Sequence record: OQ708376.1
Source: Escherichia phage vB_EcoM_CRJP21
Strand: one strand, 5' to 3'
Length of the DNA stretch: 64,000 bases
Shown here: piece after piece, positions 1-64,000 of the stretch
Numbering within the stretch: position 1 is the first letter of the stretch
Layout: each line of letters opens with the position of its first letter
Position numbers and translations under genes: made by a program
Notes under the pieces: generated by a model
Databases searched by the model: none
Told to the model about the DNA's origin: nothing
The model's input: the letters and a program-made list of their open reading frames with translations, nothing else

Positions 1-577
1 AGTAGGCAGAGGAAGTCTGCCGTACTTTGTAGTTTCCAAGCTCCTTTTCCATTTTTCAAATTACATCAAATGTAATCAAAAGTAATCACGCAATGATTAG
101 TACTGAATTATTACTTTCACCTTAATTACAATTACCCTTTTACCCTTCGGGGTAAAATTCAATTACCCCTTGAGGCTCCAGCAAAAAGTTGGTTAGTACT
201 CCATCCTAAATCTCGATCCTAAAAATTTTGGAGTACCTATGAAATAAAAGTTGGATCTTCGAAAGTTGAAATTTACGTTGGGACGTTTATGATTTGTGGG
301 ATATAATGATGTTTGTAGACGGGTAGTTCTCAAGAATATCAGTACTGAAAGATGAAAGAAAGTTATTGACTTTATGATTCAGTACTGTATAATGTTCTAC
401 ATAGGGTGATGAGTTGCTGCGAACAATTCATTTACTCTACCTCCTGTCGTGAGACAGTACAGAAAAGATAGTTCCTCCTGTGGTGGTACATCTTTTTGAA
501 CCTCATATGAAAATCGTAATAACAGTACTGATATTAACAGAATGGTGTCAGTACTGATTTTAATCTAAAGCATTATG

Positions 578-597
578 CCACCAGCACAAGCTGGTGG
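578..597. repeat. inverted pair of Chi-like octamers CCACCAGC-acaa-GCTGGTGG (8-bp stem hairpin)
   Basis: direct read of sequence. Confidence 0.6.
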
Positions 598-721
598 ATT
601 CCCTCTAACAGTATTCAGTACTACATGATGGTCTTCATCCTCCTAGGGTAACATAGTGAGGGCTATGATGGCAGTACTGAATACTCCCTTTCAAAAGATA
701 GATCTATGGTATAGTACTGAC

Positions 722-762
722 GGATTTTGGGCGTAGTTACCCTGGATGGATTTTGGGCGTAG
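722..762. repeat. 2x direct repeat GGATTTTGGGCGTAG
   Basis: two identical 15-mers separated by 11 bp. Confidence 0.6.
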
Positions 763-789
763 ATATGTCTAGCCCTCCAGAAGTCTGGA

Positions 790-910
790 AGTAAAGATGG
801 CTATCCATCTAGACGGCTAAACGGCTAGATTTCTGGATGGCTGGATGGCTAGACGTTTGGACGGCTAAACGGCTAGATGGTTACACGTCTGGAAGTATAG
901 ACGGCTAAAT
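790..910. repeat. iteron-like cluster (GACGGCTAAACGGCTAGAT x2, GGATGGCT x3, TCTGGAAGTA x2)
   Basis: short direct repeats in non-coding DNA. Confidence 0.6.
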
Positions 911-1080
911 CAAAATTTTATTTTGTTTTTTCCAATAGTTCCCCTACCGCGTGGGGATAGTTTCCCCGCAGTATCTGGTGTTAGATTTTTCTGAATCTGG
1001 AATCATTATCTTATAAACTGGGGGCAATGTCAACGGCCTGGCCGGATATTTTTAAAAATTTTTTCAGTACTGAATTTTGG

Positions 1081-1145
1081 GCGTAACTATGCACCCGGTG
1101 GGCTTGAGTCTTTCTCGACTTGATGGAACTATTATACAGTACTGG
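1081..1145. repeat. R1 element copy 1 (GCACCCGGTGGG...CTTGATG...CAGTACTGG)
   Basis: about 60-bp element recurring at 3246 and 4778. Confidence 0.5.
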
Positions 1146-1536
1146 AAAAATAAAGCAATACCCTGGAAGCAAAAAAGTTTTAATTAATTTGCTTGCTATC
1201 CTGGGCCGGACTATGGTACTATATTTCAGTACTGAGAAAGTGCGTTTACCTGCTAGGGTGCGGGAGTGTATCCTTTTTTTATATCTTGAATTTTGGACGG
1301 ATCTTCCCACCCCCTGGGGTATCCGCTTTCTCGCGTCTATGTAGTAATTATACGCTTTTTCAGGATCAAGTCAATACCTAAAAACAAAATAATTGAAAAT
1401 AATTTAACGCGTTTAAACGGCCTGTAAAGCCCTGGAATGATTGGAATGGTGCAAATGTATAGCTTATGTGTATTAATGCGTTAGAATGCGTCTGAGGACG
1501 TTTTACGGGGTATAGGGATGATTTAGTGGATTGATT

Positions 1537-1624
1537 CAGTACTGAATAATAGTACTCCTATATAGAAAGATAGTTCCCCTGGATGATTGCAGTACTGAAT
1601 AATAGTACTCCTATATAGAAAGAA
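1537..1624. repeat. tandem direct repeat of a 34-bp unit (CAGTACTGAATAATAGTACTCCTATATAGAAAGA)
   Basis: two copies spaced about 54 bp. Confidence 0.6.
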
Positions 1625-1654
1625 AACTATTTTAAAAGTATTTGTAGAAAGTAC

Positions 1655-1682
1655 TTGCACCGTACTGATAAAAGCGTATAAT
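1655..1682 (+). promoter_or_regulatory. sigma70-like promoter (TTGCAC, 16 bp, TATAAT)
   Basis: consensus-like -35/-10 upstream of first gene. Confidence 0.6.
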
Positions 1683-1696
1683 GTTTTACATCGAGA

Positions 1697-1713
1697 GCGG
1701 GAACACTTCCCGC
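1697..1713 (+). promoter_or_regulatory. palindromic leader hairpin/operator GCGGGAA-cac-TTCCCGC
   Basis: first of about 20 similar GGGGAA-nnn-TTCCCC palindromes placed just after promoters. Confidence 0.55.
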
Positions 1714-1737
1714 TACACATTAAGAGAGATTAAAACG

Positions 1738-2100
1738 ATGGCGACTCAAATCAATAAAATCATGCTTAACCTGGTAAACTTCCGCGATGAGATGAAAGGT
1801 CTTCCGGCTGAAACTGTAAAAATTCACATTGCAGCTTATCGGGAACTTATTGCAATGTTGCCGCTTAAGCGTGAACAATACGCCGCTACTTTGATGCTGG
1901 ATTCAATGATCCATATAATGATCTCAAATGATTTGACGATGGTTTATCAGTATATGGGCGAAAATTTCGCGGTGTGTAGTAAGCCAGTACCAGGGATGGC
2001 AACAACTGAGGAATTGCACGGCTTAAACTTAAAACAAGATGCATGGGATAATATGCCTCGTTTCCTGGTATGGGCTGACAGTGGCAAAATTTACAAATAA
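1738..2100 (+). CDS. hypothetical protein (120 aa)
   Basis: track ORF restarted at internal ATG downstream of promoter and hairpin. Confidence 0.6.
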   Translation: MATQINKIMLNLVNFRDEMKGLPAETVKIHIAAYRELIAMLPLKREQYAATLMLDSMIHIMISNDLTMVYQYMGENFAVCSKPVPGMATTEELHGLNLKQDAWDNMPRFLVWADSGKIYK

Positions 2101-2114
2101 GTTTAATAAAGTAC

Positions 2115-2142
2115 TTGCAAACTATGTTTAATGGCGTATAAT
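2115..2142 (+). promoter_or_regulatory. sigma70-like promoter (TTGCAA, 16 bp, TATAAT)
   Basis: AAAGTACTTGCAA...GCGTATAAT consensus of this region. Confidence 0.65.
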
Positions 2143-2193
2143 GTTTTACATCAGGTGGGGAATAGTTCCCCACTATATAAGAGGATTAAAAAA

Positions 2194-2433
2194 ATGGCTA
2201 AATCAAAAATGTTCTTAGGTCACAAAAACAAAACTCATTGGAATGTAAGCCTTTGGATTAATAACGATGAGGGATTGTATCGGTTGGCCCAGGACTTTAT
2301 TAACGATAGCACTAATCGCAATGATGCGGCCCGTCATATGATGTTATTTTTAGAACAGACTGGACAAGATAAAACACCGGACGGATTCAAATATAGCACT
2401 ACTGCGATCCGTGCGGCGATGGTTGGAATGTAA
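2194..2433 (+). CDS. hypothetical protein (79 aa)
   Basis: internal ATG after promoter, hairpin 2156-2173 and RBS. Confidence 0.6.
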   Translation: MAKSKMFLGHKNKTHWNVSLWINNDEGLYRLAQDFINDSTNRNDAARHMMLFLEQTGQDKTPDGFKYSTTAIRAAMVGM

Positions 2434-2519
2434 TAGAATTTATTTAAAGTACTATCATTTTTTTGCGATAGTACTTTATAATAGTGTTTTATTCATACAC
2501 CAACGATAAGGGCAACAGC

Positions 2520-2786
2520 ATGAAAATTAAGTATTTTGCGACGCGTGAACAAGCTCGGATCGCCGCACGCCAGGACGGGGCAACGTTTAAAGATATGGGC
2601 GTACAATCGGAACGTGGTAAACGTTGGGCCATTGTAAAGCGTAGTACCGCCAGATCATTACAGTACTGGTTAGCGGCCTTAAAAAGTCCCGATAGTGTAT
2701 CGCGTCGAGTGGTAGAAATAAAGCTCGACCGAAAGGGCAACCGCGTGACCGTGTACCGTACTAAAAAGATTGCAGTACTTGAATAA
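2520..2786 (+). CDS. hypothetical protein (88 aa), paralog of 14497..14892
   Basis: shared KYFATREQARIAAR and DRKGNRVTVY motifs; RBS TAAGGG. Confidence 0.6.
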   Translation: MKIKYFATREQARIAARQDGATFKDMGVQSERGKRWAIVKRSTARSLQYWLAALKSPDSVSRRVVEIKLDRKGNRVTVYRTKKIAVLE

Positions 2787-2793
2787 AAAGTAC

Positions 2794-2821
2794 TTGCAAA
2801 CTATGTTTAATGGCGTATAAT
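2794..2821 (+). promoter_or_regulatory. sigma70-like promoter (TTGCAA, 16 bp, TATAAT)
   Basis: near-identical to promoter at 2115. Confidence 0.65.
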
Positions 2822-2873
2822 GTTTTACATCGAGAGCGGGAACTCTTCCCGCCTATAACCTGGAGTAATGAAA

Positions 2874-3104
2874 ATGACTAATATGTATATGACTGAAGTT
2901 AAAACCGTAAAAGATACTACCACGAATAAAACTACTTACTTACAGCGGATCTGTGGTGTATGGCAACGTATCAGCAAATCAAAGTACTTTAAATTAACAT
3001 CATATGCAAACCGTTCGGATTCATTCAGTACTGAAATAAAAGGTAATAAAGTACACCAATACGGCACTTATTATTATTATAGCCTGGACGCGATTGCAGT
3101 ATAA
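2874..3104 (+). CDS. hypothetical protein (76 aa)
   Basis: ATG 8 nt after GGAG; hairpin 2836-2852. Confidence 0.55.
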   Translation: MTNMYMTEVKTVKDTTTNKTTYLQRICGVWQRISKSKYFKLTSYANRSDSFSTEIKGNKVHQYGTYYYYSLDAIAV

Positions 3105-3186
3105 GCAGTTTACAAATCTTTACAATTGCCGGTATTGACTTATTTTGTCAGTACTGGCATAATGTATTCATTGGCAGATAAGCCGT

Positions 3187-3214
3187 AGCCCATAGGGTGC
3201 GGGAGTGTATCTAT
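3187..3214. repeat. R2 motif copy (AGCCCATAGGGTGCGGGAGTGTATCTAT)
   Basis: about 28-bp motif recurring at about 9172, 13194, 16469, 18721. Confidence 0.55.
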
Positions 3215-3245
3215 AGAAAAATTAGTTTAGTATAGTTACAATTGT

Positions 3246-3303
3246 GCACCCGGTGGGTTAGCTGTTGTCATGGGGTATATTATACCAGTACTTGATAATG
3301 CTG
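3246..3303. repeat. R1 element copy 2
   Basis: matches 1081..1145 and 4778..4833. Confidence 0.5.
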
Positions 3304-3354
3304 TCAATACTTTTTTTTTACTATTCAGTACTGAAAACTATTTTTAAAAAGTAC

Positions 3355-3382
3355 TTGCAAACTATGTTTAAAGGCGTATAAT
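3355..3382 (+). promoter_or_regulatory. sigma70-like promoter (TTGCAA-TATAAT), upstream member of tandem pair
   Basis: consensus boxes. Confidence 0.6.
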
Positions 3383-3389
3383 GTTTTAC

Positions 3390-3465
3390 ATCAGGACGGG
3401 GAACGAAATAAGTAACTTCCCGTTAAGTAGCCCAGGAGTAAGGCACACGAAAAACTCCCCTGATA
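3390..3465 (+). ncRNA. candidate structured leader / small RNA (copy 1)
   Basis: about 75-nt element with two imperfect hairpins between tandem promoters; second copy at 13300..13375. Confidence 0.35.
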
Positions 3466-3472
3466 AAATAGT

Positions 3473-3500
3473 TTGACAAATGTTTTTAAAAGCGTATAAT
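3473..3500 (+). promoter_or_regulatory. sigma70-like promoter (TTGACA, 16 bp, TATAAT)
   Basis: consensus boxes, proximal to gene 3533. Confidence 0.6.
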
Positions 3501-3532
3501 ACTTACATCAACTACTGAATGAGGGTTACAAA

Positions 3533-4144
3533 ATGAAAACTATCACTACTACTACTTATGTTATGGCTTTTTCTGAATTGAACGCAGAACAACAAACGTC
3601 AGCTATCGAACTGGTTCGGGAACGTGAAAAAAACTCAAACGACAATTATTTTTCTGAAAGTGAAATTGAATACTATAAAGAAACAGTACTACCGGAATAT
3701 GGCATTAATGACGCTGAAATACAATTCAGTGGTTTTTGGTCCCAGGGTGACGGTGCATCAATCAGTACTGACCACGTTGACGCAGTGAAGTTTTTACGCA
3801 AGGTAAGAGCATTAACTAAGTATCGCTCAATCCGTCACTTGCTGAATGAAGATGATTTGGCGATGAGTGTAAAACGTTCGCACTCCCACTACTCGCATGA
3901 GAATACTGTAAGCGGGTACATTGAATCGGCTTACACTGATTTAACCGCAAAACAAGAAACGTTAGTTAATGAGCTTGAGGAACTACTCACTGAAACTATT
4001 CGTGAATTGTCCCGCAAGTTGTACCGTGATTTAGAGAATGCATATGAGGATCAATTCACTACTGAAAACATTACGGCACTGATTGAGGGTAACGAATATC
4101 AATTCAATGTTATTGATGGCGTAGTAGAATCAATCGAATATTAA
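3533..4144 (+). CDS. hypothetical protein (203 aa)
   Basis: track ORF; RBS GAGGG 7 nt upstream. Confidence 0.7.
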   Translation: MKTITTTTYVMAFSELNAEQQTSAIELVREREKNSNDNYFSESEIEYYKETVLPEYGINDAEIQFSGFWSQGDGASISTDHVDAVKFLRKVRALTKYRSIRHLLNEDDLAMSVKRSHSHYSHENTVSGYIESAYTDLTAKQETLVNELEELLTETIRELSRKLYRDLENAYEDQFTTENITALIEGNEYQFNVIDGVVESIEY

Positions 4145-4156
4145 TTTAAAAAGTAC

Positions 4157-4184
4157 TTGCAAACTAAGTTTAAAAGCGTATAAT
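4157..4184 (+). promoter_or_regulatory. sigma70-like promoter (TTGCAA, 16 bp, TATAAT)
   Basis: consensus boxes. Confidence 0.6.
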
Positions 4185-4236
4185 ACTTTATATCGAGAGC
4201 GGGAATAGTTCCCGCTACTAATGAGGAATACTACAA

Positions 4237-4401
4237 ATGAATACTTTTACCTTCGCTCAATTGAACGCCCTGGATGTATTGTCTGATGCTTTGCGGGATG
4301 CAACTGAAAGCGGTTTATTTGACAATGTTGACATTCACCCTGATGTAATTAATAATTTTTGTGATGCTATCGCAGAAGTACTGGAAGATCTAAAAAAATA
4401 A
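4237..4401 (+). CDS. hypothetical small protein (54 aa, not in ORF track)
   Basis: hand translation MNTFTFAQLNALDV...; promoter + hairpin + RBS upstream. Confidence 0.55.
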   Translation: MNTFTFAQLNALDVLSDALRDATESGLFDNVDIHPDVINNFCDAIAEVLEDLKK

Positions 4402-4411
4402 TAGAAAGTAC

Positions 4412-4439
4412 TTGCAATTAGTTTTCAGTACTGTATAAT
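4412..4439 (+). promoter_or_regulatory. sigma70-like promoter with extended -10 (TTGCAA ... TGTATAAT)
   Basis: consensus boxes. Confidence 0.65.
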
Positions 4440-4489
4440 GGTTTACATCAAAGGGAGAAATGGTTCTCCCTGGTAATGAGGAAAATACA

Positions 4490-4711
4490 ATGGCTAATAT
4501 CACTACTCTTTCCCAACTGGAAGCACTGGTTAAATCTATGCGGGAACATGCTGACAAAATCGGCGTACAAGATCCAGCCGTTTGCTTCTGCGACGAATTG
4601 AATGATGATACCCTGGTAATAGCAGAAGTCCAGGACGTTTCTAACTATTCCTCGCGTTACACTGGCGGCGTAGCAAATAAAGGTGACTTCTGTTTATACC
4701 TTACAAAATAA
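4490..4711 (+). CDS. hypothetical protein (73 aa)
   Basis: internal ATG after leader hairpin 4453-4470; track start lies inside the hairpin. Confidence 0.6.
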   Translation: MANITTLSQLEALVKSMREHADKIGVQDPAVCFCDELNDDTLVIAEVQDVSNYSSRYTGGVANKGDFCLYLTK

Positions 4712-4712
4712 C

Positions 4713-4748
4713 AACGCGGGGAGATAATAACTCCCCGTTACTTTTTCA
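4713..4748 (+). terminator. rho-independent terminator (GC stem + T-run)
   Basis: CGGGGAG-ataataa-CTCCCCG then CTTTTT. Confidence 0.6.
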
Positions 4749-4777
4749 GTACTGAATCATTTAATAGACGGATCTCG

Positions 4778-4833
4778 GCACCCGGTGGGTTAGTGACTGT
4801 TTCGTCTTGATGTAGTAATTATGCCAGTACTGG
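4778..4833. repeat. R1 element copy 3
   Basis: GCACCCGGTGGGTTAG...CTTGATGTAGTAATTATGCCAGTACTGG. Confidence 0.5.
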
Positions 4834-4954
4834 ATGCACTTGTCAACAATTATTTTCCAAATACTTTTTATTAAAATACTTGCAATTAGTTTTTAAACGC
4901 GTATAATGTTTTGCATAGGGGGAGCGGTTCCCCTGGTAACTAAGGAATAATAAA

Positions 4955-5191
4955 ATGCTTGAACAAATCAAATCAACGTCTTCGAATGTAACGGGAACGG
5001 TAGCACACTTTACTAGTGATGAATCGCGGGGCGTTCCCTATTGTGCTGTACATGTAAACACTGAGGGTAACTACTGGTTTACGGTTTACGGATCATATTC
5101 ATTTGGACGGCCTGGACATCAAAAAATTCTGGATAAAGTACAACCAACGGGTAAAAATATCACTGCCGAAATGTTTTATAAAAAATCATAA
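4955..5191 (+). CDS. hypothetical protein (78 aa)
   Basis: track ORF; promoter + GGGGAGCGGTTCCCC hairpin + RBS. Confidence 0.65.
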   Translation: MLEQIKSTSSNVTGTVAHFTSDESRGVPYCAVHVNTEGNYWFTVYGSYSFGRPGHQKILDKVQPTGKNITAEMFYKKS

Positions 5192-5275
5192 AGTACTTGC
5201 AATTAGTTTTTAGTACTGTATAATATTTTACATCGCAAGGGGAAACGGTTTCCCCTGGTAACTAAGGATAATCAA

Positions 5276-5575
5276 ATGAAAATTGCAATCATCGCCCTGG
5301 CTTTATCTGTTTCCTCTTTCGCTGTTAATGCGTCATTAGATGTAAGTAGTGAAAAATTCATTCAGTGCACTGTTGCAATGACCGATGAAAGAACTGGCGA
5401 GATTGTATTAAAGGATTTAGAGATCCAGCCGGAAGCATTTAAAAACGGCCCGTTCCATGAAGAAGACGAAAACGGTAGCACGACAATTTATTATGATGCC
5501 AGTACTAAACGCGGTTCGGTCACTGTAATGGATACCGAGAAAGTAACTCATACCGGCGTTATTAATTGCCGTTGA
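5276..5575 (+). CDS. small secreted/periplasmic protein (Sec-type signal peptide)
   Basis: N-terminus MKIAIIALALSVSSFAVNA with AxA-like cleavage site. Confidence 0.6.
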   Translation: MKIAIIALALSVSSFAVNASLDVSSEKFIQCTVAMTDERTGEIVLKDLEIQPEAFKNGPFHEEDENGSTTIYYDASTKRGSVTVMDTEKVTHTGVINCR

Positions 5576-5596
5576 TAGATACTACGGGGTAACATC

Positions 5597-5827
5597 ATGA
5601 CTAAGCGAATTGTTTTACTTAACGAAAGCAGTACTACACAACTACTTAACGCCGTGCATTATGATATTGAAACGAGCGTTAATCTTATCAGTACTGTAGT
5701 TCTGTTGGACACTGGAAAGGTAGCCAATGATAAAGCGATTGCAGGTATACTAACGGATCTTGTGCCTGGTAGCAGTGCACCAATAACGTTAAATGGTAAA
5801 GTGTTTAATATTTTACTCACTGATTAA
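5597..5827 (+). CDS. hypothetical protein (76 aa)
   Basis: track ORF followed by terminator. Confidence 0.55.
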   Translation: MTKRIVLLNESSTTQLLNAVHYDIETSVNLISTVVLLDTGKVANDKAIAGILTDLVPGSSAPITLNGKVFNILLTD

Positions 5828-5833
5828 GTACAT

Positions 5834-5857
5834 AGCCCACCTGGTGGGCTTTTTTGT
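5834..5857 (+). terminator. rho-independent terminator
   Basis: AGCCCAC-ctg-GTGGGCT + TTTTTTG. Confidence 0.7.
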
Positions 5858-6060
5858 TTTTGTAGTATCGTAGTACTGAGATACTTTGAAAATAGTTTTA
5901 AAAAAGTAGTTGACATTACCACAGAAAAGCGTAGAATGTATTACATCAAGACGGGGAGCACTAAGTAGACCGCCAGTAAGTCGAACGAAAAACTGGACAC
6001 GTCGAGAAAACTTTGATACACTAATAAACGTAAACTAAACTTTAATTGAGGATTTATAAA

Positions 6061-6543
6061 ATGGCTAATGTAAAATCATTCATCAAAGCACTGGTAGCAA
6101 ATGAAACTAACGTCGCGGCTGAGATCCTGGCTGAACTGGATAACGATACCATGAAAGCGGTACGCAACAATTTTAACATTGCGTACAGTGAAGCTAAAGA
6201 ACTGCAAGCCAAAAAGGTAGCAGAACTGGAAGAACAGAAAAAAGCCCGTGAAGCAGAACTACAAGCAACAATTGAAAGTATTCAGGCGGCAGTGTCTGGA
6301 TTGGATCTGGAAGTGGTTGTAGAAATGGCACATAAAGCCCTGGCGGTTAAGTACGGTGAAGATAAGCCGGAATCTAAACCTAAAAAATGGATTCAAGAAC
6401 GTGTTACTGTAGTACTTGATAACGGTGAAGAACATTTGATTCCTGTACGCGGTAACTGCATTGCGGTAGTACTGGACGCTATCAAAGAAAGCGGTATGAC
6501 TCGCGAGGAATGGATCGAAGCTCATCGCAAAGTTGAAGCATAA
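6061..6543 (+). CDS. hypothetical protein (160 aa)
   Basis: ATG 8 nt after GAGGA; promoter TTGACA/TAGAAT at about 5908-5936. Confidence 0.65.
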   Translation: MANVKSFIKALVANETNVAAEILAELDNDTMKAVRNNFNIAYSEAKELQAKKVAELEEQKKAREAELQATIESIQAAVSGLDLEVVVEMAHKALAVKYGEDKPESKPKKWIQERVTVVLDNGEEHLIPVRGNCIAVVLDAIKESGMTREEWIEAHRKVEA

Positions 6544-6564
6544 CAATTAAAGTACTGAATCACT

Positions 6565-6592
6565 AGCCCACCTTAAACAGTGGGCTTTTTTG
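6565..6592 (+). terminator. rho-independent terminator
   Basis: AGCCCAC-loop-GTGGGCT + TTTTTT. Confidence 0.7.
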
Positions 6593-6610
6593 TGTCTGTA
6601 GTATTCCAGT

Positions 6611-6680
6611 CCACCAGCACCGCCTAGAATCGATTCTAACGCATTAAACTGATTATCTGATACATCGCCCTAGCTGGTGG
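6611..6680. repeat. inverted Chi-like octamer pair (CCACCAGC ... GCTGGTGG) flanking inverted R4 motif
   Basis: direct read. Confidence 0.55.
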
Positions 6681-6828
6681 CGTTAAGGTCGTTAGAATGC
6701 GATTGAGAGCGTTTAAAGTATTTTGCAAAAAGTAATAAAAAGTACTTGCACGATTAAGAGATTAGCGTATAATGTTTTACATCGAGAGGGGGAAACGGTT
6801 CTCCTTCCAAATCAAAGGAATCAAAACA

Positions 6829-7056
6829 ATGGCTATTATCATTACTCGCGTATCTGGTACTACTGGCAACGAACAAGTAGTTGCAGTCATTACTAACAAG
6901 GCAGGTGCGGAATTGCAAAATGCAATGAATACCTGGGCCGTTAATGAGTTCGGTCAGTGGGCAAGTGTAGCATACATTGAAACCTATCAAGTGCCGTCGA
7001 TTAGTTTAACTGATTTGGGCGTTGAGCGTATCCTTTGCCTGGATGAATTAAATTAA
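6829..7056 (+). CDS. hypothetical protein (75 aa), MAII-start paralog group
   Basis: internal ATG after promoter and hairpin; N-terminus resembles 7143 and 10054 genes. Confidence 0.6.
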   Translation: MAIIITRVSGTTGNEQVVAVITNKAGAELQNAMNTWAVNEFGQWASVAYIETYQVPSISLTDLGVERILCLDELN

Positions 7057-7142
7057 AAAAAGTACTTGCAAAGTAAATCGAATAAAGTATAATACATTAC
7101 ATCAAGGGGAGAAATGATTCTCCCCACTACAAGGAAACTAAA

Positions 7143-7355
7143 ATGGCTATCATTACTAAAATCAAAGTTAACAAGACTATCGTTAAACTGGCAGAAGTGA
7201 AAGAAGGTTATAAAGTATCTTGGTGCGGTATGTATCGGACGTTCGCAGATATAGATGATGCGATCAATTATTACAGTGACACGGTTAAAAACTTTGTTCG
7301 TGCTGATGTGGTTATGGCAGTGGCAACATATAAAGCAGCGAAAGAAAGTAAGTAA
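7143..7355 (+). CDS. hypothetical protein (70 aa), MAII-start paralog group
   Basis: track ORF; promoter + GGGGAGAAATGATTCTCCCC hairpin. Confidence 0.65.
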   Translation: MAIITKIKVNKTIVKLAEVKEGYKVSWCGMYRTFADIDDAINYYSDTVKNFVRADVVMAVATYKAAKESK

Positions 7356-7374
7356 AAATATTATCACAGTACTA

Positions 7375-7403
7375 TTGACATAGTTTGATAGTACTGGCAT
7401 AAT
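7375..7403 (+). promoter_or_regulatory. class-II promoter (AGTACT-flanked TTGACA, 17 bp, CATAAT), no leader hairpin
   Basis: same architecture at about 9990, 10258, 18047. Confidence 0.6.
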
Positions 7404-7446
7404 AGATTTTATCAAGACGACACATATTAATTTAAGGAATACTAAA

Positions 7447-7770
7447 ATGGCTAAAACTATCATCAACACCGTTTCCCTGGCTGCAATCCATGCAATCAAT
7501 GTTGACGGTAAACGTTGGACTGATTCATATGGCAATACTTATCATTCTTGTCATGTAAGCGTTGAACTGGATAACGGCTTGAATGATCTGGCGGTTGAAT
7601 CATTTACTTATGGCTATGAGGATGCATATCAACAAACGGCGGTATCACTCTTAAAGGAATCAGTAGACGGGCTTGATACTGTTGAAACCTCCCTCTATCG
7701 TTTGTGCAATGATCTTAATATCCCGTTGCATTGTACTGTACAGGATGTAAAACGTAAAAAAGATCTTTAA
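7447..7770 (+). CDS. hypothetical protein (107 aa), paralog of 14078..14401
   Basis: shared RWTD..GNTYHSC..ETFTYGY..DVKRKKD motifs. Confidence 0.65.
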   Translation: MAKTIINTVSLAAIHAINVDGKRWTDSYGNTYHSCHVSVELDNGLNDLAVESFTYGYEDAYQQTAVSLLKESVDGLDTVETSLYRLCNDLNIPLHCTVQDVKRKKDL

Positions 7771-7850
7771 TTAGCTTTACTTTATGCAGATACTTTGATA
7801 TAGTGTCTGCATAGGGGAAAGAAATTAAATCAACTTAAGAGGAAAGTAAA

Positions 7851-8120
7851 ATGAAAAATATCAGTACTTTAATCGATGCAGGTACACATGTTCGTCGGTC
7901 TATGGTTGCAACCAGTTCTACAAAACAAGTAGCGAGCGGTTATCTTGTATTTGTGCACGATGGAAAACTCCTGGAACGTTCAATCAATTTTGATGTTAAA
8001 AACAATTGCCGTTTTATTATCTTTCGCCGTGAACAATATAAAATTGATTTGCCAGCGAAGCCCATTAGCGGGGCGTACAACGTGCAATCATTGTTTGAGC
8101 GTCAACCTTACACCTATTAA
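7851..8120 (+). CDS. hypothetical protein (89 aa)
   Basis: track ORF; RBS AAGAGGAAAG. Confidence 0.55.
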   Translation: MKNISTLIDAGTHVRRSMVATSSTKQVASGYLVFVHDGKLLERSINFDVKNNCRFIIFRREQYKIDLPAKPISGAYNVQSLFERQPYTY

Positions 8121-8171
8121 TCAAAACATCGTTAGCGGTCGATTTAGGCCGCTTATATTGGGGATTATACC

Positions 8172-8444
8172 ATGAACGTTAATCAAGTACTGAATGAGAT
8201 CGAAAGCATCATTAAACCGATGAAGCGTACTGATGCTATGTTAACACCGGAAGAATGCCGCCTTTATGAGCGTTACAGCGTCGAACAAGTCCAGGCAATG
8301 GCTATGGCTACCCCAGCCGTTTCACCGCCTGAGAATGCGTTACAGGACGTTACAGGGGATTATATCATTAATCCAGTACTAGGGAAGATGACTGCAATCA
8401 CCGAAGATCAAAAAGACTACTTAAGCCAGTACTTAAAAGGTTAA
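8172..8444 (+). CDS. hypothetical protein (90 aa)
   Basis: track ORF. Confidence 0.5.
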   Translation: MNVNQVLNEIESIIKPMKRTDAMLTPEECRLYERYSVEQVQAMAMATPAVSPPENALQDVTGDYIINPVLGKMTAITEDQKDYLSQYLKG

Positions 8445-8449
8445 TTAAT

Positions 8450-8659
8450 ATGCTTACTGTACAGGATAAGATCGACATCTTAAAGGTTAATATGTATGTG
8501 ATTGATGCCGTACCTGGTAAAGTATTTGCATACGATGATAGTACTGTAAGCGATTTCTACTATAGCCAGGACGTGGGGGATCTTTCTGTACAGTCGGTTA
8601 TTGAAAACGTAGTTAATGCAGCGTATGAGCATTTACTTTCAAATAGTACTTGCAATTAG
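8450..8659 (+). CDS. hypothetical protein (69 aa)
   Basis: track ORF; next promoter overlaps its 3' end. Confidence 0.5.
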   Translation: MLTVQDKIDILKVNMYVIDAVPGKVFAYDDSTVSDFYYSQDVGDLSVQSVIENVVNAAYEHLLSNSTCN

Positions 8660-8727
8660 TTTTTAAACGCGTATAATGTTTTACATGAAGGGGAGAAATG
8701 ATTCTCCCCAATAACAGGAGAAACAAA

Positions 8728-8880
8728 ATGAAACAATACAACGCTCGGTTTGATGTTACTATCGGTAACGGCAAAGGTCAATTCTCTTTCAGTACTCGCC
8801 GCAGTTATACAGAAAACTTCCTGCGTAATTGTGCACTGACCGCCGCTCAAATTAAACACTATTTTCAGGCTAAAAAATGA
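8728..8880 (+). CDS. hypothetical protein (50 aa)
   Basis: ATG 7 nt after CAGGAG; promoter + hairpin upstream. Confidence 0.55.
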   Translation: MKQYNARFDVTIGNGKGQFSFSTRRSYTENFLRNCALTAAQIKHYFQAKK

Positions 8881-8966
8881 AATCATTAGCTTATTACAGT
8901 TCGGCCCTGGTCGGTGCATTGATCGCGGCATTGTTAGTAACCTATCTATTCTTTATGGTGATTTAA
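8877..8966 (+). CDS. small hydrophobic peptide (29 aa, single predicted TM helix)
   Basis: ATGA overlap with upstream stop; MKSLAYYSSALVGALIAALLVTYLFFMVI. Confidence 0.4.
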   Translation: MKSLAYYSSALVGALIAALLVTYLFFMVI

Positions 8967-9110
8967 ATGAATCCAACAGGTTTAAACTATAAAAGTTGTT
9001 CTGCATTTACGAAAGCAAATAAAGCGAATGCACGTAAAGCGAAAGTACAGGAATACATCAAGCAAGGCATGACGCGAAAAGCGGCGATTATAAAAGCTAA
9101 AAATAAATGA
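8967..9110 (+). CDS. small basic protein (47 aa)
   Basis: TAAATG coupling; K/R-rich. Confidence 0.4.
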   Translation: MNPTGLNYKSCSAFTKANKANARKAKVQEYIKQGMTRKAAIIKAKNK

Positions 9111-9202
9111 AAAAAGTGGTTGACTTCGGTCAGCCATTTTGTTATTATATATTCATTGAGAGATAGCTCACTAGCCCACAGGGTGCAGGAGTGTATCTAT
9201 TG
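9111..9202 (+). repeat. intergenic cassette copy A: hairpin-embedded promoter (R3) + R2 28-mer
   Basis: TTGACT-17-TATTAT inside inverted repeat, then AGCCCACAGGGTGCAGGAGTGTATCTAT. Confidence 0.55.
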
Positions 9203-9320
9203 TATGAGTATTGAGTACTGAAAACTATTTTTAAAAAGTACTTGCAAACTATCTCAATAAGCGTATAATGTTTTACATCGAAAGGGGAAACGGTTTCCCC
9301 TGGTAATAAGGAAACAAATC

Positions 9321-9662
9321 ATGACTATCTCAATTGCTCAATCTAACTTTGAAAATGAAATCATCGCCCAGGCACTGCGTTTAAATGATGGTCGGGCCGA
9401 AATTAATTACGGTTTCAATTCAGGCGGTTGCGAAAAATATCAGTACTTTGTAACGGCTGATGGCGGTGTCCTGGGTATCAATACAGTTATTGTAAACATC
9501 CAAAAAATTAATTTCAATGATCCAGACGATAGCCAGTTTTACATCACTGGCGTAGACGTGAACTATGAGGATGACTCACTAACTGATGATCACACTGGCG
9601 AGCGGTTAGAAAGTGCATACGGTGAAGATGATTATCAGTCCGGTCCAGAAGATTTCGAATAA
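9321..9662 (+). CDS. hypothetical protein (113 aa)
   Basis: track ORF; promoter 9242-9269 + GGGGAAACGGTTTCCCC hairpin. Confidence 0.65.
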   Translation: MTISIAQSNFENEIIAQALRLNDGRAEINYGFNSGGCEKYQYFVTADGGVLGINTVIVNIQKINFNDPDDSQFYITGVDVNYEDDSLTDDHTGERLESAYGEDDYQSGPEDFE

Positions 9663-9758
9663 TATAAAAAAATAGTTTGACAATAGATTATAGTACTGTA
9701 TAATAGTTTACATCAAGGGGAGAAAAACTTCTCCCCACTAACAGAGAGAGAAAACAAA

Positions 9759-9971
9759 ATGGCTAATATCCGGTCGAAATTAAAAAATGCAAAACAAGTT
9801 TTATTTTCAGATCATGAATACTTTAATAAAGATATTACAGGAGTTACAAGTATCAAGGAAGTAAAAGAAAAAACCGGCGTTTTGTGTGATGTGCGATTAG
9901 TTGGAACATTTGGGAATAACGTGCTATATCGCTGCGGTGATTACAATTTTACACTGACTATCATTAACTAA
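9759..9971 (+). CDS. hypothetical protein (70 aa)
   Basis: track ORF; promoter TTGACA...TGTATAAT + hairpin. Confidence 0.6.
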   Translation: MANIRSKLKNAKQVLFSDHEYFNKDITGVTSIKEVKEKTGVLCDVRLVGTFGNNVLYRCGDYNFTLTIIN

Positions 9972-10053
9972 AAATATTATCACAGTACTATTGACATAGT
10001 TTGATAGTACTGACATAATAACTTTTATCAACTACACTATTAAGGAATTAAAA

Positions 10054-10233
10054 ATGGCTATCATCGCAAAAACTGAAATCGTTGGTCTGGATTCTATCAT
10101 CATGACGTTTGAAGATCAAAAAGGTATGTATGTAGTTTCATATGGTGATTATGTTCGGGAGTATGAAACGGTAGACGAAGCCTTTGAAAGTTACATTCGC
10201 CAGGTGAATAAAGCATACGACGATTACCGCTAA
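10054..10233 (+). CDS. hypothetical protein (59 aa, not in track), MAII-start paralog group
   Basis: hand translation MAIIAKTEIVGLDS...; class-II promoter upstream; replaces track minus ORF 10100..10300. Confidence 0.55.
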   Translation: MAIIAKTEIVGLDSIIMTFEDQKGMYVVSYGDYVREYETVDEAFESYIRQVNKAYDDYR

Positions 10234-10332
10234 AATATATTACCAGTACTATTAAAGATATTGACAACGTTTGATAGTACTGTATAATAAGTTTTATCAA
10301 CAGTAGTTAACTTAACCTAAGAGAGAAATAAA

Positions 10333-10476
10333 ATGATCGCACTGGATTCATTCATCGACGCAGTACTGGCAAAAACTGGCGAGGATCTGACCGCAGAACA
10401 ATACGCAATGATCGAGCAATGCCAGCAAGACGGTAAATCGGTGAAAGATACTGTTAAGATTATCCGCAAGATGTAA
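10333..10476 (+). CDS. hypothetical small protein (47 aa, not in track)
   Basis: class-II promoter + RBS AAGAGAGAAA; terminator follows. Confidence 0.5.
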   Translation: MIALDSFIDAVLAKTGEDLTAEQYAMIEQCQQDGKSVKDTVKIIRKM

Positions 10477-10482
10477 GATTAT

Positions 10483-10512
10483 AGCCCACTGGTTAACGCT
10501 GGTGGGCTTTAA
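10483..10512 (+). terminator. candidate terminator hairpin (contains Chi octamer GCTGGTGG at 10498-10505)
   Basis: AGCCCAC-loop-GTGGGCT, weak T-run. Confidence 0.4.
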
Positions 10513-10581
10513 TTCATTACCCTATACAATGCCAGTACTAAACCGTTTATCTCGTTAGAATGCGTTACAGGACGTTTAACA

Positions 10582-10779
10582 ATGATTAGCATGAAATCAG
10601 TACAAAAACAAATAGAAACATTATCAAAAATTAAACGTAAACAGTACTCCTTAGAATATACAATCAATGGTAACTATCATCTAATGAAAGAGAATAATTT
10701 TATAGTCATTGATGAATCATTGCAAATCATTAGTATAGTACTGAAAGCATTAATCAATGACAGAAAAAAATTAAAATAA
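10582..10779 (+). CDS. hypothetical protein (65 aa; alt start 10591)
   Basis: track ORF preceded by R4 motif. Confidence 0.45.
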   Translation: MISMKSVQKQIETLSKIKRKQYSLEYTINGNYHLMKENNFIVIDESLQIISIVLKALINDRKKLK

Positions 10780-10874
10780 ACTATTGACAATATCATCAAG
10801 TACTGGCATAATACTTACATCAAGACGAGAACGTCACTAACCCATAGGGTGCACAAATGTAACTGTATAATATT

Positions 10875-10905
10875 GATCAAAAAATGATCTGATCAATACT
10901 TGATC
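10875..10905. promoter_or_regulatory. cluster of four GATC sites (three TGATCA palindromes) in 31 bp
   Basis: direct read; intergenic. Confidence 0.5.
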
Positions 10906-11110
10906 AATTTGCGTAAAGTAGTATAATTCTATGCAGTTGGTTAGACGAAAGGTTATGATTAGTAGTGCAAGTGTATAAAAATTTTCATGGTGTATCGTTT
11001 CGCACATATGGGGATGAATATGTGGTATCATGTGGATTGGAAAAAGTAAGAACAAGTAATATTATTGTCGCATTACAGTACTATAGTATTTTTATAATGA
11101 GGTTAAAATA

Positions 11111-11368
11111 ATGGCTGTAGGATTCGCGAAAGATGGGGCCGAACAAGACGAGATTAACGCAGTGATTCAGGCCGCCGTTAACCACGCTAGAAAGCAAATT
11201 AACGCACAAATAGAATCACTGATACATTGCCTCGACTGCGGCGATATAATCCCTGAGAATCGACGCCAGGCCGTTAAGGGATGTAAGTACTGCATAACTT
11301 GCCAGGAGGATCATGATAGTACTTTTAAACGTCCCCCGCGTAATTGTTGGCATAGATCTATGAGATAA
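11111..11368 (+). CDS. TraR/DksA-family C4 zinc-finger protein
   Basis: CLDCGDIIPENRRQAVKGCKYCITC matches CxxCG-x3-IP-x2-RR-...-C-x2-C signature. Confidence 0.65.
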   Translation: MAVGFAKDGAEQDEINAVIQAAVNHARKQINAQIESLIHCLDCGDIIPENRRQAVKGCKYCITCQEDHDSTFKRPPRNCWHRSMR

Positions 11369-11431
11369 AAAGTATTGACAGTACTGAAAGATAGTGTATA
11401 ATGTTTTATATCTTAACTGAGGATAGAAATC

Positions 11432-11788
11432 ATGGGAATACAACATATCACGCGTACTACTGACAATGGCGAGATCACTGGTTATCAAGTACAGGGCAAA
11501 GTAGCACAATTGCAGTACTGGTTTGTTAAACGTGGAATCATTGCACCGGATCTTGATTATGACCGTGTAGCGTTTATTGATTCTCTTTATGTTGATCCTG
11601 ATAGTCGGGGCAATGGTGAAGGTAACGAATTAATGAATGCCTTTATTGATGCCGCCGATGATTCAGATTGTATCATTTTAGAATGCGATACGGGAGAAGA
11701 TAACGCCTTTAATCTTAAAGAATGGTACGAAGGTTTCGGATTCGAGGTACTGATCGATAGTGAATATCCTATCATGATTTTATCATAG
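11432..11788 (+). CDS. putative GNAT-like acetyltransferase (small)
   Basis: RGNGEGNELMNAFIDAA resembles GNAT motif A; assignment tentative. Confidence 0.4.
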   Translation: MGIQHITRTTDNGEITGYQVQGKVAQLQYWFVKRGIIAPDLDYDRVAFIDSLYVDPDSRGNGEGNELMNAFIDAADDSDCIILECDTGEDNAFNLKEWYEGFGFEVLIDSEYPIMILS

Positions 11789-11866
11789 TACTTGCATTTA
11801 GTTTTCAGTAGTGTTATAGTACTTACATCAAGGGGAAACATCTTCCCCTACTAAGAGGAAATGAAA

Positions 11867-12055
11867 ATGGAAAACTTATCAAGTATTTTAGTACAAGATG
11901 ATTTCGGTAATCCTGGAAGTGCTATCATTGTTCGGGGTAATAAAGCAACATTTGTTATTGCTGGTGGACCTGTACAGCGTAGCATTAAAAACAATGCCGT
12001 TACTATTAATAATGTACGCTATCGCTTAGATAAAGAATTGATTCATAAACTGTAA
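11867..12055 (+). CDS. hypothetical protein (62 aa)
   Basis: second ATG, 7 nt after AAGAGGA. Confidence 0.55.
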   Translation: MENLSSILVQDDFGNPGSAIIVRGNKATFVIAGGPVQRSIKNNAVTINNVRYRLDKELIHKL

Positions 12056-12082
12056 TATTAATTTAATAGAGGATAACAATAA

Positions 12083-12406
12083 ATGTACATTCATACTACT
12101 ATCACAAAGGAAGTCCGTTGCCAGTTCGAAAGTATTCCGGGCGTATGTTTCATCACTGGTACGTTTTCCCCTGGTGATCGTGATAATCCAGTACTGTTAC
12201 AATTACGCCATCCATCATGGGATAAAGCATTTGATCTACCGTTGAATGAATTCGCAACTACTGCTGAAAAGTACATTAAAAATATTCGCGAGAATGATCG
12301 ACTATTCATTAATGCTTTTAGTGATTCCGCGTTAAGCGAGATCCACGGTGTATTGGTTGCAATCATGGAATCAATGGAGAAAACTAAATTCAAACAAGGT
12401 GAATAA
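12083..12406 (+). CDS. hypothetical protein (107 aa)
   Basis: track ORF; RBS AGAGGA. Confidence 0.6.
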   Translation: MYIHTTITKEVRCQFESIPGVCFITGTFSPGDRDNPVLLQLRHPSWDKAFDLPLNEFATTAEKYIKNIRENDRLFINAFSDSALSEIHGVLVAIMESMEKTKFKQGE

Positions 12407-12412
12407 AAACTA

Positions 12413-12440
12413 TTGACAAGATAATCTAGTACTGTATAAT
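12413..12440 (+). promoter_or_regulatory. sigma70-like promoter with extended -10 (TTGACA, 16 bp, TGTATAAT)
   Basis: consensus boxes. Confidence 0.65.
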
Positions 12441-12489
12441 AAGTTACATGAAGGGGAGAAATGATTCTCCCCACTGAGAGGAAAGAAAA

Positions 12490-12702
12490 ATGCAAGGTCA
12501 ACTAATCGTTCGTAAATGGTCTGATACTAACGCTAAACCGTGGGATGTACAATACATCGGACCGGATGGGGTATCACGTTATCAGCCTGGCGTAACGCAT
12601 AGTACTGAGCAATATGCCGCCGCTCACCGCGAACGCCTGTTAGAATCCATGAAACAGGGATACGGTGAAAAATTCATTCAAGATCATTGGCTGAAAGATT
12701 AA
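12490..12702 (+). CDS. hypothetical protein (70 aa)
   Basis: track ORF; promoter + hairpin. Confidence 0.6.
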   Translation: MQGQLIVRKWSDTNAKPWDVQYIGPDGVSRYQPGVTHSTEQYAAAHRERLLESMKQGYGEKFIQDHWLKD

Positions 12703-12719
12703 TATAAGGAGTACAGCTT

Positions 12720-12812
12720 ATGCAAATGAATCCGATGATTATTGTTTTAGCTGTACTTATGATCATTCATGCAATAGTAGAAGTATTAACGCAATCAGGA
12801 GTAATAAAATGA
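12720..12812 (+). CDS. small hydrophobic peptide (30 aa, predicted TM)
   Basis: strong RBS TAAGGAG 8 nt upstream; MQMNPMIIVLAVLMIIHAIVEVL... Confidence 0.5.
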   Translation: MQMNPMIIVLAVLMIIHAIVEVLTQSGVIK

Positions 12813-12982
12813 TTCAAGTAGAATTATCAGTACTGAAAGATCTGTTTTATCGGTTAGGTACTACTGGCGAGTATCCTAAAAGTGATACCGCAAAACTTTT
12901 TGTATCACTCGACTTATGGCAACGCGAACAATTAGTAATGTCCTGGCGTAAAGGTAAAGCAGATAGCGAGGTGAAAGCATGA
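12809..12982 (+). CDS. hypothetical small protein (57 aa, not in track)
   Basis: ATGA coupling to upstream peptide. Confidence 0.45.
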   Translation: MIQVELSVLKDLFYRLGTTGEYPKSDTAKLFVSLDLWQREQLVMSWRKGKADSEVKA

Positions 12983-13128
12983 AAGAATTCTTATTCGAAG
13001 TAGTGTTTCAAGGTGTCGGTAGTAACCAACTGATTCGCTCAAGTGGTTACAATGTTAACCAGGCATGGAATAACATTAAACAAATGTACCCGAACGCTAT
13101 CACCTATCGCAACCCGAAACAAGTTTAA
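12979..13128 (+). CDS. hypothetical small protein (49 aa, not in track)
   Basis: ATGA coupling. Confidence 0.45.
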   Translation: MKEFLFEVVFQGVGSNQLIRSSGYNVNQAWNNIKQMYPNAITYRNPKQV

Positions 13129-13137
13129 AAATAATTG

Positions 13138-13234
13138 AAAAAGGGATTGACTCCGGTCAGTCCCTTTGCTATTATATACGCATAGAAACAAATCAGCCCA
13201 CAGGGTGCATAAATGTATCTATTGTTTGCTGGTG
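13138..13234 (+). repeat. intergenic cassette copy B (R3 hairpin-promoter + R2) followed by Chi octamer 13227-13234
   Basis: near-identical to copies at 9111, 16409, 18667. Confidence 0.55.
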
Positions 13235-13299
13235 GCTAGTACTGAAAACTATTTTTAAAAAAGTACTTGCATTGTACTTAGAATCAAGTATAATGTTTT

Positions 13300-13375
13300 A
13301 CATCAGGACGGGGAACGAAACAAGTAACCCCGTTAAGTAGTCCAGGAGTAAGACATAAGAAAACCTCCCCTGATA
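13300..13375 (+). ncRNA. candidate structured leader / small RNA (copy 2)
   Basis: about 90 percent identical by eye to 3390..3465; between tandem promoters. Confidence 0.35.
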
Positions 13376-13443
13376 AAATAGTTTGACAATAGAAAGTAAA
13401 CGAGTATAATACTTACATCAACCACTGATAAGGAAACATTAAA

Positions 13444-13719
13444 ATGCGGATTCTACTGACAGCTAACGAAATCGAACAAGTACTGACTACTAACCTGGAA
13501 GACTGGAAACGTGAAGCAGATATCCAGGCGGTTCAACGGCTTAACGATGAGTTAACGCCGGATGACTTAAGCAAGATTGTAGATCCTCAATTCTACGAAG
13601 ATATCCACGACACCGCGTTAAGCGTCGAGGATGTACTAGATAAGCACTACATTGATATTGATTTGCAGGTTTACGGTCGTAAAAACTTTATCACTATTCA
13701 CGACATTTACAATAATTAA
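13444..13719 (+). CDS. hypothetical protein (91 aa)
   Basis: track ORF; promoter TTGACA-16-TATAAT at 13382-13409. Confidence 0.65.
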   Translation: MRILLTANEIEQVLTTNLEDWKREADIQAVQRLNDELTPDDLSKIVDPQFYEDIHDTALSVEDVLDKHYIDIDLQVYGRKNFITIHDIYNN

Positions 13720-13805
13720 GTATTGACAAAGTATCTTAGTACTGTATAATAGTTTACATCGAGAGGGGGAATGGTTCCCCTCCTAACAAAGAGAGAGAAA
13801 TAAAA

Positions 13806-13988
13806 ATGGCTAAATGCACTATCTGTAAGAAAGAAATCGTATTAGTTCCAAGTGCCCGTGAACGTGCCGCTCGGTTCGGTGGCAAAGCGTCAGACTATAC
13901 AAAAATGTTTACTACCCATGCAGCTTGCCAGGTAGCAAAACGTTCACAAGAAAGCGTAGAATTAATGCGTAAACTTTCCAAAAAATAA
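13806..13988 (+). CDS. hypothetical protein (60 aa, Cys-containing)
   Basis: track ORF; promoter + GGGGGAATGGTTCCCCTCC hairpin. Confidence 0.6.
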   Translation: MAKCTICKKEIVLVPSARERAARFGGKASDYTKMFTTHAACQVAKRSQESVELMRKLSKK

Positions 13989-14077
13989 GTATTGACAAAG
14001 TATCTTAGTACTGTATAATAGTTTACATCAAGCGAGGGGAATGGTTCCCCTCCTAACTAAAAGAGAGAGAAATAAAA

Positions 14078-14401
14078 ATGGCTATGATCCTTACCCAGAA
14101 AGTAGAACTGAAAATTGTAACCTCCTTTGACATTAAAGTTAATCGCTGGACTGATCGGAACGGTAACACTTACCACTCTTGCTACGTGTCCGCGTTAATT
14201 GGCGACCGCTGGGAAGACTTGGGACATGAAACCTTTACTTACGGTTACGGTACACAAGGAGAATACACGGGCTTGGAGATCATTAAAGAAACCGTTATAG
14301 GTTTCAACCCGAAAGAAAAAGTTATTCACCGCATCGAAAAAGAGATTAACAAAGAAATAACAGTTCGCTACTACGATGTAAAACGTAAGAAAGACATGTA
14401 A
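14078..14401 (+). CDS. hypothetical protein (107 aa), paralog of 7447..7770
   Basis: promoter/leader duplicated from the 13727 copy. Confidence 0.65.
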   Translation: MAMILTQKVELKIVTSFDIKVNRWTDRNGNTYHSCYVSALIGDRWEDLGHETFTYGYGTQGEYTGLEIIKETVIGFNPKEKVIHRIEKEINKEITVRYYDVKRKKDM

Positions 14402-14496
14402 TAGAATCCATTTAAAGTACTATTTGACATTGCCCAGATAGTACTTTATAATAGACTCTAACTTGTAGTACTAACTCAACTAATAGGATGTATACC

Positions 14497-14892
14497 ATGA
14501 TTACTAAATTCTACGCTACCCGTGAAGCTGCCCGTATTGTTGCACGCGAGGAAGGAGCAGCATTTAAAGACATGGGCAAAGATGCACCGAAAGGTCAACG
14601 CTGGGCCGTACAGTTCAAAGAAATCTCTGATATCGTGAATTCACCGGAGCCAGTACTAACAGCAGCAGAACTAAAACGAGCGGATTTACTGGCGGCAGTA
14701 CTTAACGCACAAGATGAATTTATCGCTGATTCTGATATCAAAGTACAGACAAACCATACCGCTTGGACTCACGCGGATCACCTGGCAAACCTTAAGCGTC
14801 CAAGTGAACTGGTTCGCAACCAGAAAGAGATCCGACACGACCGTAAGGGTAATCGTGTAACAGTATACAGTAAACGCCGCCAGGTTATCTAA
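14497..14892 (+). CDS. hypothetical protein (131 aa), paralog of 2520..2786
   Basis: ATG 8 nt after TAGGA; shared motifs. Confidence 0.6.
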   Translation: MITKFYATREAARIVAREEGAAFKDMGKDAPKGQRWAVQFKEISDIVNSPEPVLTAAELKRADLLAAVLNAQDEFIADSDIKVQTNHTAWTHADHLANLKRPSELVRNQKEIRHDRKGNRVTVYSKRRQVI

Positions 14893-14914
14893 TAACTTGC
14901 AGTACTAACAACAC

Positions 14915-14940
14915 GGCGGGATCAGTTCCCGCCTTTTTTA
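14915..14940 (+). terminator. rho-independent terminator
   Basis: GGCGGGA-tcagt-TCCCGCC + TTTTTT. Confidence 0.75.
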
Positions 14941-14954
14941 TAGGATAAACTAAA

Positions 14955-15209
14955 ATGATTAAGGTACAACTATCTAAAGATAATATCTTGCGGGTACACT
15001 ATAAAGCACCACAGAGAATCATCACAAAGGCCGTACAGCTTGCTAATGAGTTTATTAATGGTAACCTATTACCAAGGAAGTTAAGCAACGGAAAACTGCG
15101 TGTAATCGATGTAGACACTAACAACAGAATAGTAATTGAGAACACAGGAAAGATAAACCTATATGAACACCAACAATATAATAAGAAAATAAAACTAATA
15201 TCACGTTGA
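14955..15209 (+). CDS. hypothetical protein (84 aa)
   Basis: track ORF. Confidence 0.55.
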   Translation: MIKVQLSKDNILRVHYKAPQRIITKAVQLANEFINGNLLPRKLSNGKLRVIDVDTNNRIVIENTGKINLYEHQQYNKKIKLISR

Positions 15210-15262
15210 CAGTACTCAATTGTTTTAGTACTATGTACATATACCAACACGGGAGAAACAAA

Positions 15263-15481
15263 ATGAAATTATCTAAAATCGAAAAGAAAACTATTGATGA
15301 AGCAGTTAAGCACGGTTATACCTTTCGTAATGATTCACATTTTACCAATTTTCAACAAGGGTATCGTACTATTAAAAAACTCATTGACAAAGGTTTATTA
15401 GTTGAAGTCAATAACGGCAATGGTATTGAGTATCAACCAACACAAGACGCATTTTATTTTAAGAAATATAATATTATCTAA
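15263..15481 (+). CDS. hypothetical protein (72 aa)
   Basis: internal ATG after promoter TTGACAGTACTCAA... Confidence 0.55.
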   Translation: MKLSKIEKKTIDEAVKHGYTFRNDSHFTNFQQGYRTIKKLIDKGLLVEVNNGNGIEYQPTQDAFYFKKYNII

Positions 15482-15539
15482 TTGACAGTACTCAAATGTT
15501 TTAGTACTATATGTACATACCAACACGGGGAAAAACAAA

Positions 15540-15782
15540 ATGATTACTTTAGAAAAACGTATCAAAGAAACTACATCGCTGGTGGAACTGTTAACAGTAC
15601 TGAAATGCCGTACTACTCGGTTTAGTACACCGGACTTTATTAATATGGTTGATGTTAATGGTCGCTATCGTATCACGGTCGAACAAGGAGCGGCGAAAGT
15701 ATTCAGTACTAAAAACACTAAGGAAGTGATTCACGCTGTAAGTGTTAAAAAAGTAGTTGCCATTGATAGTAAAGTACTGTAA
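15540..15782 (+). CDS. hypothetical protein (80 aa)
   Basis: track ORF; promoter duplicated from upstream gene. Confidence 0.55.
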   Translation: MITLEKRIKETTSLVELLTVLKCRTTRFSTPDFINMVDVNGRYRITVEQGAAKVFSTKNTKEVIHAVSVKKVVAIDSKVL

Positions 15783-15813
15783 GATAGTTTCATTAACTCA
15801 AGGAGAACATGCA

Positions 15814-16398
15814 ATGCGTAATTATACTAAATTCATCCGTACCCTGTCAGAAATGGAAACCAACAAAGAGATCCTTTCAGCTTGTCGGTTAGCTGGTCTG
15901 GAGATCATCGGTGCGGGTTCTTCCCGTATTGTATTCGCTTTAAATGATCGGTTAGTGATTAAGGTCGCGAATTGTGATGCGGGTGTAGAACAAAATGAAA
16001 CTGAATGTAAGGTATGGAATTTTTTAGATTATGACCGCCCTCAATTGAAACAGTACTTTGCAAAGGTGCATATGCATTTATGCGATCCTGATAATATGTT
16101 TATCGTTATGGATCGGTTGAGTACTGCAAGTAAAGGCAGTGTAAAGCACGTAAACGCGTGCAATGAATTAAAGTACAATATTAAACGTAATGCCATTGAA
16201 CGCCAGCACCGCTTTGCTGATGCACTACAACACGTTGATGATACATTATCAACACTAACGATAAGAGATATCAGAAAACAGAATATCGGCCAGGATCGTA
16301 ATGGCCTTATTAAAGTACTTGATTACGGTTTAACCCGCAATATCTGGAATCAGTACTATAAAAAGCGTGATGTAGAAGCAAGTAAGGTAACACGATAA
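15814..16398 (+). CDS. protein-kinase-like protein (ePK/RIO/Kdo-kinase-like fold)
   Basis: Gly-rich loop IGAGSSRIVF, Lys motif VIKV, catalytic-loop-like IRDIRKQNIG, DFG-like LDYG; RBS AGGAG. Confidence 0.5.
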   Translation: MRNYTKFIRTLSEMETNKEILSACRLAGLEIIGAGSSRIVFALNDRLVIKVANCDAGVEQNETECKVWNFLDYDRPQLKQYFAKVHMHLCDPDNMFIVMDRLSTASKGSVKHVNACNELKYNIKRNAIERQHRFADALQHVDDTLSTLTIRDIRKQNIGQDRNGLIKVLDYGLTRNIWNQYYKKRDVEASKVTR

Positions 16399-16408
16399 AA
16401 AAGATTAA

Positions 16409-16498
16409 AAAAGGGATTGACTCCGGTCAGTCCCTTTGCTATTATATATTCATTGAGAGATAACTCACTGACCCATAGGGTGCGGAAGTGTATCTATT
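16409..16498 (+). repeat. intergenic cassette copy C (R3 + R2)
   Basis: near-identical to other copies. Confidence 0.55.
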
Positions 16499-16619
16499 AT
16501 ATAAGTATTCAGTACTGAAAACTATTTTTAAAAAAGTACTTGCATTGTACTTAGAATCAAGTATAATGTTTTACATAGAGAGGGGGAAATGGTTCTCCCT
16601 GGTAATAAGGAATAAAATC

Positions 16620-16841
16620 ATGACTACAATGACTTGCATTTACGCTTCCAATCTTCTGAATGATGCGGCCTTTAATGTTGATTCAGAATATCAATGTTAT
16701 CGGGATGAAAATAAAAAAGTTTTTGTAGTTGATAATAATGGTTTCCATATTGAATTACAATCCGGTTTCACTGGTGTTGATGGTAAATCAGTGTGGGGCG
16801 TACAGGATGATAAAGGCACATATCATTTTAAACGTAATTAA
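16620..16841 (+). CDS. hypothetical protein (73 aa)
   Basis: internal ATG after promoter and hairpin. Confidence 0.6.
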   Translation: MTTMTCIYASNLLNDAAFNVDSEYQCYRDENKKVFVVDNNGFHIELQSGFTGVDGKSVWGVQDDKGTYHFKRN

Positions 16842-16925
16842 GTATTGACAAAGTATATCAGTACTGTATAATAGTTTACATCAAGGGGAGAATAGTTCTC
16901 CCCGATACTAAAAGGAAACAAAATT

Positions 16926-17198
16926 ATGTCCAGCTACTCCGCTACTATGATCATTAAAGATATGAACGGTAATCCTACTTCTGCTGGTGGATCATTTGGA
17001 AACATTAATTTAGATGGTCGGTTATCCATGCAATCAGCCATCGATGCAGCGAAAGAAGTTTTTAAGAATGAATGTACTGTTAGTAAGATGGATTATATGG
17101 GATTCGCTATCGAGAAAACTAATCGTTTTGTGAACTACAAAAATCCACTGATGATTGATACTAACCTGAAAGCTAACGAAGTGGGGTACTTATTATGA
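16926..17198 (+). CDS. hypothetical protein (90 aa)
   Basis: track ORF; promoter TTGACA...TGTATAAT + hairpin. Confidence 0.6.
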   Translation: MSSYSATMIIKDMNGNPTSAGGSFGNINLDGRLSMQSAIDAAKEVFKNECTVSKMDYMGFAIEKTNRFVNYKNPLMIDTNLKANEVGYLL

Positions 17199-17386
17199 CA
17201 GTAGAAGAAGTTAAAAAAGTACTGGCAGTACTACGCTATCATAATCATTGCAAGGTGAAGAATGATCCTGATTATGTTGATTCATCCCTGGAGGAAGACA
17301 CATTAAACGCAATAAGCCATATGCAAACATTAGCAAAGCGTATGACCGAAAAGAATAGACCGGACTATATCGGAAATAAAATTTAA
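17195..17386 (+). CDS. hypothetical protein (63 aa)
   Basis: ATGA translational coupling. Confidence 0.55.
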   Translation: MTVEEVKKVLAVLRYHNHCKVKNDPDYVDSSLEEDTLNAISHMQTLAKRMTEKNRPDYIGNKI

Positions 17387-17472
17387 AAAGTACTTGCATT
17401 GTAGTTAGATTAACGTATAATGTTTTACATAGAGCGGGGGAATAGTTCTCCCGCCAGTCCAGGAGATACACC

Positions 17473-17736
17473 ATGAACACTATCGAAATCACTATCAATG
17501 CACACGTATACGACAACGTAGTACTGCAAACTACTATGACCGCTAATGATACCAGTACTTTGCGGAATACCGTTGTAAGTGCTGTATGTGCTGCAATCGG
17601 TGATGTAGCCCTGGAAAATGCAGAACACATCAACAACGGTTTCACTATGTGCAAACGTGATAACGCAAAACATATCATCTTAGAAGGTTACGGCGGTGTA
17701 GAATATAATCTTTATATGAAAAAAGTACTTGCATAA
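17473..17736 (+). CDS. hypothetical protein (87 aa)
   Basis: track ORF; promoter + hairpin; RBS AGGAGA. Confidence 0.65.
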   Translation: MNTIEITINAHVYDNVVLQTTMTANDTSTLRNTVVSAVCAAIGDVALENAEHINNGFTMCKRDNAKHIILEGYGGVEYNLYMKKVLA

Positions 17737-17803
17737 TAACTAAAACAAAGTATAATGTTTTGCATAGGGGGAGATATCCTCCCCCACTAAAAGGAGTAAT
17801 AAA

Positions 17804-18028
17804 ATGGCTAACTTTGATGAACTGATGCGGGAAGTAGCTAACCTGGCAGAAGAGAAGAAATCATTCGATTCTATCTATAACACCGCTCACCGTGATTCAG
17901 TACTGGCATGTACTCAGGATCAAAAAGATGAACTAATCGCCACCTATCATGAAGCATGGAAGTACTACCGACAATGGGAGAAAGAAGAAAGTGAGTCTAC
18001 CATTGACGGCCTCAATAATCTAATCTAA
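17804..18028 (+). CDS. hypothetical protein (74 aa)
   Basis: track ORF; promoter overlaps stop of upstream gene. Confidence 0.6.
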   Translation: MANFDELMREVANLAEEKKSFDSIYNTAHRDSVLACTQDQKDELIATYHEAWKYYRQWEKEESESTIDGLNNLI

Positions 18029-18104
18029 AAGTTTTATTTCAGTACTATTGACATAGCTTGATAGTACTGATGTAATAACTTTACTAACTACAAGGGGAAA
18101 CATA

Positions 18105-18362
18105 ATGGAACAGTTCACACAATATCGGGTAAATCCTCAAGCTATGGCCTACGTAGAAGACCATAAAACATTACCAGTACTGCAACCAGTTAAAGGCCAT
18201 ATCTATCGTGCTATGTCGTGGAGTACTGCACAGGATGGATATAAAACCGTTGCCGTGGGTATGTATTGCGGGAATGGTGAATGGTTTGATCCAAATAATC
18301 CGGTAGCCATTGACAGTACTGAAAAAATGAAATGGGCCGACTACATCGAAGATATTTCATAA
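18105..18362 (+). CDS. hypothetical protein (85 aa)
   Basis: track ORF; class-II promoter. Confidence 0.6.
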   Translation: MEQFTQYRVNPQAMAYVEDHKTLPVLQPVKGHIYRAMSWSTAQDGYKTVAVGMYCGNGEWFDPNNPVAIDSTEKMKWADYIEDIS

Positions 18363-18451
18363 AACTATTTGACAGTACTAACCAGTAATGTATAATGTTT
18401 TACATAGAGCGGGGGAATAGTTCTCCCGTCAATAGTTTGGAGTAAAACATT

Positions 18452-18652
18452 ATGTCTATCGCTATCGCCCTGGTTGAAGTACTGAAAGAAGCTAAAGCCA
18501 ACCTTATCGATGTACAGATTAAGGAATTACAAAATGGTTTAATCGGCTGTACTTGTACCGCTGGTGGAGCGGCAGACTATCGGGAATTCGAATCACTTGA
18601 ATCGATGGTCCGTTATCTTACCATGATCGTAGAAGATTGGAGAATCATCTAA
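18452..18652 (+). CDS. hypothetical protein (66 aa)
   Basis: track ORF; promoter + hairpin. Confidence 0.6.
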   Translation: MSIAIALVEVLKEAKANLIDVQIKELQNGLIGCTCTAGGAADYREFESLESMVRYLTMIVEDWRII

Positions 18653-18666
18653 CAAAAAAGAATAAA

Positions 18667-18790
18667 AAAAGGGATTGACTCCGGTCAGTCCCTTTGCTAT
18701 TATATACTCATAGACAAAAACTAGCCCACTGGGTGCAGGAGTGTATCTAAAATATATAGTTAATAACGGTGAGTAACTATCTGCTGGTGG
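18667..18790 (+). repeat. intergenic cassette copy D (R3 + R2) followed by Chi octamer 18783-18790
   Basis: direct read. Confidence 0.55.
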
Positions 18791-18898
18791 GGTGAAAACT
18801 ATTAATAAAAAAAGTATTGACAAAGTATATCAGTACTGCAATAATGTATCTCGTAGGGCGGCAATGGTGCGACGGCCCACAAAGTTAGGAGATTCAAA

Positions 18899-19231
18899 AT
18901 GAGTACTTCAATCGCTATCGTTAAAGCTTTCATCCGTACCAATGTTTCATCTGTATTCATCGACGGTCTGGATCGGGAAGTAGAATACTCAATCATTATC
19001 GCACAGACTGCAAACGGTGCTCGGTATATCCTTAATGATAGTGAAGCAAATCACTACTACTTCACTAAAGCTACTGGCTTTAAACGCATCGATGCTGACG
19101 TAGTATACACTAAGATGAATAAGCTGGTAGACAAGATTAACGCGAAAGGTACTATCGATTTACAGTACTGGACCGAAACCGATCCAGAATATGGATCTCA
19201 CCGCTACCTGAATCCAGGTATTAAAATGTAA
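18899..19231 (+). CDS. hypothetical protein (110 aa)
   Basis: track ORF; RBS AGGAG. Confidence 0.65.
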   Translation: MSTSIAIVKAFIRTNVSSVFIDGLDREVEYSIIIAQTANGARYILNDSEANHYYFTKATGFKRIDADVVYTKMNKLVDKINAKGTIDLQYWTETDPEYGSHRYLNPGIKM

Positions 19232-19320
19232 AAAGTACTTGCATAGTACTTAGAATCAAGTATAATGTTTTACATAGAGAGGGGGAAATGGTTCTCCCTC
19301 CTAAATTAAGGAGTTTTATC

Positions 19321-19722
19321 ATGACCTTCTCAATCAATTCCTTCGCTGACGTTTTAGTACTGGCTCGGACTTTCGGTAAAGATGCACTGGAGTACGCTGT
19401 AAGTAATGGTACTATCCAACCGGAACAGTGCCGCATCATTGGAAACTGCAAACGTTGGGCGGTATCCAATACTATTGCACTGGAAAACTTCCACGATGGC
19501 AACAATGAATATTCTGTTGATGTAGTATTCGAAGCCGTTGATCTCGGCGGTATCTATAATACTAACCTGAATGATGTGCGTATCGTTCGCACGGGGTTCG
19601 GTGCTTATGATGTATCTATTCGTGAAGCTATGAACACCGGATACATTAGCAAGGACTTACTTGCTCACATCATGCAGCTGTGTACGGAACGTAACGAAGC
19701 ACGCACTATCTTAGGACTGTAA
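19321..19722 (+). CDS. hypothetical protein (133 aa)
   Basis: internal ATG 7 nt after AAGGAG. Confidence 0.65.
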   Translation: MTFSINSFADVLVLARTFGKDALEYAVSNGTIQPEQCRIIGNCKRWAVSNTIALENFHDGNNEYSVDVVFEAVDLGGIYNTNLNDVRIVRTGFGAYDVSIREAMNTGYISKDLLAHIMQLCTERNEARTILGL

Positions 19723-19747
19723 GCGTTACACATCACCAAACATCATA

Positions 19748-19767
19748 GGCCGCCTTGTAGCGGCCTT
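19748..19767 (+). terminator. candidate terminator hairpin
   Basis: AGGCCGC-cttgta-GCGGCCT, weak U-run. Confidence 0.35.
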
Positions 19768-19790
19768 AACTATATCAGGAGGGCATACAT

Positions 19791-20000
19791 ATGTTCTATA
19801 CAGTATACAGCGTTCTAGGTACTATTGCAGGCGTACATGATAACGTCAATGATGCTATGCGTACAGTACTGCAACAGGTTCCACTAAAGCCTAAGACCAT
19901 TAAGCAGATGACAGCACGACTAACCAGGGCGACCGATGGCGTGGAAGTATGGCAGGACTACGGGGATACACAGATAATCGTTAGCGTAACGAAGGATTAA
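19791..20000 (+). CDS. hypothetical protein (69 aa)
   Basis: track ORF; RBS AGGAGGG. Confidence 0.55.
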   Translation: MFYTVYSVLGTIAGVHDNVNDAMRTVLQQVPLKPKTIKQMTARLTRATDGVEVWQDYGDTQIIVSVTKD

Positions 20001-20028
20001 TGCGTAAAGGGATCTAGTACTGATTCAG

Positions 20029-20094
20029 AAAAAAGTCAAGGCGTTTTTAAAATTATGCGTTAAAAAAATGCATAGGTAATCCCTTGACTTTTTT
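20029..20094. promoter_or_regulatory. large inverted repeat (13-bp arms AAAAAAGTCAAGG / CCTTGACTTTTTT) at boundary to paralog array
   Basis: direct read; loop about 40 nt. Confidence 0.45.
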
Positions 20095-20192
20095 GAAATA
20101 AAAGGGATTGGACTATGGCAAAATGCGTAGGGGGCTAAAGGGCGGGTAACCTTAGCGACTTCGATAAAGGGGTATTACGAATAAAATGTTAT

Positions 20193-20221
20193 TGACTTTT
20201 TATACAATTCATATATTATAT
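20193..20221 (+). promoter_or_regulatory. candidate promoter of family-1 array (TTGACT + AT-rich -10)
   Basis: TTGACT then TATTAT/TTATAT; exact -10 uncertain. Confidence 0.4.
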
Positions 20222-20249
20222 GATTGATATTATTTTCAAGGGAGTCCCT

Positions 20250-20447
20250 ATGCGTATTTTAACTCAAGCAGAACACCACGAAAGACTTATCAATAACATG
20301 GCTATGATAATGTATAAGTCACATGAACGTGGTATTTCCTATAAGCGTGAATTAATTATGGCACTATTCATTGGAACTAACTTTCAGGAAAGGTATGTCA
20401 AGGATTGGATTTGGTATTTAATTGAAGATGTAACGAGTAAACTATGA
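20250..20447 (+). CDS. family-1 small protein (LGTNYQ-core family)
   Basis: core FIGTNFQERYV; ATG 7 nt after AGGGAG. Confidence 0.6.
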   Translation: MRILTQAEHHERLINNMAMIMYKSHERGISYKRELIMALFIGTNFQERYVKDWIWYLIEDVTSKL

Positions 20448-20644
20448 AAATGCGTAAATTAACCGAAAAAGAATATCAAGCACTGTTACGTAAAAACTTC
20501 ACAAAGATTTATAATACAGACACACACGTAGAACGAATGGAGTTATACCTTTTGATTACATTGGGAACAAACTATCAGGGTAGATGGGTGTGGCAATATA
20601 TGGATACATTGAAAAATAAAATATTGTCCACGAGGAAACAATGA
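20444..20644 (+). CDS. family-1 small protein
   Basis: core LGTNYQGRWV; ATGA coupling. Confidence 0.6.
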   Translation: MKMRKLTEKEYQALLRKNFTKIYNTDTHVERMELYLLITLGTNYQGRWVWQYMDTLKNKILSTRKQ

Positions 20645-20850
20645 AAACTATAACACGAACCCAATCATACGGTCTTATCTTGAAATACATGGACTTAATG
20701 GTGGATATCAGCAAAGACCTTCCTAAAACTGAAATTGAAGTTGCAAGAGCAGAGATCCGCATGTTGGCTGTACTGAACACAAACCATCAGGAAGATTATG
20801 TTGAAGAATGGATTCGATTTTTAATAGAAGATATAAAGAGTAAACTATGA
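20641..20850 (+). CDS. family-1 small protein
   Basis: core LNTNHQEDYV; coupled. Confidence 0.6.
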   Translation: MKTITRTQSYGLILKYMDLMVDISKDLPKTEIEVARAEIRMLAVLNTNHQEDYVEEWIRFLIEDIKSKL

Positions 20851-21062
20851 TTATTATAGAAAACTCATATCAATATACTGAACGCATCGCTGCCAGACAA
20901 CTTGAAATCCTCATAATATACGAAGAGACTTCTGATTTAAACTTAGCCGAGGTATTGGAAAATGAAATACTTTTGGGTGCATTCTTAGGAACAGACTATC
21001 AGAAGTATTATGAGGAAAAGTATTTGTCATCTCTTGAGAAATATATCAGGAGCAAATTATGA
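20847..21062 (+). CDS. family-1 small protein
   Basis: core LGTDYQKYY; coupled. Confidence 0.6.
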   Translation: MIIIENSYQYTERIAARQLEILIIYEETSDLNLAEVLENEILLGAFLGTDYQKYYEEKYLSSLEKYIRSKL

Positions 21063-21271
21063 TTTTTTTAACACCAGAAGAATATAAGAAACGTTTCAAT
21101 TCCGCACAGGGTGAAATCTTACTTATATACCTTTCAAATGCAGACCTTAACTTATCAAGGGTATTAGAAAAAGATTTACTTATGGGTGCATTCCTTGATA
21201 CAGACTTTCAGGTGTATTATGTAGGGGAATACTTAATTGCACTTCAGAATTATATCAGGAGTAAACTATGA
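21059..21271 (+). CDS. family-1 small protein
   Basis: core LDTDFQVYYV; coupled. Confidence 0.6.
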   Translation: MIFLTPEEYKKRFNSAQGEILLIYLSNADLNLSRVLEKDLLMGAFLDTDFQVYYVGEYLIALQNYIRSKL

Positions 21272-21495
21272 AACATTTAAGTAATATTGAGAAGATGAGA
21301 ATTATCATTGATGCATTAAACAAATACGATACCCTTTTACAAATAAAAGGTTTAACTCGATTGGAACACAAGATAAACACCACCGATGTACGCATGATGG
21401 CTGTACTGGGGACGAACTTCCAGGAAGAGTATGTTATTGCACACATAGTTGCACTCAAGAATTACATTATGGACAAATGTAATGAACATCATTAA
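21268..21495 (+). CDS. family-1 small protein
   Basis: core LGTNFQEEYV; coupled. Confidence 0.6.
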   Translation: MKHLSNIEKMRIIIDALNKYDTLLQIKGLTRLEHKINTTDVRMMAVLGTNFQEEYVIAHIVALKNYIMDKCNEHH

Positions 21496-21706
21496 TAACT
21501 TTGAATACGAGGCCCGTGCTAAGAGTGCCAGAAAAAAAGAGAACACCATTTACTTCACTATGATGTACTTACAATGGACTGAAATTGAAGAAAAGGTTGC
21601 TGAAGTATGGATGTTGGAATTCATGGGGACGCAGTATCAGAATAGGTTTGCGGGTGAGTATATCAATGTTCTTATGAAACAAATAGAAAGAAAGGAAAAG
21701 AACTAA
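21482..21706 (+). CDS. family-1 small protein
   Basis: core MGTQYQNRF; internal ATG chosen. Confidence 0.5.
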   Translation: MNIINNFEYEARAKSARKKENTIYFTMMYLQWTEIEEKVAEVWMLEFMGTQYQNRFAGEYINVLMKQIERKEKN

Positions 21707-21864
21707 TGGTTTTCATTAACATATCTGACCAACTCGATACTAAACTAGAAGTCGAGCAGAGTGAGGGATGGATGCTGTACTTTCTTGGAACTTCTCATCA
21801 AAATTTTTATATCCATGAACACATAGTTGCACTCACAAATCTAATAAGGGATAAATGTAAATGA
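21706..21864 (+). CDS. family-1 small protein (52 aa, not in track)
   Basis: core LGTSHQNFY; TAATG coupling. Confidence 0.5.
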   Translation: MVFINISDQLDTKLEVEQSEGWMLYFLGTSHQNFYIHEHIVALTNLIRDKCK

Positions 21865-22118
21865 AACACTTGACGAACGATGAATATTCACTTAGAATTC
21901 GAAAGCTCACCCCAGAAGCAAGAGTAATCTACGATGACGGTGAACTTTCATGGAACGAGATGAAAGTTAAAGTTCATGAGCTATGGTTGCTGTACTTTGT
22001 GGGAACCCAATATCAAGAGAAATATTGTACCGATTATCTTGAACAACTAATGGATCTTATACAGATAAAACTAAATGAACGAATTGTGGAAAAATATGAA
22101 GACTTTATCAAGCACTGA
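21861..22118 (+). CDS. family-1 small protein
   Basis: core VGTQYQEKY. Confidence 0.55.
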   Translation: MKHLTNDEYSLRIRKLTPEARVIYDDGELSWNEMKVKVHELWLLYFVGTQYQEKYCTDYLEQLMDLIQIKLNERIVEKYEDFIKH

Positions 22119-22347
22119 GTATCAGACTGCCCTCTTCTCCCTTCTAAACACTCTCCGCACGAACAATAAACTTTATAATTCCCGTGAAGCTGATATCGTC
22201 AACGGTGATGTTTATCTTATGAAATTCATTGGAACAAACTATCAAGAACTGTTCACTCAACGATATATCTCTGCACTGAGAAACGAAATATCAGATAAAA
22301 CCCGCCAAGCCAGAAGAGAATGGAAGAGACAATGCAACAAAGACTAA
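22096..22347 (+). CDS. family-1 small protein
   Basis: core IGTNYQELF; N-term MKTLSSTEYQ. Confidence 0.55.
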   Translation: MKTLSSTEYQTALFSLLNTLRTNNKLYNSREADIVNGDVYLMKFIGTNYQELFTQRYISALRNEISDKTRQARREWKRQCNKD

Positions 22348-22583
22348 ATCACAAAATGTATTTTAAACTATTACAGAATCTGGGACAAAAACACTATGAT
22401 ACAGTATCTGAAATATTACCCTATGATATCATGCGTTTAATTCATAGTGAGGCAGAGATGCTTGTACTGATGACAGGCACTGATAAAACAGCAATTACCA
22501 AATCTATAGATATGTTCATCGATGCACACTGCCAACACATTAGAACCGAGATATGGAGACGTGAGAATGAAAATCCTGACTGA
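22320..22583 (+). CDS. family-1-like small protein (divergent core)
   Basis: core LVLMTGTDKTAIT; start uncertain. Confidence 0.45.
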   Translation: MEETMQQRLNHKMYFKLLQNLGQKHYDTVSEILPYDIMRLIHSEAEMLVLMTGTDKTAITKSIDMFIDAHCQHIRTEIWRRENENPD

Positions 22584-22782
22584 GCATGAGTATTACAATA
22601 GGTTAAGAACTATACAAGGAAAAGTCTCGTGGACTTTTTTAGATAATTCTATTGCAGAAGCGGACCGATGTGTTATAATAGCTGAAATGAAGCTATTACT
22701 CTTCATTGGGACAAACTATCAAAGTATCTACATAGACGCATGGTTAAGCAGCTTACGTCTGAAGTCGGTGAGTTTAAAATGA
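22567..22782 (+). CDS. family-1 small protein
   Basis: core IGTNYQSIYI; N-term MKILTEHEY. Confidence 0.55.
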   Translation: MKILTEHEYYNRLRTIQGKVSWTFLDNSIAEADRCVIIAEMKLLLFIGTNYQSIYIDAWLSSLRLKSVSLK

Positions 22783-22997
22783 GAAAATTAATAGGTTTCG
22801 AATATGTTAAGCTTCTACAAACCTGTGGAATCAGAAGGAGAATGATTCAAAAGGATAAAAGAATTGCCGAAGAACGAAAGTATATAATGATAACTGAACT
22901 TTATGTCTTAACACTCTTAGGCACAAACTATCAACACACTTATGTAGACCTATGGATCGATGCACTACAGAAAGAGGTTAAAAGTAAATGCAAATGA
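22779..22997 (+). CDS. family-1 small protein
   Basis: core LGTNYQHTYV; ATGA coupling. Confidence 0.55.
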   Translation: MRKLIGFEYVKLLQTCGIRRRMIQKDKRIAEERKYIMITELYVLTLLGTNYQHTYVDLWIDALQKEVKSKCK

Positions 22998-23206
22998 TTA
23001 ATTTAAGTAAAGACGAATTTTATGTTATACTGGCGAAAACTTATCCAGCACGTAAGGCCGTTTATGATAGTAACATTATTGAACCCTCAAAGAAGTTGAT
23101 TTTAGTAAATGAGATAAAGATGCTTTCAGTCTTAGGGACAAACTATCAAGAGAATGCTGTACTGATGTTAATTGATGCCCTCCAGCGAGAGGTTAAACGT
23201 AAATGA
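22988..23206 (+). CDS. family-1 small protein
   Basis: core LGTNYQENAV. Confidence 0.6.
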   Translation: MQMINLSKDEFYVILAKTYPARKAVYDSNIIEPSKKLILVNEIKMLSVLGTNYQENAVLMLIDALQREVKRK

Positions 23207-23433
23207 AAATGATTCATTTAACTTACCATGAATATCAAAAACGTTTAAATGCATCCAGAGATATAAGGATTCAAATATTCAATAACAAAAGATTGAAGCC
23301 TGATATCAGAAAAATCAAAATTATAGAAGCAGAGTTATGCAACTTTCTAGGGACCAACTATCAGGCAGGTAAGGTAAAAAACTATCTTAGAGAACTAATG
23401 AATAGTATTGAAAATAAATGTAAGGGTAATTAA
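23203..23433 (+). CDS. family-1 small protein
   Basis: core LGTNYQAGKV. Confidence 0.6.
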   Translation: MKMIHLTYHEYQKRLNASRDIRIQIFNNKRLKPDIRKIKIIEAELCNFLGTNYQAGKVKNYLRELMNSIENKCKGN

Positions 23434-23434
23434 C

Positions 23435-23674
23435 ATGAAAATGATTAAATTATCTCAAGCAAAATATAAAGAACGCCTGGTGAAAATTGCACCTGGACTT
23501 AATGAAATCCATCACGGAGAAGTCATTAAACACGGAAATAAGATGATTATGAAACTTGAGTTAAAGGTGGGTGCATTCATAGGAACAAACTATCAGGAGT
23601 ATTATGTAGATGAATACATAATCGCACTTAAGAGATACATTGGAAGAAAACTATATCTACAAACTAAAGAATAG
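23435..23674 (+). CDS. family-1 small protein
   Basis: core IGTNYQEYYV; N-term MKMIKLSQAKY. Confidence 0.55.
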   Translation: MKMIKLSQAKYKERLVKIAPGLNEIHHGEVIKHGNKMIMKLELKVGAFIGTNYQEYYVDEYIIALKRYIGRKLYLQTKE

Positions 23675-23703
23675 TATTGAAAATAAATGTGAGGTTGATG
23701 AAC

Positions 23704-23967
23704 ATGCAAATGATCAATTTAAGTAAAGATGAATATACCGAGCGTATGACAAAAATTACGCACAAACGTAATACAATCTATCACAACCCAGAAATTCAAC
23801 ACAGTAAGAAAATGATTATGATGCGTGAGTTAAAGATGGGTGTATTCTTAGGAACAAACTATCAAGATACAGAAGTAAATCGCTTAATCGCGGAGTTACT
23901 ACTGGAAATCAGAGGTAAGCTGTACTTTCATCAAATGACCCAACCACTGAGGTGTACTGATCGATGA
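23704..23967 (+). CDS. family-1 small protein (tandem duplicate of 23435 gene)
   Basis: core LGTNYQDTEV; duplicated junction upstream. Confidence 0.55.
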   Translation: MQMINLSKDEYTERMTKITHKRNTIYHNPEIQHSKKMIMMRELKMGVFLGTNYQDTEVNRLIAELLLEIRGKLYFHQMTQPLRCTDR

Positions 23968-24215
23968 ATACTATGAATAAAATTAATAAAATCGACTTAG
24001 CAGAAAGTTTTGCCAGAATGGGGGAAGCTCTGAAAAGATACGAAAAGGAATATGGTCATTTAAGCTTTTCTATAGAAAAGAGATATGAACTGGAAACAGA
24101 GTTTAAAATGCAGAGTCTCTTAGGAACACAATATCAAACAAGATATGTTCAAACTTGGATTGATTGTTTAATCCAGACAATTCATGTAAGGAACATTAAA
24201 TGCAAAATGAAATGA
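23964..24215 (+). CDS. family-1 small protein
   Basis: core LGTQYQTRYV. Confidence 0.6.
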   Translation: MNTMNKINKIDLAESFARMGEALKRYEKEYGHLSFSIEKRYELETEFKMQSLLGTQYQTRYVQTWIDCLIQTIHVRNIKCKMK

Positions 24216-24454
24216 TATACTTAACCTATAATGAATACGTCGAGAGATTAGTTCGTGCCAAGAGATATACCAATAAACGTCCAATTGACCTAAACCAAAC
24301 CCCAGCAGAAAGGAGTGCAGAAGTATTATTCCAATCACTACCATATCTTCTGGGAACTGATAGACAAGAGGAATATGTTGCACGTATGATTAGATATCTT
24401 AAAATCACTATTAAGGAAAAAGTAAATGCAAATGAAATACTTAACAGACGATGA
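24200..24454 (+). CDS. family-1 small protein
   Basis: core LGTDRQEEYV. Confidence 0.55.
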   Translation: MQNEMIYLTYNEYVERLVRAKRYTNKRPIDLNQTPAERSAEVLFQSLPYLLGTDRQEEYVARMIRYLKITIKEKVNANEILNRR

Positions 24455-24677
24455 GTTAAAAGAACGACTAATTAAATCAAGAAAACATACAAATCAACTT
24501 CCAAACGACACAAACAAGTCTCCAGCGGAAAGGAGTGCAGAAGTTTTATACATTCAACTCATGTACTTTCTTGGCACTGACAGACAAGAGTATTACATTG
24601 AAAGTATGCTTCGATATCTTAAATTCTCTATAAAGGAAAAGATACATGATCAAGTATTTAAAAATCCTAACAGTTAA
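24426..24677 (+). CDS. family-1 small protein
   Basis: core LGTDRQEYYI. Confidence 0.55.
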   Translation: MQMKYLTDDELKERLIKSRKHTNQLPNDTNKSPAERSAEVLYIQLMYFLGTDRQEYYIESMLRYLKFSIKEKIHDQVFKNPNS

Positions 24678-24888
24678 TGAATATCATAAGATTGTAATGA
24701 AAACTAATAGTGATTACGCTAAAAAATCAAACCCAAAGTACATACTGGAACACACATTTGAAGAACGTCAATTAGCTTTAGTTGAAGCAAAACTTCTTGC
24801 ACTATTAGGAACAAACTATCAGGAAGAATACAATAGAAAACTAATATACCTTTTAACTAAACATATAAGAAAAAGAAAAAATGCATGA
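24646..24888 (+). CDS. family-1 small protein
   Basis: core LGTNYQEEY. Confidence 0.55.
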   Translation: MIKYLKILTVNEYHKIVMKTNSDYAKKSNPKYILEHTFEERQLALVEAKLLALLGTNYQEEYNRKLIYLLTKHIRKRKNA

Positions 24889-25115
24889 AACACTTGACAG
24901 ATGATGAACATGGGCTTATAGTAATGGATGTAATCAACATCGAATACAAAAAGTTGATACGCTATCGTTGTTATGAAGATAAGCAACTCGTTCTAGCAGA
25001 ACAGAAGTTGTTTCGACTCTTAAACACAAACTACCAAGCACAATACGAAGAATCGTATATGTACCTTTTGGCGAGGAAAGCAAAAAGAGATTATGAAAAT
25101 TTTAAGCAAAGGTGA
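24885..25115 (+). CDS. family-1 small protein
   Basis: core LNTNYQAQY. Confidence 0.6.
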   Translation: MKHLTDDEHGLIVMDVINIEYKKLIRYRCYEDKQLVLAEQKLFRLLNTNYQAQYEESYMYLLARKAKRDYENFKQR

Positions 25116-25314
25116 TTCAGTAATATTACTTATAGAGAGTTCAAGTAAATTCTTAAACATAACACTGTCTGATATAGATGAAGATGACAAAGAAGTACTG
25201 AGAGCAGATTTAAGAGTACTGTTACATATCGGAACAAACCTACAAGAAGAATATGTAGAGTGCTACATCAATGAACTTAAAGAATCAGTACTGAGAAAAT
25301 GCAAATGCAAATGA
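25093..25314 (+). CDS. family-1 small protein
   Basis: core IGTNLQEEYV. Confidence 0.55.
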   Translation: MKILSKGDSVILLIESSSKFLNITLSDIDEDDKEVLRADLRVLLHIGTNLQEEYVECYINELKESVLRKCKCK

Positions 25315-25532
25315 AAATCATTACCGATGTAGAATACCTAACAATCATAAATGGACTGTTTTTGAAGCTCTTCGTCATTAACACATCAGATATACCAGAT
25401 ATGGATAAAATTATTAAGAGAAATGAAGTCTATGTTCTAGCTACCCTTGGAACGAACTATCAAGAACACGACATTAAAGATTATATTAATACACTTAAAC
25501 GAGCGATTGAACTAAAATGCCAAAACCACTAG
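25299..25532 (+). CDS. family-1 small protein
   Basis: core LGTNYQEHDI. Confidence 0.55.
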   Translation: MQMQMKIITDVEYLTIINGLFLKLFVINTSDIPDMDKIIKRNEVYVLATLGTNYQEHDIKDYINTLKRAIELKCQNH

Positions 25533-25732
25533 GAACAGCAGAATACATTGAACTCATGGGATTACACTTCTCATCCTTTCAGAAACTTATGCGAGAATCA
25601 AAGAATGATTTAGAATATACCATCAGAGGTTCCGATTTAAGAATGCTTCTCACCCTAGACACAGATTCCCAAGAGCGATTTGTCAATGAGCATATTAGAG
25701 CACTTTTAATGGAAATTAAAAGTAAACTATGA
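25517..25732 (+). CDS. family-1 small protein
   Basis: core LDTDSQERFV. Confidence 0.55.
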   Translation: MPKPLGTAEYIELMGLHFSSFQKLMRESKNDLEYTIRGSDLRMLLTLDTDSQERFVNEHIRALLMEIKSKL

Positions 25733-25944
25733 AGATAATATCAAACCAAGAGTACTTGGCACTATTCAGGAAGAATAATCACAAATATATGGCACTTGAT
25801 TCAAGAACTGATATAAGTGAACTTGAAAAAAATCTTTTGCGTTCAGATATGATAGTACTGACACTCTTAGGAACACAGCATCAAGAGAGAACTGTTAATT
25901 CACACATAGGTATTCTTATACAGATTGTACAGGAAAAGATATGA
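25729..25944 (+). CDS. family-1 small protein
   Basis: core LGTQHQERTV. Confidence 0.6.
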   Translation: MKIISNQEYLALFRKNNHKYMALDSRTDISELEKNLLRSDMIVLTLLGTQHQERTVNSHIGILIQIVQEKI

Positions 25945-26162
25945 GAATCATATCACAACAAGATATTCTTAAGTTCACAAGGGTTCATGCATCTGAATTT
26001 GATGCTATATTATCAAAAAGTTACAACAACCCTTATACACAAGATGTACATTACAGTGAATTATGGATGTATATACTTTTAGGTACAAATAAGCAAGAGC
26101 AAGCCGTACAGAAGTATTTGACAGCTTTACGTGATGCTACAGCTAATGGAGTATGTGTTTAA
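25941..26162 (+). CDS. family-1 small protein
   Basis: core LGTNKQEQAV. Confidence 0.6.
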   Translation: MRIISQQDILKFTRVHASEFDAILSKSYNNPYTQDVHYSELWMYILLGTNKQEQAVQKYLTALRDATANGVCV

Positions 26163-26163
26163 T

Positions 26164-26406
26164 ATGAAAGTACTATCTGAATTAGAAATGTATCATAGAT
26201 TTAATAAGTACTATCATTTACTTAAGCCTATACAGAGGATTAAATGTCCATTTGAAGAGAAACAGGTATTAATTTATGAGCATAAGTTATTTGTATCATT
26301 AGGTACGAATGAACAAGAGTATTATTTGAAGTTGTACTTGATTACATTAATAGATTTAATTCACTATAAAACCAAACAAGCTAATAAAGAGAAATATGAA
26401 AACTAA
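26164..26406 (+). CDS. family-1 small protein
   Basis: core LGTNEQEYYL; N-term MKVLSELEMY. Confidence 0.55.
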   Translation: MKVLSELEMYHRFNKYYHLLKPIQRIKCPFEEKQVLIYEHKLFVSLGTNEQEYYLKLYLITLIDLIHYKTKQANKEKYEN

Positions 26407-26740
26407 TATACAACTCAAGGTATATAAATCATTTGAACATACATATATCAAAAGTAGTCTATGTAGAGATGTAATGGATTACAAGGGTAAGCCATTCACA
26501 ATTACCTATGATTCTTATGTTAGTGATTTATATATATCATTTGTTAATTACGAAAATAAAATATACAAGCACGTTGATATTAAAGATTTAAGTACTTTAT
26601 CACCAGAGGAATACTTTCAGGAATCATTAGTATGGGATTTAGAGTTCCCTATGCCATTAGTACATAAGATGATAGTACTAATGAAAGAATCTAAACAGGA
26701 GCCTAATAGTGGTTATGAAGAACACACAGTTGAGTATTAA
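26396..26740 (+). CDS. family-2 protein (EEYFQxSLV-core family)
   Basis: core EEYFQESLVWD. Confidence 0.6.
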   Translation: MKTNIQLKVYKSFEHTYIKSSLCRDVMDYKGKPFTITYDSYVSDLYISFVNYENKIYKHVDIKDLSTLSPEEYFQESLVWDLEFPMPLVHKMIVLMKESKQEPNSGYEEHTVEY

Positions 26741-27110
26741 AAGTACTGATAATACTAAGAGTTATACAAGCTCAAGTACTGTGACAATCGAAGTGAATTC
26801 TATTAATGCTGGTAATGCAGTAGATAAGTTCTTTATTGCTCAAGGGTACAGGAAAGATATTCATCAATACTGTTCAGTATATGGGGAGTACAATTCTACT
26901 GAAGATATAATTTATTGGTCAACACATCAAGATTATATAACTAAAATTGGCGTTCCAGATGTTAGTACTTTATCTGAAGAAGAATACTTTCAGTACAGCT
27001 TAGTACATGATGTACCTATACCTTTAGGGTTAATCAAGGGTATGCAGGAAGAGGTTCATAAGCTTAAATCCATGAGTTCAGGTACTTTCATTAGAACAGT
27101 GCAATACTAG
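26709..27110 (+). CDS. family-2 protein
   Basis: core EEYFQYSLVHD. Confidence 0.6.
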   Translation: MVMKNTQLSIKSTDNTKSYTSSSTVTIEVNSINAGNAVDKFFIAQGYRKDIHQYCSVYGEYNSTEDIIYWSTHQDYITKIGVPDVSTLSEEEYFQYSLVHDVPIPLGLIKGMQEEVHKLKSMSSGTFIRTVQY

Positions 27111-27111
27111 C

Positions 27112-27140
27112 TTGACAGTACTTTTTATTACTGATATAGT
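27112..27140 (+). promoter_or_regulatory. internal sigma70-like promoter (TTGACA, 17 bp, TATAGT)
   Basis: consensus boxes. Confidence 0.55.
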
Positions 27141-27169
27141 GCACCAACGTTAATCATAGGGTACAGATT

Positions 27170-27415
27170 ATGTTAAAATTTTTAAATTTCCTTATCGTCT
27201 TGTGTATTGTTCTTGGAATTGCACCGTTTGTATTAGCGTATCTGGATTCAGATGAAATGCAGAAGATGAATTGCACAAAGACAGGACAGAGTAGAGAAGA
27301 GACGGTTATGATGCCTGTAACGGTTATTGTGAATAACATACCAATTACGAACATGATTCCTACCCTAACGACAACGTACCAGTACTCTTGTGCAGACGGA
27401 GAGAGGTGGAGATGA
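27170..27415 (+). CDS. small membrane protein (N-terminal TM helix)
   Basis: MLKFLNFLIVLCIVLGIAPFVLAYL hydrophobic N-terminus. Confidence 0.5.
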   Translation: MLKFLNFLIVLCIVLGIAPFVLAYLDSDEMQKMNCTKTGQSREETVMMPVTVIVNNIPITNMIPTLTTTYQYSCADGERWR

Positions 27416-27732
27416 AATTTAATATAGCAAAAACATCGAATGTATGTATATTTGGTTATGCAGATGAGTTAGGTGATATTGACATTCTTTTGTACAAAAA
27501 GGATGGTGTTATGCATTTCAAGTACCAGGATGAAGAGGCAGACAATTATCCTTTACCTAATTTAGTACAAATGCAGGAAGAGGAATTATTCCAGTACAGC
27601 TTAGTATATGACATTGATATTTGCACGATGCCAGTACTAATTAATATTCAAAAAGTGATGCTCGATGTGTTTGATAGGCTAATACAAGGCACACAAGGAA
27701 GAACCATATATGTCAATGTACAAGACAATTAA
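27412..27732 (+). CDS. family-2 protein
   Basis: core EELFQYSLVYD; ATGA coupling, RBS GGAGG. Confidence 0.6.
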   Translation: MKFNIAKTSNVCIFGYADELGDIDILLYKKDGVMHFKYQDEEADNYPLPNLVQMQEEELFQYSLVYDIDICTMPVLINIQKVMLDVFDRLIQGTQGRTIYVNVQDN

Positions 27733-27925
27733 TCAAGAATGGAAGACCCAAAAGTACAGGGAATTCAGTACTAGTTTAACAAAAGATGCATTGAATTTAA
27801 AAAGAACAGAGTTTGATATGTTTATTTTTCTTGGAACACGTTCACAGGAACAATACATTCATTATTATATAAGTTCATTGCGAACGGAGATCGTATACAA
27901 AACACAGGGTATTATAAAAAAGTAA
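27710..27925 (+). CDS. family-1 small protein (outlying copy)
   Basis: core LGTRSQEQYI. Confidence 0.5.
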   Translation: MSMYKTINQEWKTQKYREFSTSLTKDALNLKRTEFDMFIFLGTRSQEQYIHYYISSLRTEIVYKTQGIIKK

Positions 27926-27933
27926 ACCAATAT

Positions 27934-28161
27934 TTGTACGCTACAAAGTACAGGGATTTTTGTTTAAAGGGTGGTGATGAAGATTTTTCTTTGCGATTAT
28001 CAGAATTTAATCTGTTATTTTATCTTGGTACATCGGAACAAGAAGAAATGGCACAGAAATTTATCAAGCACCTTGAACAAAAAATTCATATGCAAATTTT
28101 GATGCTTAAGGTACATAATGAGATAAACAAATATGAACCCAACAATAGTACAGGATCTTAA
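27934..28161 (+). CDS. family-1 small protein (outlying copy, TTG start)
   Basis: core LGTSEQEEMA; no in-frame ATG. Confidence 0.4.
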   Translation: MYATKYRDFCLKGGDEDFSLRLSEFNLLFYLGTSEQEEMAQKFIKHLEQKIHMQILMLKVHNEINKYEPNNSTGS

Positions 28162-28522
28162 ACAAGTAATATTCCTTTTGAATACAAGAAGTGAAATGTA
28201 TACAGAGTTTAAAGAGATTAATGCATTTTATCAGAATTTTGTAATTCAAGAGTTCAGTGATTTAATTACAGATGCATTATTTGAATTATCGGAAAAATAC
28301 AAAGGAACAGAGTTCAGTGTTAAGAATGTATTACGTTCTTTATCAAAGCGTATAATAAAATTAGATCATTTTACATTTGACAATAAAGATTTATTCAGTC
28401 ATAATCCAAGTACAGCTTTATATTTTATTCCTGATTCAGACAAAAATCATCCTATTCATTACGGATGGATTTTGTCGTACATAGTACAAGGAAAGGAGTA
28501 TCCTATTAAATGGAACGATTAG
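28133..28522 (+). CDS. hypothetical protein (129 aa)
   Basis: track ORF; no family motif. Confidence 0.45.
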   Translation: MNPTIVQDLKQVIFLLNTRSEMYTEFKEINAFYQNFVIQEFSDLITDALFELSEKYKGTEFSVKNVLRSLSKRIIKLDHFTFDNKDLFSHNPSTALYFIPDSDKNHPIHYGWILSYIVQGKEYPIKWND

Positions 28523-28670
28523 GGCGATTAGATTATTACACAATTAATACAAATTATTTGTTGCGTAATATAAAATCCGATTACAAAATATGGATAAAGA
28601 ACAGAGATAGTATGTGTTATGAATTTTATTTAGATTATGCCATCAAACGCTTTTTAAGAGAAGAACATTA

Positions 28671-28853
28671 ATGCACACACCGCACAAAAATACAAAAACG
28701 ATAAATGTTTTAAATGATTCTTTATTGGTGAGTATAAATTTATATTATAAAATTCATTTAAATGGTGGTATTGAAAATTTTAGTTATTATTTGAGTGCAA
28801 TATCGCAAGAGCATTTAATATACCAAGATCATTTATTGCACCCGAATCCATAA
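28671..28853 (+). CDS. hypothetical small protein (60 aa)
   Basis: track ORF only. Confidence 0.3.
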   Translation: MHTPHKNTKTINVLNDSLLVSINLYYKIHLNGGIENFSYYLSAISQEHLIYQDHLLHPNP

Positions 28854-28861
28854 GGCAAATT

Positions 28862-29407
28862 ATGAATGATATAGAATTATTAGCACACAAGATTAGTACA
28901 ATAATGCTTATCCTCAATAACAACCATCCTATATCGCAGATAGATGGAATCCTGAGTCAGAGGACAGGTGGTAGTTTATATTTGACATTAACAGAGGTTA
29001 TCGCAAGGAATTACATTGATATTGAAATCGAGAACAGTGATGCATCAGGAAAGGTTGATGTAGGTGCATTAATCAGTTCAAATCCAGTATCAGCATCCCC
29101 ATTGACCAAAGGTGTTAGTACAGGATTCGAAGGGTATTTGTGGTACAATACCAATGATGATTATTTTATATATCAGCATTCCAATACAAATTATGATGAA
29201 GACAAATTTCAGTTCATAGACCCTTATGATGAAGCTGAAGTATTTCAAAAATCATTAATCACAAAACCGCATGAGATGATGTATCTAATGTTATTCAGTA
29301 CAATGCATTTGAATCGATTAATTAAAGGTTTAAAATTTTATATTCAATTGAATTTAGTCCATGTAGTTTATGATTTATTAATGCAAGGATATAGTTATGA
29401 AGTATAA
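28862..29407 (+). CDS. family-2 protein
   Basis: core AEVFQKSLIT. Confidence 0.55.
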   Translation: MNDIELLAHKISTIMLILNNNHPISQIDGILSQRTGGSLYLTLTEVIARNYIDIEIENSDASGKVDVGALISSNPVSASPLTKGVSTGFEGYLWYNTNDDYFIYQHSNTNYDEDKFQFIDPYDEAEVFQKSLITKPHEMMYLMLFSTMHLNRLIKGLKFYIQLNLVHVVYDLLMQGYSYEV

Positions 29408-29708
29408 AATGATGTATACCCCAGATATGATTTATGTTGAATTAGAAGATGATGACGATGGGTGGAATTTGATTTATTCAAGAAGTTCAGGTTGGTACAT
29501 GGCACATTTAAATGATTCGATAGTTACAGATTATTTTGTAGATTTCAATACATTATCCGATGAAGAATTGTTCCAACAGCAATTAGTAATTGACACGGGT
29601 GGTTATGATGTTTTATTATTAAAAAAGATACAGAAAGCTGTTATTGATTTTAAGCCCATGATATGGCAAAGGAAATATTATGACCTCGAAGTACCGTACC
29701 AGCAATGA
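29397..29708 (+). CDS. family-2 protein
   Basis: core EELFQQQLVID. Confidence 0.55.
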   Translation: MKYKMMYTPDMIYVELEDDDDGWNLIYSRSSGWYMAHLNDSIVTDYFVDFNTLSDEELFQQQLVIDTGGYDVLLLKKIQKAVIDFKPMIWQRKYYDLEVPYQQ

Positions 29709-30246
29709 AATTCAGTACACCTACGCTAATGCAATCCTTATGGGACAAAAGTTAGCTTGTATTGTTGCAGCCTTATATAATGCACAGAAAGATTACAAGC
29801 GTCACATCCACAAATGTATTGGTATTATTCCATCGAAGTACAATACATATATTGCGTGCACGAGTCATTTTGATAAACGATTCAATACACCTGATACCCC
29901 AAATGCCAGTAGTGTTATTGGTCTTTTGGATTTCGCACCTGGTGCTGTTATTGGAAAGAATGATTTAGAGTACACATGGTATAATAAAAATGCCCCGTTA
30001 GTAATGGTAAAATATGATACAGAAACGAATAAAACAATAGAGTACAATACATATAAATCAGAGGAAGAATTTTTCCAAGGTTCATTGCTTGTGCCAGTGC
30101 GTTTGTTGTTTTATAATGTCCTTATTAGTACAGTACACAATAGTCCATTACACAAGAATCACAAAATTAATTTCAATTTTTGTGCTTATGCGATTGATGG
30201 TGTGTATGAGTGTTTAATGGAGGTATTGAGTTATGAAGCTGAATAA
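29680..30246 (+). CDS. family-2 protein
   Basis: core EEFFQGSLLV. Confidence 0.55.
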   Translation: MTSKYRTSNEIQYTYANAILMGQKLACIVAALYNAQKDYKRHIHKCIGIIPSKYNTYIACTSHFDKRFNTPDTPNASSVIGLLDFAPGAVIGKNDLEYTWYNKNAPLVMVKYDTETNKTIEYNTYKSEEEFFQGSLLVPVRLLFYNVLISTVHNSPLHKNHKINFNFCAYAIDGVYECLMEVLSYEAE

Positions 30247-30574
30247 TACATTTGATATTAATAAGTTAAGAGAATGGTTTTATAGTATTGAAATTGAAGC
30301 CATCCCGTATCATAGATATGAACAATATAATTTAACCAGTATTGATATCAGTGAGTTGTACGCGTATTATCAAAGTGCATTAGAGATGCATAAGTTATTT
30401 TTGAGTACAGATTTTGTTCTAAATTACAATTTTGAGGAATTTAATAATTATAATTTAGTACAGAAATATGTAGTAGCAAAGTACATGTACAATCAAGGTA
30501 TCAAAGGTTGCCTCGAATTCAATACCGTTCTTATTTTAGTTGAGGTAATTTTATGCACCGCATGTCTGATTTAG
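30233..30574 (+). CDS. hypothetical protein (possibly divergent family-2)
   Basis: degenerate ELYAYYQSALEM. Confidence 0.4.
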   Translation: MKLNNTFDINKLREWFYSIEIEAIPYHRYEQYNLTSIDISELYAYYQSALEMHKLFLSTDFVLNYNFEEFNNYNLVQKYVVAKYMYNQGIKGCLEFNTVLILVEVILCTACLI

Positions 30575-31050
30575 AGTTCAGTTTAGATGCAGCCTTTAAA
30601 TTTGTTCACAAAATAGAAACAATATATCGTACATTATGTGCAATAACATCAGTATCAAAAGAGTTTGATGTTGGTGAAAGGTATCAGGTGTGGAATAATT
30701 CATTTTATAATAAAGAACATTCTGCGACGGCATTTTATATTTTAGCATTTAATCCCAGCAATTGTTACCCAGAGAAGCATGAACGTTATCCAAATGACGA
30801 CATGTGGTTTGAGTACAAAGAAGATGCTGATATGTCGTCAATTGTAGTTCCTGATGATTTTAATGCACAAGATTTAACAGAAGAGTGGTGGTTCCAGCAG
30901 AATTTAGTACATGATGATATTGATTTATTTTTCTATATTGCATTTAAAATGCTTTATCACAACAATATAGTTAAAGAAAGTTTATCGTTTTCATGTCTAT
31001 ATATTGATGATTTGTACAATGAAATTCAAATAAACATGCCTGTATCGTAA
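30553..31050 (+). CDS. family-2 protein
   Basis: core EWWFQQNLVHD. Confidence 0.55.
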   Translation: MHRMSDLEFSLDAAFKFVHKIETIYRTLCAITSVSKEFDVGERYQVWNNSFYNKEHSATAFYILAFNPSNCYPEKHERYPNDDMWFEYKEDADMSSIVVPDDFNAQDLTEEWWFQQNLVHDDIDLFFYIAFKMLYHNNIVKESLSFSCLYIDDLYNEIQINMPVS

Positions 31051-31075
31051 GATATGGGCTTTTTTCGTTTTGGTA

Positions 31076-31104
31076 TTGACAAAGAAGTGCAAAGCTGTTA
31101 TCAT
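31076..31104 (+). promoter_or_regulatory. internal promoter (TTGACA, 17 bp, TATCAT)
   Basis: consensus boxes; RBS AAGGAGA follows. Confidence 0.55.
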
Positions 31105-31132
31105 GTGTAATCATTTTAAAGGAGAACATATA

Positions 31133-31645
31133 GTGAGTTTCATAATCCCAAGTACATACGAAGATGCATCAAGTGCAGTTCATAAGATTCATTATATTTT
31201 TAATTTAATTATTAGATCTGCAAAAATTAAAATGTATGCACCTCTTGTGACAAATAATCGAAATGAAGAAATTTTTATTAGCACAGACAAAATTATTTTT
31301 CCATATTTCAATGAAGATAGATTGTGGTTCATACATTTAGCTGCATTACAAAAATATAAGATGTCAATTCGTAATAATTTGGATATACCGTTATATCATC
31401 CTGATATTGGAGAGGATGAATATTTTCAGTACAGTACAGTACACCGCCATGAAGATATCTTTGTTGCTATGCTTATTGCTAAATTGAATACCGTTGATTT
31501 GGAGCAGTACAAATACAATAATAAATCATGTAAGATCATAATCCCTGCATTCATAGCTCTTTATGATTATGTGGTGCATAACAAAAAAGATGATACATAT
31601 GCTTTCAATGAAGAGTATTTGAATTTTTTTAAGGAGAACATATGA
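31133..31645 (+). CDS. family-2 protein (GTG start)
   Basis: core DEYFQYSTVH; GTG 8 nt after AAGGAGA, same RBS context as next gene. Confidence 0.55.
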   Translation: MSFIIPSTYEDASSAVHKIHYIFNLIIRSAKIKMYAPLVTNNRNEEIFISTDKIIFPYFNEDRLWFIHLAALQKYKMSIRNNLDIPLYHPDIGEDEYFQYSTVHRHEDIFVAMLIAKLNTVDLEQYKYNNKSCKIIIPAFIALYDYVVHNKKDDTYAFNEEYLNFFKENI

Positions 31646-32169
31646 GCAGTGAAGTGCTGAAATCAATGACATTCAATGAAATTGGTACATTTAAAGATAA
31701 GATCATTGATTGCATTGAATACATGATTTGTAGTAATATCGAAAGTATCGAGATATTTAACAAGACAAATCGCTCTTACCATATGATGTACATTGCAAAC
31801 AATAATGGTATCATTCCATTTATTTCGGATAGTACAATATGGTACGCATGTGATACGAAAAAAACCACAATAGGTTTACATTCATTTGAGACACATTATG
31901 ATCTAATTATTCCTGAACATTGTATGCAAGAAGAAGAATATTTTCAAATGCAATGTATACATTCACCATTAGTGTTGTTTAGTTTATATATTATACCTTA
32001 TATCACCAAATGTGTTCATGAGAATAAAGCTCCGTGGAATCATGAATTTGTATCGTTGAAGTTATTGTATAATGTATTAGTAGAATATTATGATTACAGG
32101 CACAATGGTACAATCAGTGATGTATGGGATTTTGAATCGCTAAGGGTGAAAACATACACAGGTGAATGA
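31642..32169 (+). CDS. family-2 protein
   Basis: core EEYFQMQCIH; RBS AAGGAGAACAT. Confidence 0.6.
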   Translation: MSSEVLKSMTFNEIGTFKDKIIDCIEYMICSNIESIEIFNKTNRSYHMMYIANNNGIIPFISDSTIWYACDTKKTTIGLHSFETHYDLIIPEHCMQEEEYFQMQCIHSPLVLFSLYIIPYITKCVHENKAPWNHEFVSLKLLYNVLVEYYDYRHNGTISDVWDFESLRVKTYTGE

Positions 32170-32785
32170 TATGACCAGAATTAAAATGTATGATTTGATG
32201 CAGTACAGTAAAATTGCCATTCCAGTGCTTAATAAAGTGCTGGATGCATTCATTGCCAAATACCCTGAGAATTCAGTGTTATGTATTCCATTTAGTGTTC
32301 CAGATAAAGATGATATATTCCAAGTGAATGTCAGTACACGTGGTATTACATTACAGCAGAAATACATGGATACGGAATATTATGGAATAAAGTTGGATTC
32401 AGTACAGGGTTCAAAATCAGCCTATGATTTTTTTGTTCCTAATAATATAGAGTCATGGGAAACAAACATTTCAAAGAAAGATGAAAATGATGTTCCTATT
32501 AGTGGTGTGTTCAACAATAAAGTTTTTTATTATTACGAAACCGACAAATTCCCTGAAGAGTTATATTACAATTCAGAAATGAATGAAGATGTAGATGCAT
32601 TCATGTTTCAATTATCTTTAGTACATGATATCATTGATGTTCAAGAGTTAAGAGCAGAAATCAATTTAGCTAAAGAGTTATCGGACATGCTGCCACCGTT
32701 TAGTATGCTTTTTTGTGAAGGTGGTTATTTTTCAAAAGAAGTGTTTGAACATTTCGTAGATGTTGTAAAAGGGTTGGATATATAG
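32162..32785 (+). CDS. family-2 protein (alt start 32171)
   Basis: core AFMFQLSLVHD. Confidence 0.55.
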   Translation: MNDMTRIKMYDLMQYSKIAIPVLNKVLDAFIAKYPENSVLCIPFSVPDKDDIFQVNVSTRGITLQQKYMDTEYYGIKLDSVQGSKSAYDFFVPNNIESWETNISKKDENDVPISGVFNNKVFYYYETDKFPEELYYNSEMNEDVDAFMFQLSLVHDIIDVQELRAEINLAKELSDMLPPFSMLFCEGGYFSKEVFEHFVDVVKGLDI

Positions 32786-32786
32786 T

Positions 32787-32981
32787 ATGCTTACAGTTGA
32801 TGTTAAACAAAAATACCGTAAGTTTGATTGGTTCACCGACAGTTTCCAGCTTGAATTATTACATTTGAATATCTGTGAAACATTATGTGCAGAAACACAA
32901 GATGAATTTGATGATAGAGTGATGAACATAGTAATGCTTTCTTGCTTTAAACATTTTGGTTATTTTTTCGGACAGAATTGA
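32787..32981 (+). CDS. short family-2-like protein (64 aa)
   Basis: DSFQLELLH. Confidence 0.4.
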   Translation: MLTVDVKQKYRKFDWFTDSFQLELLHLNICETLCAETQDEFDDRVMNIVMLSCFKHFGYFFGQN

Positions 32982-32989
32982 GGTAAAAA

Positions 32990-33505
32990 ATGCATCAACA
33001 CAAGCATCATTCATATGATTTTGCAATTAACATTATGAAGTTTATTCGAGCGTTGGAGGATGGGAAGCTTAGTCATAAGTACAGGAAAGAGGGTAACAAT
33101 TGGTTCAGAAATGATTCCGAGTTCAGTTGTCATAAAATCGTGTATAGTAATCAGTACAGTGCCAATTACCTACAAGATGTAGTGATGTGTTTTGAATACG
33201 TGTTGCAGTTCAGGGGTTCAATCCAAGATGAGTTGATGGAGAACATGTACATCCGATACCTTCCAATGCTCAAAGATGAAAATGTATTATTAAATTCAAT
33301 ATACCAACGAGTTCGTGAAATTGAGTGCAGGGATATATTAGATACAGAAGAATCGTATTTCCAGCAATCCCTGATTTATGCACCTGATTTATTACAGGTA
33401 CATAATTTGTTTAATACATTACGTCAAAACATCAGTACAGACATATTTTTGTCATTATCGGATTATGATACATTTGTCAAAGATTTAGAGGAAATAGGTT
33501 TATGA
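32990..33505 (+). CDS. family-2 protein
   Basis: core ESYFQQSLIY. Confidence 0.6.
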   Translation: MHQHKHHSYDFAINIMKFIRALEDGKLSHKYRKEGNNWFRNDSEFSCHKIVYSNQYSANYLQDVVMCFEYVLQFRGSIQDELMENMYIRYLPMLKDENVLLNSIYQRVREIECRDILDTEESYFQQSLIYAPDLLQVHNLFNTLRQNISTDIFLSLSDYDTFVKDLEEIGL

Positions 33506-33846
33506 GTCGATTTTCGGTTTATATAGTAAACGTCAGTAAAGATGGTAGTTTAATTGAATTTGATGTAGTTGATAACAATGATAATTCATATGGTATTAAG
33601 GTACAGGACAATGATGTACAGTTCAGTACAAGGACAAATTTTGAGAATCCAGTCCAAGTTCCGAATTTCATAGAAGATGAAGCTGCACGATTCCAATACG
33701 AAACGGCATATGACAATGTACATATGCATATTATTATGCAAACGAGTTTAGTTCAATTAGTTCCTTTGTTCAGACAAAATATATATGTACATGAAGTGTC
33801 GATTAATGGCATTCAAAGTTCCGTTTTGTTCGGTACAAATATGTAA
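33502..33846 (+). CDS. family-2 protein (variant core)
   Basis: core AARFQYETAYD. Confidence 0.5.
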   Translation: MSRFSVYIVNVSKDGSLIEFDVVDNNDNSYGIKVQDNDVQFSTRTNFENPVQVPNFIEDEAARFQYETAYDNVHMHIIMQTSLVQLVPLFRQNIYVHEVSINGIQSSVLFGTNM

Positions 33847-33856
33847 GGAAAGTACA

Positions 33857-34399
33857 ATGAGTTTATTAGATACATTAGAAAAAGACAGAAGTGCAATTAA
33901 GCGTTTAAAAGAGCAAGTACAAAAGATTGTATACAACGTTGATAAGTTTGAAGTCCCAGGAAGATTTGGTGATATTTCCCATACGGAGATCAAATCCCTT
34001 AAGTCAGATTTGTTGATTAAAAATAAAAATGGGTTGATTTTAGTTTTGAGTTCAGATATGATGGGGGCAACACATAGTTATAATGCAGTATCGGTGCGTT
34101 CAGAGTGTGAAGGTATATATCTATCACAGGGTTTCAATAGCGAGACACAGGTTTGTTTTTGTGATGCAGTACATGACCCTATGAAGTTCACGAGAAGTGA
34201 AGCCCAAGCGTTATTAGAGCTATCAGACGAGAGTTTGTTTCAGTACAGTACAATGTATGACAATGATAAGCTTCGTTGTATGTACGCTGTAAAGCATTAT
34301 ACACAGGAGTTCTCTGGATTTGCATACCTTTTAGTTAGAACCAATACCATATATATTGATATGTTAGAAGATTACATCGATAAAGTTGTTAATGTATGA
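33857..34399 (+). CDS. family-2 protein
   Basis: core ESLFQYSTMYD; RBS AAGGA. Confidence 0.55.
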   Translation: MSLLDTLEKDRSAIKRLKEQVQKIVYNVDKFEVPGRFGDISHTEIKSLKSDLLIKNKNGLILVLSSDMMGATHSYNAVSVRSECEGIYLSQGFNSETQVCFCDAVHDPMKFTRSEAQALLELSDESLFQYSTMYDNDKLRCMYAVKHYTQEFSGFAYLLVRTNTIYIDMLEDYIDKVVNV

Positions 34400-34411
34400 T
34401 TTTGTGATGGG

Positions 34412-34585
34412 ATGATGCTAATGAAAGAGTTATTTGAAGATCAGTTCAATACATATGTGGATAATATTCTTTATTCCAGTCGTGCCAGTCAACGAGGAAA
34501 TCGTGCTTACAATATTGATTACCTATTGGTGGTGCTGAGTTCACAGTACACCAATGCGGTACAAAGGGTTTATTATGAAAAGTGA
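34412..34585 (+). CDS. hypothetical small protein (57 aa, not in track)
   Basis: hand-translated ORF. Confidence 0.3.
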   Translation: MMLMKELFEDQFNTYVDNILYSSRASQRGNRAYNIDYLLVVLSSQYTNAVQRVYYEK

Positions 34586-34784
34586 AAGTAATAGTGATAT
34601 TGCAAAGGAGAAGTTTAAGTGCAGTTTAGATTACGGTTTAAATAATTTTCTTACATGCACAATGTACAGGGATGAGGATTATGAACAATCCGTAATTTCG
34701 TTGCATCGATATTTCGAAATAATTTACGCAAGATATCTTAGAAGGTTAGAGGGAATAGGGGATTGGTATAATGATTACGTTTGA
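34575..34784 (+). CDS. hypothetical protein (69 aa)
   Basis: track ORF restarted at internal ATG. Confidence 0.4.
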   Translation: MKSESNSDIAKEKFKCSLDYGLNNFLTCTMYRDEDYEQSVISLHRYFEIIYARYLRRLEGIGDWYNDYV

Positions 34785-35007
34785 AGAACCAGAAACAATG
34801 AGTCCATATACGATGAAAGGTTTTGAATTCATGATGGATTCGATTTTGAAGAGTTCGTGTTTAGTACACAATCCTGAGCGTGCAACAGTGAGGGAATATC
34901 AGGACAATGCATTACAGCGTGTAATGAATATGTACAGGAATACGAGTCGCAAGCTTTGTGCGTTGAAAAGGATTGAAGAAATCAAGGTTTCTAGGCTGAA
35001 TAAATAG
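34771..35007 (+). CDS. hypothetical protein (78 aa)
   Basis: track ORF. Confidence 0.45.
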   Translation: MITFEEPETMSPYTMKGFEFMMDSILKSSCLVHNPERATVREYQDNALQRVMNMYRNTSRKLCALKRIEEIKVSRLNK

Positions 35008-35205
35008 AGACGTTTCATTTTGACAGGCCGCAGGGGGGTCAAAAAAATTTCCGCTGAAAAACATGCTAAGGTATATGTTTAATATAAAGTTTTATATTGT
35101 GTTTTTCAGAGTACAGTTCATGTTTCCTTAAACAAAAAAAATACCCCGCCACCGAACGTGCTCCTTATATTGGAGTTTACCTTATTAATTAAAGTTGAGG
35201 ATTAC

Positions 35206-35583
35206 ATGGAAATAAAATATAATCAATATTGTGTAAGGACATGGATGTACACGGGTGAGTTAGTTACGCACTGTAACTTATACAAAGGTGATTTAAACTA
35301 CGCCAGGGACAAGATTTTAAAGTACTGGAATGCTGACTTTTATTTGATGGATTTTAGTACTGGGTTTAGGGGTAAAGCAACCGAGATGTTGGACTATACA
35401 GTACTTGATGATGCTGCACTGTTTCAGGAGGCATTAGTATTTGACAAGAAGTACATCTGTACATTAGAAGAGATGATTGAATTACAGCGTAGAATTAAAT
35501 GTATTCACAGGGAATGTATAGATATCTGGTGCAGTACTGGTGAAGATGATTTTTGTAATCATTTCAATCTAGGGGAAGTGTGA
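35206..35583 (+). CDS. family-2 protein (subfamily B)
   Basis: core AALFQEALVFDKKY; RBS GAGGA. Confidence 0.6.
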   Translation: MEIKYNQYCVRTWMYTGELVTHCNLYKGDLNYARDKILKYWNADFYLMDFSTGFRGKATEMLDYTVLDDAALFQEALVFDKKYICTLEEMIELQRRIKCIHRECIDIWCSTGEDDFCNHFNLGEV

Positions 35584-35744
35584 TGGAATTTGATTTTTTA
35601 ATATCAGTACATACGGTCAAGGGTGCACCTCAGTACCTTTGTAATTTAAACAAAGGTGATTTGATTATGGATACAGATACAGAGGCTGTATACAGTTCTA
35701 ATATTCTGTACAAATTCAGTACTAATCTGAAGGAGATTTTATGA
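35583..35744 (+). pseudogene. truncated family-2 paralog (53 aa N-terminal fragment)
   Basis: MEFDFLISVHT..CNLNKGDL matches N-terminus of 36112 gene but lacks core. Confidence 0.5.
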
Positions 35745-36112
35745 AAAAAGAAATTAGAATTCAATTCGGTATGAGGAAAAAAGAGGTCATCTGTACACTG
35801 AATCATGCGGTCGTGGAAAGCCTTGGTGGTGCATTACAAAAATTCTCCCATTTTGTTCTTGTACTATATGAAAATGGGTCTTTTAAAATCTTCACATATG
35901 ATGATTCAAAAAATTACCGTAATGATTTTGTAAATCTGACAGTACTGTCAGAAGAGGAATTCTTTCAGGAAAGTACTGTCTGGAATTTACCAGGAGCACC
36001 AATTGAATACGTCCGTGCTACACAGGCAGAAATGATCAAAGTAATGCAGAACTATCCAGAAGATTATATGACTAAGTTTCCTGAATCTATTTATGTAGAG
36101 GTTGAGTACTGA
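35741..36112 (+). CDS. family-2 protein
   Basis: core EEFFQESTVWN. Confidence 0.6.
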   Translation: MKKEIRIQFGMRKKEVICTLNHAVVESLGGALQKFSHFVLVLYENGSFKIFTYDDSKNYRNDFVNLTVLSEEEFFQESTVWNLPGAPIEYVRATQAEMIKVMQNYPEDYMTKFPESIYVEVEY

Positions 36113-36468
36113 TGGAATTTGATTTTTTAATATCAGTACATACTTTCAAGCACAGTTATCAGTACTTTTGTAATTTAAACAAAGGTGATTTAATGCACAG
36201 TGCAAATGAGTATATTCATTACACTCAGGGTAAATTTACATTCATTGATTACAGTTCATTACAGTATCCACACCAAGATATGCCGGACTATACATTAATG
36301 GATACCGCAGAACTATTCCAAGAATCATTAGTATTTGATAAGAAGTACTTGTGTACATTTGAAGAAGTTATTGCAATACAAAATGAAATGAAAGAGTATG
36401 CTGCTTTGCATAAACCCAATGCAAGTATTAATCAAGAATACAAATTCAATTTAGGAATTCAAGAATGA
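36112..36468 (+). CDS. family-2 protein (subfamily B)
   Basis: core AELFQESLVFDKKY. Confidence 0.6.
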   Translation: MEFDFLISVHTFKHSYQYFCNLNKGDLMHSANEYIHYTQGKFTFIDYSSLQYPHQDMPDYTLMDTAELFQESLVFDKKYLCTFEEVIAIQNEMKEYAALHKPNASINQEYKFNLGIQE

Positions 36469-36824
36469 CATATGATTATTCTATGTACTATTATAAGTTA
36501 CCTAAAGGATGGGACTTGTGCTGTAATCTTATTAAGGGCGACTCGGAACATGAGTTGAGTTTATATATGCATTACAAAGATTCTTGTTTTAAATTTATTC
36601 ATGTATCACATGACGACTATGACTATGAATCTGAGAGTCTTATAGATTATACAGTACTGGACGATGGTGAACTATTTCAGGCTGCATTAGTGTTTGATAA
36701 GAATAAGTACTCCTGTACATTTGAAGAAATGGTTTCTTTGCAAAATGAAATGAAGAGATTTGAAAAAGAAAACGTATTTAATCCATCCCCATCAAGAACG
36801 AATAATTATTATTTCAATATATGA
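36465..36824 (+). CDS. family-2 protein (subfamily B)
   Basis: core GELFQAALVFDKNKY. Confidence 0.6.
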   Translation: MTYDYSMYYYKLPKGWDLCCNLIKGDSEHELSLYMHYKDSCFKFIHVSHDDYDYESESLIDYTVLDDGELFQAALVFDKNKYSCTFEEMVSLQNEMKRFEKENVFNPSPSRTNNYYFNI

Positions 36825-36833
36825 GATTATAAA

Positions 36834-37328
36834 ATGACATTACAGAGTTCATTGGAAAAAGCAAAGAAGATTCATGAGTACATGAATATGGCAAAAGAAG
36901 GTTCAGTTTACGGTGTTTTCAAAGACACAAGTACTCAATATTATGTGCCGGATAACCTCCTTTATAATGACTGCTCAGATACAGAAACGTGCGTACTGGA
37001 TACAGAAACATGCATACTAGATACCGACCCTAATGATTATGAATGCTTCATTAATATGCATAATGAGTACATGGTCTATATTAATGATGCAGATATTACC
37101 ATATACAGTACTGACAGCGATTCCGATGACATTATAATTCCGAGTGAAGTACTAGAAGGTCCGTGGGATAGTGAAGAGTATTACTTCCAACAAAGTACTG
37201 TATACGATGATGAAGTACTTGAAGTATTAGTTATTATGTGGTACTTTAAAAGTATTGGTTCTGGGAACTTCTATTTCGATTACAGATACGTAACGAAAAC
37301 TGTAGATAACGGTATTAACAGGGGTTGA
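36834..37328 (+). CDS. family-2 protein (subfamily A)
   Basis: MTLQSSLEKAKKIHEY..., core EEYYFQQSTVYD...VIMWYFKS. Confidence 0.65.
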   Translation: MTLQSSLEKAKKIHEYMNMAKEGSVYGVFKDTSTQYYVPDNLLYNDCSDTETCVLDTETCILDTDPNDYECFINMHNEYMVYINDADITIYSTDSDSDDIIIPSEVLEGPWDSEEYYFQQSTVYDDEVLEVLVIMWYFKSIGSGNFYFDYRYVTKTVDNGINRG

Positions 37329-37329
37329 A

Positions 37330-37800
37330 ATGAGTTTAGAAAGAGCATTAGAGATTGCGAAGTTAATTGATTTATGCAGCAAAGAAATTGTAGCAAATTG
37401 TCTCAATGGATATCTATTCAAGGAAGGTAAATCTTATTGTCGAATGAGATACGATGACAGTAGTGAGTACATTCACATGTACGATGAAAACTTAGATTCT
37501 TCTGAAACAACACTCAATGGGTGTGATGTTAATTTGGAAGATAATTACATGTACTTCTGTCGTGATGCTGATATTTTAATACAAGATTCTGACATTCTAA
37601 CTGGTGGTGAAGAGAAACATCTTCCGTATTCAGTACTGGATAATGACTGGGGAAGTGAAGAGTACTACTTCCAGCAGAATACTATCTACGAGGAAGATGT
37701 ACTTGACAAGCTTGTCATTCTGTGGTACTTTAATAATACAGATTGTCCTAGCTTCTATTTGGACTTGGATCTACTACGAGTTATTAAAGAGGATATATGA
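37330..37800 (+). CDS. family-2 protein (subfamily A)
   Basis: core EEYYFQQNTIYE...VILWYF. Confidence 0.65.
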   Translation: MSLERALEIAKLIDLCSKEIVANCLNGYLFKEGKSYCRMRYDDSSEYIHMYDENLDSSETTLNGCDVNLEDNYMYFCRDADILIQDSDILTGGEEKHLPYSVLDNDWGSEEYYFQQNTIYEEDVLDKLVILWYFNNTDCPSFYLDLDLLRVIKEDI

Positions 37801-38240
37801 GTTTAGCAAGTGCACTTGAACTAGCACACAGAATACATCACTTCCACGATAACATAAAAAGTGGGTTCTATGGTGATAAAGTAAGTGCATTTGGTGATGA
37901 GTATTATCTATCAGGTATAAAGACATACTCTGATGATATTTTACTTATGGGACAGGATAAAGACAATACTATACAGTACTCTTCATGTAGTCAATATACT
38001 AATTTTTTTGTATATATTCCAGGTACTAAGATTACTTTTGACACAACAAATACACCTGTTGACTTCGGGGTACTTGATGGCCCGTGGGGTACTGAAGAGT
38101 ATTACTTCCAACAGAGTCTCATTTTTAACCAAGAAATTCTTGATTCCTTGGTTGTGTTGTGGTACTTTAAGGAATTGAATTTTGAACCATTCTTTCTTGA
38201 CTGGGGAGCATGTGAATATTTAAGTACAGGGGATTTGTAA
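37797..38240 (+). CDS. family-2 protein (subfamily A)
   Basis: core EEYYFQQSLIFN...VVLWYFK. Confidence 0.65.
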   Translation: MSLASALELAHRIHHFHDNIKSGFYGDKVSAFGDEYYLSGIKTYSDDILLMGQDKDNTIQYSSCSQYTNFFVYIPGTKITFDTTNTPVDFGVLDGPWGTEEYYFQQSLIFNQEILDSLVVLWYFKELNFEPFFLDWGACEYLSTGDL

Positions 38241-38728
38241 TGTCATTACAAAGTGCATTGAAAGAAGCAAAGAAGATTCATGAGTACATGATTATGGTAC
38301 AGGAAGGTTCAGTACCAGGTGTATATAAAACATCTGATACTGAATTTTTTGTAAAAGACCGTGACGATTATGACGAGTCCGAGATATGTGCAGAAACATT
38401 AGTACTGCACACTGATACTGGTGACAGTGATAACTGTGAATATCATATGTACAATCAGTACATTAGTTATTGCCGTAATGAAGATATTACCATCTACAAC
38501 ACAGATAGTGATGCTGATGACACTATCATTCCTTATTCAGTACTGGAAGGACCGTGGGATAGTGAAGAATATTACTTCCAGAATAGTACGTTGTACAATG
38601 AAGAAGAATTAGATGTTATTGTAATTATGTGGTATTTCAAAAGTATTGACTCCAGTAGTTTCTATTTTGATTATGAATATGTAGAGAATACTGTAGGAGA
38701 AGGTAATGTCATTACAAAGTGCTCTTGA
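38240..38728 (+). CDS. family-2 protein (subfamily A)
   Basis: core EEYYFQNSTLYN...VIMWYFKS. Confidence 0.65.
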   Translation: MSLQSALKEAKKIHEYMIMVQEGSVPGVYKTSDTEFFVKDRDDYDESEICAETLVLHTDTGDSDNCEYHMYNQYISYCRNEDITIYNTDSDADDTIIPYSVLEGPWDSEEYYFQNSTLYNEEELDVIVIMWYFKSIDSSSFYFDYEYVENTVGEGNVITKCS

Positions 38729-39158
38729 AAAAGCAAAAGAACTACATGGATACTTTGACGATATAAAGGCAGGAAAGTTCAAAGAAGTGTACAAAGCCGA
38801 GAACGGCAACTACTACAAGGATGAAATGTATAATAACTCCGTTGGTGTAAGGGTTATTCTTGGGTTGAATTCCAATAGTCCTATATCGTTTTCTGAATAC
38901 AATAGAGATGCAGAATTTATTAGTTATGTTGAAAATGGTAGCATTCGTTTTATTAATCGCAAAAAACCATTAATTTTGAATTATGAAGTACTGGAAGGTC
39001 CGTGGGATAGTGAAGAGTATTACTTCCAAAACAGTACTGTTTACGATGATGAAGTACTTGAAGCATTAGTTATTATGTGGTACTTAAAGAGTGTTAACTG
39101 TCCTCGATTTTATTTGGATTTCGAAGAACTTCGTAAAGATCCAGAAGGTATAGAATGA
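38706..39158 (+). CDS. family-2 protein (subfamily A)
   Basis: core EEYYFQNSTVYD...VIMWYLKS. Confidence 0.65.
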   Translation: MSLQSALEKAKELHGYFDDIKAGKFKEVYKAENGNYYKDEMYNNSVGVRVILGLNSNSPISFSEYNRDAEFISYVENGSIRFINRKKPLILNYEVLEGPWDSEEYYFQNSTVYDDEVLEALVIMWYLKSVNCPRFYLDFEELRKDPEGIE

Positions 39159-39469
39159 AAAACTTATTCAGTGTTCAGTACGTTCCTGGTGAAATTAGTT
39201 TATTGTATCTGTTTGATCATGATAATTCATTATTACTAGTAGTAAAGAAATGCCAAGCTAGTTCGTTTGTTGAATACATTCACGATAGTGAATATATACC
39301 TGATTTTTTAGAGTGTGATTATTACGATGAACATGAATCATTTATTTTCCAGGAATCGCTCGTATGGGATAAATCGATCAACTTCTTTACGTTAATTGAA
39401 TTACAAAAGCAGGTGAAGTATCATTGGAATTACTTAATCACACAGGATTACATTGAGATAGAAATATAA
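39155..39469 (+). CDS. family-2 protein
   Basis: core SFIFQESLVWD. Confidence 0.55.
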   Translation: MKNLFSVQYVPGEISLLYLFDHDNSLLLVVKKCQASSFVEYIHDSEYIPDFLECDYYDEHESFIFQESLVWDKSINFFTLIELQKQVKYHWNYLITQDYIEIEI

Positions 39470-39777
39470 TGACTAAAAATGAATTTGATTCACTTTGTAC
39501 GGTTTATAATTCATTGACAGAAATACCTGACTTTATTAATTACATTTCAGCTTTAAATCAAATTATGCATAGTTTTGAACAATCGTTTGAAGAGAAATAT
39601 GCTGGTAGAAAAGTTCTATGTCATATGTCAATGTACTTAGGAGATGGTGAGCCTTACACTACAAGTACTACATGTGAAATAAAAAAATATAATATATTAT
39701 TGGGGACAATAGAATTCACAGTATCCAATGGTGGTAGTTATATGTACTTTAGAGATGGAGTGGTTGAATTATTATGA
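39469..39777 (+). CDS. hypothetical protein (102 aa)
   Basis: track ORF; no family motif. Confidence 0.45.
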   Translation: MTKNEFDSLCTVYNSLTEIPDFINYISALNQIMHSFEQSFEEKYAGRKVLCHMSMYLGDGEPYTTSTTCEIKKYNILLGTIEFTVSNGGSYMYFRDGVVELL

Positions 39778-40223
39778 GTTACGAAAGTGCAATCAAGAAA
39801 GCAAATGATATTCTACGCGTCGTTAAATTCTTCAAAGAAAATCCTGAATACTTAGCTGATGAAAACCATGATCACGATGAGAGATTGAGACGAAAAATTG
39901 TCGCTTTATTTGACACTAATGCGGATAATTATAGTCTAATTGAGTTAGCATACGATTATATTTCATTGAACCGAAACGGCAATATAGTTAATATAGAAAG
40001 ACATGCAACTGAAGAATCTTTTAAAATTTCAGATATTTTATCCCTGAGTACTGAAGAAGGGTACTTCCAGGGTAGTACTGTTTATGAACAAGGGACACTT
40101 GACAATCTATGCACATTCAGTGTAATATATCAGAAATCTGTACTAGATGTATTTTATCTTGACACTGCTGAACTGGATACACTAACCAATTTTGTTACTA
40201 CTGAAGAGGCTACATTCGAGTGA
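39774..40223 (+). CDS. family-2 protein
   Basis: core EEGYFQGSTVYE. Confidence 0.6.
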   Translation: MSYESAIKKANDILRVVKFFKENPEYLADENHDHDERLRRKIVALFDTNADNYSLIELAYDYISLNRNGNIVNIERHATEESFKISDILSLSTEEGYFQGSTVYEQGTLDNLCTFSVIYQKSVLDVFYLDTAELDTLTNFVTTEEATFE

Positions 40224-40756
40224 TGAAAGTTAACATCAATGACTTTGATGCATTACAAGATTTATCAAAAAAGATTCGCACCATTGTACCAGTACTCAAA
40301 AAATGCAGTACTGGTTTAATCGATCCTAGTACTGTTGTTAATGAGAAGTACAATTTTCATTATGTATTACAGGGTACTGGGGCATTCCAGAAGTGTGAGG
40401 TGCGTGAGACACACGTAATTGATACATCATTGTTTTCTATTGGTGCACCTGTGTCGAATAATACTATTTTCCTAGACAACGCTGGAAATATTCAACAATT
40501 AACATTTAAGAAAAGGAAAAAGAACAATAACATTGGTGTGTATGCGATGAAGTGGGGTCAACCTGATTTGAAGCGTGAAATTCACATCCCTAAGTACAAT
40601 TACAATGCATTTGACGAACAGTGTTTTCAACTATCGTGTACTGACCCTGACTATGCTATCATTCAGTTCTATATGGAATTGCAGATAGCATTTAACAGTA
40701 ATTTGTATATTAACTTATTGGCGATGAACATCGATGAAGTATTCAAAAACATTTAA
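40220..40756 (+). CDS. family-2 protein (variant)
   Basis: core EQCFQLSCTD. Confidence 0.5.
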   Translation: MMKVNINDFDALQDLSKKIRTIVPVLKKCSTGLIDPSTVVNEKYNFHYVLQGTGAFQKCEVRETHVIDTSLFSIGAPVSNNTIFLDNAGNIQQLTFKKRKKNNNIGVYAMKWGQPDLKREIHIPKYNYNAFDEQCFQLSCTDPDYAIIQFYMELQIAFNSNLYINLLAMNIDEVFKNI

Positions 40757-40952
40757 TCGAATTGAATACATGAGAACTGTGAGTGCAGTGTGGGACATAT
40801 GGTTCACTACTAAACCAAAAATGGATTACCATGACTTTAAGCTCTTGTTCTTCGTTGGCTCTAACAAACAGGATGTTGCAATGAAGGGTTATATTCAGCA
40901 CTTACAGGAACTAATCCAGAAGAGAATATATGAAAATAATAGACCAAAATGA
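40734..40952 (+). CDS. family-1-like small protein (outlying copy)
   Basis: core VGSNKQDVAM. Confidence 0.45.
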   Translation: MKYSKTFNRIEYMRTVSAVWDIWFTTKPKMDYHDFKLLFFVGSNKQDVAMKGYIQHLQELIQKRIYENNRPK

Positions 40953-41121
40953 CATTGCTAAACTATTCAATATATATTCTACTAGAATGATGCAAACAGA
41001 CTCATATAGTACTGAATTCAAAGAGTTGAAAGTACTGATGTACTTGGGAACCCAATATCAGGAACAAGTTATTTTGGAATATATTAATTCGCTGAAGAAG
41101 GATATCCGTTATGTACGATGA
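40930..41121 (+). CDS. family-1 small protein (outlying copy)
   Basis: core LGTQYQEQVI. Confidence 0.5.
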   Translation: MKIIDQNDIAKLFNIYSTRMMQTDSYSTEFKELKVLMYLGTQYQEQVILEYINSLKKDIRYVR

Positions 41122-41671
41122 TTTAGATCTTGCGTTTGAACGTATGGTAATTTTAATGCAATGTGCAGAAATGCATGAAACAATCCGTCGCACCAAAGGG
41201 ATTGAATATACAAGTAAACTATTCTCATACGAAAGTCGTCGAGGGATGGATCATTTTTACTGCACTGATTGTTCAAAGTTTTCAGTACTGAAATATTATC
41301 ATCCTACTGTTTCCAATAATAGTTTAATATCCACATATGACGGTGATCTGTTTAGTGTAATGTATGACACATTACATCCATCAATTTCAATCTATAAAGA
41401 TTGCGATAGTAGTTTATCGTATATAATTGAAGATTACTTATCTCCTAATACTGAAGAGAATATTTTTCAGAACAGTGTGTTGCATGATGAATTAAGTATA
41501 AAATGCATCTATATGTTCAATAAGTTAAAAGAGTACGCCGATAATAATTACTTAATTGATAAGTTAGCAGTATTGTCTGTTTCCGTTTTTAATACAAATG
41601 ACATTGATATGAAATACTATAATGAGATTTGTAAAGTACATCATATGTATAAGGAACTATTATGTCAATAA
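41111..41671 (+). CDS. family-2 protein
   Basis: core ENIFQNSVLHD. Confidence 0.55.
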   Translation: MYDDLDLAFERMVILMQCAEMHETIRRTKGIEYTSKLFSYESRRGMDHFYCTDCSKFSVLKYYHPTVSNNSLISTYDGDLFSVMYDTLHPSISIYKDCDSSLSYIIEDYLSPNTEENIFQNSVLHDELSIKCIYMFNKLKEYADNNYLIDKLAVLSVSVFNTNDIDMKYYNEICKVHHMYKELLCQ

Positions 41672-42264
41672 ATGCAAATAAATGTTGTAGTGCAGATGTG
41701 CATTTGTTTTTTAAGAAATTAGCAAATGATATTATATATATGCAGGAAATGATTTATCACAAACGAGCGGATTTAGAAAAAGCATTAGTACAGTTCTCAT
41801 TTATGCTTGATGGTGATATATTTCTAGAGAGTGATGCATTGCGAATAGTATTAGACAAAAATGCTAAAAGATTTTTATTTCATATAGATAATAAATTATG
41901 TTCCTCCGTATGTCGTACTTTTTATAATCGTGATTCGGACTTATATCAATTCCTTTATGCTAAAGGTGCAGTAGAAGCATCATATGGTGATGGTTATGCC
42001 CTAGGAAATAGTATTCCATTTATGAAATCATTTAAAATAGAACACATCAGTACTGATGAAGATGCAATGTTCACAAATGATATAACTATGGGACGTGAAG
42101 ATGCAATGCGATATATTACAAATTCTATGCATACATTCTTTCAACGATCAGAATTTGATAATGTATATATATCAAATGTAAATATTTTCACTGACCTGTG
42201 TCAGTACTTGAGAAGTGTTTGTGATTTTGATGAAAGCTATTGTAAGCTTTATACTGAGGTATAA
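41662..42264 (+). CDS. hypothetical protein (possibly divergent family-2)
   Basis: track ORF; weak motif. Confidence 0.45.
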   Translation: MSINANKCCSADVHLFFKKLANDIIYMQEMIYHKRADLEKALVQFSFMLDGDIFLESDALRIVLDKNAKRFLFHIDNKLCSSVCRTFYNRDSDLYQFLYAKGAVEASYGDGYALGNSIPFMKSFKIEHISTDEDAMFTNDITMGREDAMRYITNSMHTFFQRSEFDNVYISNVNIFTDLCQYLRSVCDFDESYCKLYTEV

Positions 42265-42269
42265 AACAA

Positions 42270-42632
42270 ATGAACACATTAAGTATTACATACTATACAA
42301 CTAAAAAATTAGTTACTTGTTTAATATCATTGAAGACAAACCATGATGATATGTTTGATATGGCGGCATATGAATTAGAATTATCAGAAGATGGCTTCAA
42401 GAGCTATGAAGTATATAGCTATGTTCGTGAAGATGTAATTGACACTACACTAATGCAAGAGGATGAGTTATTCCAAGAAAGTTTAGTATGGGATAATAAG
42501 TACGATTGTAACTTTGATTTCTTATGTTTAATCCAGAAAGAAATGAAAAGAATCTTTGATAATTATCCAGTGAAGAGATTGAGTACTGGACCGGAGCAGT
42601 ACAGGAGAATTTTATTCCGTTATGAAGACTGA
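42270..42632 (+). CDS. family-2 protein (subfamily B)
   Basis: core DELFQESLVWDNKY. Confidence 0.6.
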   Translation: MNTLSITYYTTKKLVTCLISLKTNHDDMFDMAAYELELSEDGFKSYEVYSYVREDVIDTTLMQEDELFQESLVWDNKYDCNFDFLCLIQKEMKRIFDNYPVKRLSTGPEQYRRILFRYED

Positions 42633-42957
42633 ATTAGTGAAAGTAATGTACGCTACTCATATTAAACTACTACTTGTGAAATTTGATTATAATAAAAAAC
42701 ATAATGATTTCTATACTTTAATTCGTGATGAAAATACATTCTCCTTGCGATGCAACAATATACCGTTGAAGATAAATGATTTTACTTCACTTGACGAGGG
42801 TGAATTATTTCAAGAATCATTAGTTTTTAATAGTAATATAAAAATTGATATAGAAGTTATTAAAAAATACCAGATTTTATTGAACAAAATTATGAATTGT
42901 TATCCATGTGAAATAGGAGGTCATATGCAGTTCAAATCAAAAATGTATGAATTATGA
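42622..42957 (+). CDS. family-2 protein (subfamily B)
   Basis: core GELFQESLVFN. Confidence 0.55.
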   Translation: MKTELVKVMYATHIKLLLVKFDYNKKHNDFYTLIRDENTFSLRCNNIPLKINDFTSLDEGELFQESLVFNSNIKIDIEVIKKYQILLNKIMNCYPCEIGGHMQFKSKMYEL

Positions 42958-42964
42958 GGTTTAT

Positions 42965-43501
42965 ATGTTAGATGAAAAAATGAACAATGGAACACAATAT
43001 AATCATCTTAAGTTGGATACATTCGAATCAGCTATCAGTACTGCACAAGATATAATTGATATTATCAAGTTCATTAAAGAAAATAAGTTCAAATGTTTGA
43101 AAATACTAAATCGTTCAATGTACCGTGATAACAATATTCATGTATCAGTACGTAGACCGAAAGATAAAGAAAGTGGGAGAGATTTCTATAACAACAGTGA
43201 GCAGTTCGAATGTGAATATGATCCAGAATTCAGAGGCGGTTTCATGTGTTACAGTATAAAGGATACCTCACACATTGAGATACGTTCATCGAAAGGTGGC
43301 ATACGTACATTAGAGTTCATTGATATAGTTTTAAATCAGGAATACTACTTTCAACTATCATTATTGTTTCCTGCATACGATTTAGGAGTTCTATTCATGT
43401 ATAAGTACTTTTATGAGCACTGGAATGAAGACTTCTATCTGGACTTAGAAGATTACCAATTAGTTTGGAAAGAAATGGTAGAACTTCGCAATCCCTCTTG
43501 A
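42965..43501 (+). CDS. family-2 protein
   Basis: core QEYYFQLSLLF; ATG after GAGG. Confidence 0.55.
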   Translation: MLDEKMNNGTQYNHLKLDTFESAISTAQDIIDIIKFIKENKFKCLKILNRSMYRDNNIHVSVRRPKDKESGRDFYNNSEQFECEYDPEFRGGFMCYSIKDTSHIEIRSSKGGIRTLEFIDIVLNQEYYFQLSLLFPAYDLGVLFMYKYFYEHWNEDFYLDLEDYQLVWKEMVELRNPS

Positions 43502-43518
43502 CACCCACCGATTCTTTG

Positions 43519-43527
43519 TGATATAAT
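43519..43527 (+). promoter_or_regulatory. extended -10 promoter element (TGaTATAAT) followed by leader hairpin 43528-43550
   Basis: no clear -35. Confidence 0.4.
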
Positions 43528-43560
43528 CCCTTTATATTAATTGTAAAGGGTTATAACACA

Positions 43561-44037
43561 ATGTCCAAAGACCTATCATTTAGCAATGCACAAAAAATAG
43601 CAAAAGACATTATCAGGGTTTATAAATTCCTTGCGAATGTTACTGAAGATTTTTCCGTGGGGGAACATAAAGTTATTAAACGAAATGGATACCTTTCATT
43701 TATGGATGGGTTACTCTATAGTTCAGATGAATCAACTTGTAGCATTAGAGTACTTGATGAAGTACCAAGTGGTGATTTTATTTCATACCATTTTCCAAGT
43801 TCAGATAATTTCAAATACTACAATCATCTTCTTATAAATGAAGCATTTAATACGATTGTAATTAACACTGAAGAAGAGTTCTTCCAGTACAGTACTGTGT
43901 ATCCAGAGAGGATTGTTTTCAGTTCAGTGATTTTAACAGCCCTTAAAAATGAACTAAATTCCGATAGTGATCATTTCTACTTGGACCTGAACAATGTCGA
44001 TTGTATTATTGAGTACCTGGAGAAAAATGGTTTATGA
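43561..44037 (+). CDS. family-2 protein
   Basis: core EEFFQYSTVY. Confidence 0.6.
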   Translation: MSKDLSFSNAQKIAKDIIRVYKFLANVTEDFSVGEHKVIKRNGYLSFMDGLLYSSDESTCSIRVLDEVPSGDFISYHFPSSDNFKYYNHLLINEAFNTIVINTEEEFFQYSTVYPERIVFSSVILTALKNELNSDSDHFYLDLNNVDCIIEYLEKNGL

Positions 44038-44519
44038 TTACTACAGAATATGATTACTATGGTGTTTTAGAATTTACAGAAAATATCTATCGCATTGCAA
44101 AGGAGTTCAGAAGTCCTAAGCCTTTTGGTGGAATGCCTTTTGGTGGTATGTTTCAATACGATGAGTTCAGTTCATCTAAAGGAAGACTAGCATTTACTAA
44201 TGGTAGAGGTAATCAAATCTACGCGGAGTACTTTGATGATAATGACTTTCATTACAAAGCCGAATACATTTCATATTGCCCTGGGTCTGATTTGAAGATT
44301 AATATTGATACATTTAGAGAAGCAGTATTTGTTCCGTATAATGATTTAGTCTTCATGTCAGAGGAAATGTACTTTCAGGGTTCTTGTATTCATGATGTAA
44401 AAGTACTTAATGCTATGTTATTTTATGGTGCACTACTTAATCATTACAAATACAATCAACGATTCTTTTTAGATTTAGCAGTCTACTATAAATGCGTGGA
44501 TTATTTGAATGCAAAATAA
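44034..44519 (+). CDS. family-2 protein
   Basis: core EEMYFQGSCIHD. Confidence 0.6.
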   Translation: MITTEYDYYGVLEFTENIYRIAKEFRSPKPFGGMPFGGMFQYDEFSSSKGRLAFTNGRGNQIYAEYFDDNDFHYKAEYISYCPGSDLKINIDTFREAVFVPYNDLVFMSEEMYFQGSCIHDVKVLNAMLFYGALLNHYKYNQRFFLDLAVYYKCVDYLNAK

Positions 44520-44871
44520 GAAAACAATTCAGTACATGACGGATGGCAATGAATGCTTTGCTTCAAGATATGAATTCAACAAGAACCATTTCGTAACCTA
44601 TATCCCTGAATATAATCAGTTTTATCTACAGATTTACCAAAATGATTCATATATGAATGAGATATATTCTGAAATAAAAATCCCGGATTATAGTACTTTA
44701 TCAGAAGAGGAATTGTTTCAGCAGAGCACTATCAGTACTGAAGATGTGTATGAAATAATGGAATACCAGAAGGTACTTAAATATTTCCATGAAGTTCAGG
44801 ATATACAAATGGATAGTGTTAAAGCGTGGAATTATAACACATACGAGGTAAATTATGTTCGAAATGATTAA
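44509..44871 (+). CDS. family-2 protein
   Basis: core EELFQQSTIS. Confidence 0.55.
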   Translation: MQNKKTIQYMTDGNECFASRYEFNKNHFVTYIPEYNQFYLQIYQNDSYMNEIYSEIKIPDYSTLSEEELFQQSTISTEDVYEIMEYQKVLKYFHEVQDIQMDSVKAWNYNTYEVNYVRND

Positions 44872-45268
44872 AATTATGCAACGATGTATTGTAGACCAAC
44901 ACGGGATATATGGATATCGTTTAAGTGCTCCTATTGACAAAAATAAAACAACCTATGTAAGCTATAATGCTGTACAAGGATTTGATATATTCATTGATGC
45001 CAACAATAAAATCAAACAAGCTAAGGATGTGTCTATAATGACCCCTGACGAGCTATTTCAGTACAGCTTAGTTCTGCCTACCTGTATTGATTTACAACGT
45101 CTAGGAGCTATACAGAAGGTTTTACGCGAACATAAAGTACAACCCAATAAAGTCACACACATTCCAGAAACAATCTTCAAAACCATAGAAGTAGAAACTC
45201 CTGATTATATGTTAAGTGATGATGAGTACTACGAGAAACACTTCCCTGGTAAAGTTTGGAGAGACTAA
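44855..45268 (+). CDS. family-2 protein
   Basis: core DELFQYSLVL. Confidence 0.55.
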   Translation: MFEMIKIMQRCIVDQHGIYGYRLSAPIDKNKTTYVSYNAVQGFDIFIDANNKIKQAKDVSIMTPDELFQYSLVLPTCIDLQRLGAIQKVLREHKVQPNKVTHIPETIFKTIEVETPDYMLSDDEYYEKHFPGKVWRD

Positions 45269-45750
45269 TGAACCGAAAGTACAGAGAAACTATGAAGTTC
45301 GCTAAGGAGTGTTTAGAGACAGTTGATTTCATTTTCGATAACAAAGACTCACTGGGTCATCACTTCGTAATTACAAAGAAAGAAGATAAGAGATACAAGT
45401 GTGAAAGATTAGGATACAGTATTGAGTTCTCCTTAATGATTGATGGAATGATAAACTCCTTATATGAATGTGGTAAGACTGATTACCTTTCATTTAGATC
45501 ATGGAGTGAAGGTATCATGTTCTTGAGAACAAATGGAGTTTTATATCCGTTTCTTGATGATTTATCAGAAGAAAGTTACTTTCAAAATAGTTTAATTTAC
45601 ACAGAAAAAGAACTCAAGATGCTATTCATTATGTCGTACTTTAAAAAGTACTGCAAATTTAATACATTATCTTTTGAGATTTCTGCAATGAAAGTATTCA
45701 TTAAAAATGTAAAAGAATTAAAGAGGGCTTTTAATGTACATAGAAAATGA
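45256..45750 (+). CDS. family-2 protein
   Basis: core ESYFQNSLIY. Confidence 0.6.
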   Translation: MERLMNRKYRETMKFAKECLETVDFIFDNKDSLGHHFVITKKEDKRYKCERLGYSIEFSLMIDGMINSLYECGKTDYLSFRSWSEGIMFLRTNGVLYPFLDDLSEESYFQNSLIYTEKELKMLFIMSYFKKYCKFNTLSFEISAMKVFIKNVKELKRAFNVHRK

Positions 45751-46276
45751 GAATGTAAAATGCATTACTGACATTTGTATAAAATTAATGAAAATTTTCA
45801 TTAACCCAAAATACAAGACTCGTTCTTTACATCATAATATTGATGAGCATTGTACCATTAATATACTAGGTAGTATTCTTGATGTAAAATATGATGGTAA
45901 AATGTTATTCGGTATAAGAGAAGAGAAGATAGATGATGCATTCTTTTCTTCTAAAGATAAATTTGAACCTTCTGATTATAAAGTGATTATTCGTGATGAT
46001 AGCATCTATATTAGTAGTGATTATTCAAATTACTTCGATAAAATATACACTGAAAACGTTGACTACCATTATGAAATGATTGATTTACCAGTAACAGACA
46101 TTGATATGGAGAGAATCAAATTTTCATTATCAGATAATGAGTACTTAGGTATACAAACATATTATTCACTACAAGGAAAGATTCCACCTGCTATGTATAT
46201 AAGGATTGAGATTGGTAATGTATTCAATGATAAGGTTATATCAATTGCTGATAAAATATTGAGGGTTGAATTATGA
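45734..46276 (+). CDS. hypothetical protein (possibly divergent family-2)
   Basis: track ORF; degenerate motif. Confidence 0.45.
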   Translation: MYIENENVKCITDICIKLMKIFINPKYKTRSLHHNIDEHCTINILGSILDVKYDGKMLFGIREEKIDDAFFSSKDKFEPSDYKVIIRDDSIYISSDYSNYFDKIYTENVDYHYEMIDLPVTDIDMERIKFSLSDNEYLGIQTYYSLQGKIPPAMYIRIEIGNVFNDKVISIADKILRVEL

Positions 46277-46836
46277 ATATCAATGATTACCAATTTCATA
46301 GGCTTGAATTTCGTCATTGTGTTGCATTTGCAAAAACATTGATGTGCATCATTGACACTCTTTCATCCAAACAATTTCGTAAGGATAATGATTTATTTCT
46401 GAAAAAAGGTCGTGTAACATCATCCGATATCAGTGTTGAACTATTTGTTGATATCAGTGTTGATACCGGAGACAGTACAAGGGTTGGTTGTATAGGTCAT
46501 ATTGGTACACATTGCTTCACATGGAATCCAAATACAAGTCAAGTACGAATTGATTATAGAAATTCACGTTGGGTTGATCTTAGTACTGAATCCGATTTAG
46601 AATCAGCTATGTTCCAGCTAAGTTTAATTCACAATCCTAATGAACTTCTTTACATTATTACTTTCAGTTATCTGTTACAAAACTACGATAATCCATCAGG
46701 GTTTTTCATAGAATCGGATATAGAAGAAATTATGGAAGAGTTTCCTAGTTTAAAGGATATTCTGGAAGAAAAAGATTTCTATGAAGACTTCAGAGATTTA
46801 TACGACATGCACTTGGAGTTATTTAAGAATGGATAA
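46273..46836 (+). CDS. family-2 protein
   Basis: core SAMFQLSLIHN. Confidence 0.55.
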   Translation: MNINDYQFHRLEFRHCVAFAKTLMCIIDTLSSKQFRKDNDLFLKKGRVTSSDISVELFVDISVDTGDSTRVGCIGHIGTHCFTWNPNTSQVRIDYRNSRWVDLSTESDLESAMFQLSLIHNPNELLYIITFSYLLQNYDNPSGFFIESDIEEIMEEFPSLKDILEEKDFYEDFRDLYDMHLELFKNG

Positions 46837-47347
46837 AGATGATATTCTAATTAGACTAATTAAGAGTTTAATAAAGTTCTCAAATAATGATGTCGATACA
46901 TACAAAGTAGGGGATATTGAATTCAAATCATTTGGTATGTACGGTGAGGACAAAACATATTATGCGTCAATGAAATTTCAAGATTTTCACGAGATGTTAA
47001 TATCGTTATCATATGAAGATGTTGATCCAAGATGGAGTTCCAGTATTTCACTATCGAGAATGGTAATTCGTAGTAAGCATCGTTACATTTCGTCAAAGAA
47101 TACTCCTAACTTGATTAATATTGTGTTGAATGAAAATACCAATCCTATATCTAAACTTGATATCGTACCGTTAACCGATGAAGTACTTTTTCAATTGAGT
47201 ACCATTTGTGATGAAGATGTGATATCATGTATGAAAATTTATGAGAAGGTTGGGAGTGATATTCCCATGAACTATTACCTAACTATAGATGGAACGTACC
47301 TTCGAGATGAGGTTCTAGCGTACATTGACAGTGTTTTACCAAAATAA
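46829..47347 (+). CDS. family-2 protein
   Basis: core EVLFQLSTICD; internal ATG chosen. Confidence 0.55.
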   Translation: MDKDDILIRLIKSLIKFSNNDVDTYKVGDIEFKSFGMYGEDKTYYASMKFQDFHEMLISLSYEDVDPRWSSSISLSRMVIRSKHRYISSKNTPNLINIVLNENTNPISKLDIVPLTDEVLFQLSTICDEDVISCMKIYEKVGSDIPMNYYLTIDGTYLRDEVLAYIDSVLPK

Positions 47348-47370
47348 AGACCCGTATGGGTCTTTTTGTG
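47346..47370 (+). terminator. rho-independent terminator
   Basis: AAAGACCC-gtat-GGGTCTTT + TTT. Confidence 0.7.
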
Positions 47371-47378
47371 TTTATGGC

Positions 47379-47407
47379 TTTACAAGAGCATTCAGGTGTG
47401 TTATACT
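47379..47407 (+). promoter_or_regulatory. internal promoter (TTTACA, 17 bp, TATACT)
   Basis: consensus-like boxes after terminator. Confidence 0.5.
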
Positions 47408-47434
47408 TGATTTTAAATAGAGTTGGAGGAATCT

Positions 47435-48001
47435 ATGAGTACTGAATTAATTAAAGAAGTCACATTACTTCTGAAGCATTGTTTTAAGTTCATTCCTGAT
47501 ACTGGTTCCCGCCAGTACATTAAAGTCAATGAGAAATATAACATCAATATCCTTGCATCCGAAACTGCAAGCAGTTATGCTAACATTGAGTTGGATTCTG
47601 AAGAAAAATATACAGTATTACAAATCATATCAGATGTACAACGTAAACAAGATTATCGTTCTTCATTTTACAACGATCATCTGTGTGTTTGCTCAAACTT
47701 CAGTGAGAATAAAATTGTGTATAAGAATTTATACACACATGAAGTGATTGATACATATAATTATAAAATTTCATCTGATGAATACAATGTGCTAATGTTC
47801 AACGCAAACCTTTTGTATGATGCCAGTACTGTACGCTGTTTAGAGTTAGCATATAAAATTCCAAAGATCATGGAAAGAAAAGATTTGATTCACTTTAAAA
47901 CTATTTTAAAATACAGTACAAAAGAATTAGAGGATTTAGTACAGGCTCTTAAGAATTTCATTAATGAACATGTACCTGTTAAATTCGAGGATGCACAATG
48001 A
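47435..48001 (+). CDS. hypothetical protein (possibly divergent family-2)
   Basis: ATG after GGAGG; degenerate motif. Confidence 0.5.
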   Translation: MSTELIKEVTLLLKHCFKFIPDTGSRQYIKVNEKYNINILASETASSYANIELDSEEKYTVLQIISDVQRKQDYRSSFYNDHLCVCSNFSENKIVYKNLYTHEVIDTYNYKISSDEYNVLMFNANLLYDASTVRCLELAYKIPKIMERKDLIHFKTILKYSTKELEDLVQALKNFINEHVPVKFEDAQ

Positions 48002-48582
48002 ACCATATCAGAACTAAAATTTTGAGACTCATGCATGACATTGCAGAACTTTCAGAGATTCATGACATTACAGAAATTGTTGAATTTGATGATTATCGAC
48101 TGAAAATTGAAAACAAATCCAAACATCGTTTTGGATCAGTTCAGTTGGATGTATATAAAACTTATGAATTTTCTAAAAAAATTAAAAGTTCATGGGATAC
48201 GATTACTATGTACATTCGCACATCCAGAAATCGTGAACGTATTGGTTCTATTTCTTCTAATATGGTATTTGCGAATGCATTACATGAAAAAATGAATAAA
48301 ATTGTAGAATCTGATTTCAGTGAAGATGATGGTTTTATTGGGTTGGATGTTCCACCAGAATTAGACCAAAGTGAAGATATTCGAGATGCATTCATTTTCC
48401 AGAAATCATTGTTGGACAATTACAAAGAATTCGAGTACTTAATGCTTTGTTACGATACTGCAAAAGTTCTTGATTGTGGTGAACTAGTTATGTACAATGA
48501 TTTTATCAATTACAAGACTGATGTTCTGAATACACTACTTCAAAATATAGAATCGGTTAAGGAAAAATATGAACGCTTATAG
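47998..48582 (+). CDS. family-2 protein
   Basis: core AFIFQKSLLDN. Confidence 0.55.
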   Translation: MNHIRTKILRLMHDIAELSEIHDITEIVEFDDYRLKIENKSKHRFGSVQLDVYKTYEFSKKIKSSWDTITMYIRTSRNRERIGSISSNMVFANALHEKMNKIVESDFSEDDGFIGLDVPPELDQSEDIRDAFIFQKSLLDNYKEFEYLMLCYDTAKVLDCGELVMYNDFINYKTDVLNTLLQNIESVKEKYERL

Positions 48583-49147
48583 TTATATGACAGAACGCCA
48601 TCAGTTATTATATGATATCAGTACAAAAATGTTATCAATTGTTAGTAGTGCAAAAGAAATTGAAAAACAATACCTCATCCGTGATGTAGCAATTTCATCT
48701 AAATGTTGGTCCAATGAATATTACGATCACGGTATTCTTACTATTTCTGGGGCTAGAAATATTTGTATTGTAAAAAATAAAAATAAAAGTAATGAAGAGT
48801 GTGAGATTATAACCGATATACAAATTAAGGATGATGGAAGTTTTTCACACCACCCATTCCATATTAGTACTATTGGTGTTTTATATAATATTAAAGTACT
48901 ATTCGGTGATGAAGAGTATGTGTTAAAAGCCATCAATCCAGATTCAAGTACAGTTGAAGAAGAACTGTTCCAGATGAGCACTGTTATACCTGAAGAGGTT
49001 CTTAGTACTGTTATTTTTTGTAGTTTAATTTATCATGAATACAAAAAGTACCAGTTCGATTTCCACATGTTAGGAACATACATCTTCAATAATTTGAATG
49101 TAGATCGTTTAACAGCATTAAATGCAGCAATGGATAAGGTGCTATAA
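48569..49147 (+). CDS. family-2 protein
   Basis: core EELFQMSTVI. Confidence 0.55.
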   Translation: MNAYSYMTERHQLLYDISTKMLSIVSSAKEIEKQYLIRDVAISSKCWSNEYYDHGILTISGARNICIVKNKNKSNEECEIITDIQIKDDGSFSHHPFHISTIGVLYNIKVLFGDEEYVLKAINPDSSTVEEELFQMSTVIPEEVLSTVIFCSLIYHEYKKYQFDFHMLGTYIFNNLNVDRLTALNAAMDKVL

Positions 49148-49575
49148 TGACAAGAGATGATTGTTTGTACATATGGGATATAATTGAAACTACACTTTCA
49201 AATCCAGAAAATTATAAAACAAAAAAAAGACAACGACACAAAATATGGATAGATTTGTTCGTTGAGGGCATACACGCAGTGACTATCTGGGATTCACCGA
49301 GGGCATCATCATCTACTCTGTTGGACAATGAATGCATTGATTGCATTAATTCCACTTTTCATCTCTACGGTACTACAATTTTTGGTACATTTCTGGATAT
49401 TGAAAGTAAAGATGATATTGATTCACTTGCGTTACAATACCAAGTACTATATAATACTAAATTAATTTACGATTTAGTACTAGCTTCTTATGTGTATAAA
49501 TTAATGATGAAATATAATCATATTTCTGTTTCAGTTTATACTAAGGATATTCTTTCATTAAGAGACAAAACATGA
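49147..49575 (+). CDS. hypothetical protein (possibly divergent family-2)
   Basis: LALQYQVLYN variant. Confidence 0.45.
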   Translation: MTRDDCLYIWDIIETTLSNPENYKTKKRQRHKIWIDLFVEGIHAVTIWDSPRASSSTLLDNECIDCINSTFHLYGTTIFGTFLDIESKDDIDSLALQYQVLYNTKLIYDLVLASYVYKLMMKYNHISVSVYTKDILSLRDKT

Positions 49576-50081
49576 GTTTATTAAATGCACGCGAATTGGT
49601 TGAGATGTATGAGATTTTGTCTTCATATAAAAATTCTCATGGAGATGTGATTCTCGACAAAAAGTTCCATGTCAGTGTTGAACATATATCAAATATAGAT
49701 ATGATTTCTTTGGTGGAAAGTAATAAGTCAGGTCTTGAACGCGATATCATGCGTTTGATTTATATTCCCAAACCATCATATACTAATGATAGTTCAATTA
49801 GTAATGAGACATTCATGTATAGTCCCGGTACGGATTCTACTATAGTATCGCTGTCCAATAAATCAATGGATACTTTCCAATTCATATATACCAGTACTGA
49901 TAACATTGAAGAAATTGAATTTCAAAACAATACATTAAGTCCATGTAGTAGTGTTATAACCTTTATGTCATATCTATGGTCAACTAAAACAAGTGCTGTT
50001 GTATATAGTTCAAATTATACACAAGATAGTATTGTTGAATCATATAAAGTTCTAAAGGAATACTATGAAAATAACAAATGA
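49572..50081 (+). CDS. family-2 protein
   Basis: core EIEFQNNTLS. Confidence 0.5.
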   Translation: MSLLNARELVEMYEILSSYKNSHGDVILDKKFHVSVEHISNIDMISLVESNKSGLERDIMRLIYIPKPSYTNDSSISNETFMYSPGTDSTIVSLSNKSMDTFQFIYTSTDNIEEIEFQNNTLSPCSSVITFMSYLWSTKTSAVVYSSNYTQDSIVESYKVLKEYYENNK

Positions 50082-50646
50082 TTTTATTAAAAGTGTAGTA
50101 CACCCTATGCTTAGTATTATGAAAAAAATACAGAATCTACCGGAAGATAACGATTACAAGTTTAATCGTTTTGATTCAGATGTGTTTTGTATTGAAATTG
50201 AAATTAATAACAATCGCAATTTACATTTAAAATTCAAAGAATCTTCGAGTCCGTACTACAACTTTGATATGAATTTTAAAATAGATACTGACATTGAAGA
50301 AAACATAATATCAAATCATACTAGCAAAAATGGTTTTATGCATAGAACTACTATGTACAATAATAAAAATAGTATTATATCTAAATGGAATCAACAATTC
50401 ACTAAAATTTGTGAAATTGAATATAATGATTTTGGTGAAGAACATTACTTTCAGTTAAGTACAATTCATGAACTTCCACCATATGATTATGTTAAAACAT
50501 GGTTTGATATTCATAATATAATTGATGATGCAATCAAACTTCCATTTGGTGTGTCAATATCATATACTGCTCCTAAAACATTTGTTTTTACTGAAGATAT
50601 GATTATGAAAAAGATATGGGCAATCATCCCACTTATGATGGATTAA
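50065..50646 (+). CDS. family-2 protein
   Basis: core EHYFQLSTIHE. Confidence 0.55.
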   Translation: MKITNDFIKSVVHPMLSIMKKIQNLPEDNDYKFNRFDSDVFCIEIEINNNRNLHLKFKESSSPYYNFDMNFKIDTDIEENIISNHTSKNGFMHRTTMYNNKNSIISKWNQQFTKICEIEYNDFGEEHYFQLSTIHELPPYDYVKTWFDIHNIIDDAIKLPFGVSISYTAPKTFVFTEDMIMKKIWAIIPLMMD

Positions 50647-50660
50647 ATTTGTACCAGGGG

Positions 50661-50689
50661 TTGACTCTGGTTTTTTTGTATGATACATT
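50661..50689 (+). promoter_or_regulatory. candidate internal promoter (TTGACT + weak -10)
   Basis: follows short hairpin and T-run; RBS AAGGAG before 50708. Confidence 0.35.
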
Positions 50690-50707
50690 GTTCTCAAGGA
50701 GAATTTT

Positions 50708-51259
50708 ATGAACTACAATCATGATCTTTTTACATTATGTGCATCCAAATGTGTTGAAGGATGGGCAGATAAAATCAATACCATAATTCATCGATATCTC
50801 GTCTTTAGTTCCCGTGCACGAAGTGAGGGGGCTATGGATTTCAAATATACACTATCTATTGATGGTGTAACTATCCATGCAGACGAAGAACGTCTGAACA
50901 TTAATTTGTATGATTCCTGTGTATTTGCTATTCACCAAAAGATGGGGAAAGGATGGGGTTGTAATAACATTAACTCCAAAGCTATCTTTTGGGTTGGTCA
51001 CCATCAGACAGTACTTGATCCTTCAATCAAATCTAATCTTTTATCCGATAATATGGTTTATGATTTATTGTACTCCGAAGAACAACATTTTCAGTTAAGT
51101 ACATTGCATGTTCTGGCACAGTACGAGGATTGTTACAAAACATTAGAACTATGCCATTCCCTTGAACTTAAAGATAAATTAATACAAGTTTACCCTTCAT
51201 TCTTTCATGAAGAAGTCCAAAGTACACTAGATCATATTTTATATGGATACGATAAATGA
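50708..51259 (+). CDS. family-2 protein
   Basis: core EQHFQLSTLH. Confidence 0.6.
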   Translation: MNYNHDLFTLCASKCVEGWADKINTIIHRYLVFSSRARSEGAMDFKYTLSIDGVTIHADEERLNINLYDSCVFAIHQKMGKGWGCNNINSKAIFWVGHHQTVLDPSIKSNLLSDNMVYDLLYSEEQHFQLSTLHVLAQYEDCYKTLELCHSLELKDKLIQVYPSFFHEEVQSTLDHILYGYDK

Positions 51260-51858
51260 GAAAAAGTTATCAAGAAGCTATTGACTTAATTCGTGAAGTT
51301 ATCAAGGTGGCTCCTGCTGCTATTGAGTTCAAGAAGTCCATATACAAGAAGTATGGGTCAATGTCGAGTATGTGCTTTCAAAAGAAACGTAGAGCATTCA
51401 CTACCCAGTACTGGAATGATTCTATCATCCTGAGCAATGAGACTCAGCGTATTTTAACACTAGAATCTGAACCTAATGAGTACGGGGAAGGAAACATTTG
51501 TGTACCTGATTATGATGAAATTAACTTCAACTGCGGTGATTTTGAAACAACATTATTACTTCATGAGGGTTATCCAGAAGGTGATGTATTAGCTGAATAC
51601 AATCCAAAAACTAAAATTCTCAAAAGAGGAATTCAGTTCACTATTAATAACAAAGATGATGTTGAAGCAGCACTGATGCAACTGAGTACAAGTGAACCTA
51701 TCACTATTAGTGTAGAAGAGTTATGGGGAATTATTTCAGTACTCAATGAGTGCTACAAAGTAAAATCATTGCGTAAACACAGCATTATATTACATACCAA
51801 TATGGCAAATATAAAATGTAAGCACATTCAAGAAATGGTGGTTCCAGATGGACTTTAA
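51256..51858 (+). CDS. family-2 protein (variant)
   Basis: core AALMQLSTSE. Confidence 0.5.
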   Translation: MRKSYQEAIDLIREVIKVAPAAIEFKKSIYKKYGSMSSMCFQKKRRAFTTQYWNDSIILSNETQRILTLESEPNEYGEGNICVPDYDEINFNCGDFETTLLLHEGYPEGDVLAEYNPKTKILKRGIQFTINNKDDVEAALMQLSTSEPITISVEELWGIISVLNECYKVKSLRKHSIILHTNMANIKCKHIQEMVVPDGL

Positions 51859-52432
51859 AGAAATTGAAAGTAAATTAAAGTACTTCAAAGATATCAAACT
51901 TCTTTGGAAAAAGTATAAAGTTGATTACAATTTCAGTGATGATGAGACAATAAAATACATTGAGATTAATATCAAAATCAAGTTCAAGAATAATAATTAT
52001 GGTGAAGTAACCTTAAATCATACTGGTATATCACTCAAGGACTATGATGGTACAACACTCGCATATTTTGACTTCACACCAGAACCAGGTGAAACACTAC
52101 TTAGTGAGATAAATTCCTATGACATGGAAGTGTTCGGCGGGAATCCGTTACTGTTCCGACTTTCTGAAGAGTGGAGTGAAGAGTACTACACTTACAAAGA
52201 TGGTGTAGTACTTGACATTCATGGAGAAGTTGTGAATGACTTGGAAGAACGTTTGTTCCAAGAATTGTGTGTTTCAAATACTTCATATGCATACAATCAT
52301 ATCCTTGACATGTTTGATTTATATAGTAAAATAGATGCTGAAATGAAGGCACATGGTATTCATTACCTTACAATTAACGACTATGCTCAACTCGAAACCG
52401 CTGTGAAAGCATTGACTAAAGTACTGAAATAG
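51848..52432 (+). CDS. family-2 protein (variant)
   Basis: core ERLFQELCVS. Confidence 0.5.
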   Translation: MDFKEIESKLKYFKDIKLLWKKYKVDYNFSDDETIKYIEINIKIKFKNNNYGEVTLNHTGISLKDYDGTTLAYFDFTPEPGETLLSEINSYDMEVFGGNPLLFRLSEEWSEEYYTYKDGVVLDIHGEVVNDLEERLFQELCVSNTSYAYNHILDMFDLYSKIDAEMKAHGIHYLTINDYAQLETAVKALTKVLK

Positions 52433-52441
52433 GAATGAAAT

Positions 52442-52855
52442 ATGAAACTGTATCATGCGAGTACTGTAAAAATTGATAACTTTTATATCCCGTATGGTGG
52501 TCTTCATATGGGAGGTAAACACAGTGCTTTGGAAGCTGCATTACGCAAGCTGAGAAGCCCACTGAACGTAGTAGACGCATGTACAGTATACTTGCATACC
52601 TTAGAAGTTGATGTTGATAACGTGCTTCTGTGTGAAGATTTAGGCAGTGATGATGAGTGGCGTTCACTTATTGAGAATTGCACTGCTCAAGGTTATGATG
52701 CTGTTCAGTACAAAAATGATTACGAGCCAGACAATGTTCCTAGCTTTATGATTTGGGATGCATCTAAAGTTCGCATCATTGAAGTTGATGCTATGCATAT
52801 GGATGAAGCTGAAATGATTATCGAAGATTTTCTTGATGAATATGAAGGTGTATAA
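52442..52855 (+). CDS. hypothetical protein with possible ADP-ribosyltransferase-like motif
   Basis: N-terminal KLYHASTV...GGLHMG recalls the H-containing strand of H-Y-E ART folds; speculative. Confidence 0.3.
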   Translation: MKLYHASTVKIDNFYIPYGGLHMGGKHSALEAALRKLRSPLNVVDACTVYLHTLEVDVDNVLLCEDLGSDDEWRSLIENCTAQGYDAVQYKNDYEPDNVPSFMIWDASKVRIIEVDAMHMDEAEMIIEDFLDEYEGV

Positions 52856-53391
52856 TGACTGACCCGATGGTAGCACTGGCACGTACTAAGTTACTATTAA
52901 AGATTGGTGAGATTTTTACGGTTCTTCTGTCCAATAATATTGATATTACTGAGCTAGATATTAAGCAACCGTGGGAAGTGACTATGTTCTCGGCGTTCCA
53001 CCGATTGTCATATAAAGGTGAAAGTGTTCTTGATTTTAACCCTAAAGCAAAATTCATAGATTATGCTGCGTTGTACAGAGAGTTGCACCGAAATATTTAT
53101 TCCGGTTGTATAACCAATAACTTCAAAGAAATTAAAGTTCAAACTGCATCACATGAGTTCAATGATTTACTTTATCCAGAATTTAATCTAACGGAAGAAT
53201 TACTCTTTCAGTACTCGTTAATTCTCACAAATCTCGAAACGCTAGAGTACTACAAAGAGTTAGTAGATATTTTTATGAATACACGACTTTCAAAAGATAT
53301 TGTGATATTCTGGTATACAGAGCATGTTACGGAGGAATTGCTTACTGAATTTCTTCTAAATATGACAGCTATAAAGGAGAAGTTATGTTAG
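52855..53391 (+). CDS. family-2 protein
   Basis: core ELLFQYSLIL. Confidence 0.55.
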   Translation: MTDPMVALARTKLLLKIGEIFTVLLSNNIDITELDIKQPWEVTMFSAFHRLSYKGESVLDFNPKAKFIDYAALYRELHRNIYSGCITNNFKEIKVQTASHEFNDLLYPEFNLTEELLFQYSLILTNLETLEYYKELVDIFMNTRLSKDIVIFWYTEHVTEELLTEFLLNMTAIKEKLC

Positions 53392-53858
53392 ATATTTTAG
53401 GAAACATCGATACTGCAAATTATTTTATCCAGGACGCACTGTTCAATACAGTTCAACAAGGATTAGAAGTTCGTCATAACGTTTACCAAGGTGATGGTTA
53501 TTTCGTTGATATTGTTGAGGCACGAAAGAATACGTTTAATGTTAACATTACAACACTGGGTAGACAGAACATTGCACGAATTTTAGTAAGTAAAGATGAA
53601 ATTGTATTGAGATACAGTGCTAAGTTTATGTTGACTTATAAGAAAAAAACTGATATGTTCAGTACTAATTTATTTGATGAGCCATTTGACCTTGAAGATA
53701 TTGAAGCTACTTTCTTTACTCAAAGTACTATGGTAAAATACACTGATGTTCAATTTTCTGCTGATGTAATGTCGGAAACATTACAAATGATCAAGGTATT
53801 ATTTTATGCATTTGAGCAATTTAGAGAAGAAAGAAACAAGGTTAACAACCACAGATGA
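53385..53858 (+). CDS. family-2 protein (variant)
   Basis: core ATFFTQSTMV. Confidence 0.5.
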   Translation: MLDILGNIDTANYFIQDALFNTVQQGLEVRHNVYQGDGYFVDIVEARKNTFNVNITTLGRQNIARILVSKDEIVLRYSAKFMLTYKKKTDMFSTNLFDEPFDLEDIEATFFTQSTMVKYTDVQFSADVMSETLQMIKVLFYAFEQFREERNKVNNHR

Positions 53859-54219
53859 ACTAATAGAGGCGATCACTAAGGAGTCAAAATACCACAAAGG
53901 GATTCGTCTATATTTTATAGATATTGGTTCAATGGAAGGCATATACATTTATGGTTCACAATCTTTATCTTATGATGTAATGCCAAAAAAACATGTAAAA
54001 ATCTTTTTAGGTTCAGATAAAAAAACTTTCTTGACAATTAATGATAAAAACGTTATTATGAATTCGTTGGGTCATGATAAGGTGGAAATTGATCTAAACA
54101 CACTGGAGGATATTGATTTTTTTCAATACGAGTGTTTAGGTGTTGACTTACATGGCATTAGTAGCGATATGATAAAATCATTAATCAAATATTTCGAAGG
54201 TGTTCATAAATGTATCTAA
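53806..54219 (+). CDS. family-2 protein (variant; start uncertain)
   Basis: core IDFFQYECLG. Confidence 0.45.
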   Translation: MHLSNLEKKETRLTTTDELIEAITKESKYHKGIRLYFIDIGSMEGIYIYGSQSLSYDVMPKKHVKIFLGSDKKTFLTINDKNVIMNSLGHDKVEIDLNTLEDIDFFQYECLGVDLHGISSDMIKSLIKYFEGVHKCI

Positions 54220-54707
54220 CTAAATCAATGAAAAATTCATTTGATAAAATCAAGAGTTGTCTTGATGGGGAAAATATTACAAGTGTTACACAAACTGCTG
54301 ACCAAATTCAAAGCAGTTCAAGTGATTGTACTGTTATTTTAGGTTTACATAGTCTACGTTTATCAATAGTAAATAATATTGACAACACTGCTATTGTAAT
54401 CACACCATGCCATATTCAAAATGAGAATGGTGTATATCTTCATCACATGGGAACAGTATTTCATATTTTCAATACAAACGAAAACATTGTTAAGGAATAC
54501 AAATCTCTTAATATTGATTCAGGTGAATTATTTCAAATGAGTACTTTGTACTCATGTAATTTTACAGATACTTCATGTATTTTGCCATTTTTCTTGGAAA
54601 TTATTAAGAAAATGGAAAATTTAAAACGTGAATACAATAAAGAAATGGTTCCTGAAGCTATATTAAATATTACTAATGCTATAGAGAAGTATAATGCAGT
54701 GACTTAA
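54210..54707 (+). CDS. family-2 protein
   Basis: core GELFQMSTLY. Confidence 0.55.
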   Translation: MYLTKSMKNSFDKIKSCLDGENITSVTQTADQIQSSSSDCTVILGLHSLRLSIVNNIDNTAIVITPCHIQNENGVYLHHMGTVFHIFNTNENIVKEYKSLNIDSGELFQMSTLYSCNFTDTSCILPFFLEIIKKMENLKREYNKEMVPEAILNITNAIEKYNAVT

Positions 54708-54749
54708 TAAAAACGCACATGGAGTGCATTAGAAGATCAAGGATAGATC

Positions 54750-55223
54750 ATGGAGATTAAAACTGTTGAAAATGGGAAAATTGATGACATTTTAGAGTTG
54801 GACGCATTCAAAGTTCATGATATAATGTTTAATGTGAAGGACATTATTCAATGTCTATTTTTGTGTAGCAAGACAATGCATGATTTTTTTCACAACCCAA
54901 ATACTAACGTTTTTATACTAACAATCAGTACTGAAAACTCGTTTATCATGGGTATGCCTATGAGTACAAATGAACAATATATTGATTGTGTTATTCGTAA
55001 TAACGATAGTATTACGCCACAATCTGAAGTACGTAAAAAGAAAAACACCTACACAATCAAAGATGATAAAATTATGATGTGCTGTAGTAAAGGGTTTATA
55101 TTAGATAATTTTATCGTCAAAGACAGTTATCACGACTTTAAAGTGTCTGAAAATCAATCCAATGTAGTTCTTTATGCGAGTGACATAGAAAGTCTAACAG
55201 TTAAAGATCCCAGTTTGGAGTAA
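54750..55223 (+). CDS. hypothetical protein (157 aa)
   Basis: track ORF; no family motif. Confidence 0.5.
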   Translation: MEIKTVENGKIDDILELDAFKVHDIMFNVKDIIQCLFLCSKTMHDFFHNPNTNVFILTISTENSFIMGMPMSTNEQYIDCVIRNNDSITPQSEVRKKKNTYTIKDDKIMMCCSKGFILDNFIVKDSYHDFKVSENQSNVVLYASDIESLTVKDPSLE

Positions 55224-55225
55224 GT

Positions 55226-55357
55226 ATGGCTAAGAAAGTAAACAATTTCGTACAGAAACACATGAATGAGTTTAACAAGCCTCAGACACATGTGGACCGT
55301 AAAAAAGCAATGAAGAATGGTAAAGTAAAACACAAGTCGAGATTTATTCTCGACTAA
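55226..55357 (+). CDS. small basic protein (43 aa, not in track)
   Basis: ATG 6 nt after GGAG; K/R-rich; terminator overlaps 3' end. Confidence 0.45.
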   Translation: MAKKVNNFVQKHMNEFNKPQTHVDRKKAMKNGKVKHKSRFILD

Positions 55358-55365
55358 TTTTTTGT
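55336..55365 (+). terminator. rho-independent terminator
   Basis: GTCGAGA-tttat-TCTCGAC + TTTTTTG. Confidence 0.6.
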
Positions 55366-55390
55366 CCGAAATTTAGGAGATTGTATTACT

Positions 55391-56239
55391 ATGGATACAA
55401 CAGATTTTCGTAATTTCAAAAAGTATTCAGTACTTGAACATATCAACGAATTTCTGAATTCCCCAACACCATTTGGTATCAGTACATCAGATACATACGA
55501 TGGATATAGAATCTTCCCATGCAATGACTTTCAAATTTCTGTCAAAAAAGGTACTTCAAAAGAAGTTGCAATTCGTGATGTAGTACTGTATAGCGATTCT
55601 TCTATTTCTTACTGTCATGATGTGAACAATTTTGAATCTCTTTCAACACCTAATTGTTCATACTACAAATCCAATGACACAATGATGTACAAAGAAGAAC
55701 ACATCAATGGGGTTTCGTTTTATAAAACCGCCAGCGATAAATCATATACATCTAGAGATGATTTTGGAAAATATACATGCACTATGTATACGGATGATGA
55801 AAAATCAAATCGTATTCATTCATTCGAATCCAAATTCAAAGAGAGTGAAGTTTCAAATATCACTATACAAGAAAAGGTTACAGAAGATGGTGTTGTGTAT
55901 CGTAGTACTGCATTCTTCCGAATGAAAGATATTGCAACTGGTCGCCCAATGATGTATAATATTGACATATCCATGAAAGGTGAATCATCGGAAGTGGTGA
56001 TTAGTACTGGTTATCGTGCCAACTACACATTTACAATGGAATCACCTGATGCATCGTTGGTACATCTATTCAACAATTTATATACTTTCCAATTCGAACT
56101 TAGTTTCGAAACAAATGAATATCAAATATTTGAGATATTAAAAAGTAATATTATTAATAAATTGGAATATTACTTCAAGTTAGGCGGGAAGATGAACATA
56201 GTTAATACTATGTTACATAACATAAAAGAAACATTATAA
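55391..56239 (+). CDS. hypothetical protein (282 aa)
   Basis: track ORF; RBS AGGAGA. Confidence 0.6.
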   Translation: MDTTDFRNFKKYSVLEHINEFLNSPTPFGISTSDTYDGYRIFPCNDFQISVKKGTSKEVAIRDVVLYSDSSISYCHDVNNFESLSTPNCSYYKSNDTMMYKEEHINGVSFYKTASDKSYTSRDDFGKYTCTMYTDDEKSNRIHSFESKFKESEVSNITIQEKVTEDGVVYRSTAFFRMKDIATGRPMMYNIDISMKGESSEVVISTGYRANYTFTMESPDASLVHLFNNLYTFQFELSFETNEYQIFEILKSNIINKLEYYFKLGGKMNIVNTMLHNIKETL

Positions 56240-56255
56240 ATCTGGAGGATTTGGT

Positions 56256-56549
56256 ATGGATACTAAATTCAAAATTATTTTTAAAACTAAGCCGTATATT
56301 CCACATACAGCAGAACGTTTTATACCACATGGTGCTGAGGAAATTATTCACCAAGATGGTACTAAGTTATACCTTGTTCCTTGTTCTTATGAACGTGCAG
56401 TAGAAATGTTACTAATGAATGCTAGACTATGCAAAAACAAGTACATTAGTTACCTATACAATGAACATATTTTAGATTTCAATGATGAAAATATGTTCAT
56501 TCTAGCAATTGAGGATTTTGATAACTGGTACAATATTATTAAAATCTAA
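56256..56549 (+). CDS. hypothetical protein (97 aa)
   Basis: track ORF; RBS GGAGGA. Confidence 0.55.
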   Translation: MDTKFKIIFKTKPYIPHTAERFIPHGAEEIIHQDGTKLYLVPCSYERAVEMLLMNARLCKNKYISYLYNEHILDFNDENMFILAIEDFDNWYNIIKI

Positions 56550-56556
56550 TGAAAAT

Positions 56557-56604
56557 AATGTGAACATATTAGATTCTTGTGATATAATGTTCACATCTTT
56601 TTTT
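56557..56604 (+). promoter_or_regulatory. hairpin (10-bp arms ATGTGAACAT / ATGTTCACAT) with -10-like TGATATAAT in loop, then T-run
   Basis: direct read; terminator and/or operator. Confidence 0.4.
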
Positions 56605-56620
56605 GATAACGGAGATATAG

Positions 56621-57007
56621 ATGAATACAAGTTCAATCCTAAAAGCAATTGGTGGTGTTTTACTCATTGAAGTAAAAGGTGAACCAAAGCTATGCTGTTT
56701 AGAAGATATGAAGAATACAAAACACTTCAGTACTGGTCAGATTTTCAATGCCATTCGTATTCTAAATGACAAATCCATTGCTGATTATGGAAAAGTTTGG
56801 CCTGTATATCAAAATGCTGATGGTGATATCAGTACTGATTGGAAAACAATTGAGGCGGTACGACAAAGTTGTGAGAGTGATTGGGACTTCATTGTTGAAG
56901 TTTGTGATCAACTACAAGAAGATGTTCCAGAAATTGTTGAACGAAAAGAAGTTCTAGCACGACTTGAAAAATTCCGTCACGGAACACTACAGTATGACAC
57001 AATCTAA
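56621..57007 (+). CDS. hypothetical protein (128 aa)
   Basis: track ORF; RBS GGAGA. Confidence 0.55.
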   Translation: MNTSSILKAIGGVLLIEVKGEPKLCCLEDMKNTKHFSTGQIFNAIRILNDKSIADYGKVWPVYQNADGDISTDWKTIEAVRQSCESDWDFIVEVCDQLQEDVPEIVERKEVLARLEKFRHGTLQYDTI

Positions 57008-57056
57008 TCTGCTTATTAAAAATATCTAATTAACATTATATAAAAGGAATTTAAAA

Positions 57057-57362
57057 ATGGAAGACAATGGAATGAAATTTGATATGTTTGAAGGTGTACC
57101 AGAGTTCGATTTCAACAAACTTGAAGAAGGTGAGGAATCAGAACTAGTTAGTGTTACACTTAAAGCAGATTCTAAAAAGAAATATTCATCATCAGTACGT
57201 TCACGTTCACAAGAAGAATACGAATCATTTATTGAAAGTATTCATTATGAAACATTCCATCACGCAGATGGAACTCCATATGAAGTACGTGTAACAGTAC
57301 TGAAGCCTGAAGTAAATCCAATGGAAAATCTACGTCCTGTTTACTGCTGGGCAAGTCACTAA
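57057..57362 (+). CDS. hypothetical protein (101 aa)
   Basis: track ORF; RBS AAGGAA. Confidence 0.55.
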   Translation: MEDNGMKFDMFEGVPEFDFNKLEEGEESELVSVTLKADSKKKYSSSVRSRSQEEYESFIESIHYETFHHADGTPYEVRVTVLKPEVNPMENLRPVYCWASH

Positions 57363-57370
57363 TAAACCAA

Positions 57371-57402
57371 AGGACGGGATTTGTTATCTCGTCCTTTTTT
57401 TG
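57371..57402 (+). terminator. rho-independent terminator
   Basis: AGGACGGGAT-ttgtt-ATCTCGTCCT + TTTTTTT. Confidence 0.7.
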
Positions 57403-57413
57403 TCTGGAGATGT

Positions 57414-58268
57414 ATGAAACTTTATCTAATCGTTGACTACAATAAGGATTATGCTGGTAACTTCACCGAAGATTCGGATGGATATTGCACATCGACTAAT
57501 GTCAATGTACGTATCAGTAATGCTCATGAACATGAATCTTGTAAAAATCTAAAAGATTTTATCACATACCGAGCATTTGAAAAGAACTTCTGCCGCAGTA
57601 GATATTCGAAGTTTGAGTACCCGTTAATTGATGTTCCTGATGATTTAATGTTCCAGTTAATGCTAACTGGAGTTCAAGATTATGATTACATAGCATATAA
57701 TCATATTACTAAGAAAATTTATATTGGTACATCATCACATGACACTTCTATGTATGCATCATGCCCAGATGATCGAATGAATGATAGAAAATCATACTAT
57801 AGTGGATCAGTTGGTTTAAATGATTCATTAAATGAAAATTTATTCTTTGAGTATGTTTATGATTACCATCATGAGAAAAAAGAACGTGAAGATTACTGTA
57901 TAGCAATTGATAGTACTAATGGGTATGAAGACGTGAAAGAAGCACTTATGCCGTACATTATTGAAAAGTACTACAAAGATTTTCAGTACTGTAGTAATTT
58001 TCTAATCAGAAATTCTATTATAATCGGTCGCCAATCTAGTGCATACTCTCAGTACTATAATGATTCACCAGTAGCATCGGCAAATGAAATGTGTGATATT
58101 TTACAAATTCCACGTGAAGATATGGCATTCATTTTTACATCTTTTATTGAAGATGATGAGTTGTATATTAAAAATAAACACCGTTTCATGCCAAGCAAGA
58201 TTGAGGTTATTCGAAGTTTTAGTGTTGATATACTAACAAATTTCACAGAAAAAACCGAATATAACTGA
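57414..58268 (+). CDS. large divergent family-2-like protein (284 aa)
   Basis: core DLMFQLMLTG; track start inside terminator, so restarted at internal ATG. Confidence 0.5.
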   Translation: MKLYLIVDYNKDYAGNFTEDSDGYCTSTNVNVRISNAHEHESCKNLKDFITYRAFEKNFCRSRYSKFEYPLIDVPDDLMFQLMLTGVQDYDYIAYNHITKKIYIGTSSHDTSMYASCPDDRMNDRKSYYSGSVGLNDSLNENLFFEYVYDYHHEKKEREDYCIAIDSTNGYEDVKEALMPYIIEKYYKDFQYCSNFLIRNSIIIGRQSSAYSQYYNDSPVASANEMCDILQIPREDMAFIFTSFIEDDELYIKNKHRFMPSKIEVIRSFSVDILTNFTEKTEYN

Positions 58269-58296
58269 GACAAATGATAAGTTAATGATATAATAT

Positions 58297-58331
58297 AAGG
58301 TGACAACATAATATGTTAGTCACCTTTTTTT
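58297..58331 (+). terminator. rho-independent terminator
   Basis: GGTGACAACATA-at-TATGTTAGTCACC + TTTTTTT. Confidence 0.7.
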
Positions 58332-58860
58332 AATCCTGAAAGGTTCCCATAAGGAAATGATTAAAAGCCTAATCCACTCGAAAATGTAGAGGGTAGATGA
58401 GTAGTCCTTTCAGTACGAACAGCAGATGAAACCCGTTAGATGATGGCATAGTTTGAACCACTCACGGCAATGCGGCTGTATAAAGAACTCCAATAGGATA
58501 AAGAGAGTTCCTCGATAGACATATAAGGATCGCACCTTACCAATTATCTAAGGGAGATTTCATAAGAAATATGCGGTCGGAATTATACAATATAGTTGCG
58601 TCCAAATTTTGTGAAATCAAATACAAGTACTGGTCATATGGTATTTGTATTATGTGTCGGGATGTTTAAGACCGACGACCGTTGCTACAAGAACCGCGAT
58701 AGAGAGAAACAGAGCAACCCGCTTTCGTCTCGTAAGAGAATTCGTGATATGAACTATGTGAAGGCCACCAGCGTCAAACTTTTTTGTTCTTTCCCCTGCG
58801 GGGGGATGAAATATGCTCAAGCAAACCCCGTCAATATTAATTAAAAGAAAATAGTACTTG
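58332..58860. other. non-coding GC-richer island (candidate structured RNA or decayed gene)
   Basis: no convincing ORF; several GC-rich hairpins (GTCGGGatgtttaagaCCGAC, CCCCTGCGGGG). Confidence 0.3.
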
Positions 58861-58871
58861 TAGAATTAGAC

Positions 58872-59492
58872 ATGCGTAGCATGATAATTCTACTGATGTT
58901 GATGCAATCAACGTCACGTATATTCATTGATGTTTCCATAGGAATAATGATGGCATTTATTAGAAAAGAAAAAACTGTTACTTATAAAACTTTGAATTTT
59001 GATGATTGCATTAATCAATCACAAGACGAAGATATCTTTACTGGATATGTGGTTATTAAAGAAAAAGGATGCATTTCTTATATAAAGGAATTGCAAAATG
59101 GAATTGAAGTAACTTCAGTTAAATTACTTCCTACTCAAAAACCAACAATATCAAAAGCCCAGTATGGTAATTATTTTGAAGAAAGATATAGTAATAATTC
59201 AATAAGTGTTAAGGCTCATATTATTAAAGGAGAACTAGAAGGAGAATATAGAAAATACAACCCACAAGGAAAATGTGTTTGGGTTAAATACTTCAATTCA
59301 GGATATGATGTAACATCTGAAATTATAGAGTTCTTAGGTTTAAAATGTACCCCTGAGACTATTCACGATTACAAGTTCAATACTGAAGAAGAGTTTAATC
59401 TGATGATGCGTTACGGTTCACATTTTAAATTTTTATATGAATATAACATTGACAGTAGTACTTTTGATAAGATAGTACACAACTGTCTCTAA
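58872..59492 (+). CDS. hypothetical protein (alt start 58950)
   Basis: track ORF; hydrophobic N-terminal extension may not be translated. Confidence 0.5.
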   Translation: MRSMIILLMLMQSTSRIFIDVSIGIMMAFIRKEKTVTYKTLNFDDCINQSQDEDIFTGYVVIKEKGCISYIKELQNGIEVTSVKLLPTQKPTISKAQYGNYFEERYSNNSISVKAHIIKGELEGEYRKYNPQGKCVWVKYFNSGYDVTSEIIEFLGLKCTPETIHDYKFNTEEEFNLMMRYGSHFKFLYEYNIDSSTFDKIVHNCL

Positions 59493-59508
59493 CAAAAGGA
59501 ATTATATA

Positions 59509-60030
59509 ATGTCGAAGAAGGATGCTTCGAAAAAACATTCAGTACATTTTAGTACTGGAAAAGATAACTGGACAACTCCAAAGGATTTCTTTGAAGATTT
59601 GGATGAACTCTGGGAATTTACACTAGATGCAGCATGTGTCAAAGAAACTGCATTGTGTGATAATTTTTTCACTCCAGAAGATGATTCACTGTCACAGGAT
59701 TGGGGAAATAATATAGTTTGGTTGAATCCACCATATAGTGACTTGAAAACTTGGTTATCCAAAGCAGTAGATGCATATAATAACGGGGCAACTGTAGTTA
59801 TTCTTGTACCCTCAAGAACCGATACAATTGCTTTTCAGGATTATGCTGCTAAAATATGTGATTGTATTTGTTTTATTAAGGGAAGATTGAGATTTGGTAT
59901 ACCAGAAGAACCCGATAAGAAAACAGATTCAGCACCATTTCCTTCGTGTCTGATAGTACTGGATAAGTACTTAACCACTGCTAAAATCAATTATCTTAAA
60001 TCTCTTGGGTTGGTGATGAAGAATTTATGA
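59509..60030 (+). CDS. phage-type DNA N6-adenine methyltransferase (Dam-like)
   Basis: WTTPKDFFEDL N-terminal motif and NPPY catalytic motif. Confidence 0.7.
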   Translation: MSKKDASKKHSVHFSTGKDNWTTPKDFFEDLDELWEFTLDAACVKETALCDNFFTPEDDSLSQDWGNNIVWLNPPYSDLKTWLSKAVDAYNNGATVVILVPSRTDTIAFQDYAAKICDCICFIKGRLRFGIPEEPDKKTDSAPFPSCLIVLDKYLTTAKINYLKSLGLVMKNL

Positions 60031-60560
60031 AAGAAACATGCGTATTAACTTTTGGACGTGTTAATCCCGTACATCGTGGACATGGTTTAGTTTTTGAAAA
60101 GGCCAAAACATTACAAGAACAGTACAATGCTGATTTAAAAATATATCTAAGCACCAGTACTGACAATATAAAAAACCCACTCCCACCTGAACTAAAAATG
60201 TATTATACAGAGGGATTCTATCCTTCAGTGCAAGAGAACATCTACACAGAAGACAATCTATTTGATATAATGAGAGAACTGGATGGAAAGTACTTAGATG
60301 TTCTTTTCATATGTGGTTCTGACCGTATTGATTCTTTTCAAAAAACTCTTGACATGTACAATGGTAAGTTGTATAATTTTTGTAGTATAAAAGCAATTCA
60401 AGCAGGTATTGACCGTAATGTAAGTCAATATAGCTCAACACAAATGCGTAACTTCGCAAAAAATGAAGATTTTGATAGTTTTCGTGAGTTTTTACCTGGA
60501 AATGACGAGGACTTAAAAATACAATTATTTGAAGACGTTATAAAATACATGAGGAAATAA
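60027..60560 (+). CDS. HxGH-motif nucleotidyltransferase (NMN adenylyltransferase-like)
   Basis: TFGRVNPVHRGH resembles GxFxPxHxGH; SSTQMR resembles the ISSTxxR motif. Confidence 0.5.
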   Translation: MKETCVLTFGRVNPVHRGHGLVFEKAKTLQEQYNADLKIYLSTSTDNIKNPLPPELKMYYTEGFYPSVQENIYTEDNLFDIMRELDGKYLDVLFICGSDRIDSFQKTLDMYNGKLYNFCSIKAIQAGIDRNVSQYSSTQMRNFAKNEDFDSFREFLPGNDEDLKIQLFEDVIKYMRK

Positions 60561-60562
60561 TT

Positions 60563-60856
60563 ATGTCAGTACTGTTCAAAACCAATCCAGTACTTTGGGA
60601 TCAAAATGAGCAATCAGGATTTCGTTCCATCCATGTTGAATACAAAGGTAATACTGTAGTTGCAATTATTGCTAACAAAACTCTAGGAAACTGGACTGCA
60701 CAGGTTGTTCCTATGGGATATTCTTACACATCTGATGAGGTTCAATTCCTGGCTGAACTATATCGTCAAGTGCCGTTTATCATTAATGTACTAGAAGGTA
60801 ATGATACATTATCACATGCAGATGTGATTAATTTTCTTGGAAACTTGCATGTGTGA
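60563..60856 (+). CDS. hypothetical protein (97 aa)
   Basis: track ORF; coupled. Confidence 0.5.
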   Translation: MSVLFKTNPVLWDQNEQSGFRSIHVEYKGNTVVAIIANKTLGNWTAQVVPMGYSYTSDEVQFLAELYRQVPFIINVLEGNDTLSHADVINFLGNLHV

Positions 60857-61136
60857 TGAAATAAATCTTACAGGATATTTTTTACAAGAATCAATGATTA
60901 AATTTAGTGATAAATTTTCAGTACTGGATGGTATCGAAATGTGGCATGTCAAACCACTGTTCCACACTTTCAGTAAAGAGCACAAAATGTTATTGACTGA
61001 AGCCAGTAAATCAAATAACATATGTGAAATCAAAATTGGTGTAAATGTCTATAAAGGGATGGTTATCTTTTTTGACAATAACAGCAACTACTTTTATATT
61101 GTTAAGGAGCATTACGTTGACAAATACAAATACTAA
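60837..61136 (+). CDS. hypothetical protein (99 aa)
   Basis: track ORF; overlaps neighbours. Confidence 0.45.
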   Translation: METCMCDEINLTGYFLQESMIKFSDKFSVLDGIEMWHVKPLFHTFSKEHKMLLTEASKSNNICEIKIGVNVYKGMVIFFDNNSNYFYIVKEHYVDKYKY

Positions 61137-61731
61137 TACATATTTCCGTTATCTTCGCTTAGGTCTTTCCCTACGTCCGATCCGTGGAAAGTGCGATTCA
61201 CTCGCTGACCTTGACTATGCATATGCATTACATCATGAAGGTGTACAGTATGTATTGGGTGATTATGGTGAATTTGAAGAAACAAATGACAGTACTGGAA
61301 TTAATGCTGGTGTAGAAAATCTTAACAACATTGCTAACAGTTCTCGCCATGACATTGTGTTACAGATTCAAAACTTTATTGAGCAGCACACAGGTAAACG
61401 TGTTTGGTGCTATGTCGGTACGGATGCACAAATGTCAATTTCATTCGGTAACGATGAAGGATATGTTGCACAGCTTATTATGGATTTTGAATCTGAAGAG
61501 AAGTTTTTAGAATTCAAAGAAAAGATTATTCAGTCACTTGTTGATATGGGTATCCCCGAAGATAAAATGCCAGAAGTCCAAAACATTGATGAATTTGTTT
61601 TGATTCCATCTGATGAGAAATATGATGCAATGTTTACTGCTCTTAATATTCCAGGAGTTATTGTGGAGTACTTTGATGATGGTGATGATAGTATCTATAT
61701 CGATCTAGATGACGATGACGACGATGAATAA
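61045..61731 (+). CDS. hypothetical acidic protein (C-terminal D/E tail; start uncertain)
   Basis: long ORF ending DLDDDDDDE; first 92 nt overlap upstream ORF in another frame. Confidence 0.45.
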   Translation: MSIKGWLSFLTITATTFILLRSITLTNTNTNTYFRYLRLGLSLRPIRGKCDSLADLDYAYALHHEGVQYVLGDYGEFEETNDSTGINAGVENLNNIANSSRHDIVLQIQNFIEQHTGKRVWCYVGTDAQMSISFGNDEGYVAQLIMDFESEEKFLEFKEKIIQSLVDMGIPEDKMPEVQNIDEFVLIPSDEKYDAMFTALNIPGVIVEYFDDGDDSIYIDLDDDDDDE

Positions 61732-61737
61732 TGTACA

Positions 61738-61766
61738 TAGCCCGACATAAGTTCGGGCTATTTTTG
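61738..61766 (+). terminator. rho-independent terminator
   Basis: TAGCCCGA-cataag-TTCGGGCTA + TTTTT. Confidence 0.75.
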
Positions 61767-61777
61767 TAAGGGGATAT

Positions 61778-62053
61778 ATGAATTATAAAGTTCTACAATA
61801 TACATACAGTGTTTTGTTTGATTTACATCACAATGGAAGATATCTCAATACAATACGAGAAAACACATTCACTCATACTATCTGGATTAATCACTTAATA
61901 ATGATACGTGAATATTTTGTTAATAGTGAGATAATCATTCGTGGTAAAAAACAGAAGATAGAACAAGTTAATAGTTTTGGTGGTAAATTAGTACTATCAT
62001 TTATAGATAGTAATACTAATGAAAGATATAGTATAGATTTGGTGGACATATGA
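61778..62053 (+). CDS. family-3 small protein
   Basis: N-terminal MNYKVLQYTYSVLFDL; tandem paralogs follow. Confidence 0.55.
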   Translation: MNYKVLQYTYSVLFDLHHNGRYLNTIRENTFTHTIWINHLIMIREYFVNSEIIIRGKKQKIEQVNSFGGKLVLSFIDSNTNERYSIDLVDI

Positions 62054-62316
62054 ATTATAAAGATTTCCTACTAACATACAAGATTATTCGAGATTTAGCA
62101 CACGACAATGATAGCCCTAGTCTAGAAGACACATGCACTGAAATGATTCATACGATTCGTGGTAAGATTAAAAAAAAATTCAGTACTGTTATTATTGGTG
62201 ATGACCATGCAGAATTTTCTGATATAATCATTAGACGTGATGGTAAAGTTGAGGTTCAGTACTACACTGATTTTGGATTTACCAGTATTCCGTTGGAGAT
62301 ATTCCCTTGGGATTAA
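62050..62316 (+). CDS. family-3 small protein
   Basis: MNYKDFLLTYKIIRDL; ATGA coupling. Confidence 0.55.
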   Translation: MNYKDFLLTYKIIRDLAHDNDSPSLEDTCTEMIHTIRGKIKKKFSTVIIGDDHAEFSDIIIRRDGKVEVQYYTDFGFTSIPLEIFPWD

Positions 62317-62618
62317 ATTTAAATGATATACAATTCACTTATAAGATCCTATATGATTTGTATGATGTATACCTTGTTAGTAACAACATAGGTTCACATA
62401 ACCGATCCAAAGAACAACCATTTATTGATTTATATATTGAGTACTTAGATTCAGTAGGTGAATATATAAAAAAGAATTACAGTACTTTTATCGATGGAAA
62501 TGATAAATTCGATTTCTATGGTGTGCAATCATATAATGGTATAATCCATGTTCAATTTCAGGAAATAACCGATAGGGGATTTATCGAGATTAAAGTTGTG
62601 AAGTTGGTGAATTTATAA
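62307..62618 (+). CDS. family-3 small protein (TTG start)
   Basis: LNDIQFTYKILYDL; no in-frame ATG. Confidence 0.45.
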   Translation: MGLNLNDIQFTYKILYDLYDVYLVSNNIGSHNRSKEQPFIDLYIEYLDSVGEYIKKNYSTFIDGNDKFDFYGVQSYNGIIHVQFQEITDRGFIEIKVVKLVNL

Positions 62619-62628
62619 GAGGTTACAT

Positions 62629-62940
62629 ATGTTATTAAATGATATACAATTCACATACAAATTTTTGTATATCCAATACGCTACGGTTGATGCTGGAGAA
62701 TATCTCTACAGTGAAATCTATCGTTCGGTATGGATAAAGTTTTTGGATGAATTACATGAATATTACCATGATTTGTGTATAGTTCGTGATAATAAAATAT
62801 ACAAATTCCGCGATATTGTTAGTCATAGCGGTAAGCTACGATTGGAATTAAGTACTGATAGTGATGTTGATTGGATTGGTGTAAATTTACTGGAATTGAA
62901 GAATGAAAAACAACTTAAAGGAAATACAAGTATTTTATAA
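62629..62940 (+). CDS. family-3 small protein
   Basis: LNDIQFTYKFLYIQY. Confidence 0.55.
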   Translation: MLLNDIQFTYKFLYIQYATVDAGEYLYSEIYRSVWIKFLDELHEYYHDLCIVRDNKIYKFRDIVSHSGKLRLELSTDSDVDWIGVNLLELKNEKQLKGNTSIL

Positions 62941-63187
62941 ATTCTTATACTTATCATATGTAAAAGATGAGTACTATGAAAGTGTGTATTATTTTTTATG
63001 GCAACATTACCGTACTATAGTAAGAGATTTATATATAGGAAAATCTATCATATCCAATGGTGAAAAATGTATCTGTACGGATGTAGTTAGTTTTAATGGT
63101 TCTTTAACACTGTGTTTCAGATGCGATAATAATAGTGGGTCATTTTCATTAAACGTATATCAGTTAGAAGGAATAAATTTTGAATAA
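62903..63187 (+). CDS. family-3 small protein
   Basis: LKEIQVFYKFLYLSY. Confidence 0.5.
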   Translation: MKNNLKEIQVFYKFLYLSYVKDEYYESVYYFLWQHYRTIVRDLYIGKSIISNGEKCICTDVVSFNGSLTLCFRCDNNSGSFSLNVYQLEGINFE

Positions 63188-63380
63188 ATGTCCATATTGT
63201 AACAGTACTCAATTAGCTCGTTTCCGTTTAGATTCAGACTGGGCGACTGGTGCTGGTGATTTCTTCCCTATTAATGATGATGCGGAATACACCGAAGAAC
63301 AACACAAAGATTTTGATAAATCATGGCGACCTGACATTGAGTGCATTTATTGCCTTAATTGTGAGCGTGTTCATGACTAA
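63180..63380 (+). CDS. zinc-ribbon-like small protein (two CxxC pairs; TTG start)
   Basis: CPYCNS ... CIYCLNC. Confidence 0.4.
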   Translation: MNKCPYCNSTQLARFRLDSDWATGAGDFFPINDDAEYTEEQHKDFDKSWRPDIECIYCLNCERVHD

Positions 63381-63407
63381 AGCTGAACTAATAGTTCATA
63401 CATATAA

Positions 63408-63636
63408 AATGATATCAAGTACTGAGTTATCATATAGTGCAGATAATCCAGTACTGGATTATTTTGTTGAATTATTGAAAGAGCATTATATTGGTAAATC
63501 ACTGATTCTTAATAATATTAATTTCACGGTAAAGGATGTAGCACCTGGAAAAAACGTACTAATAGTATGTGTTACTTCATCTGATAACCCAGTATACCCA
63601 ATATCAATAATTTTTGAGATATTAGGAGATTTATGA
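63408..63636 (+). CDS. hypothetical small protein (possible family-3)
   Basis: internal ATG of track ORF 63250..63636. Confidence 0.4.
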
Positions 63637-63923
63637 ATATCATTTTAATGCAGAAAACATATGCTATATTGGTGAAAGATTATTCCATTACTTTCGATTC
63701 ACAAGAAAGTGCTCTACATAACCTATACAAAAACGTAACACAAGAATACAGAAATATGTTTTCTGACTTAGTAGTAGGAAGGTATTTCAGTACTAGAAAA
63801 TACCCAAAACTTCAAATAGTTGATGTTTCTTTTTATTTCAATGGTCATATTACTATTCATAGTTTAGACCAAGATTCAACAACGTACTTAAACTTTTCAT
63901 TTGATGAGGTAACATTTTTATGA
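63633..63923 (+). CDS. family-3 small protein
   Basis: MNIILMQKTYAILVKDY; coupled. Confidence 0.5.
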   Translation: MNIILMQKTYAILVKDYSITFDSQESALHNLYKNVTQEYRNMFSDLVVGRYFSTRKYPKLQIVDVSFYFNGHITIHSLDQDSTTYLNFSFDEVTFL

Positions 63924-64000
63924 GAACAGTATTTTTTATCTGGAGTCTTTTTTCATTGGCAGTACTGACAGTATGTGGGATTTGTTTCCTTTCATCAATT

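Follow-up and report, generated by a model that had tools for sequence, protein, structure and literature searches.

Within a long run of small plus-strand ORFs, almost all of them annotated as hypothetical, the 64,000-nucleotide stretch of Escherichia phage vB_EcoM_CRJP21 DNA analysed here (record OQ708376.1; 'the window' below) carries a gene for an 85-amino-acid zinc-finger protein, MAVGFAKDGAEQDEINAVIQAAVNHARKQINAQIESLIHCLDCGDIIPENRRQAVKGCKYCITCQEDHDSTFKRPPRNCWHRSMR, whose ORF lies exactly where a first-pass annotation, made from the letters alone, had put it. In the sequence TAATG (11109-11113) its ATG and the stop codon TAA of a small ORF just upstream overlap, and the gene, the parts of its product and the flanking signals are collected in the table. 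The window comes from an Asteriusvirus jumbo coliphage of the PBECO4/121Q group, the 3 kb around the gene sharing 98-99% identity with Asteriusvirus jumbo phage genomes of 310-386 kb (BAU.Micro_ELP-22, SP27, PBECO4, UB and others).

Table. Features at and around the zinc-finger gene; positions are those of the window, and residue numbers are those of the 85-aa product.
Feature	Position	Strand	Description and basis
Candidate promoter of the transcription unit	10784..10812	+	TTGACA-N17-CATAAT with TG, 11/12; variant of the repeated cassette, family D7
Weaker candidate promoter	10900..10927	+	TTGATC-N16-TATAAT, 10/12; promoter scan
Shine-Dalgarno-like GAGG	11099..11102	+	8 nt before the ATG of the zinc-finger gene; read from the sequence
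Zinc-finger CDS	11111..11368	+	ATG start, 85 aa and a stop codon; C4 zinc-finger protein of the TraR/DksA family, YbiI-like
N-terminal tip motif, residues 1-14, MAVGFAKDGAEQDE	11111..11152	+	Near-invariant in the phage clade (MAVGFAKDGAEQxE); replaces TraR DxxDxA
Predicted long N-terminal helix, residues 8-32	11132..11206	+	AlphaFold2, block pLDDT 75-80; counterpart of the TraR secondary-channel helix
C4 zinc knuckle, residues 40-64	11228..11302	+	CxxC-N17-CxxC, I47 P48 E49 x R51 R52, G57; invariant columns and Pfam match
Predicted short C-terminal helix, residues 62-71	11294..11323	+	Invariant Q65 and D69; AlphaFold2 and conservation
Basic tail, residues 72-85, FKRPPRNCWHRSMR	11324..11365	+	Specific to the phage clade; low model confidence
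Perfect promoter TTGACA-N16-TATAAT	11375..11402	+	7 nt past the zinc-finger stop; serves the GNAT gene, separate from the zinc-finger gene
GNAT acetyltransferase, 118 aa	11432..11788	+	Immediately downstream; GNAT Pfam matches

The zinc-finger ORF is a real gene. Comparison with its copy in Salmonella phage SE_PL gives a dN/dS of 0.12-0.14 at a dS of about 1.7-2.0, and against the copy in the T4-like phage JS10 dS is saturated. Coding just upstream is ambiguous, with a plus-strand ORF (GTG at 10965 or ATG at 11022, end at 11111) competing over 10837-11111 with a 72-aa minus-strand ORF (10837-11055); the ELP-22 annotation includes both, no family match was obtained for either, and positions 10839-10872 are occupied by a repeated element of family D11, AACCCATAGGGTGCA.... 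A two-gene module was considered and set aside, the upstream ORF (10965-11111) having no similarity to MobD.3, which in JS10 stands in the same TAATG overlap. The acetyltransferase was likewise rejected as a conserved partner: it adjoins the zinc-finger gene only in Asteriusvirus, the neighbours in SE_PL and JS10 being others. PADLOC defence models gave no match for either the zinc-finger protein or the acetyltransferase. Further along, a 107-aa plus-strand ORF at 12083-12406 matches Pfam DUF7247 with a score above cut-off (E 1.8e-7).

With regard to expression, a promoter scan found 11 perfect TTGACA-N16/17-TATAAT promoters on the plus strand between 3.4 and 18.4 kb. A-rich sequence flanks them upstream, their discriminators are AT-rich, with 1-3 G/C among the first 8 nt, and many promoters here are part of the repeated cassette described below. 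The scan lists no terminator-like hairpin that would separate the zinc-finger gene from the two candidate promoters preceding it. Going by its sequence, the layout resembles that of an early region transcribed by host RNA polymerase (RNAP) in unmodified form, and to place the gene among the early genes, as had been done at first pass, is plausible given the run of small plus-strand ORFs with perfect TTGACA-N16-TATAAT promoters. A phage sigma factor has been reported for Asteriusvirus phages and no phage RNA polymerase has been described for them (PMC11895373, PMC13070987), which implies dependence on that of the host.

The repeats of this part of the genome deserve mention in their own right. 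A promoter cassette recurs on the plus strand between positions 3473 and 18396 (e.g. at 9667-9754, 12403-12490, 13713-13800, 13982-14069 and 16835-16922) and consists, in order, of an A-rich flank, TTGACA-N16-TATAAT with a spacer ending in AGTACTG, the AT-rich discriminator AGTTTACATCAAG, a leader hairpin, a purine-rich stretch and an ATG. The hairpin of its 5′ leader is GGGGAGAA-loop-TTCTCCCC, and AGTACTGTATAAT, when up to one mismatch is allowed, is present 20 times where 0.32 occurrences would be expected. A different hairpin, with a 12-bp stem (AAAGGGATTGACTCCGGTCAGTCCCTTT), is present in three plus-strand copies (9113-9140, 13140-13167 and 16410-16437) that form part of repeats of 61-138 nt, families D8 and D9; a -35-like TTGACT lies within its stem and is followed by a -10-like hexamer, TATTAT.

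Assignment of the product to the TraR/DksA family, originally made from its cysteine signature, is borne out by Pfam, PHROG, NCBIfam, PDB sequence matches and profile-profile alignment; profile searches had been proposed as the check, and homology being found, the family call survives. The protein genuinely belongs to Pfam zf-dskA_traR (PF01258), which it matches over residues 39-68 at 42.7 bits, the gathering score being 24.9 (E 5.4e-11). It also matches PHROG_54, 'DksA-like zinc-finger protein' (E 1.8e-18), and when a profile of 58 homologues was aligned by hhalign to a TraR-clade profile, built from F TraR and six phage genes (from lambda-like, 933W, P2-like SopEPhi, Vibrio, Mannheimia and Pseudomonas phages), the probability was 99.5% over residues 17-77 (E 3.6e-22). 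In the 85-aa protein the motif reads C40-x2-C43-G-x2-I47-P48-x2-R51-R52 ... C61-x2-C64, the two CxxC pairs being 17 residues apart as they are in TraR. The CxxC-G, IP-x2-RR and C-x2-C elements recognized at first pass are thus present, the one trivial slip being a spacing given as G-x3-IP where the protein has G-x2-IP.

The family call can be refined. Among NCBIfam models the best score is to the YbiI equivalog (NF008243/PRK11019), with residues 1-72 running the full length against profile positions 1-71, at 81.7 bits where the cut-off is 96. The scores are also below cut-off for the TraR sub-family TIGR02419 (51.3 against 59.7), the TraR equivalog PRK13715 (30.4 against 108) and the DksA model NF033459 (14.2 bits against 105). 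Among solved structures E. coli YbiI comes nearest in sequence (2KGO; E 2.9e-12, residues 1-74), followed by TraR in its RNAP complexes 6N57 and 5W1S (E 1.7e-5), which align only from residue 18. These comparisons place the protein on the YbiI branch and not on that of F-plasmid TraR and lambda Orf73. Since it falls short of the equivalog cut-offs for both TraR and YbiI, and lacks the DxxDxA motif considered below, 'YbiI-like TraR/DksA-family protein' is an apter name than 'a TraR'. The first-pass idea that it could bind RNAP and reprogram transcription has to be qualified to the same extent, because the YbiI branch is functionally uncharacterised, DxxDxA is absent at the aligned positions and the TraR cut-offs are missed.

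As to distribution, tblastn with the 85-aa protein retrieves relatives in 967 phage records. Homologue searches set apart a tight clade of 84-87-aa proteins, with 45 clusters at 90% identity and, below an E-value of 1e-30, a single one at 50%, encoded by Asteriusvirus and by T4-like phages (Citrobacter phage Moon, Yersinia phages MHG19 and fHe-Yen9-01, and Escherichia phages vB_EcoM_RZ and JS10). Next out are bacterial YbiI proteins of 88 aa, with 42-52% identity across the full alignment. The family assignment is correct and already public: a protein of phage SHEFM2K that is 100% identical is labelled 'DksA-like zinc-finger protein' in GenBank, as is the orthologue in ELP-22. A literature search combining 'DksA-like' with 'jumbo phage' found nothing. 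Within the window the gene is alone of its kind, a six-frame translation searched with both profiles yielding no second TraR/DksA-type ORF.

Two aberrant relatives are of interest from a different perspective. The last 28 residues, VIYCVGCQSMHDEIFKREPRNCWHRSMR, of a 63-aa ORF in the T4-like Escherichia phage EP02SG (L005 490-681) are those of the C-terminal half of the YbiI-like phage protein, and the half before them is unrelated and without the first CxxC. This ORF would seem to be a chimera or a leftover of recombination, and is the probable source of a PHROG_25948 match to residues 59-85. The orthologue in Escherichia phage CMSTMSU (L004 1480-1780) is frameshifted across all three frames, and its interpretation as a pseudogene was rejected, the record being flagged UNVERIFIED_ORG and the shifts therefore probably sequencing errors.

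Conservation was assessed column by column in 58 sequences, 45 from the phage clade and 13 YbiI-like ones from bacteria. None of the 58 departs from the four cysteines of the predicted C4 zinc knuckle CxxC-N17-CxxC (C40, C43, C61 and C64) or from R51 and R52; I47 and G57 are also invariant, and P48 and E49 nearly so. What the phage clade and bacterial YbiI have in common is the N-terminal MAxG[FW]AKDGAxQ, the four cysteines, I47 P48 E49, R51 R52, G57, Q65 and D69. Two regions distinguish the phage clade. At the N-terminal tip E11 is found in 44, and E14 in all, of its 45 sequences at positions where bacterial YbiI has V and Q, and D8, E11 and E14, at i, i+3 and i+6, would place a D-x2-E-x2-E pattern on one face of a helix. 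At the other end the tail reads F-K-R-x-P-R-N-C-W-H-R-S-M-R, with R77-M84 invariant or nearly so in 45/45, and [DE]PRNCWHRSM[R/K] stands in these 45 sequences where the YbiI tail is YNRRGSKDSQLR.

Comparison of the copies in this window, SE_PL and JS10 reveals synonymous codon differences within both invariant termini, so that the constraint acts on the protein; a nucleotide-level element beneath the invariant tail was considered and, with synonymous codons varying between phages, rejected. Invariance of both termini at the protein level despite saturated dS is as would be expected of contacts with a conserved host machine, to judge from the sequence comparisons.

An AlphaFold2 model from the 58-sequence alignment, of moderate confidence overall (mean pLDDT 73.5, pTM 0.41) and weak in residues 1-7 and in the tail, 72-85 (pLDDT 51-65 for the tail), has a helix at 8-32, a zinc-knuckle domain with a short helix at 49-54, and a helix at 62-71. 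In a Foldseek search of the PDB with this model YbiI comes top (E 9e-5). RNAP-bound TraR (6N57_M) is matched with TM 0.58/0.66 and an rmsd of 3.3 Å over 67 columns, 5W1S_M being similar, and the DksA-RNAP complexes 7KHI and 5VSW are weaker structural matches. The helix at 62-71 is unlike TraR 58-73 in sequence and is followed by the invariant, Pro-containing tail of low pLDDT. The predicted fold supports TraR-like docking and does not prove it.

With E. coli YbiI (2KGO) the phage protein has in common the N-terminal MAxG[FW]AKDGAxQ, the C4 knuckle, the IPE-x-RR loop, Q65, D69 and near equality of length (85 aa against 88). The two are nevertheless only 37% identical, have E/E and V/Q, respectively, at positions 11 and 14, and differ in their tails (PRNCWHRSMR in the phage protein, NRRGSKDSQLR in YbiI); YbiI is in addition chromosomal, with its function unproven, whereas the phage protein is encoded by virulent phages. 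The literature searched holds no published RNAP-binding data for any YbiI-branch protein. Over-expression of YbiI has been reported, as data not shown, to rescue dksA auxotrophy (PMC2613031). With DksA there is the zf-dskA_traR domain in common, but DksA has about 151 aa and a two-helix coiled coil with DxxDxA at its tip, where the phage protein has 85 aa and a single N-terminal helix, and there is no basis for supposing that the latter depends on ppGpp.

TraR and its phage homologues (lambda Orf73, P2 Orf82, VP882 Orf61 and VHML Orf8) are regulators that act in the RNAP secondary channel. Likeness to this group comprises the homology over residues 17-77, the three-part architecture and predicted fold, CxxC-N17-CxxC and the RR pair, and, with lambda Orf73, being phage-encoded and probably among early genes. 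The arginines are pertinent in that TraR R48/R49, the equivalents of R51/R52, contact the β′ rim helices and β′Si3 (PMC9239242). Five out of five phage TraR homologues tested bound RNAP at the DksA site and inhibited rrnB P1, with rRNA and ribosomal-protein promoters as targets, and lambda Orf73 raises phage yield about four-fold while leaving lambda lytic promoters unaffected (PMC9239242).

The differences from this group lie at the two ends. F TraR, lambda Orf73 and other TraR-clade sequences start M-x-D-x-x-D-x-A, whereas the phage protein has an N-terminal extension and a DxxExxE pattern in place of DxxDxA. MAFFT sets its V3, A6 and D8 opposite TraR D3, D6 and A8, so that DxxDxA is missing at these positions, and the HMMER and hhalign alignments with TraR begin only after its first 16-17 residues. 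The C-terminal region, which contains prolines, also differs from the TraR helix that contacts βSi1. DxxDxA reaches the region of the RNAP active site and is needed for inhibition by TraR and Orf73 though not for their binding to RNAP (PMC9239242); its absence here counts against a TraR-like action, as do the missed cut-offs and the different C-terminal region. On the same side, some intermediate-length zinc-finger proteins of the TraR/DksA family that lack DxxDxA show no DksA-like action (PMC9239242).

Taken by analogy, the protein is closest in its working to TraR and lambda Orf73, and early in infection it probably binds host RNAP in the secondary channel, with some regulatory consequence. 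Both the binding and the direction of the effect are argued by extension from family members that have been characterised, among them TraR and lambda Orf73 (PMC9239242). The course of events envisaged would begin with host sigma-70 RNA polymerase making this small YbiI-like protein early. Its zinc-bound globular domain would then dock, via the invariant IPE-x-RR loop, on the rim of the secondary channel (β′ rim helices and Si3), with the 25-residue N-terminal helix and its tip, MAVGFAKDGAEQxE, extending into the channel toward the active site and the C-terminal helix and basic tail touching the adjacent RNAP surface. Host transcription would shift as a result, most likely off kinetically fragile promoters such as those for rRNA and ribosomal proteins. 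On the cooperation with the promoter and hairpin system suggested at first pass no result bears, the nearest observation being the consensus hexamers and AT-rich discriminators of the phage promoters. Open complexes are stable at promoters that combine these two features, and DksA and TraR do not inhibit this class. From such promoter kinetics the phage's own consensus promoters, with their AT-rich discriminators, would be expected to be spared, and polymerase would thereby be freed for a phage without one of its own.

A doubtful alternative is that the protein occupies the secondary channel without TraR-type inhibition and there evicts DksA (with ppGpp) and Gre, so lifting a host brake on phage early transcription. 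Such uncoupling of occupancy from inhibition has a precedent in the tip aspartates of DksA, which are essential for its function and dispensable for binding (PMC9239242), and in the phage protein it is DxxDxA that is unaligned and the rim-binding RR loop that is invariant. That there is a brake to lift is suggested by T4, where host DksA lowers early transcription and burst size (PMC6024815), and the same protein clade is present in many T4-like phages. However, T4 early promoters were not inhibited by DksA in vitro (PMC6024815), so the brake may be indirect. The near-invariance of the N-terminal 12 residues, together with the added E11 and E14, moreover argues for a tip with a specific role and not for an inert plug.

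It is unlikely that the protein has no role at RNAP at all and is instead a YbiI-type zinc-ribbon protein directed at another target, whether nucleic acid or a different protein of the host, or engaged in a function connected with metals or stress. The operon context of chromosomal ybiI once prompted a suggestion of that sort; the invariant tail PRNCWHRSMR is without counterpart in TraR or DksA, the sub-family cut-offs are missed, and there are the family members that lack both DxxDxA and DksA-like activity. Yet the residues with which TraR grips the β′ rim helices and Si3 are invariant here, the overall predicted fold matches that of RNAP-bound TraR, and YbiI at high level is reported to complement dksA, while neither a PADLOC match nor a conserved neighbour hints at a different pathway. 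As for the ORF being a chance motif or non-coding, that reading has next to no probability left and is excluded by E-values of 5e-11 to 1e-47, relatives in 967 phage records, purifying selection (dN/dS 0.12-0.14) and the presence of a ribosome binding site.

Binding in the secondary channel with a regulatory consequence being the preferred reading, a bolder and quite tentative proposal is that the YbiI-like clade of virulent phages, Asteriusvirus and T4-like together, constitutes a distinct class of secondary-channel ligand, either a decoy that evicts DksA and Gre or a factor that uses its novel tip and tail to affect RNAP, or some other target, differently from TraR and DksA. In one sense the find is ordinary: phage proteins of the TraR/DksA family are widespread, and for TraR and lambda Orf73 the mechanism is known. 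A phage YbiI-type branch with strictly conserved tip and tail is nonetheless a possible route to the function of E. coli YbiI, and it could also reveal how phages that rely fully on host RNAP cope with DksA.

Follow-up and report, generated by a model that had tools for sequence, protein, structure and literature searches.

Locus and gene content

The window analysed here, a stretch of 64,000 nucleotides from Escherichia phage vB_EcoM_CRJP21 (OQ708376.1), is the left end of the genome of an Asteriusvirus (PBECO4/121Q-like) jumbo phage, a 350-kb phage of E. coli. Its position 1 aligns with position 1 of phage vB_Ec-M-J (OQ718158), whose annotated direct terminal repeat (DTR, 1-21525) is 100% identical to its own right end. 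Mapping from vB_Ec-M-J places the end of the left DTR of the window at about 20152 ('gggcgggtaacct'). This repeat (1..20152, + strand) carries about 47 small genes, each with a sigma70-type promoter, including genes for a GNAT and a kinase-like protein. It contains 106 promoter-like sites, 11 of them perfect on the + strand, versus 67±7 in shuffled sequences.

The first unique DNA past this ~20-kb repeat is an array of small genes, designated family 1, whose start lies about 100 bp beyond the end of the DTR. As the earlier note had described, it consists of 28 consecutive + strand ORFs (20220-26406); the genes delimited by family-aligned starts span 20250-26406 and encode 52-85 aa. A candidate sigma70-like promoter (20192..20219, + strand, TTGACT-16-TATTAT), recognized by consensus match only (10 of 12 positions), lies in unique DNA 40 bp past the DTR end; its hexamers are common to vB_Ec-M-J, the spacer differing at a few bases. 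Between 17 and 29 kb, promoter-like sites show no excess over chance (41 versus 57.5 expected), and no convincing internal terminator was found in the array.

All genes are on the + strand. Gene 1 (20250..20447, 65 aa from the aligned Met) belongs to an ORF that opens at 20220 and is preceded by AAGGGAG, and gene 2 (20450..20644, 64 aa) has an alternative start at 20444. Genes 3 (20641..20850, 69 aa), 4 (20847..21062, 71 aa), 5 (21059..21271, 70 aa) and 6 (21268..21495, 75 aa) each begin in an ATGA overlap, the last two with an AGGAG Shine-Dalgarno sequence that, for gene 5, lies within the tail of the preceding gene. They are followed by gene 7 (21482..21706, 74 aa, ORF opening at 21449) and by gene 8 (21706..21864), the member below 60 aa that had been noticed previously, which indeed exists but is truncated to 52 aa and devoid of helix 1. 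Then come genes 9 (21861..22118, 85 aa, ATGA overlap), 10 (22096..22347, 83 aa, ORF opening at 22075), the aberrant gene 11 (22332..22583, 83 aa), 12 (22567..22782, 71 aa, ORF opening at 22522), 13 (22779..22997, 72 aa, ORF opening at 22740), 14 (22994..23206, 70 aa, alternative start 22988) and 15 (23209..23433, 74 aa, alternative start 23203). Gene 16 (23441..23674, 77 aa) and its youngest duplicate, gene 17 (23710..23967, 85 aa), are the closest pair at the DNA level (74% nucleotide identity over 226 nt). The remainder comprises genes 18 (23973..24215, 80 aa), 19 (24212..24454, 80 aa), 20 (24432..24677, 81 aa), 21 (24646..24888, 80 aa), 22 (24885..25115, 76 aa), 23 (25093..25314, 73 aa), 24 (25311..25532, 73 aa), 25 (25517..25732, 71 aa), 26 (25729..25944, 71 aa) and 27 (25941..26162, 73 aa), among which 22, 26 and 27 start in ATGA overlaps. 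Gene 28 (26164..26406, 80 aa, ORF opening at 26131) ends the contiguous array, and a second family of paralogues, family 2 (the F-Q family), extends from 26396.

A profile HMM built from the 28 array ORFs recovers all of them (E 4e-27 to 2e-15) and, among the 546 ORFs of the window, detects exactly four further copies and nothing else, the next-best ORF having E=0.22. These are the four outliers that the earlier note had placed at 27710-28161 and 40734-41121: 27710..27925 (71 aa, E 4e-12), located among family-2 genes, 27934..28161 (75 aa, TTG start, E 1e-7), 40734..40952 (72 aa, E 1.5e-6, with GS in place of GT) and 40930..41121 (63 aa, E 1.4e-11), all on the + strand. With 28+4 copies of a protein of about 70 aa, the copy number can rightly be called unusual. 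With leave-one-out profiles, 31 of the 32 copies score E<=9e-8, versus E>=1.8 for shuffled copies. The exception, gene 11 (E=0.77), lacks the conserved Gln and carries a 6-residue insertion; it would be an intruder or else a highly diverged member.

The genes of the array are genuinely protein-coding and form one polycistronic block, and all family-1 ORFs are intact. When family-aligned starts are used, 21 of the 27 junctions overlap the preceding gene, 12 of them as ATGA, and at 5 others the start lies within 7 nt past the preceding stop. Furthermore, Shine-Dalgarno-like cores precede 11 of the 32 starts (3.6±1.8 at random positions), and the last codons of the genes partly serve as the ribosome-binding site of the next one (e.g. 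ATC AGG AGY AAA). The start/stop overlaps favour coupled translation, which is plausible, as had been suggested.

Sequence motifs, predicted fold and relatives

The alignment of the copies bears out both an N-terminal motif, MKxL(T/S)xxEY, and a core motif, [LFI]-G-T-[NDQ]-[YFH]-Q-E-x-[YF]-[VI], close to those first noticed; the K-rich tail noticed with them is borne out only in part, a single Lys (K70) being conserved. T49, Q52 and L63 are each conserved in 31 of the 32 copies. The constraint bears on the protein and not on a DNA motif, since the G, T and Q of the motif use every synonymous codon. Paralogues of the window nevertheless share a mean protein identity of about 26% and at most 56%, the fold signature being retained at 25%.

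The family-1 protein is confidently predicted to be a soluble three-helix bundle of about 70 aa. Indeed, AlphaFold (AF2), run on the gene 16 copy with an input alignment made of paralogues from one genome, gives such a bundle with a pLDDT of 96.9 and a pTM of 0.82 (helices 6-25, 31-45 and 52-76). In this model, an N-terminal residue is clamped to the turn between helices 2 and 3, residue 2 bridging to residue 49. Sequence and helical geometry suggest that the scaffold is formed by the conserved residues, i.e. hydrophobic a/d positions, caps and core-facing polar residues. Among these, T5-x-x-E8 and N50-x-x-E53 would be helix N-capping boxes and G48 a Gly C-cap, while Q52 and K70 would lie on the arc turned towards the core, as would Glu40, probably bonded to Tyr/Trp/His59; burial of the conserved polar residues is deduced from helical periodicity. 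Column entropy stays under 2.4 bits in the core and the motifs and exceeds 3 bits at most other positions, and nearly all exposed positions appear to vary between paralogues. The proteins have a net charge ranging from -6 to +8 and a pI from 4.5 to 9.85, half of the copies being neutral or acidic, and contain 0-3 Cys, no CxxC pairs and no Cys/His metal site.

No specific structural or sequence relative was found in PDB, BFVD, Pfam, NCBIfam or PADLOC, and database searches found no known anti-defence or takeover family resembling family 1. The sole match is PHROG 4148 (with phrog_28039), matched by 31 of the 32 copies (best E 9e-27; 16 copies for phrog_28039). These entries correspond to the same family, already clustered automatically, but come without function, structure or description of an array, and hence show only that the family exists. 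Family 1 belongs to RaK2-like jumbo phages: it is found only in Asteriusvirus (22-34 copies, including 27 at the same locus in 121Q), in Alcyoneusvirus (12 copies in RaK2) and in uncultured relatives (17-18 in an uncultured contig), always in multiple copies (12-34). The RaK2 copies are dispersed in small groups, so the family can do without a long coupled array.

Selection and rearrangement

Comparison with four Asteriusvirus genomes gives a pooled dN/dS of 0.35-0.43. Within orthologue pairs, which are not phylogenetically independent, omega is 0.23 (bootstrap 0.20-0.27) at conserved columns and 0.45 (0.39-0.51) at variable columns. Orthologues are therefore under purifying selection, also at positions that vary between paralogues. 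Point-mutational arms-race selection left no signal, pooled omega being <1 everywhere. Constraints on solubility and helix propensity alone could account for the value of 0.45 at surface columns.

The family-1 locus is a variability hot spot. Depending on the sister phage, 9-32% of family-1 genes have a best match below 70% identity, versus 2-8% of the adjoining DTR genes, and the median identity with vB_Ec-M-J is 74% for family 1 versus 96.6% for DTR genes. Copies at 100% identity adjoin copies at about 43%; for example, gene 18 shares only 43% identity with its same-position counterpart in slurp01 and 121Q. At 70% identity, the 205 copies collected from 8 genomes or contigs form 95 clusters, and a single cluster includes two copies from the same genome. 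A 378-bp segment encompassing genes 7 and 8 is missing from phages UB and vB_Ec-M-J; it is bracketed by a 45-nt direct repeat (21438..21482 and 21816..21860, + strand, 80% identical), the trace of an unequal crossover. Globally, the copy number and content of the array change by unequal crossover and cassette replacement.

Possible roles of the array

The most likely explanation, although put forward tentatively, is that the array encodes an early-expressed battery of specific small binders involved in host takeover or anti-defence.

A rather unlikely alternative is that all paralogues do a common job: each would bind one shared target or small molecule and act as a sponge, as a stoichiometric inhibitor, or as an abundant protein of structural or chaperone-like type. 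Copy number would then provide quantity, coupled translation giving a high and equal output, and divergence would guard the array from recombinational collapse. The site would be the conserved pole made of the N-terminal strand, the GTNYQ turn and the Tyr9/51/55/59 ladder, and a strongly conserved cluster does lie at one end of the bundle (T49 and Q52, but also N50, E8, E40 and the four Tyr). Moreover, with an overall omega of about 0.4, much of the protein is under weak constraint. However, these polar residues seem to occupy core-facing arcs or helix-capping positions, purifying selection within orthologues extends to the variable columns, the net charge differs widely between copies, and no structural match to known sponge proteins was obtained. 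Furthermore, near-identical copies, which selection for dose would tolerate, are absent from all genomes examined. This also distinguishes the array from the recent K3L-type 'gene accordion' amplifications of poxviruses, in which transient near-identical copies supply dose: in both cases a small accessory gene of a virus is repeated in tandem, but the closest family-1 pair shares only 56% protein and 74% DNA identity.

There is little probability that the genes are genome filler, supplied by tandem duplication after capsid enlargement and contributing little function themselves, or none. Hua et al. (2017, mBio, PMC5646251) read an array of >30 similar genes in 121Q as a genome-expanding tandem duplication, in line with their ratchet idea. 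This is the single mention of the 121Q array in the literature, where it was never analysed: it consists of one sentence that, being devoid of gene numbers, may mean family 1, family 2 or both, and comes without analysis of structure, selection or position. Paralogue arrays do make up about 44 kb of the window, and homology reveals no function. However, the copies are not 'very similar', every ORF is intact, omega is 0.23-0.45 and not about 1, the fold signature is maintained despite divergence, the family persists in two genera and uncultured lineages, and even the divergent gene 11 is 100% identical in 121Q.

It is similarly improbable that family-1 proteins are partners of family 2, acting as its adaptors, chaperones or antidotes. 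Genes of the two families are found together and interleaved in all lineages examined, among them Asteriusvirus, RaK2 (40 kb with 12 and 28 copies, respectively) and the uncultured contig, and outlying family-1 pairs lie inside the family-2 block. However, there is neither 1:1 pairing nor copy match (32 family-1 versus at least 39 family-2 copies, 12 versus 28, and 18 versus 8), no family-2 gene lies among the 28 contiguous family-1 genes, and the families have no sequence or fold relation. A functional link is possible; a shared fold is not.

DNA-binding regulators or nucleoid proteins are very improbable: the L-G-T-x-x-Q-x-x-[YF]-[VI] segment superficially resembles the turn of a helix-turn-helix and the zinc-ribbon copies of phage G have been proposed as transcription factors (PMC7824862), but no HTH or other DNA-binding family was matched in Pfam or NCBIfam, the helices, with 15-25 residues, exceed the length of those in a classical HTH, half of the copies are neutral or acidic, and the spread of charge and pI speaks against a single nucleic-acid-binding or DNA-mimic role common to all copies. 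Finally, the earlier note's guess of family 1 as a minimal form of the family-2 fold deserves almost no credence, as HMM-HMM comparison (hhalign) gives a probability of 0.2% and a family-2 member is predicted to form a beta-meander (strands 27-62) followed by two helices (pLDDT 65.5) instead of an all-alpha bundle; both families do have, where a helix starts, an aromatic-Gln pattern with acidic and hydrophobic residues after it, but this is what a generic helix N-terminus (capping residue, then acidic ones) would show.

Expansions of this size have a precedent in phage G, a jumbo phage with about 35 zinc-ribbon genes resulting from a lineage-specific expansion (Iyer et al. 2021, PMC7824862). 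In both cases a single small protein of obscure role is present in about 30-35 copies, but the fold, lineage and host differ and family 1 has no metal site. The MGF110/360/505 families of ASFV and the ankyrin/host-range genes of poxviruses are multigene families located beside terminal repeats, whose role in host range and immune evasion is established experimentally. Like family 1, they are diverged tandem paralogues in a locus more variable than its neighbours, and unequal recombination alters their copy number, so that even close strains differ; proteins and hosts are unrelated, and a comparable role for family 1 would be by analogy. The host-takeover module of SPO1, the pre-early genes of T5 and the class I genes of T7 are early takeover modules located in terminal repeats. 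Their small homologue-less proteins are encoded at the first-entering end and read by host RNA polymerase, an architecture that the DTR part of the window shares, and early DTR transcription is seen in PA5oct. However, they comprise many unrelated genes with their own promoters, whereas family 1 is a single family repeated ~30x beside the repeat, as an operon of overlapping genes with few promoters.

Early expression of the battery of binders is suggested by the position of the array just past the DTR end and by its promoter-like site. The promoter-dense DTR points in the same direction, as does PA5oct, a related jumbo phage that relies on host RNA polymerase and whose DTR genes are highly transcribed early genes (PMC7318152). 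Family-1 proteins would be produced by host RNA polymerase within minutes of DNA entry and in roughly equal amounts. Diversity rather than dose is favoured because of the low maximal identity and the near absence of same-genome pairs in the clusters, and the surfaces do not seem to drift freely, given the omega at variable columns. Together they would form a repertoire in which one scaffold carries about 30 different surfaces, each protein acting stoichiometrically, as a binder or inhibitor, to neutralise or redirect a different variable protein of the host or of a competing element, for example a defence or abortive-infection factor. Selection would then act on the breadth of the repertoire and not on its dose.

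Content and distribution of the array

The tandem genes of family 1, which encode proteins of about 70 aa with a GTNYQ core, constitute a selected, clade-specific multi-copy family, predicted to adopt a three-helix fold, that occupies the first unique DNA past the left direct terminal repeat (DTR) of the genome. The tandem array claimed in the earlier note is real: 20220-26406 is filled with 28 consecutive ORFs, all on the + strand. A profile of the array genes, searched against 546 ORFs (≥30 aa, both strands of the window), recovers all 28 and exactly four more (27710-27925, 27934-28161, 40734-40952 and 40930-41121; E 4e-12 to 1.5e-6), which bears out the four outlying copies proposed in that note; the search found no further family-1 ORF, the next best having E=0.22. 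The conservation, also anticipated there, is above chance, as leave-one-out profiles find 31 of the 32 copies at E≤9e-8 versus E≥1.8 for shuffled sequences. Mean identity among the copies is 26%, T49, Q52 and L63 each occur in 31/32 of them, and 31 of the 32 match the PHROG family phrog_4148 (best E 8.6e-27). The sole copy that fails the leave-one-out test (E 0.77) is encoded by 22332-22583, where TGTD and a six-residue insertion, without Gln, replace GTNYQ. Its product is unchanged in 121Q (100% identity) and keeps 81-85% identity in other Asteriusviruses, and it may be either a very divergent member of the family or an intruder.

At the family-aligned starts, 21 of the 27 gene junctions overlap the preceding gene (12 as ATGA) and another five have a start at most 7 nt past the preceding stop. 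From these start/stop overlaps, a translationally coupled operon is plausible. Shine-Dalgarno-like cores are enriched ahead of the starts (11/32 versus 3.6±1.8 expected), some of them being codons of the conserved C-terminal 'I-R-S-K'. All synonymous codons of the motif Gly, Thr and Gln are in use, and the DNA-level repeats of the array, found around the motif, are short and 60-80% identical. Therefore, conservation bears on the protein and not on a DNA motif, and the same two observations rule out an array of DNA-level repeats or binding sites.

A profile search of 1.84 billion representative proteins retrieved 101 clusters, all of 51-122 aa; those with a named source come from Asteriusvirus phages, from phage-sized contigs within E. 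coli assemblies and from the Klebsiella phages K64-1 and RCIP0023. By consensus tblastn, 45 of 50,697 phage records match (35 Escherichia/Salmonella and 10 Klebsiella); at this sensitivity, GAP32, CBB, PA5oct and Eneladusvirus gave zero matches. The copy number is 32 in the window, 34 in slurp01, 32 in UB, 27 in 121Q, 22 in Turkey5 and at least 29 in vB_Ec-M-J (30 kb examined). RaK2 carries 12 copies scattered in small groups, and an uncultured 101-kb contig carries 17-18 within a 20-kb stretch. An additional C-terminal domain of about 50 aa is fused to some of the versions in RaK2 and in metagenomes (3917-4303 and 7582-7929 of the RaK2 locus; proteins P0084, P0087, P0197 and P0199); this domain has no match in Pfam and could give a hint at the partners of family 1. 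On the metagenome contig ERZ14189038 NODE_1, which belongs to an uncultured relative, a ParE_like (toxin-family) gene (5375-5626) sits directly upstream of that contig's own family-1 array, among early genes that each have their own promoter.

Position beside the terminal repeat

Escherichia phages slurp01 and PBECO4, of the genus Asteriusvirus, share about 92% identity with the window, whose position 1 aligns to position 1 of the linear vB_Ec-M-J record. The direct terminal repeat annotated at 1-21525 in this record was verified to be 100% identical to the right end of the record; mapped by homology, its end falls at about 20152 in the window, and the array begins about 100 bp further. Terminal repeats of 20,993 and 20,668 bp are reported in sister phages (PMC13070987; PMC11895373). 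Judged from sequence alignment, position 1 of the window is the physical left terminus of the phage genome and 1-20152 is the left DTR.

The DTR holds about 47 small genes on the + strand, separated by spacers of about 90 nt, and nearly every one is preceded by a near-consensus sigma70-like promoter. It contains 106 sigma70-like sites versus 67±7 expected, including 11 perfect ones on the + strand (TTGACA-16/17-TATAAT). Its genes include one for a GNAT acetyltransferase (11432-11788) and, by a weak match, one for a protein-kinase-like product (15757-16398). The DTR looks like a host-takeover module. In PA5oct, described as related to 121Q/PBECO4 and RaK2, the genes of the terminal repeat are highly transcribed early genes that are transcribed by the host RNA polymerase (PMC7318152). 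A 38-nt element, AAAGGGATTGACTCCGGTCAGTCCCTTTGCTATTATAT, is repeated at 13140-13177, 16410-16447 and 18668-18705, with a variant at 9113-9150. Its terminator-like hairpin, with a 12-bp stem, holds the -35 hexamer of a TTGACT-17-TATTAT promoter, and the element may serve early genes as an intervening cassette that combines terminator and promoter.

A candidate promoter of the array (TTGACT-16-TATTAT, 20192-20219), recognized by consensus match only, lies 40 bp past the DTR end, and the first family-1 gene starts at 20250; both hexamers are identical in vB_Ec-M-J. The array itself has no spacers and no convincing terminator on the + strand, and the sole strong promoter-like match inside it is a by-product of 'HLTD' codons. 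Across the whole window, neither a tRNA gene nor an Rfam match was found. G+C content falls from about 0.38 in the terminal repeat (1-20000) to 0.30-0.35 over the paralogue arrays (20001-64000), GC skew remains positive over the whole length and every gene lies on the same strand.

Just past the paralogue arrays, 59509-60560 contains two genes, one encoding a DNA N6-adenine methyltransferase of Dam type (Pfam Dam, E 2e-31) and the other a nucleotidyltransferase-like product (weak CTP_transf_like match). Further on, a third tandem family (61778-63923) comprises about seven genes of 88-103 aa, with N-termini such as 'LNDIQFTYKxLYxLY'; two members tested gave no Pfam match.

Predicted fold and conserved residues

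From an alignment of the 32 paralogous sequences, AlphaFold2 predicts a three-helix bundle (pLDDT 96.9, pTM 0.82) with helices at 6-25, 31-45 and 52-76 and with residue 2 bridged to residue 49. No relative of family 1 was found in Pfam, NCBIfam, PADLOC or PDB sequences, and its only named home is PHROG 4148, whose function field reads unknown. Furthermore, neither sequence nor structural similarity was found to known anti-defence or defence-associated proteins (PADLOC models; solved anti-CRISPR, sponge and inhibitor structures).

The conserved columns are heptad-like hydrophobic positions together with E8, E40, G48, T49, N50, Q52, E53 and K70, and most other columns have an entropy above 3 bits. 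Helical periodicity and general knowledge of helix capping suggest that T5-x-x-E8 and N50-x-x-E53 are N-capping boxes and that G48 is a helix C-cap. By the same periodicity, E40, Q52 and K70 would be centred on core-facing arcs, E40 being at the height of position 59, where only Tyr, Trp or His occurs. The simplest view of the core motif, whose conserved residues occupy such probable capping and core-facing positions, is therefore that of a structural staple, and what varies between copies would most simply be the exposed surface.

Diversification and possible roles

The array would be expressed early by the host RNA polymerase, and its products would act as small stoichiometric binders, a repertoire in which each paralogue has its own surface, directed against variable host or competitor proteins for takeover or anti-defence. 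Taken as a whole, this chain is the favoured reading and quite possible, although still tentative. A narrower version, in which the array is a virus-carried germline 'binder library' against polymorphic host defence or abortive-infection proteins, thereby allowing many strains to be infected, is more doubtful. It would combine one rigid three-helix scaffold, about 30 surfaces per genome (at least 95 surface types exist among eight genomes or contigs) and whole cassettes apparently swapped between co-circulating phages.

The array could also provide a high dose of copies that all do the same job, which appears rather unlikely. Within the window, the top identity between two copies is 56%, and the 205 copies of the eight genomes or contigs fall into 95 clusters at 70% identity; at 90%, no cluster contains two copies from one genome. 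Recent dosage amplification ('gene accordion') is rejected by this absence of near-identical tandem copies, the best DNA repeat of the array being 74% identical. Sister phages display a mosaic of orthologue identity, with 100% identical copies adjoining copies about 43% identical at the same position. The best match is below 70% identity for 9-32% of family-1 genes versus 2-8% of adjacent DTR genes; judging from these identities, replacement is commoner in the former. In addition, the window and slurp01 share a 378-bp two-gene segment (21487-21815 and flanks) that UB and vB_Ec-M-J lack, and a 45-nt direct repeat, situated at the 3' ends of paralogues, borders it on both sides; at sequence level, this indel is a clear footprint of unequal crossover. 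The diversity seems to result from old divergence and cassette exchange.

Another reading, filler from genome expansion, is improbable. Pooled dN/dS is 0.35-0.43 and gives no signal of positive selection; it is 0.23 (0.20-0.27) in conserved columns and 0.45 (0.39-0.51) in paralogue-variable ones, all these values coming from orthologue pairs that are mutually non-independent. The values by column indicate that the genes are kept by selection and that the surface of each paralogue is conserved to a degree.

Family 2, the neighbouring tandem family of 100-200 aa proteins with an invariant F-Q ('EEYFQxSLV'), gives at least 39 profile hits over 26396-54707. A functional partnership with it has a small chance of being right; it is favoured by the interleaving of the two families in every lineage checked, including RaK2, where 28 family-2 copies are interleaved with family 1 in a 40-kb locus. 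With its ExxYFQ-S motif, family 2 recalls the cleavage site of TEV/3C proteases; this reading of the invariant Gln was set aside, the motif being within a predicted helix in family 2 and the Gln core-facing, by helical periodicity, in family 1.

That the copies are DNA-binding regulators is very improbable, as no HTH family was detected at threshold in Pfam or NCBIfam, the model has no structural likeness to an HTH domain, and net charge ranges from -6 to +8 (pI 4.5-9.85) without any uniform basic character, a spread that also speaks against a uniform DNA mimic or histone-like role. The guess that family 1 is a minimal version of the family-2 fold finds no support and is the least probable reading, since hhalign gives a probability of 0.2% over one aligned column and the three helices of family 1 differ from the beta-meander (strands 27-62) followed by two helices predicted, with moderate confidence (pLDDT 65.5), for one family-2 member.

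The existence of the array had already been noted and the family automatically clustered, as shown by a passing mention in Hua et al. (PMC5646251), echoed by the phAPEC6 paper, and by PHROG 4148. No analysis of the array was found in the genome papers examined, and a broad review of jumbo phages (PMC7824862) covers the expanded zinc ribbons of phage G without describing the present array. What appears to be new is the predicted fold, the location at the edge of the repeat, the confinement to two genera, the lack of near-identical copies, the pattern of selection and the footprint of crossover. As a kind, the array resembles lineage-specific expansions in other jumbo phages, but its protein has no detectable relatives; the paired Cys/His metal-binding motifs of a zinc-ribbon expansion of the phage G type are absent from family 1, whose copies contain 0-3 Cys each and share no conserved Cys column. 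Like the terminal multigene families of large eukaryotic DNA viruses, it consists of tandem diverged paralogues beside a terminal repeat and varies in copy number and content among close strains (22-34 copies in Asteriusvirus). The literature searched contained no experimental data on a role of the array in host range or immune evasion.

Large parts of jumbo phage genomes consist of genes of unknown function, and the repeated small genes described here occupy about 6 kb, or about 44 kb with the neighbouring families. The issue at stake is whether such arrays are filler resulting from capsid enlargement or working repertoires. The array makes this question directly testable, being compact, located at a defined place past the DTR and provided with natural copy-number variants, and several tractable host-phage pairs exist (K-12 with Sharanji, phAPEC6). 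If the array is filler, the capsid-ratchet model of genome growth would be supported. If it is a repertoire of binders, the broad host range of these therapeutic-candidate phages would be partly accounted for, and the array would offer protein engineers a naturally diversified 70-residue scaffold. If it is more precisely a binder library, it would be for phages what the host-range multigene families are for poxviruses and ASFV, with a fold without known relatives as its basis.

Follow-up and report, generated by a model that had tools for sequence, protein, structure and literature searches.

Unequal homologous crossing-over is the classical model for the globin and rRNA gene clusters. Among large DNA viruses, genomic accordions and multigene families are known, examples being K3L amplification in poxviruses and the MGF families of ASFV. 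In phage T4, the dmd-tifA locus undergoes tandem segmental amplifications with microhomologies of 6-10 bp at the boundaries (Srikant, Guegler and Laub 2022, PMC9391042), and this microhomology-mediated amplification was demonstrated experimentally. Under selection, the T4 amplifications appear after only a few passages; their copies do not differ from one another and are unstable (PMC9391042).

Here, we examine a jumbo phage locus in which two small neighbouring genes, Y1 and Y2, are separated by a misplaced copy of the tail of the preceding gene, X; we refer to this remnant as the scar. Like the T4 amplifications, the locus comprises head-to-tail units in a large lytic E. coli phage, with a short putative boundary microhomology of which one copy sits at the joint. 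The unit also carries a small accessory gene together with its expression signals, and the repeats would later permit loss of the unit. However, the Y1 and Y2 units are old, have become fixed in a clade and sit within a 30-gene family that was there already, and they are diverged (dS 0.89, dN 0.43), lacking the near-identity expected of a recent T4-type event. With unequal crossing-over the array shares whole-unit variation (22 to 31 copies), the in-register loss of gene W in some relatives, and the absence of Y1 from phage UB, which is bounded by a 38-nt repeat. In contrast, the joint at the scar is out of register and out of frame and retains a surplus gene end, whereas in-register events leave none. 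The likeness to accordions and MGF families lies in a small, fast-evolving, lineage-restricted gene array near a genome end (about 100 bp inside the left terminal repeat), with gain and loss between strains. The phage family differs in that it is not known to be linked to host range or immune evasion and in that its members, compared by sequence alone, are ~30% identical.

The window, that is the whole stretch of 64,000 nucleotides that was analysed, is Asteriusvirus DNA from an E. coli jumbo phage of the PBECO4/slurp01/121Q type. Its 20-28 kb stretch matches 35 phage records, all of them Escherichia or Salmonella jumbo phages of ~350 kb, and every matching record fetched belongs to Asteriusvirus or is unclassified beside the genus (PBECO4, 121Q, slurp01, SP27 and others). 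The top overall match is slurp01, with 92% over 97% of the length. The array and the genes around the site are:

20220-26406, plus strand: main block of the array, 28 co-directional small genes (from the ORF list, alignments, phrog_4148 and HMM)
22779-22997: gene V
22988-23206: gene W
23203-23433, plus strand: gene X, array member 14, with orthologues in UB, 121Q, Ecwhy_1 and others
23435-23674, plus strand: gene Y1, array member 15, 79 aa (phrog_4148, AlphaFold2, homology to Y1', a relative in other phages)
23704-23967, plus strand: gene Y2, array member 16, 87 aa, found in every relative examined
23964-24215: gene Z, which follows Y2 and overlaps its end

The array genes encode proteins of 52-91 aa with a common LGTNYQ motif, and their stop and start codons mostly overlap. 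Thirty family members were counted, 28 in the main block and two more at 27710-28161; with an HMM made from the window members, the domain count of the window is 29. PHROG family phrog_4148 is matched at full length by X, Y1, Y2 and the further members tested, over the whole 74-position profile and with E values of 1e-21 to 1e-27 (X 3e-23, Y1 9e-27, Y2 7e-26, W 3e-21, member 05 4e-22). Member 21 matches less strongly (5e-6). This PHROG is without functional annotation, so the match names the genes and does not explain what they do. A Pfam scan of eight array proteins gave no significant match. Mean column identity in the alignment of array members is 29%, and since the members are only ~30% identical the array reads, by its sequence, as a standing, diversified family rather than a transient amplification. 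A divergent member at 22320-22583, which has MTGTDKTAITKS in place of LGTNYQ and is missed by the family HMM, is kept in 121Q, A4, TH47 and UE-S1.

The AlphaFold2 model of Y1 (pLDDT 96.3) is a bundle of three helices, the last of which spans residues 54-78. A structure search with this model returned no PDB match at E below 2, and in BFVD the significant matches, and most of the top ones, are Asteriusvirus phage proteins; the fold thus gives no function. A profile search of 5.8 billion proteins yielded 141 matches whose source names, where given, are all Asteriusvirus phages or E. coli, and no Pfam domain occurs among these 141 proteins. In the searchable Asteriusvirus papers, we found nothing specific on this family or array.

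The left direct terminal repeat annotated in phage vB_Ec-M-J stops ~100 bp ahead of the first array gene. Because the array adjoins the terminal repeat, a role as early, polycistronic host-interaction genes is plausible. Directly before the first array gene (20220/20250), a promoter-like TTGACT-16-TATTAT at 20192-20219, with 10/12 matches, is a candidate promoter for the entire array. Further upstream, at positions 1500-19000 of the window, there are numerous exact repeats of 22-58 nt in which sigma-70-like promoter boxes (TTGACA ... TATAATGTTTTACAT) are combined with G+C-rich hairpins; they include 13138-13179 (three copies), 13238-13295 and 16547-16600. The annotated repeat of vB_Ec-M-J stops just short of the array, which makes it probable that this stretch belongs to the phage's own direct terminal repeat. 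A second, unrelated set of paralogues, of 114-133 aa and with an EEYFQxSLVxD motif, occupies 26396-26740, 26709-27110 and 27388-27732, between the main array block and the last two array members; the two tested, 26709-27110 and 27388-27732, match phrog_13866.

The site itself is marked by a direct repeat, the copies of which are:

23400-23421, plus strand: copy 1 of the exact 22-mer GAATAGTATTGAAAATAAATGT, encoding (M)NSIENKC of X
23669-23690, plus strand: copy 2 of GAATAGTATTGAAAATAAATGT, holding the TAG stop of Y1 (23672-23674)
23378-23448, plus strand: repeat copy 1 (DR1), with the X coding tail, AAGGG, the X stop and the Y1 start
23647-23703, plus strand: repeat copy 2 (DR2), the displaced X-tail remnant; the same bases are the real X tail in Ecwhy_1 and fEgEco12

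The two 22-mers are spaced by 269 nt and form the only exact repeat of at least 22 nt inside the array. With up to three mismatches, GAATAGTATTGAAAATAAATGT has two matches in 64 kb, against 0.01 expected. The repeat that encloses it measures roughly 60 nt. Identity is 88% (43/49) between 23400-23448 and 23669-23717 and about 70%, with gaps, between the stretches to their left (23373-23399 and 23642-23668). Gapped homology extends over the whole unit, 23373-23645 against 23642-23907 at an offset of 269-270 nt, as two head-to-tail units. Identity is uneven along these units: the 22-mer stands at 100%, the junction reaches 88% and the gene bodies 64-71%. Y1 and Y2 are 71% identical over their first 166 nt, and a repeat search reports 226 nt at 74%. 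In SP27, PBECO4, SD-1_S14 and JP4, and in most carriers altogether, the junction repeat is exact over 38 nt. DR1 contains a Shine-Dalgarno-like AAGGG at 23422-23426 and the X stop at 23431-23433. DR2, read in the frame of X, gives ...NYIYKLKNSIENKCEVDEH..., but its frame differs from that of Y1 and most of it does not code for protein.

An earlier note on this DNA had reported that the junction at about 23391-23440 recurs at about 23641-23706. The exact 22-mer and the extended identity at offset 269 confirm this; the coordinates and strings were essentially right, save that the repeat starts further left, at ~23373-23378. The same note had seen an out-of-context C-terminal remnant (NSIENKC...) before the gene at 23704, and comparison with relatives bears this out. 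A 1.2-kb query around the site retrieves 33 records, in many of which the matched span is ~270 bp shorter. UB, Ecwhy_1 and ph0011 lack Y1, and the alignment gap opens and closes within GAATAGTATTGAAAATAAATGT. The X protein of the window ends in ...NYLRELMNSIENKCKGN and a stop. In Ecwhy_1 and fEgEco12, X ends in ...IENKCEVDEHANDQFK and a stop, written in the same bases as 23669-23730 and running into Y2; the end ...NYLRELMICIENKCEVDEHANDQFK and a stop is encoded by the bases that make up the remnant in the window. Relatives without Y1 use the remnant bases as the real end of X, which marks the sequence ahead of Y2 as a displaced copy of the 3' coding end of X.

The end of Y1 leads to the same place. 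Residues 3-74 of Y1 match positions 1-72 of the 74 in the phrog_4148 profile, up to ...GRKL. The usual family end, ...ALKRYIGRKL, is then followed by six surplus residues, YLQTKE, and a stop. As the family C-terminus is already complete, YLQTKE and the TAG are X-tail bases read in another frame. A further element within the remnant lies close to Y2:

23691-23694, plus strand: GAGG, 9 nt upstream of the Y2 ATG, read from the sequence

This GAGG is likely the ribosome-binding site of Y2, supplied by the remnant. For the annotation of Asteriusvirus genomes, the tail of Y1 and the 30-nt "intergenic" gap are thus both accounted for. A promoter and terminator scan of the array found 37 promoter-like sites against 45 in shuffled sequences and no enrichment of terminators, and hence no sign of the remnant as a regulatory element.

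Could the remnant be no displaced fragment at all? It might instead be a conserved junction signal, composed of an xKC C-terminal motif and a ribosome-binding site, or a Y1 C-terminus cut by a frameshift. Many members do terminate in ...(S/D/N)KC..., and sequences resembling AAGTAAATGCAAATGA recur at several junctions. However, the X tail is matched by no other junction or spacer of the array. X-tail bases 23373-23434 score 32.5 against the region at 23640, the best of 200 shuffles over the 8.2-kb array being 17.5, and the next-best places score at null level. A comparison of all array spacers between family domains singles out 23657-23709 as the sole one that is similar to anything else in the array (score 33, null maximum 14.5). 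The junction signal was rejected for want of a second match in the array, and the frameshift was rejected on the Y1 family end, which is complete before the remnant and leaves the second one surplus. The same bases are, moreover, contiguous with the body of X in the relatives that lack Y1. We regard this reading in either form as very improbable.

According to the earlier note, the gene at 23435-23674 and its upstream junction were duplicated in a recent tandem event. On that reading, the duplication took place in situ and the copies would still look nearly identical. The exact 22-mer and the 88% identical 49-nt junction one unit away speak for such an event, as does the pairing of Y1 and Y2, which are reciprocal best paralogues in the window (49% aa identity, against about 30-35% for other pairs). 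However, the copies are far from near-identical. Aligned over 74 codons, Y1 and Y2 share 64% nucleotide identity, with dN 0.43 and dS 0.89. Between orthologues of Y2 dS is 0.05 for Ecwhy_1 (98% nt identity to Y2 of the window), 0.33 for A4 and 0.62 for 121Q, the deepest sampled; the two neighbours are more diverged than any of these.

The distribution of Y1 agrees with this age. A tblastn search detects Y1 in 19 records that span several continents and hosts, with an identity of 96-100%; in 17 of these all 79 residues are identical, those of the scar-encoded tail among them. The eight carriers checked by sequence all have the left part of the scar in common. A relative, Y1', occurs at 68-71% in four records (CMSTMSU, EC.P1, fEgEco12 and WPEC3), and other records yield matches at the level of Y2 only, about 50%. 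In fEgEco12 and CMSTMSU, the two fetched, Y1' lies upstream of W and not between X and Y2; in fEgEco12 it follows V. Y1' of fEgEco12 is the closest relative of Y1 (82% nt, 71% aa). A diverged metagenome contig (L023; ENA ERZ27303252 k141_956555, 2280-2760) has the order W-Y1-scar without X, which makes it a third arrangement of this unit, and stops within the scar. The W gene there does not differ from that of phage A4, the Y1 body is 93% identical in nucleotides to that of the window, and the scar 78-80%. From this A4-like contig it follows that the scar travels with Y1 and predates that divergence.

By these measures the scar is old and common to about twenty related phages, and the word "recent" has to be withdrawn: the divergence figures refute it, and so do the conservation of the structure in 19 records and in the diverged contig and the placement of an 82% identical relative elsewhere in other phages' arrays. 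A recent duplication in place is in our opinion hardly credible.

The Y1' gene of fEgEco12 (locus L009, 501-749; a similar gene is present in CMSTMSU, whereas EC.P1 and WPEC3 are known from tblastn only) has a peculiarity of its own. After a normal ...GSKL end it carries a further short family-type tail, SKRARNAND and a stop, which may be a second scar of like kind, in this case in frame.

Direct repeats flanking Y1, and Y1-type genes at two or three array positions, would also fit a mobile cassette that encodes the transposase, homing endonuclease or integrase responsible for its insertion, the ~60-nt repeat being its target-site duplication. However, the 269-bp unit encodes only a 79-aa family protein and no enzyme, no tested member contains a Pfam domain, and the similarity of the repeat copies runs on into the Y1 and Y2 genes as homology between them. 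To our knowledge, a target-site duplication of 60 nt would also be far longer than those described. A mobile element was rejected on the ground that the unit encodes no enzyme, and we consider such an origin extremely improbable.

How was the remnant joined to Y1? The sequence at the joint occurs twice:

23378-23385, plus strand: AAAACTAT, left microhomology copy in the X tail, start of the repeated unit
23647-23654, plus strand: AAAACTAT at the novel joint, with Y1 to its left and X-tail sequence to its right

The homology of Y1 to Y1' of fEgEco12 and to member 05 stops at ...GGAAG(A/T)AAACTA(T), and the X-tail homology starts at AAAACTAT. At the corresponding place Y2 carries AAG CTG TAC, which is synonymous. 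A third boundary, in Y2 at 23917-23924 (AAGCTGTA), lies in A/T-rich sequence and matches AAAACTAT at 5/8 positions, all differences being synonymous. The end of Y1 is joined to the interior of the X tail in another reading frame, with ~55 surplus nt, and not at equivalent positions of two paralogues. A joint out of register and frame at the 8-nt AAAACTAT points to illegitimate, microhomology-mediated recombination and not to crossing-over between aligned paralogues. The genome being A/T-rich, an A/T-rich match of 8 nt may be fortuitous and, taken by itself, counts as weak evidence. The Y1-scar joint, searched as an exact pattern, had zero matches among JGI metagenome contigs, IMG/VR viral contigs and GTDB genome contigs.

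With moderate confidence, we attribute the scar to what is the most economical course, an old tandem segmental duplication of the X tail together with the Y gene by microhomology-mediated recombination. The 3' end of Y1 would have been joined out of register to the interior of the X tail at AAAACTAT, through the 8-nt microhomology. The duplicated unit of X tail plus Y gene would measure ~270 bp and would have originated in situ rather than by import of Y1. Its outcome is a second copy of the last ~55 nt of X between Y1 and Y2, which brings with it a putative ribosome-binding site and the context in which the following gene starts. The event is older than the split of the Y1-carrying phages, Y1 and Y2 having subsequently diverged to 49% aa identity. 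The left part of the scar has decayed and now gives Y1 its six extra residues and stop, while the right part has stayed near real X tails, its right end presumably acting as the Y2 ribosome-binding site. The right half of the scar matches X-tail variants of phages without Y1, namely KGN and a stop in UB and 121Q and EVDE... in Ecwhy_1 and fEgEco12, whereas the left half is fixed and diverged. This pattern may indicate that the right part was repeatedly overwritten by homologous exchange with the X-Y2 junctions of co-circulating phages.

Two observations require more than this one event. The junctions are 88-100% identical and the gene bodies 64-71%, so a single old duplication is insufficient; either later homogenisation, as suggested above, or a younger junction is needed. 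The position of Y1' between V and W in four phages likewise demands an extra move or an independent event. A neighbour-joining tree places (Y1,Y1') beside the Y2 clade, in keeping with Y1 and Y2 as sisters. The bootstrap is 88 for (Y1,Y1'), but that for their pairing with Y2 is a mere 51%, which counts against the favoured explanation.

A different source for Y1 is conceivable. Already old and different Y1 and Y2 genes may have been combined by an off-register crossover between two co-infecting genomes, Y1 and Y2 being either alleles of the post-X slot in different lineages or, in the case of Y1, a paralogue from another array position. The Y1 end of one parent would then be joined to the X tail of the other; the junction copies would stem from two parents, and Y1 would not have been copied in place. 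The junction copies differ by about 12%, which is typical between lineages, while the gene bodies stand at dS 0.89. The population is polymorphic for junction type, and the types are distributed without regard to copy number; type 1 has the KGN end with an MKMI start (121Q) and type 2 the EVDE... end with an MQMI start (Ecwhy_1). Y1', 82% identical in nucleotides to Y1, sits at another array position, and Y1 plus scar is found downstream of W in the X-less, A4-like background as if travelling as a unit. On the other hand, the parental arrangement, X-Y1 without scar and Y2, is absent from the 33 phage records and the 141 database proteins, and Y1 and Y2 are still mutual nearest paralogues. The same off-register joint is required as for the tandem duplication, the only difference being the source of Y1. 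We hold the combination of two parents to be possible, if rather unlikely.

The tandem duplication, which we continue to prefer, would have taken place in an array that also changes by other means. Among related genomes the array varies by whole units. By HMM, family domains number 31 in slurp01, 29 in the window, UB, ph0011 and fEgEco12, 24 in 121Q and 22 in A4, and members 04, 06, 07, 08, 09, 13, 14, 15, 18, 19 and 20 are each absent from at least one genome. UB, whose left flank is 98.7% identical to that of SP27, lacks exactly one unit, Y1, and its junction is the product expected of recombination inside the 38-nt repeat. Recombination between the two junction copies could hence remove or add the Y1 unit precisely. 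In 121Q and UE-S1, W is absent and the tail of V is fused, in register and in frame, to the body of X. In the window, the V|W (22960-23040) and W|X (23175-23255) junctions share a 33-nt repeat, GAGGTTAAA-GTAAATG-AAATGATT..., with 30/33 identical positions as counted from the strings. The loss of W in 121Q and UE-S1 is a case of classical in-register unequal crossing-over.

The earlier note had taken the scar as direct evidence that the array grows by unequal crossing-over. This was overstated, the joint being out of register, out of frame and built on an 8-nt microhomology, which are the hallmarks of an illegitimate event. The general idea that the array changes in size by unequal crossing-over is nevertheless supported, because other junctions, as in the loss of W, show in-register removal of a unit.

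A broader proposal, which we put forward tentatively and think unlikely as it stands, is that the array is a recombination-driven cassette system whose conserved junctions (tail, ribosome-binding site and ATG-A/C-AAATGAT start) are built-in crossover sites. If this were true, ~30 diversified early genes would lie just inside the terminal repeat, and recombination within and between co-infecting Asteriusviruses would rearrange, stack and discard units such as Y1 plus scar. Each phage would thereby receive a different set of small host-interaction or anti-defence proteins.

Apart from this proposal, the scar illustrates base by base how an orphan gene family of a 350-kb phage may gain and lose members. 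Off-register joints at microhomologies and in-register crossovers at junctions would both operate in the same array, and a duplicated junction could last across a clade and later mediate the precise loss of a unit. The locus bears on how jumbo phages diversify their accessory genes; the mechanism itself is already known.

Two further features mark the downstream end of Y2. Past the family end, Y2 carries a 13-residue extension, FHQMTQPLRCTDR (23926-23967), which overlaps the start of Z; compared with the rest of the array it scores at null level, with no match. The boundary between Y2 and Z is a mosaic breakpoint: slurp01, 121Q, UE-S1 and TH47 have another member after Y2, about 43% identical in amino acids to Z. 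Similarity to the window breaks off at base 23958 in another 17 records as well, PBECO4 and G17 among them.

Follow-up and report, generated by a model that had tools for sequence, protein, structure and literature searches.

A chimeric 53-amino-acid open reading frame as a probable recombination scar in the paralog array of a 121Q-like jumbo coliphage

Introduction

The mosaic junctions of tailed-phage genomes reportedly arise, according to the model of Hendrix and Hatfull, by illegitimate recombination at or near gene boundaries, while a modular shuffling mediated by PeSLs is said to have been described for the hyperplastic regions of T4-type phages by Arbiol et al. in 2010. With regard to the former model, the locus studied here shows clear likeness, i.e., a foreign segment joined at 5- and 7-nt microhomologies, one joint located exactly at a stop/start overlap, and apparent propagation among relatives by homologous recombination through the flanks. 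On the other hand, donor and recipient are in this case two paralog arrays of the same superfamily from closely related jumbo phages, and the locus additionally carries an 82-86-bp target duplication together with an in-frame chimeric ORF of two parents, features that to our knowledge have seldom been documented. As in the T4-type hyperplastic regions, the phages concerned are large virulent myoviruses with recombination-based replication, in which conserved neighbours enclose small genes of unknown function that are gained or lost; unlike in PeSL-mediated shuffling, the insert is not flanked by a conserved stem-loop or promoter cassette. A direct repeat of the target flanking inserted DNA is also reminiscent of the target-site duplications of transposable elements, but these measure 2-14 bp instead of 82-86 bp, and the insert has neither terminal inverted repeats nor a transposase, integrase or homing endonuclease. 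An autonomous mobile element was rejected, as the insert encodes nothing but a single protein (gene C, phrog_13866, no Pfam match) and is not bounded by inverted repeats.

The genomic region and gene superfamily concerned have been treated before. According to Hua et al. (2017, mBio, PMC5646251), the array of small paralogous genes expanded by tandem duplication, and the same statement was repeated for phage phAPEC6 (PMC7247149). The available portions of both papers deal with the array in general terms, and neither the junction ORF that is the subject of this study (PBI_121Q_366 and homologs) nor a chimeric origin is found in them. Likewise, the virion proteomics paper on phAPEC6 makes no mention of gp444-447. 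Unlike the tandem duplication described in the available portion of PMC5646251, the event proposed here would be the ectopic transfer of a cassette.

The Window and Its Array of Paralogous Genes

The 64,000-nucleotide stretch of DNA that was analysed (termed the window) has a GC content of 34%, carries nearly all of its genes on the plus strand and comes from the genome of an Asteriusvirus (a 121Q/PBECO4/Rak2-like jumbo coliphage). Between positions 34800 and 37400 it shares 97.8% identity with Escherichia phage BF17 and 94-97% with phages G17, SHEFM2K, 121Q, slurp01 and phAPEC6. The core motif EEx[YLF]FQxS (EExYFQxS) recurs in at least 33 ORFs of the window, and stop/start overlaps, 29 of the ATGA and 10 of the TRATG type, constitute the dominant kind of junction in the array.

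The locus is framed by two intact family-2 genes on the plus strand, namely gene A (35206-35583; 125 aa; phrog_15629), ending in a TGATG overlap with the start of the short ORF, and gene D (36112-36468; 118 aa), the 5' end of which is duplicated. The products of genes A, D and E match phrog_15629 from position 1/2 to position 118/121 (E 1e-56 to 1e-60). In phAPEC6, the homolog of gene A (gp447c; L010 307-684, equivalent to window 35206-35583) is annotated as 'amidohydrolase 3', a label that looks spurious; the gene A product has no Pfam match except a sub-threshold one to RINGv (E 0.019) and falls into phrog_15629, a group of unknown function.

A Short ORF That Repeats the 5' End of Gene D

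The short ORF, here designated B', starts with ATG at 35583 on the plus strand and ends with TGA at 35742-35744, thus encoding 53 aa; the program-made ORF list begins the same frame at an upstream GTG (35580), which yields 54 aa. Its N-terminal segment MEFDFLISVH...CNLNKGD is homologous to gene D (22/28 residues, 78.6% over 28 aa; E 2e-12 by tblastn within the window). At the nucleotide level, a direct repeat comprising the stop/start overlap and the first 27 codons of gene D (DR1, 35581-35666, plus strand) aligns without gaps to the 5' end of the intact gene (DR2, 36110-36195, plus strand), with 73 of 86 positions identical; at no other place in the window does ungapped alignment of this 86-mer exceed 43/86. 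The match to the gene D N-terminus reported in the initial annotation is therefore fully borne out, while an alignment with the whole of gene D (36112-36468) reveals similarity in the first 86 nt and none in the remainder. The statement that the ORF stops before the conserved core holds insofar as this core is absent; the frame nevertheless continues after codon 27 for another 26 codons, which stem from a different gene. A chance resemblance or an assembly artefact was dismissed on the basis of the contrast between 73/86 and the background of 43/86 and because the same ORF is present in nine fully read independent genomes.

The similarity between the two repeats is sharp-edged, extending from the TGATG stop/start overlap to ...AAAGGTGATTT, and 11 of the 13 mismatches fall into a single central patch (TVKGAPQYL vs. 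TFKHSYQYF). In BF17-type phages DR1 and DR2 are 97-98% identical, whereas paralogs A, D and E exhibit no nucleotide similarity to each other in the N-terminal region. The variant patch of DR1 looks like allelic variation, since gene D orthologs of different phages vary at the very same β1-β2 turn. This turn, located at residues 12-19 of gene D (36145-36168; 35616-35639 in DR1), is hypervariable among the orthologs (FKHSYQYF, FKNSFQYF, FKGTHQYF, FKNINQYF and also VKGAPQYL), while the remainder of the first 27 codons is nearly invariant among phages. VKGAPQYL occurs in the window and in 121Q, in both cases in the duplicated copy only, and in IMG/VR the DR1 patch (GGTCAAGGGTGCACCTCAGTACC) was encountered solely at 121Q's copy of the locus. 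The window combines this 121Q-type patch with a short tail, a pairing that is absent from every database phage, and no existing record of the exact 53-aa product was found.

The Second Parent and the Two Junctions

The remaining codons of B' (28-53) correspond to the 3' end of a gene resembling A4_364 of phage A4. This gene encodes 192 aa, ends in ...DLIMDVDSAATYSSNVLCKEFQNSKILELLYIADCNILYKFCTHLKEIL followed by its stop, belongs to a different family and has no phrog_15629 match. After codon 27/28 the tail of B' is about 90-93% identical to it in nucleotide sequence, and in tblastn residues 24-69 of the 74-aa 121Q protein gp366 match the C-terminal end of A4_364. The TGA of B' is the native stop of the A4_364-like gene and overlaps the start of gene C (ATGA), in the same way as A4_364 leads into A4_365 through an ATGA overlap in A4. 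Gene C (35741-36112, plus strand; 123 aa; phrog_13866), the cargo of the cassette, shares 93% amino acid and about 95% nucleotide identity with A4_365. The tail of B' and gene C consequently form one unbroken block homologous to A4 364-365 (A4 L005 2007-2521), for which blastn yields 92.6% nucleotide identity with 121Q and about 95% with the other insert-bearing phages.

This A4-like block (35658-36116) is situated between the two copies of the gene D 5' end, and in both the multiple alignment and the raw junctions the homology to A4 begins exactly at GATTTGATTATGG (35658 onward) and ends exactly at TGATGGA. The left junction observed is a 5-nt microhomology, GATTT (35658-35662, plus strand), common to gene D (GGTGATTTAATG) and A4_364 (CAGGATTTGATTATGG); to its left the ORF resembles gene D (AAAGGT|GATTT), with A4 being unrelated. 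The right junction is a 7-nt microhomology, TGATGGA (36110-36116, plus strand), common to the A4_365 stop/A4_366 start and to the A stop/D start of the empty site; to its right the window proceeds with gene D and A4 with A4_366. Stop/start overlaps are intact at all three gene borders, i.e., TGATG at A|B', ATGA at B'|C and TGATG at C|D. TGATGGA was found 14 times in the window, with 11.6 occurrences expected, and is not enriched there, on which ground a quasi-site-specific junction motif was rejected.

The remnant of the A4_364-like gene (35663-35740, plus strand) carries the native Shine-Dalgarno sequence of gene C, AAGGAG (35731-35736), 6 nt before its ATG, which explains why part of the 364-like gene was carried along with the cargo gene. 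Compared to 121Q and A4, the tail in the window has suffered an in-frame deletion of 63 nt at TAAT (35699-35702) between the imperfect 15-nt repeats TAATGTTCTGTGCAA and TAATATTCTGTACAA. 121Q retains these 63 nt and thereby the last 47 codons of the 364-like gene, resulting in the 74-aa form. A split gene or programmed frameshift joining B' and C was also considered and discarded, as gene C is complete by itself, possesses its own Shine-Dalgarno sequence and has an intact ortholog in A4. A hairpin-forming sequence encoded by the CNLNKG motif, CCTTTGT-AATTTAA-ACAAAGG (35634-35658, plus strand), terminates directly 5' to the left breakpoint; speculatively, this hairpin may have served as a pause or template-switch site favouring the switch.

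An Ectopic Copy of an A4-Lineage Allele

Phage A4 is broadly collinear with the window and harbors A4_350, the counterpart of gene D, in syntenic position, with A4_364-366 located downstream at a distance of about 5.3 kb. The window has its own positional orthologs of all three genes on the plus strand 6 kb downstream (41662-42957), and these are highly diverged: the ortholog of A4_364 (41662-42264) shares 25% aa identity over its full length, that of A4_365 (42270-42632) 28% and that of A4_366 (42622-42957) 41%. Given the presence of these diverged orthologs, 35658-36116 is an additional, ectopic and xenolog-like copy of the A4-lineage allele and not a local duplicate. As the identity of conserved collinear blocks between A4 and the window varies from 72 to 96%, the value of about 95% for the cassette lies within the usual span and its identity alone does not prove recent transfer; a recent horizontal transfer from an A4-like phage is accordingly not proven.

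Distribution of Insert-Bearing and Empty Sites

The insert is present in ten database phages, namely 121Q, BF17, G17, SHEFM2K, phAPEC6, Sharanji, Turkey3, ECO103 4-12-1, EC22.5-2 and slurp01. In Sharanji the ORF runs across the record ends, so that this phage is left out of the count of open frames; the short ORF is open in each of the nine insert-bearing phages for which its full length could be read. An empty site was observed in E9.1 and WPEC3, in which gene A is directly followed by gene D (...GGGGAAGTGTGATGGAATTTG...) and neither the short ORF nor gene C exists. For UB, PBECO4, SP27, JP4, the Salmonella SD phages and others, query coverage of 34800-37400 amounts to only 77-82%, and these relatives are absent from the matches to the A4 block.

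In Turkey3 (L006 1501-2030, corresponding to window 35583-36112), the cassette consisting of tail and gene C matches that of the window at 100% identity, although for the neighbouring genes A, D and E this value is no higher than 82-90%; WPEC3, with a similar backbone, has no cassette. Homologous recombination hence seems to transfer the cassette from one backbone to another or to remove it, and its horizontal spread seems to be recent; the two direct repeats should also permit its precise loss. Scans of IMG/VR and JGI metagenomes with gene C returned only 121Q and no further donors or contexts. A search with the A4_364 protein retrieved one A4-like Logan contig with the same 364-365 arrangement as A4, and full-length 364 was found only in A4 and this one Logan metagenome contig.

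Is the Short Product Functional?

An AlphaFold model of gene D computed with 13 family sequences (pLDDT 84, pTM 0.80) predicts strands β1 (residues 5-12) and β2 (15-21), strands β3-β5, helix α1 (65-74) with the invariant FQ motif, helix α2 (83-99) and strand β6. Measured against this predicted fold, B' would retain the β1-β2 hairpin only, i.e., two of six strands and no helices, followed by an unrelated tail; the core DYTxxDxxELFQExLVFDKKY, corresponding to helix α1, and helix α2 are absent. In agreement with this, B' matches merely positions 1-39 of the 121 positions of the phrog_15629 profile (E 2.5e-6) and not the full-length family-2 domain of about 118-125 aa, and it covers just the last 26 codons (47 in 121Q) of A4_364-like genes, which encode 192-200 aa. 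From classical pseudogenes it differs in having no disabling mutation relative to gene D and in using the second parent's own stop. As it keeps the β1-β2 hairpin and lacks the core, the B' product is most likely non-functional as a family member, judging from the modelled fold.

If the short ORF has a role at all, the only plausible one is passive, possibly the delivery of ribosomes to the ATGA overlap and hence translational coupling for gene C. The idea that it is a selected element, either a micro-protein or a leader ORF needed for coupled expression of gene C, can invoke the open frame in all copies read through (nine in the database plus the window), the use of gene D's original ribosome-binding context, the in-frame fusion and the later in-frame deletion, as well as an ATGA overlap with the start of gene C like that at 29 other junctions of the window. 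Open frames, in-frame fusion and in-frame deletion are indeed compatible with weak selection, e.g., for coupling, yet they would also be expected by chance at about 1/9, and the copies are near-identical, so that the intact frame carries little weight. Furthermore, gene C has the strong Shine-Dalgarno sequence of its own, and around its start no significant RNA structure that could mask it was predicted (fold z = -0.16). The length of the product varies (53 vs. 74 aa), five of eight residues of the N-terminal patch differ between alleles, and none of the helices of the parent fold is kept. With regard to substitutions, comparison of the 121Q tail with A4 gave pN/pS of about 0.4 (0.097/0.241), a value based on about 18 substitutions and including the constrained A4 branch, and the tail is thus not clearly neutral; gene C (pN 0.024-0.044, pS about 0.10) evolves more slowly, with counts that are too small to decide. 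Taken together, we regard a selected functional element as quite unlikely. Even less probable, in our view, is a version in which the chimera is under selection as a coupling leader ORF or as a β-hairpin micro-protein interfering with the full-length paralogs, the overlaps acting as in-register joints for cassettes. If this were true, stop/start overlaps would allow single-gene cassettes to be swapped between jumbo-phage arrays while the translation of the operon remained unbroken.

Origin of the Chimera

Probably, the 53-aa ORF is the scar of a microhomology-guided cassette insertion with target duplication and likely non-functional. The order of events and the mechanism that we infer from the observed chimeric anatomy are as follows. 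In an ancestor of the 121Q/BF17-type Asteriusviruses, a segment of an A4-type array would have been joined into the family-2 array by illegitimate recombination, the segment comprising the last ~140 nt of an A4_364-like gene and a complete A4_365-like gene. The left joint would have formed at GATTT in codons 26-27 of gene D and the right joint at TGATGGA, within the stop/start overlap preceding gene D. With the right joint thus placed upstream of the left one in target coordinates, the recombination would have duplicated 82-86 bp of the gene D 5' end. The upstream copy would then start the ORF from the original ribosome-binding context of gene D, and the ORF would consist of 27 gene D codons fused in frame to the 364-like end with its native stop overlapping the ATG of gene C. 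An ancestral 74-aa form, as in 121Q, would later have been reduced to 53 aa by the in-frame loss of 63 nt between short repeats, and the cassette would since have been spread or lost among related phages by homologous recombination through flanks and repeats. Either a twofold template switch or a pair of illegitimate crossovers, occurring in the course of recombination-dependent replication, may account for the event, and a cell coinfected with an A4-like phage is its probable setting.

The initial annotation had regarded the ORF as a truncated, pseudogene-like family-2 paralog, consistent with birth-and-death turnover. Such a tandem duplicate of gene D, decayed in place through a premature stop or internal deletion, could account for the close copy of gene D in the 27 N-terminal codons, would fit an array grown by tandem duplication as stated in the available portion of Hua et al. 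(2017; PMC5646251) and finds a parallel in an independent A/D hybrid gene that points to unequal recombination among paralogs; even the end of the tail, ...YKFSTNLKEIL, superficially resembles gene D's ...YKFNLGIQE. It is, however, highly improbable in view of the tail, which derives from the end of A4_364, a gene whose ortholog the window carries at another place (41662-42264), and runs unbroken into the A4_365-like gene C; there is neither a frameshift nor a nonsense mutation relative to gene D, and the parent switches at a 5-nt microhomology. What remains of the earlier interpretation is that the N-terminal part duplicates a fragment of gene D, that the product is devoid of the family core and that the array is recombinationally dynamic; the ORF did not arise from a complete paralog through a premature stop or decay, and the notion of pseudogene-like decay has to be abandoned in favour of a cassette-insertion junction. 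A further scenario starts from an ancestral order A - D0 - ... - 364 - 365 - D, D0 being an older duplicate of gene D; one illegitimate deletion at GATTT would have joined D0 to the 364 end, and empty sites would have arisen later by recombination between D0' and D. It has the merit that a single illegitimate event makes the chimera, that the empty site could easily be restored through direct repeats of 82-86 bp and that the 365|D junction had to be created in any model. Against it, the postulated arrangement is absent from 50,697 database phage records and the metagenome matches, DR1 and DR2 in BF17-type phages are far closer to each other than are paralogs A, D and E, and in A4 the 364-365 pair resides at a distance of kilobases from the D ortholog and is followed by 366, not by D. 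We consider deletion-fusion unlikely; as neither an insertion intermediate nor a donor-recipient pair was observed directly, it is not formally separable from insertion.

The junction exemplifies commonplace phage mosaicism rather than the decay of a paralog, and it opens no new biological question. Cassette insertion, as favoured here, would provide a base-resolved example of remodelling in the large paralog arrays of Rak2/121Q-like jumbo phages, in which, beyond tandem duplication and decay, arrays would change through ectopic transfer of a one-gene cassette at 5-7-nt microhomologies, an event whose traces would be a duplicated piece of the target, a chimeric ORF and a presence/absence polymorphism. 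The 'hypothetical proteins' annotated at this locus, e.g., PBI_121Q_366, PSLUR01_00268 and G17_00559, are best seen as junction artefacts and not as family members.

Additional Observations on the Array

The A/D hybrid gene mentioned above is located on a 28-kb Logan contig and encodes a protein of 109 aa (P0008), the N-terminal part of which is of the gene A type and the C-terminal part of the gene D type; the crossover lies within the conserved LFQESLVFDKKY core. In this independent case, two paralogs of the same array underwent unequal homologous recombination, with loss of all the sequence between them.

On a larger scale, comparison of window 38687-52442 with A4 L008 26420-43603 revealed about 14-17 kb of array without nucleotide similarity, flanked by blocks that are 75-96% identical. 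Gene order seems to be kept within this stretch at protein identities of only 25-41%, which points either to very rapid divergence or to an exchange of entire modules of the array.

Upstream of gene A, the intergenic region contains a promoter-like TTGACA-17-AAAAAT (35020-35048). Window 35033-35200 is 94.6% identical to A4 (L008 23208-23375), with no detectable nucleotide similarity between window and A4 in the coding sequences on either side, and this conserved regulatory island may act as a recombination anchor for the exchange of modules.
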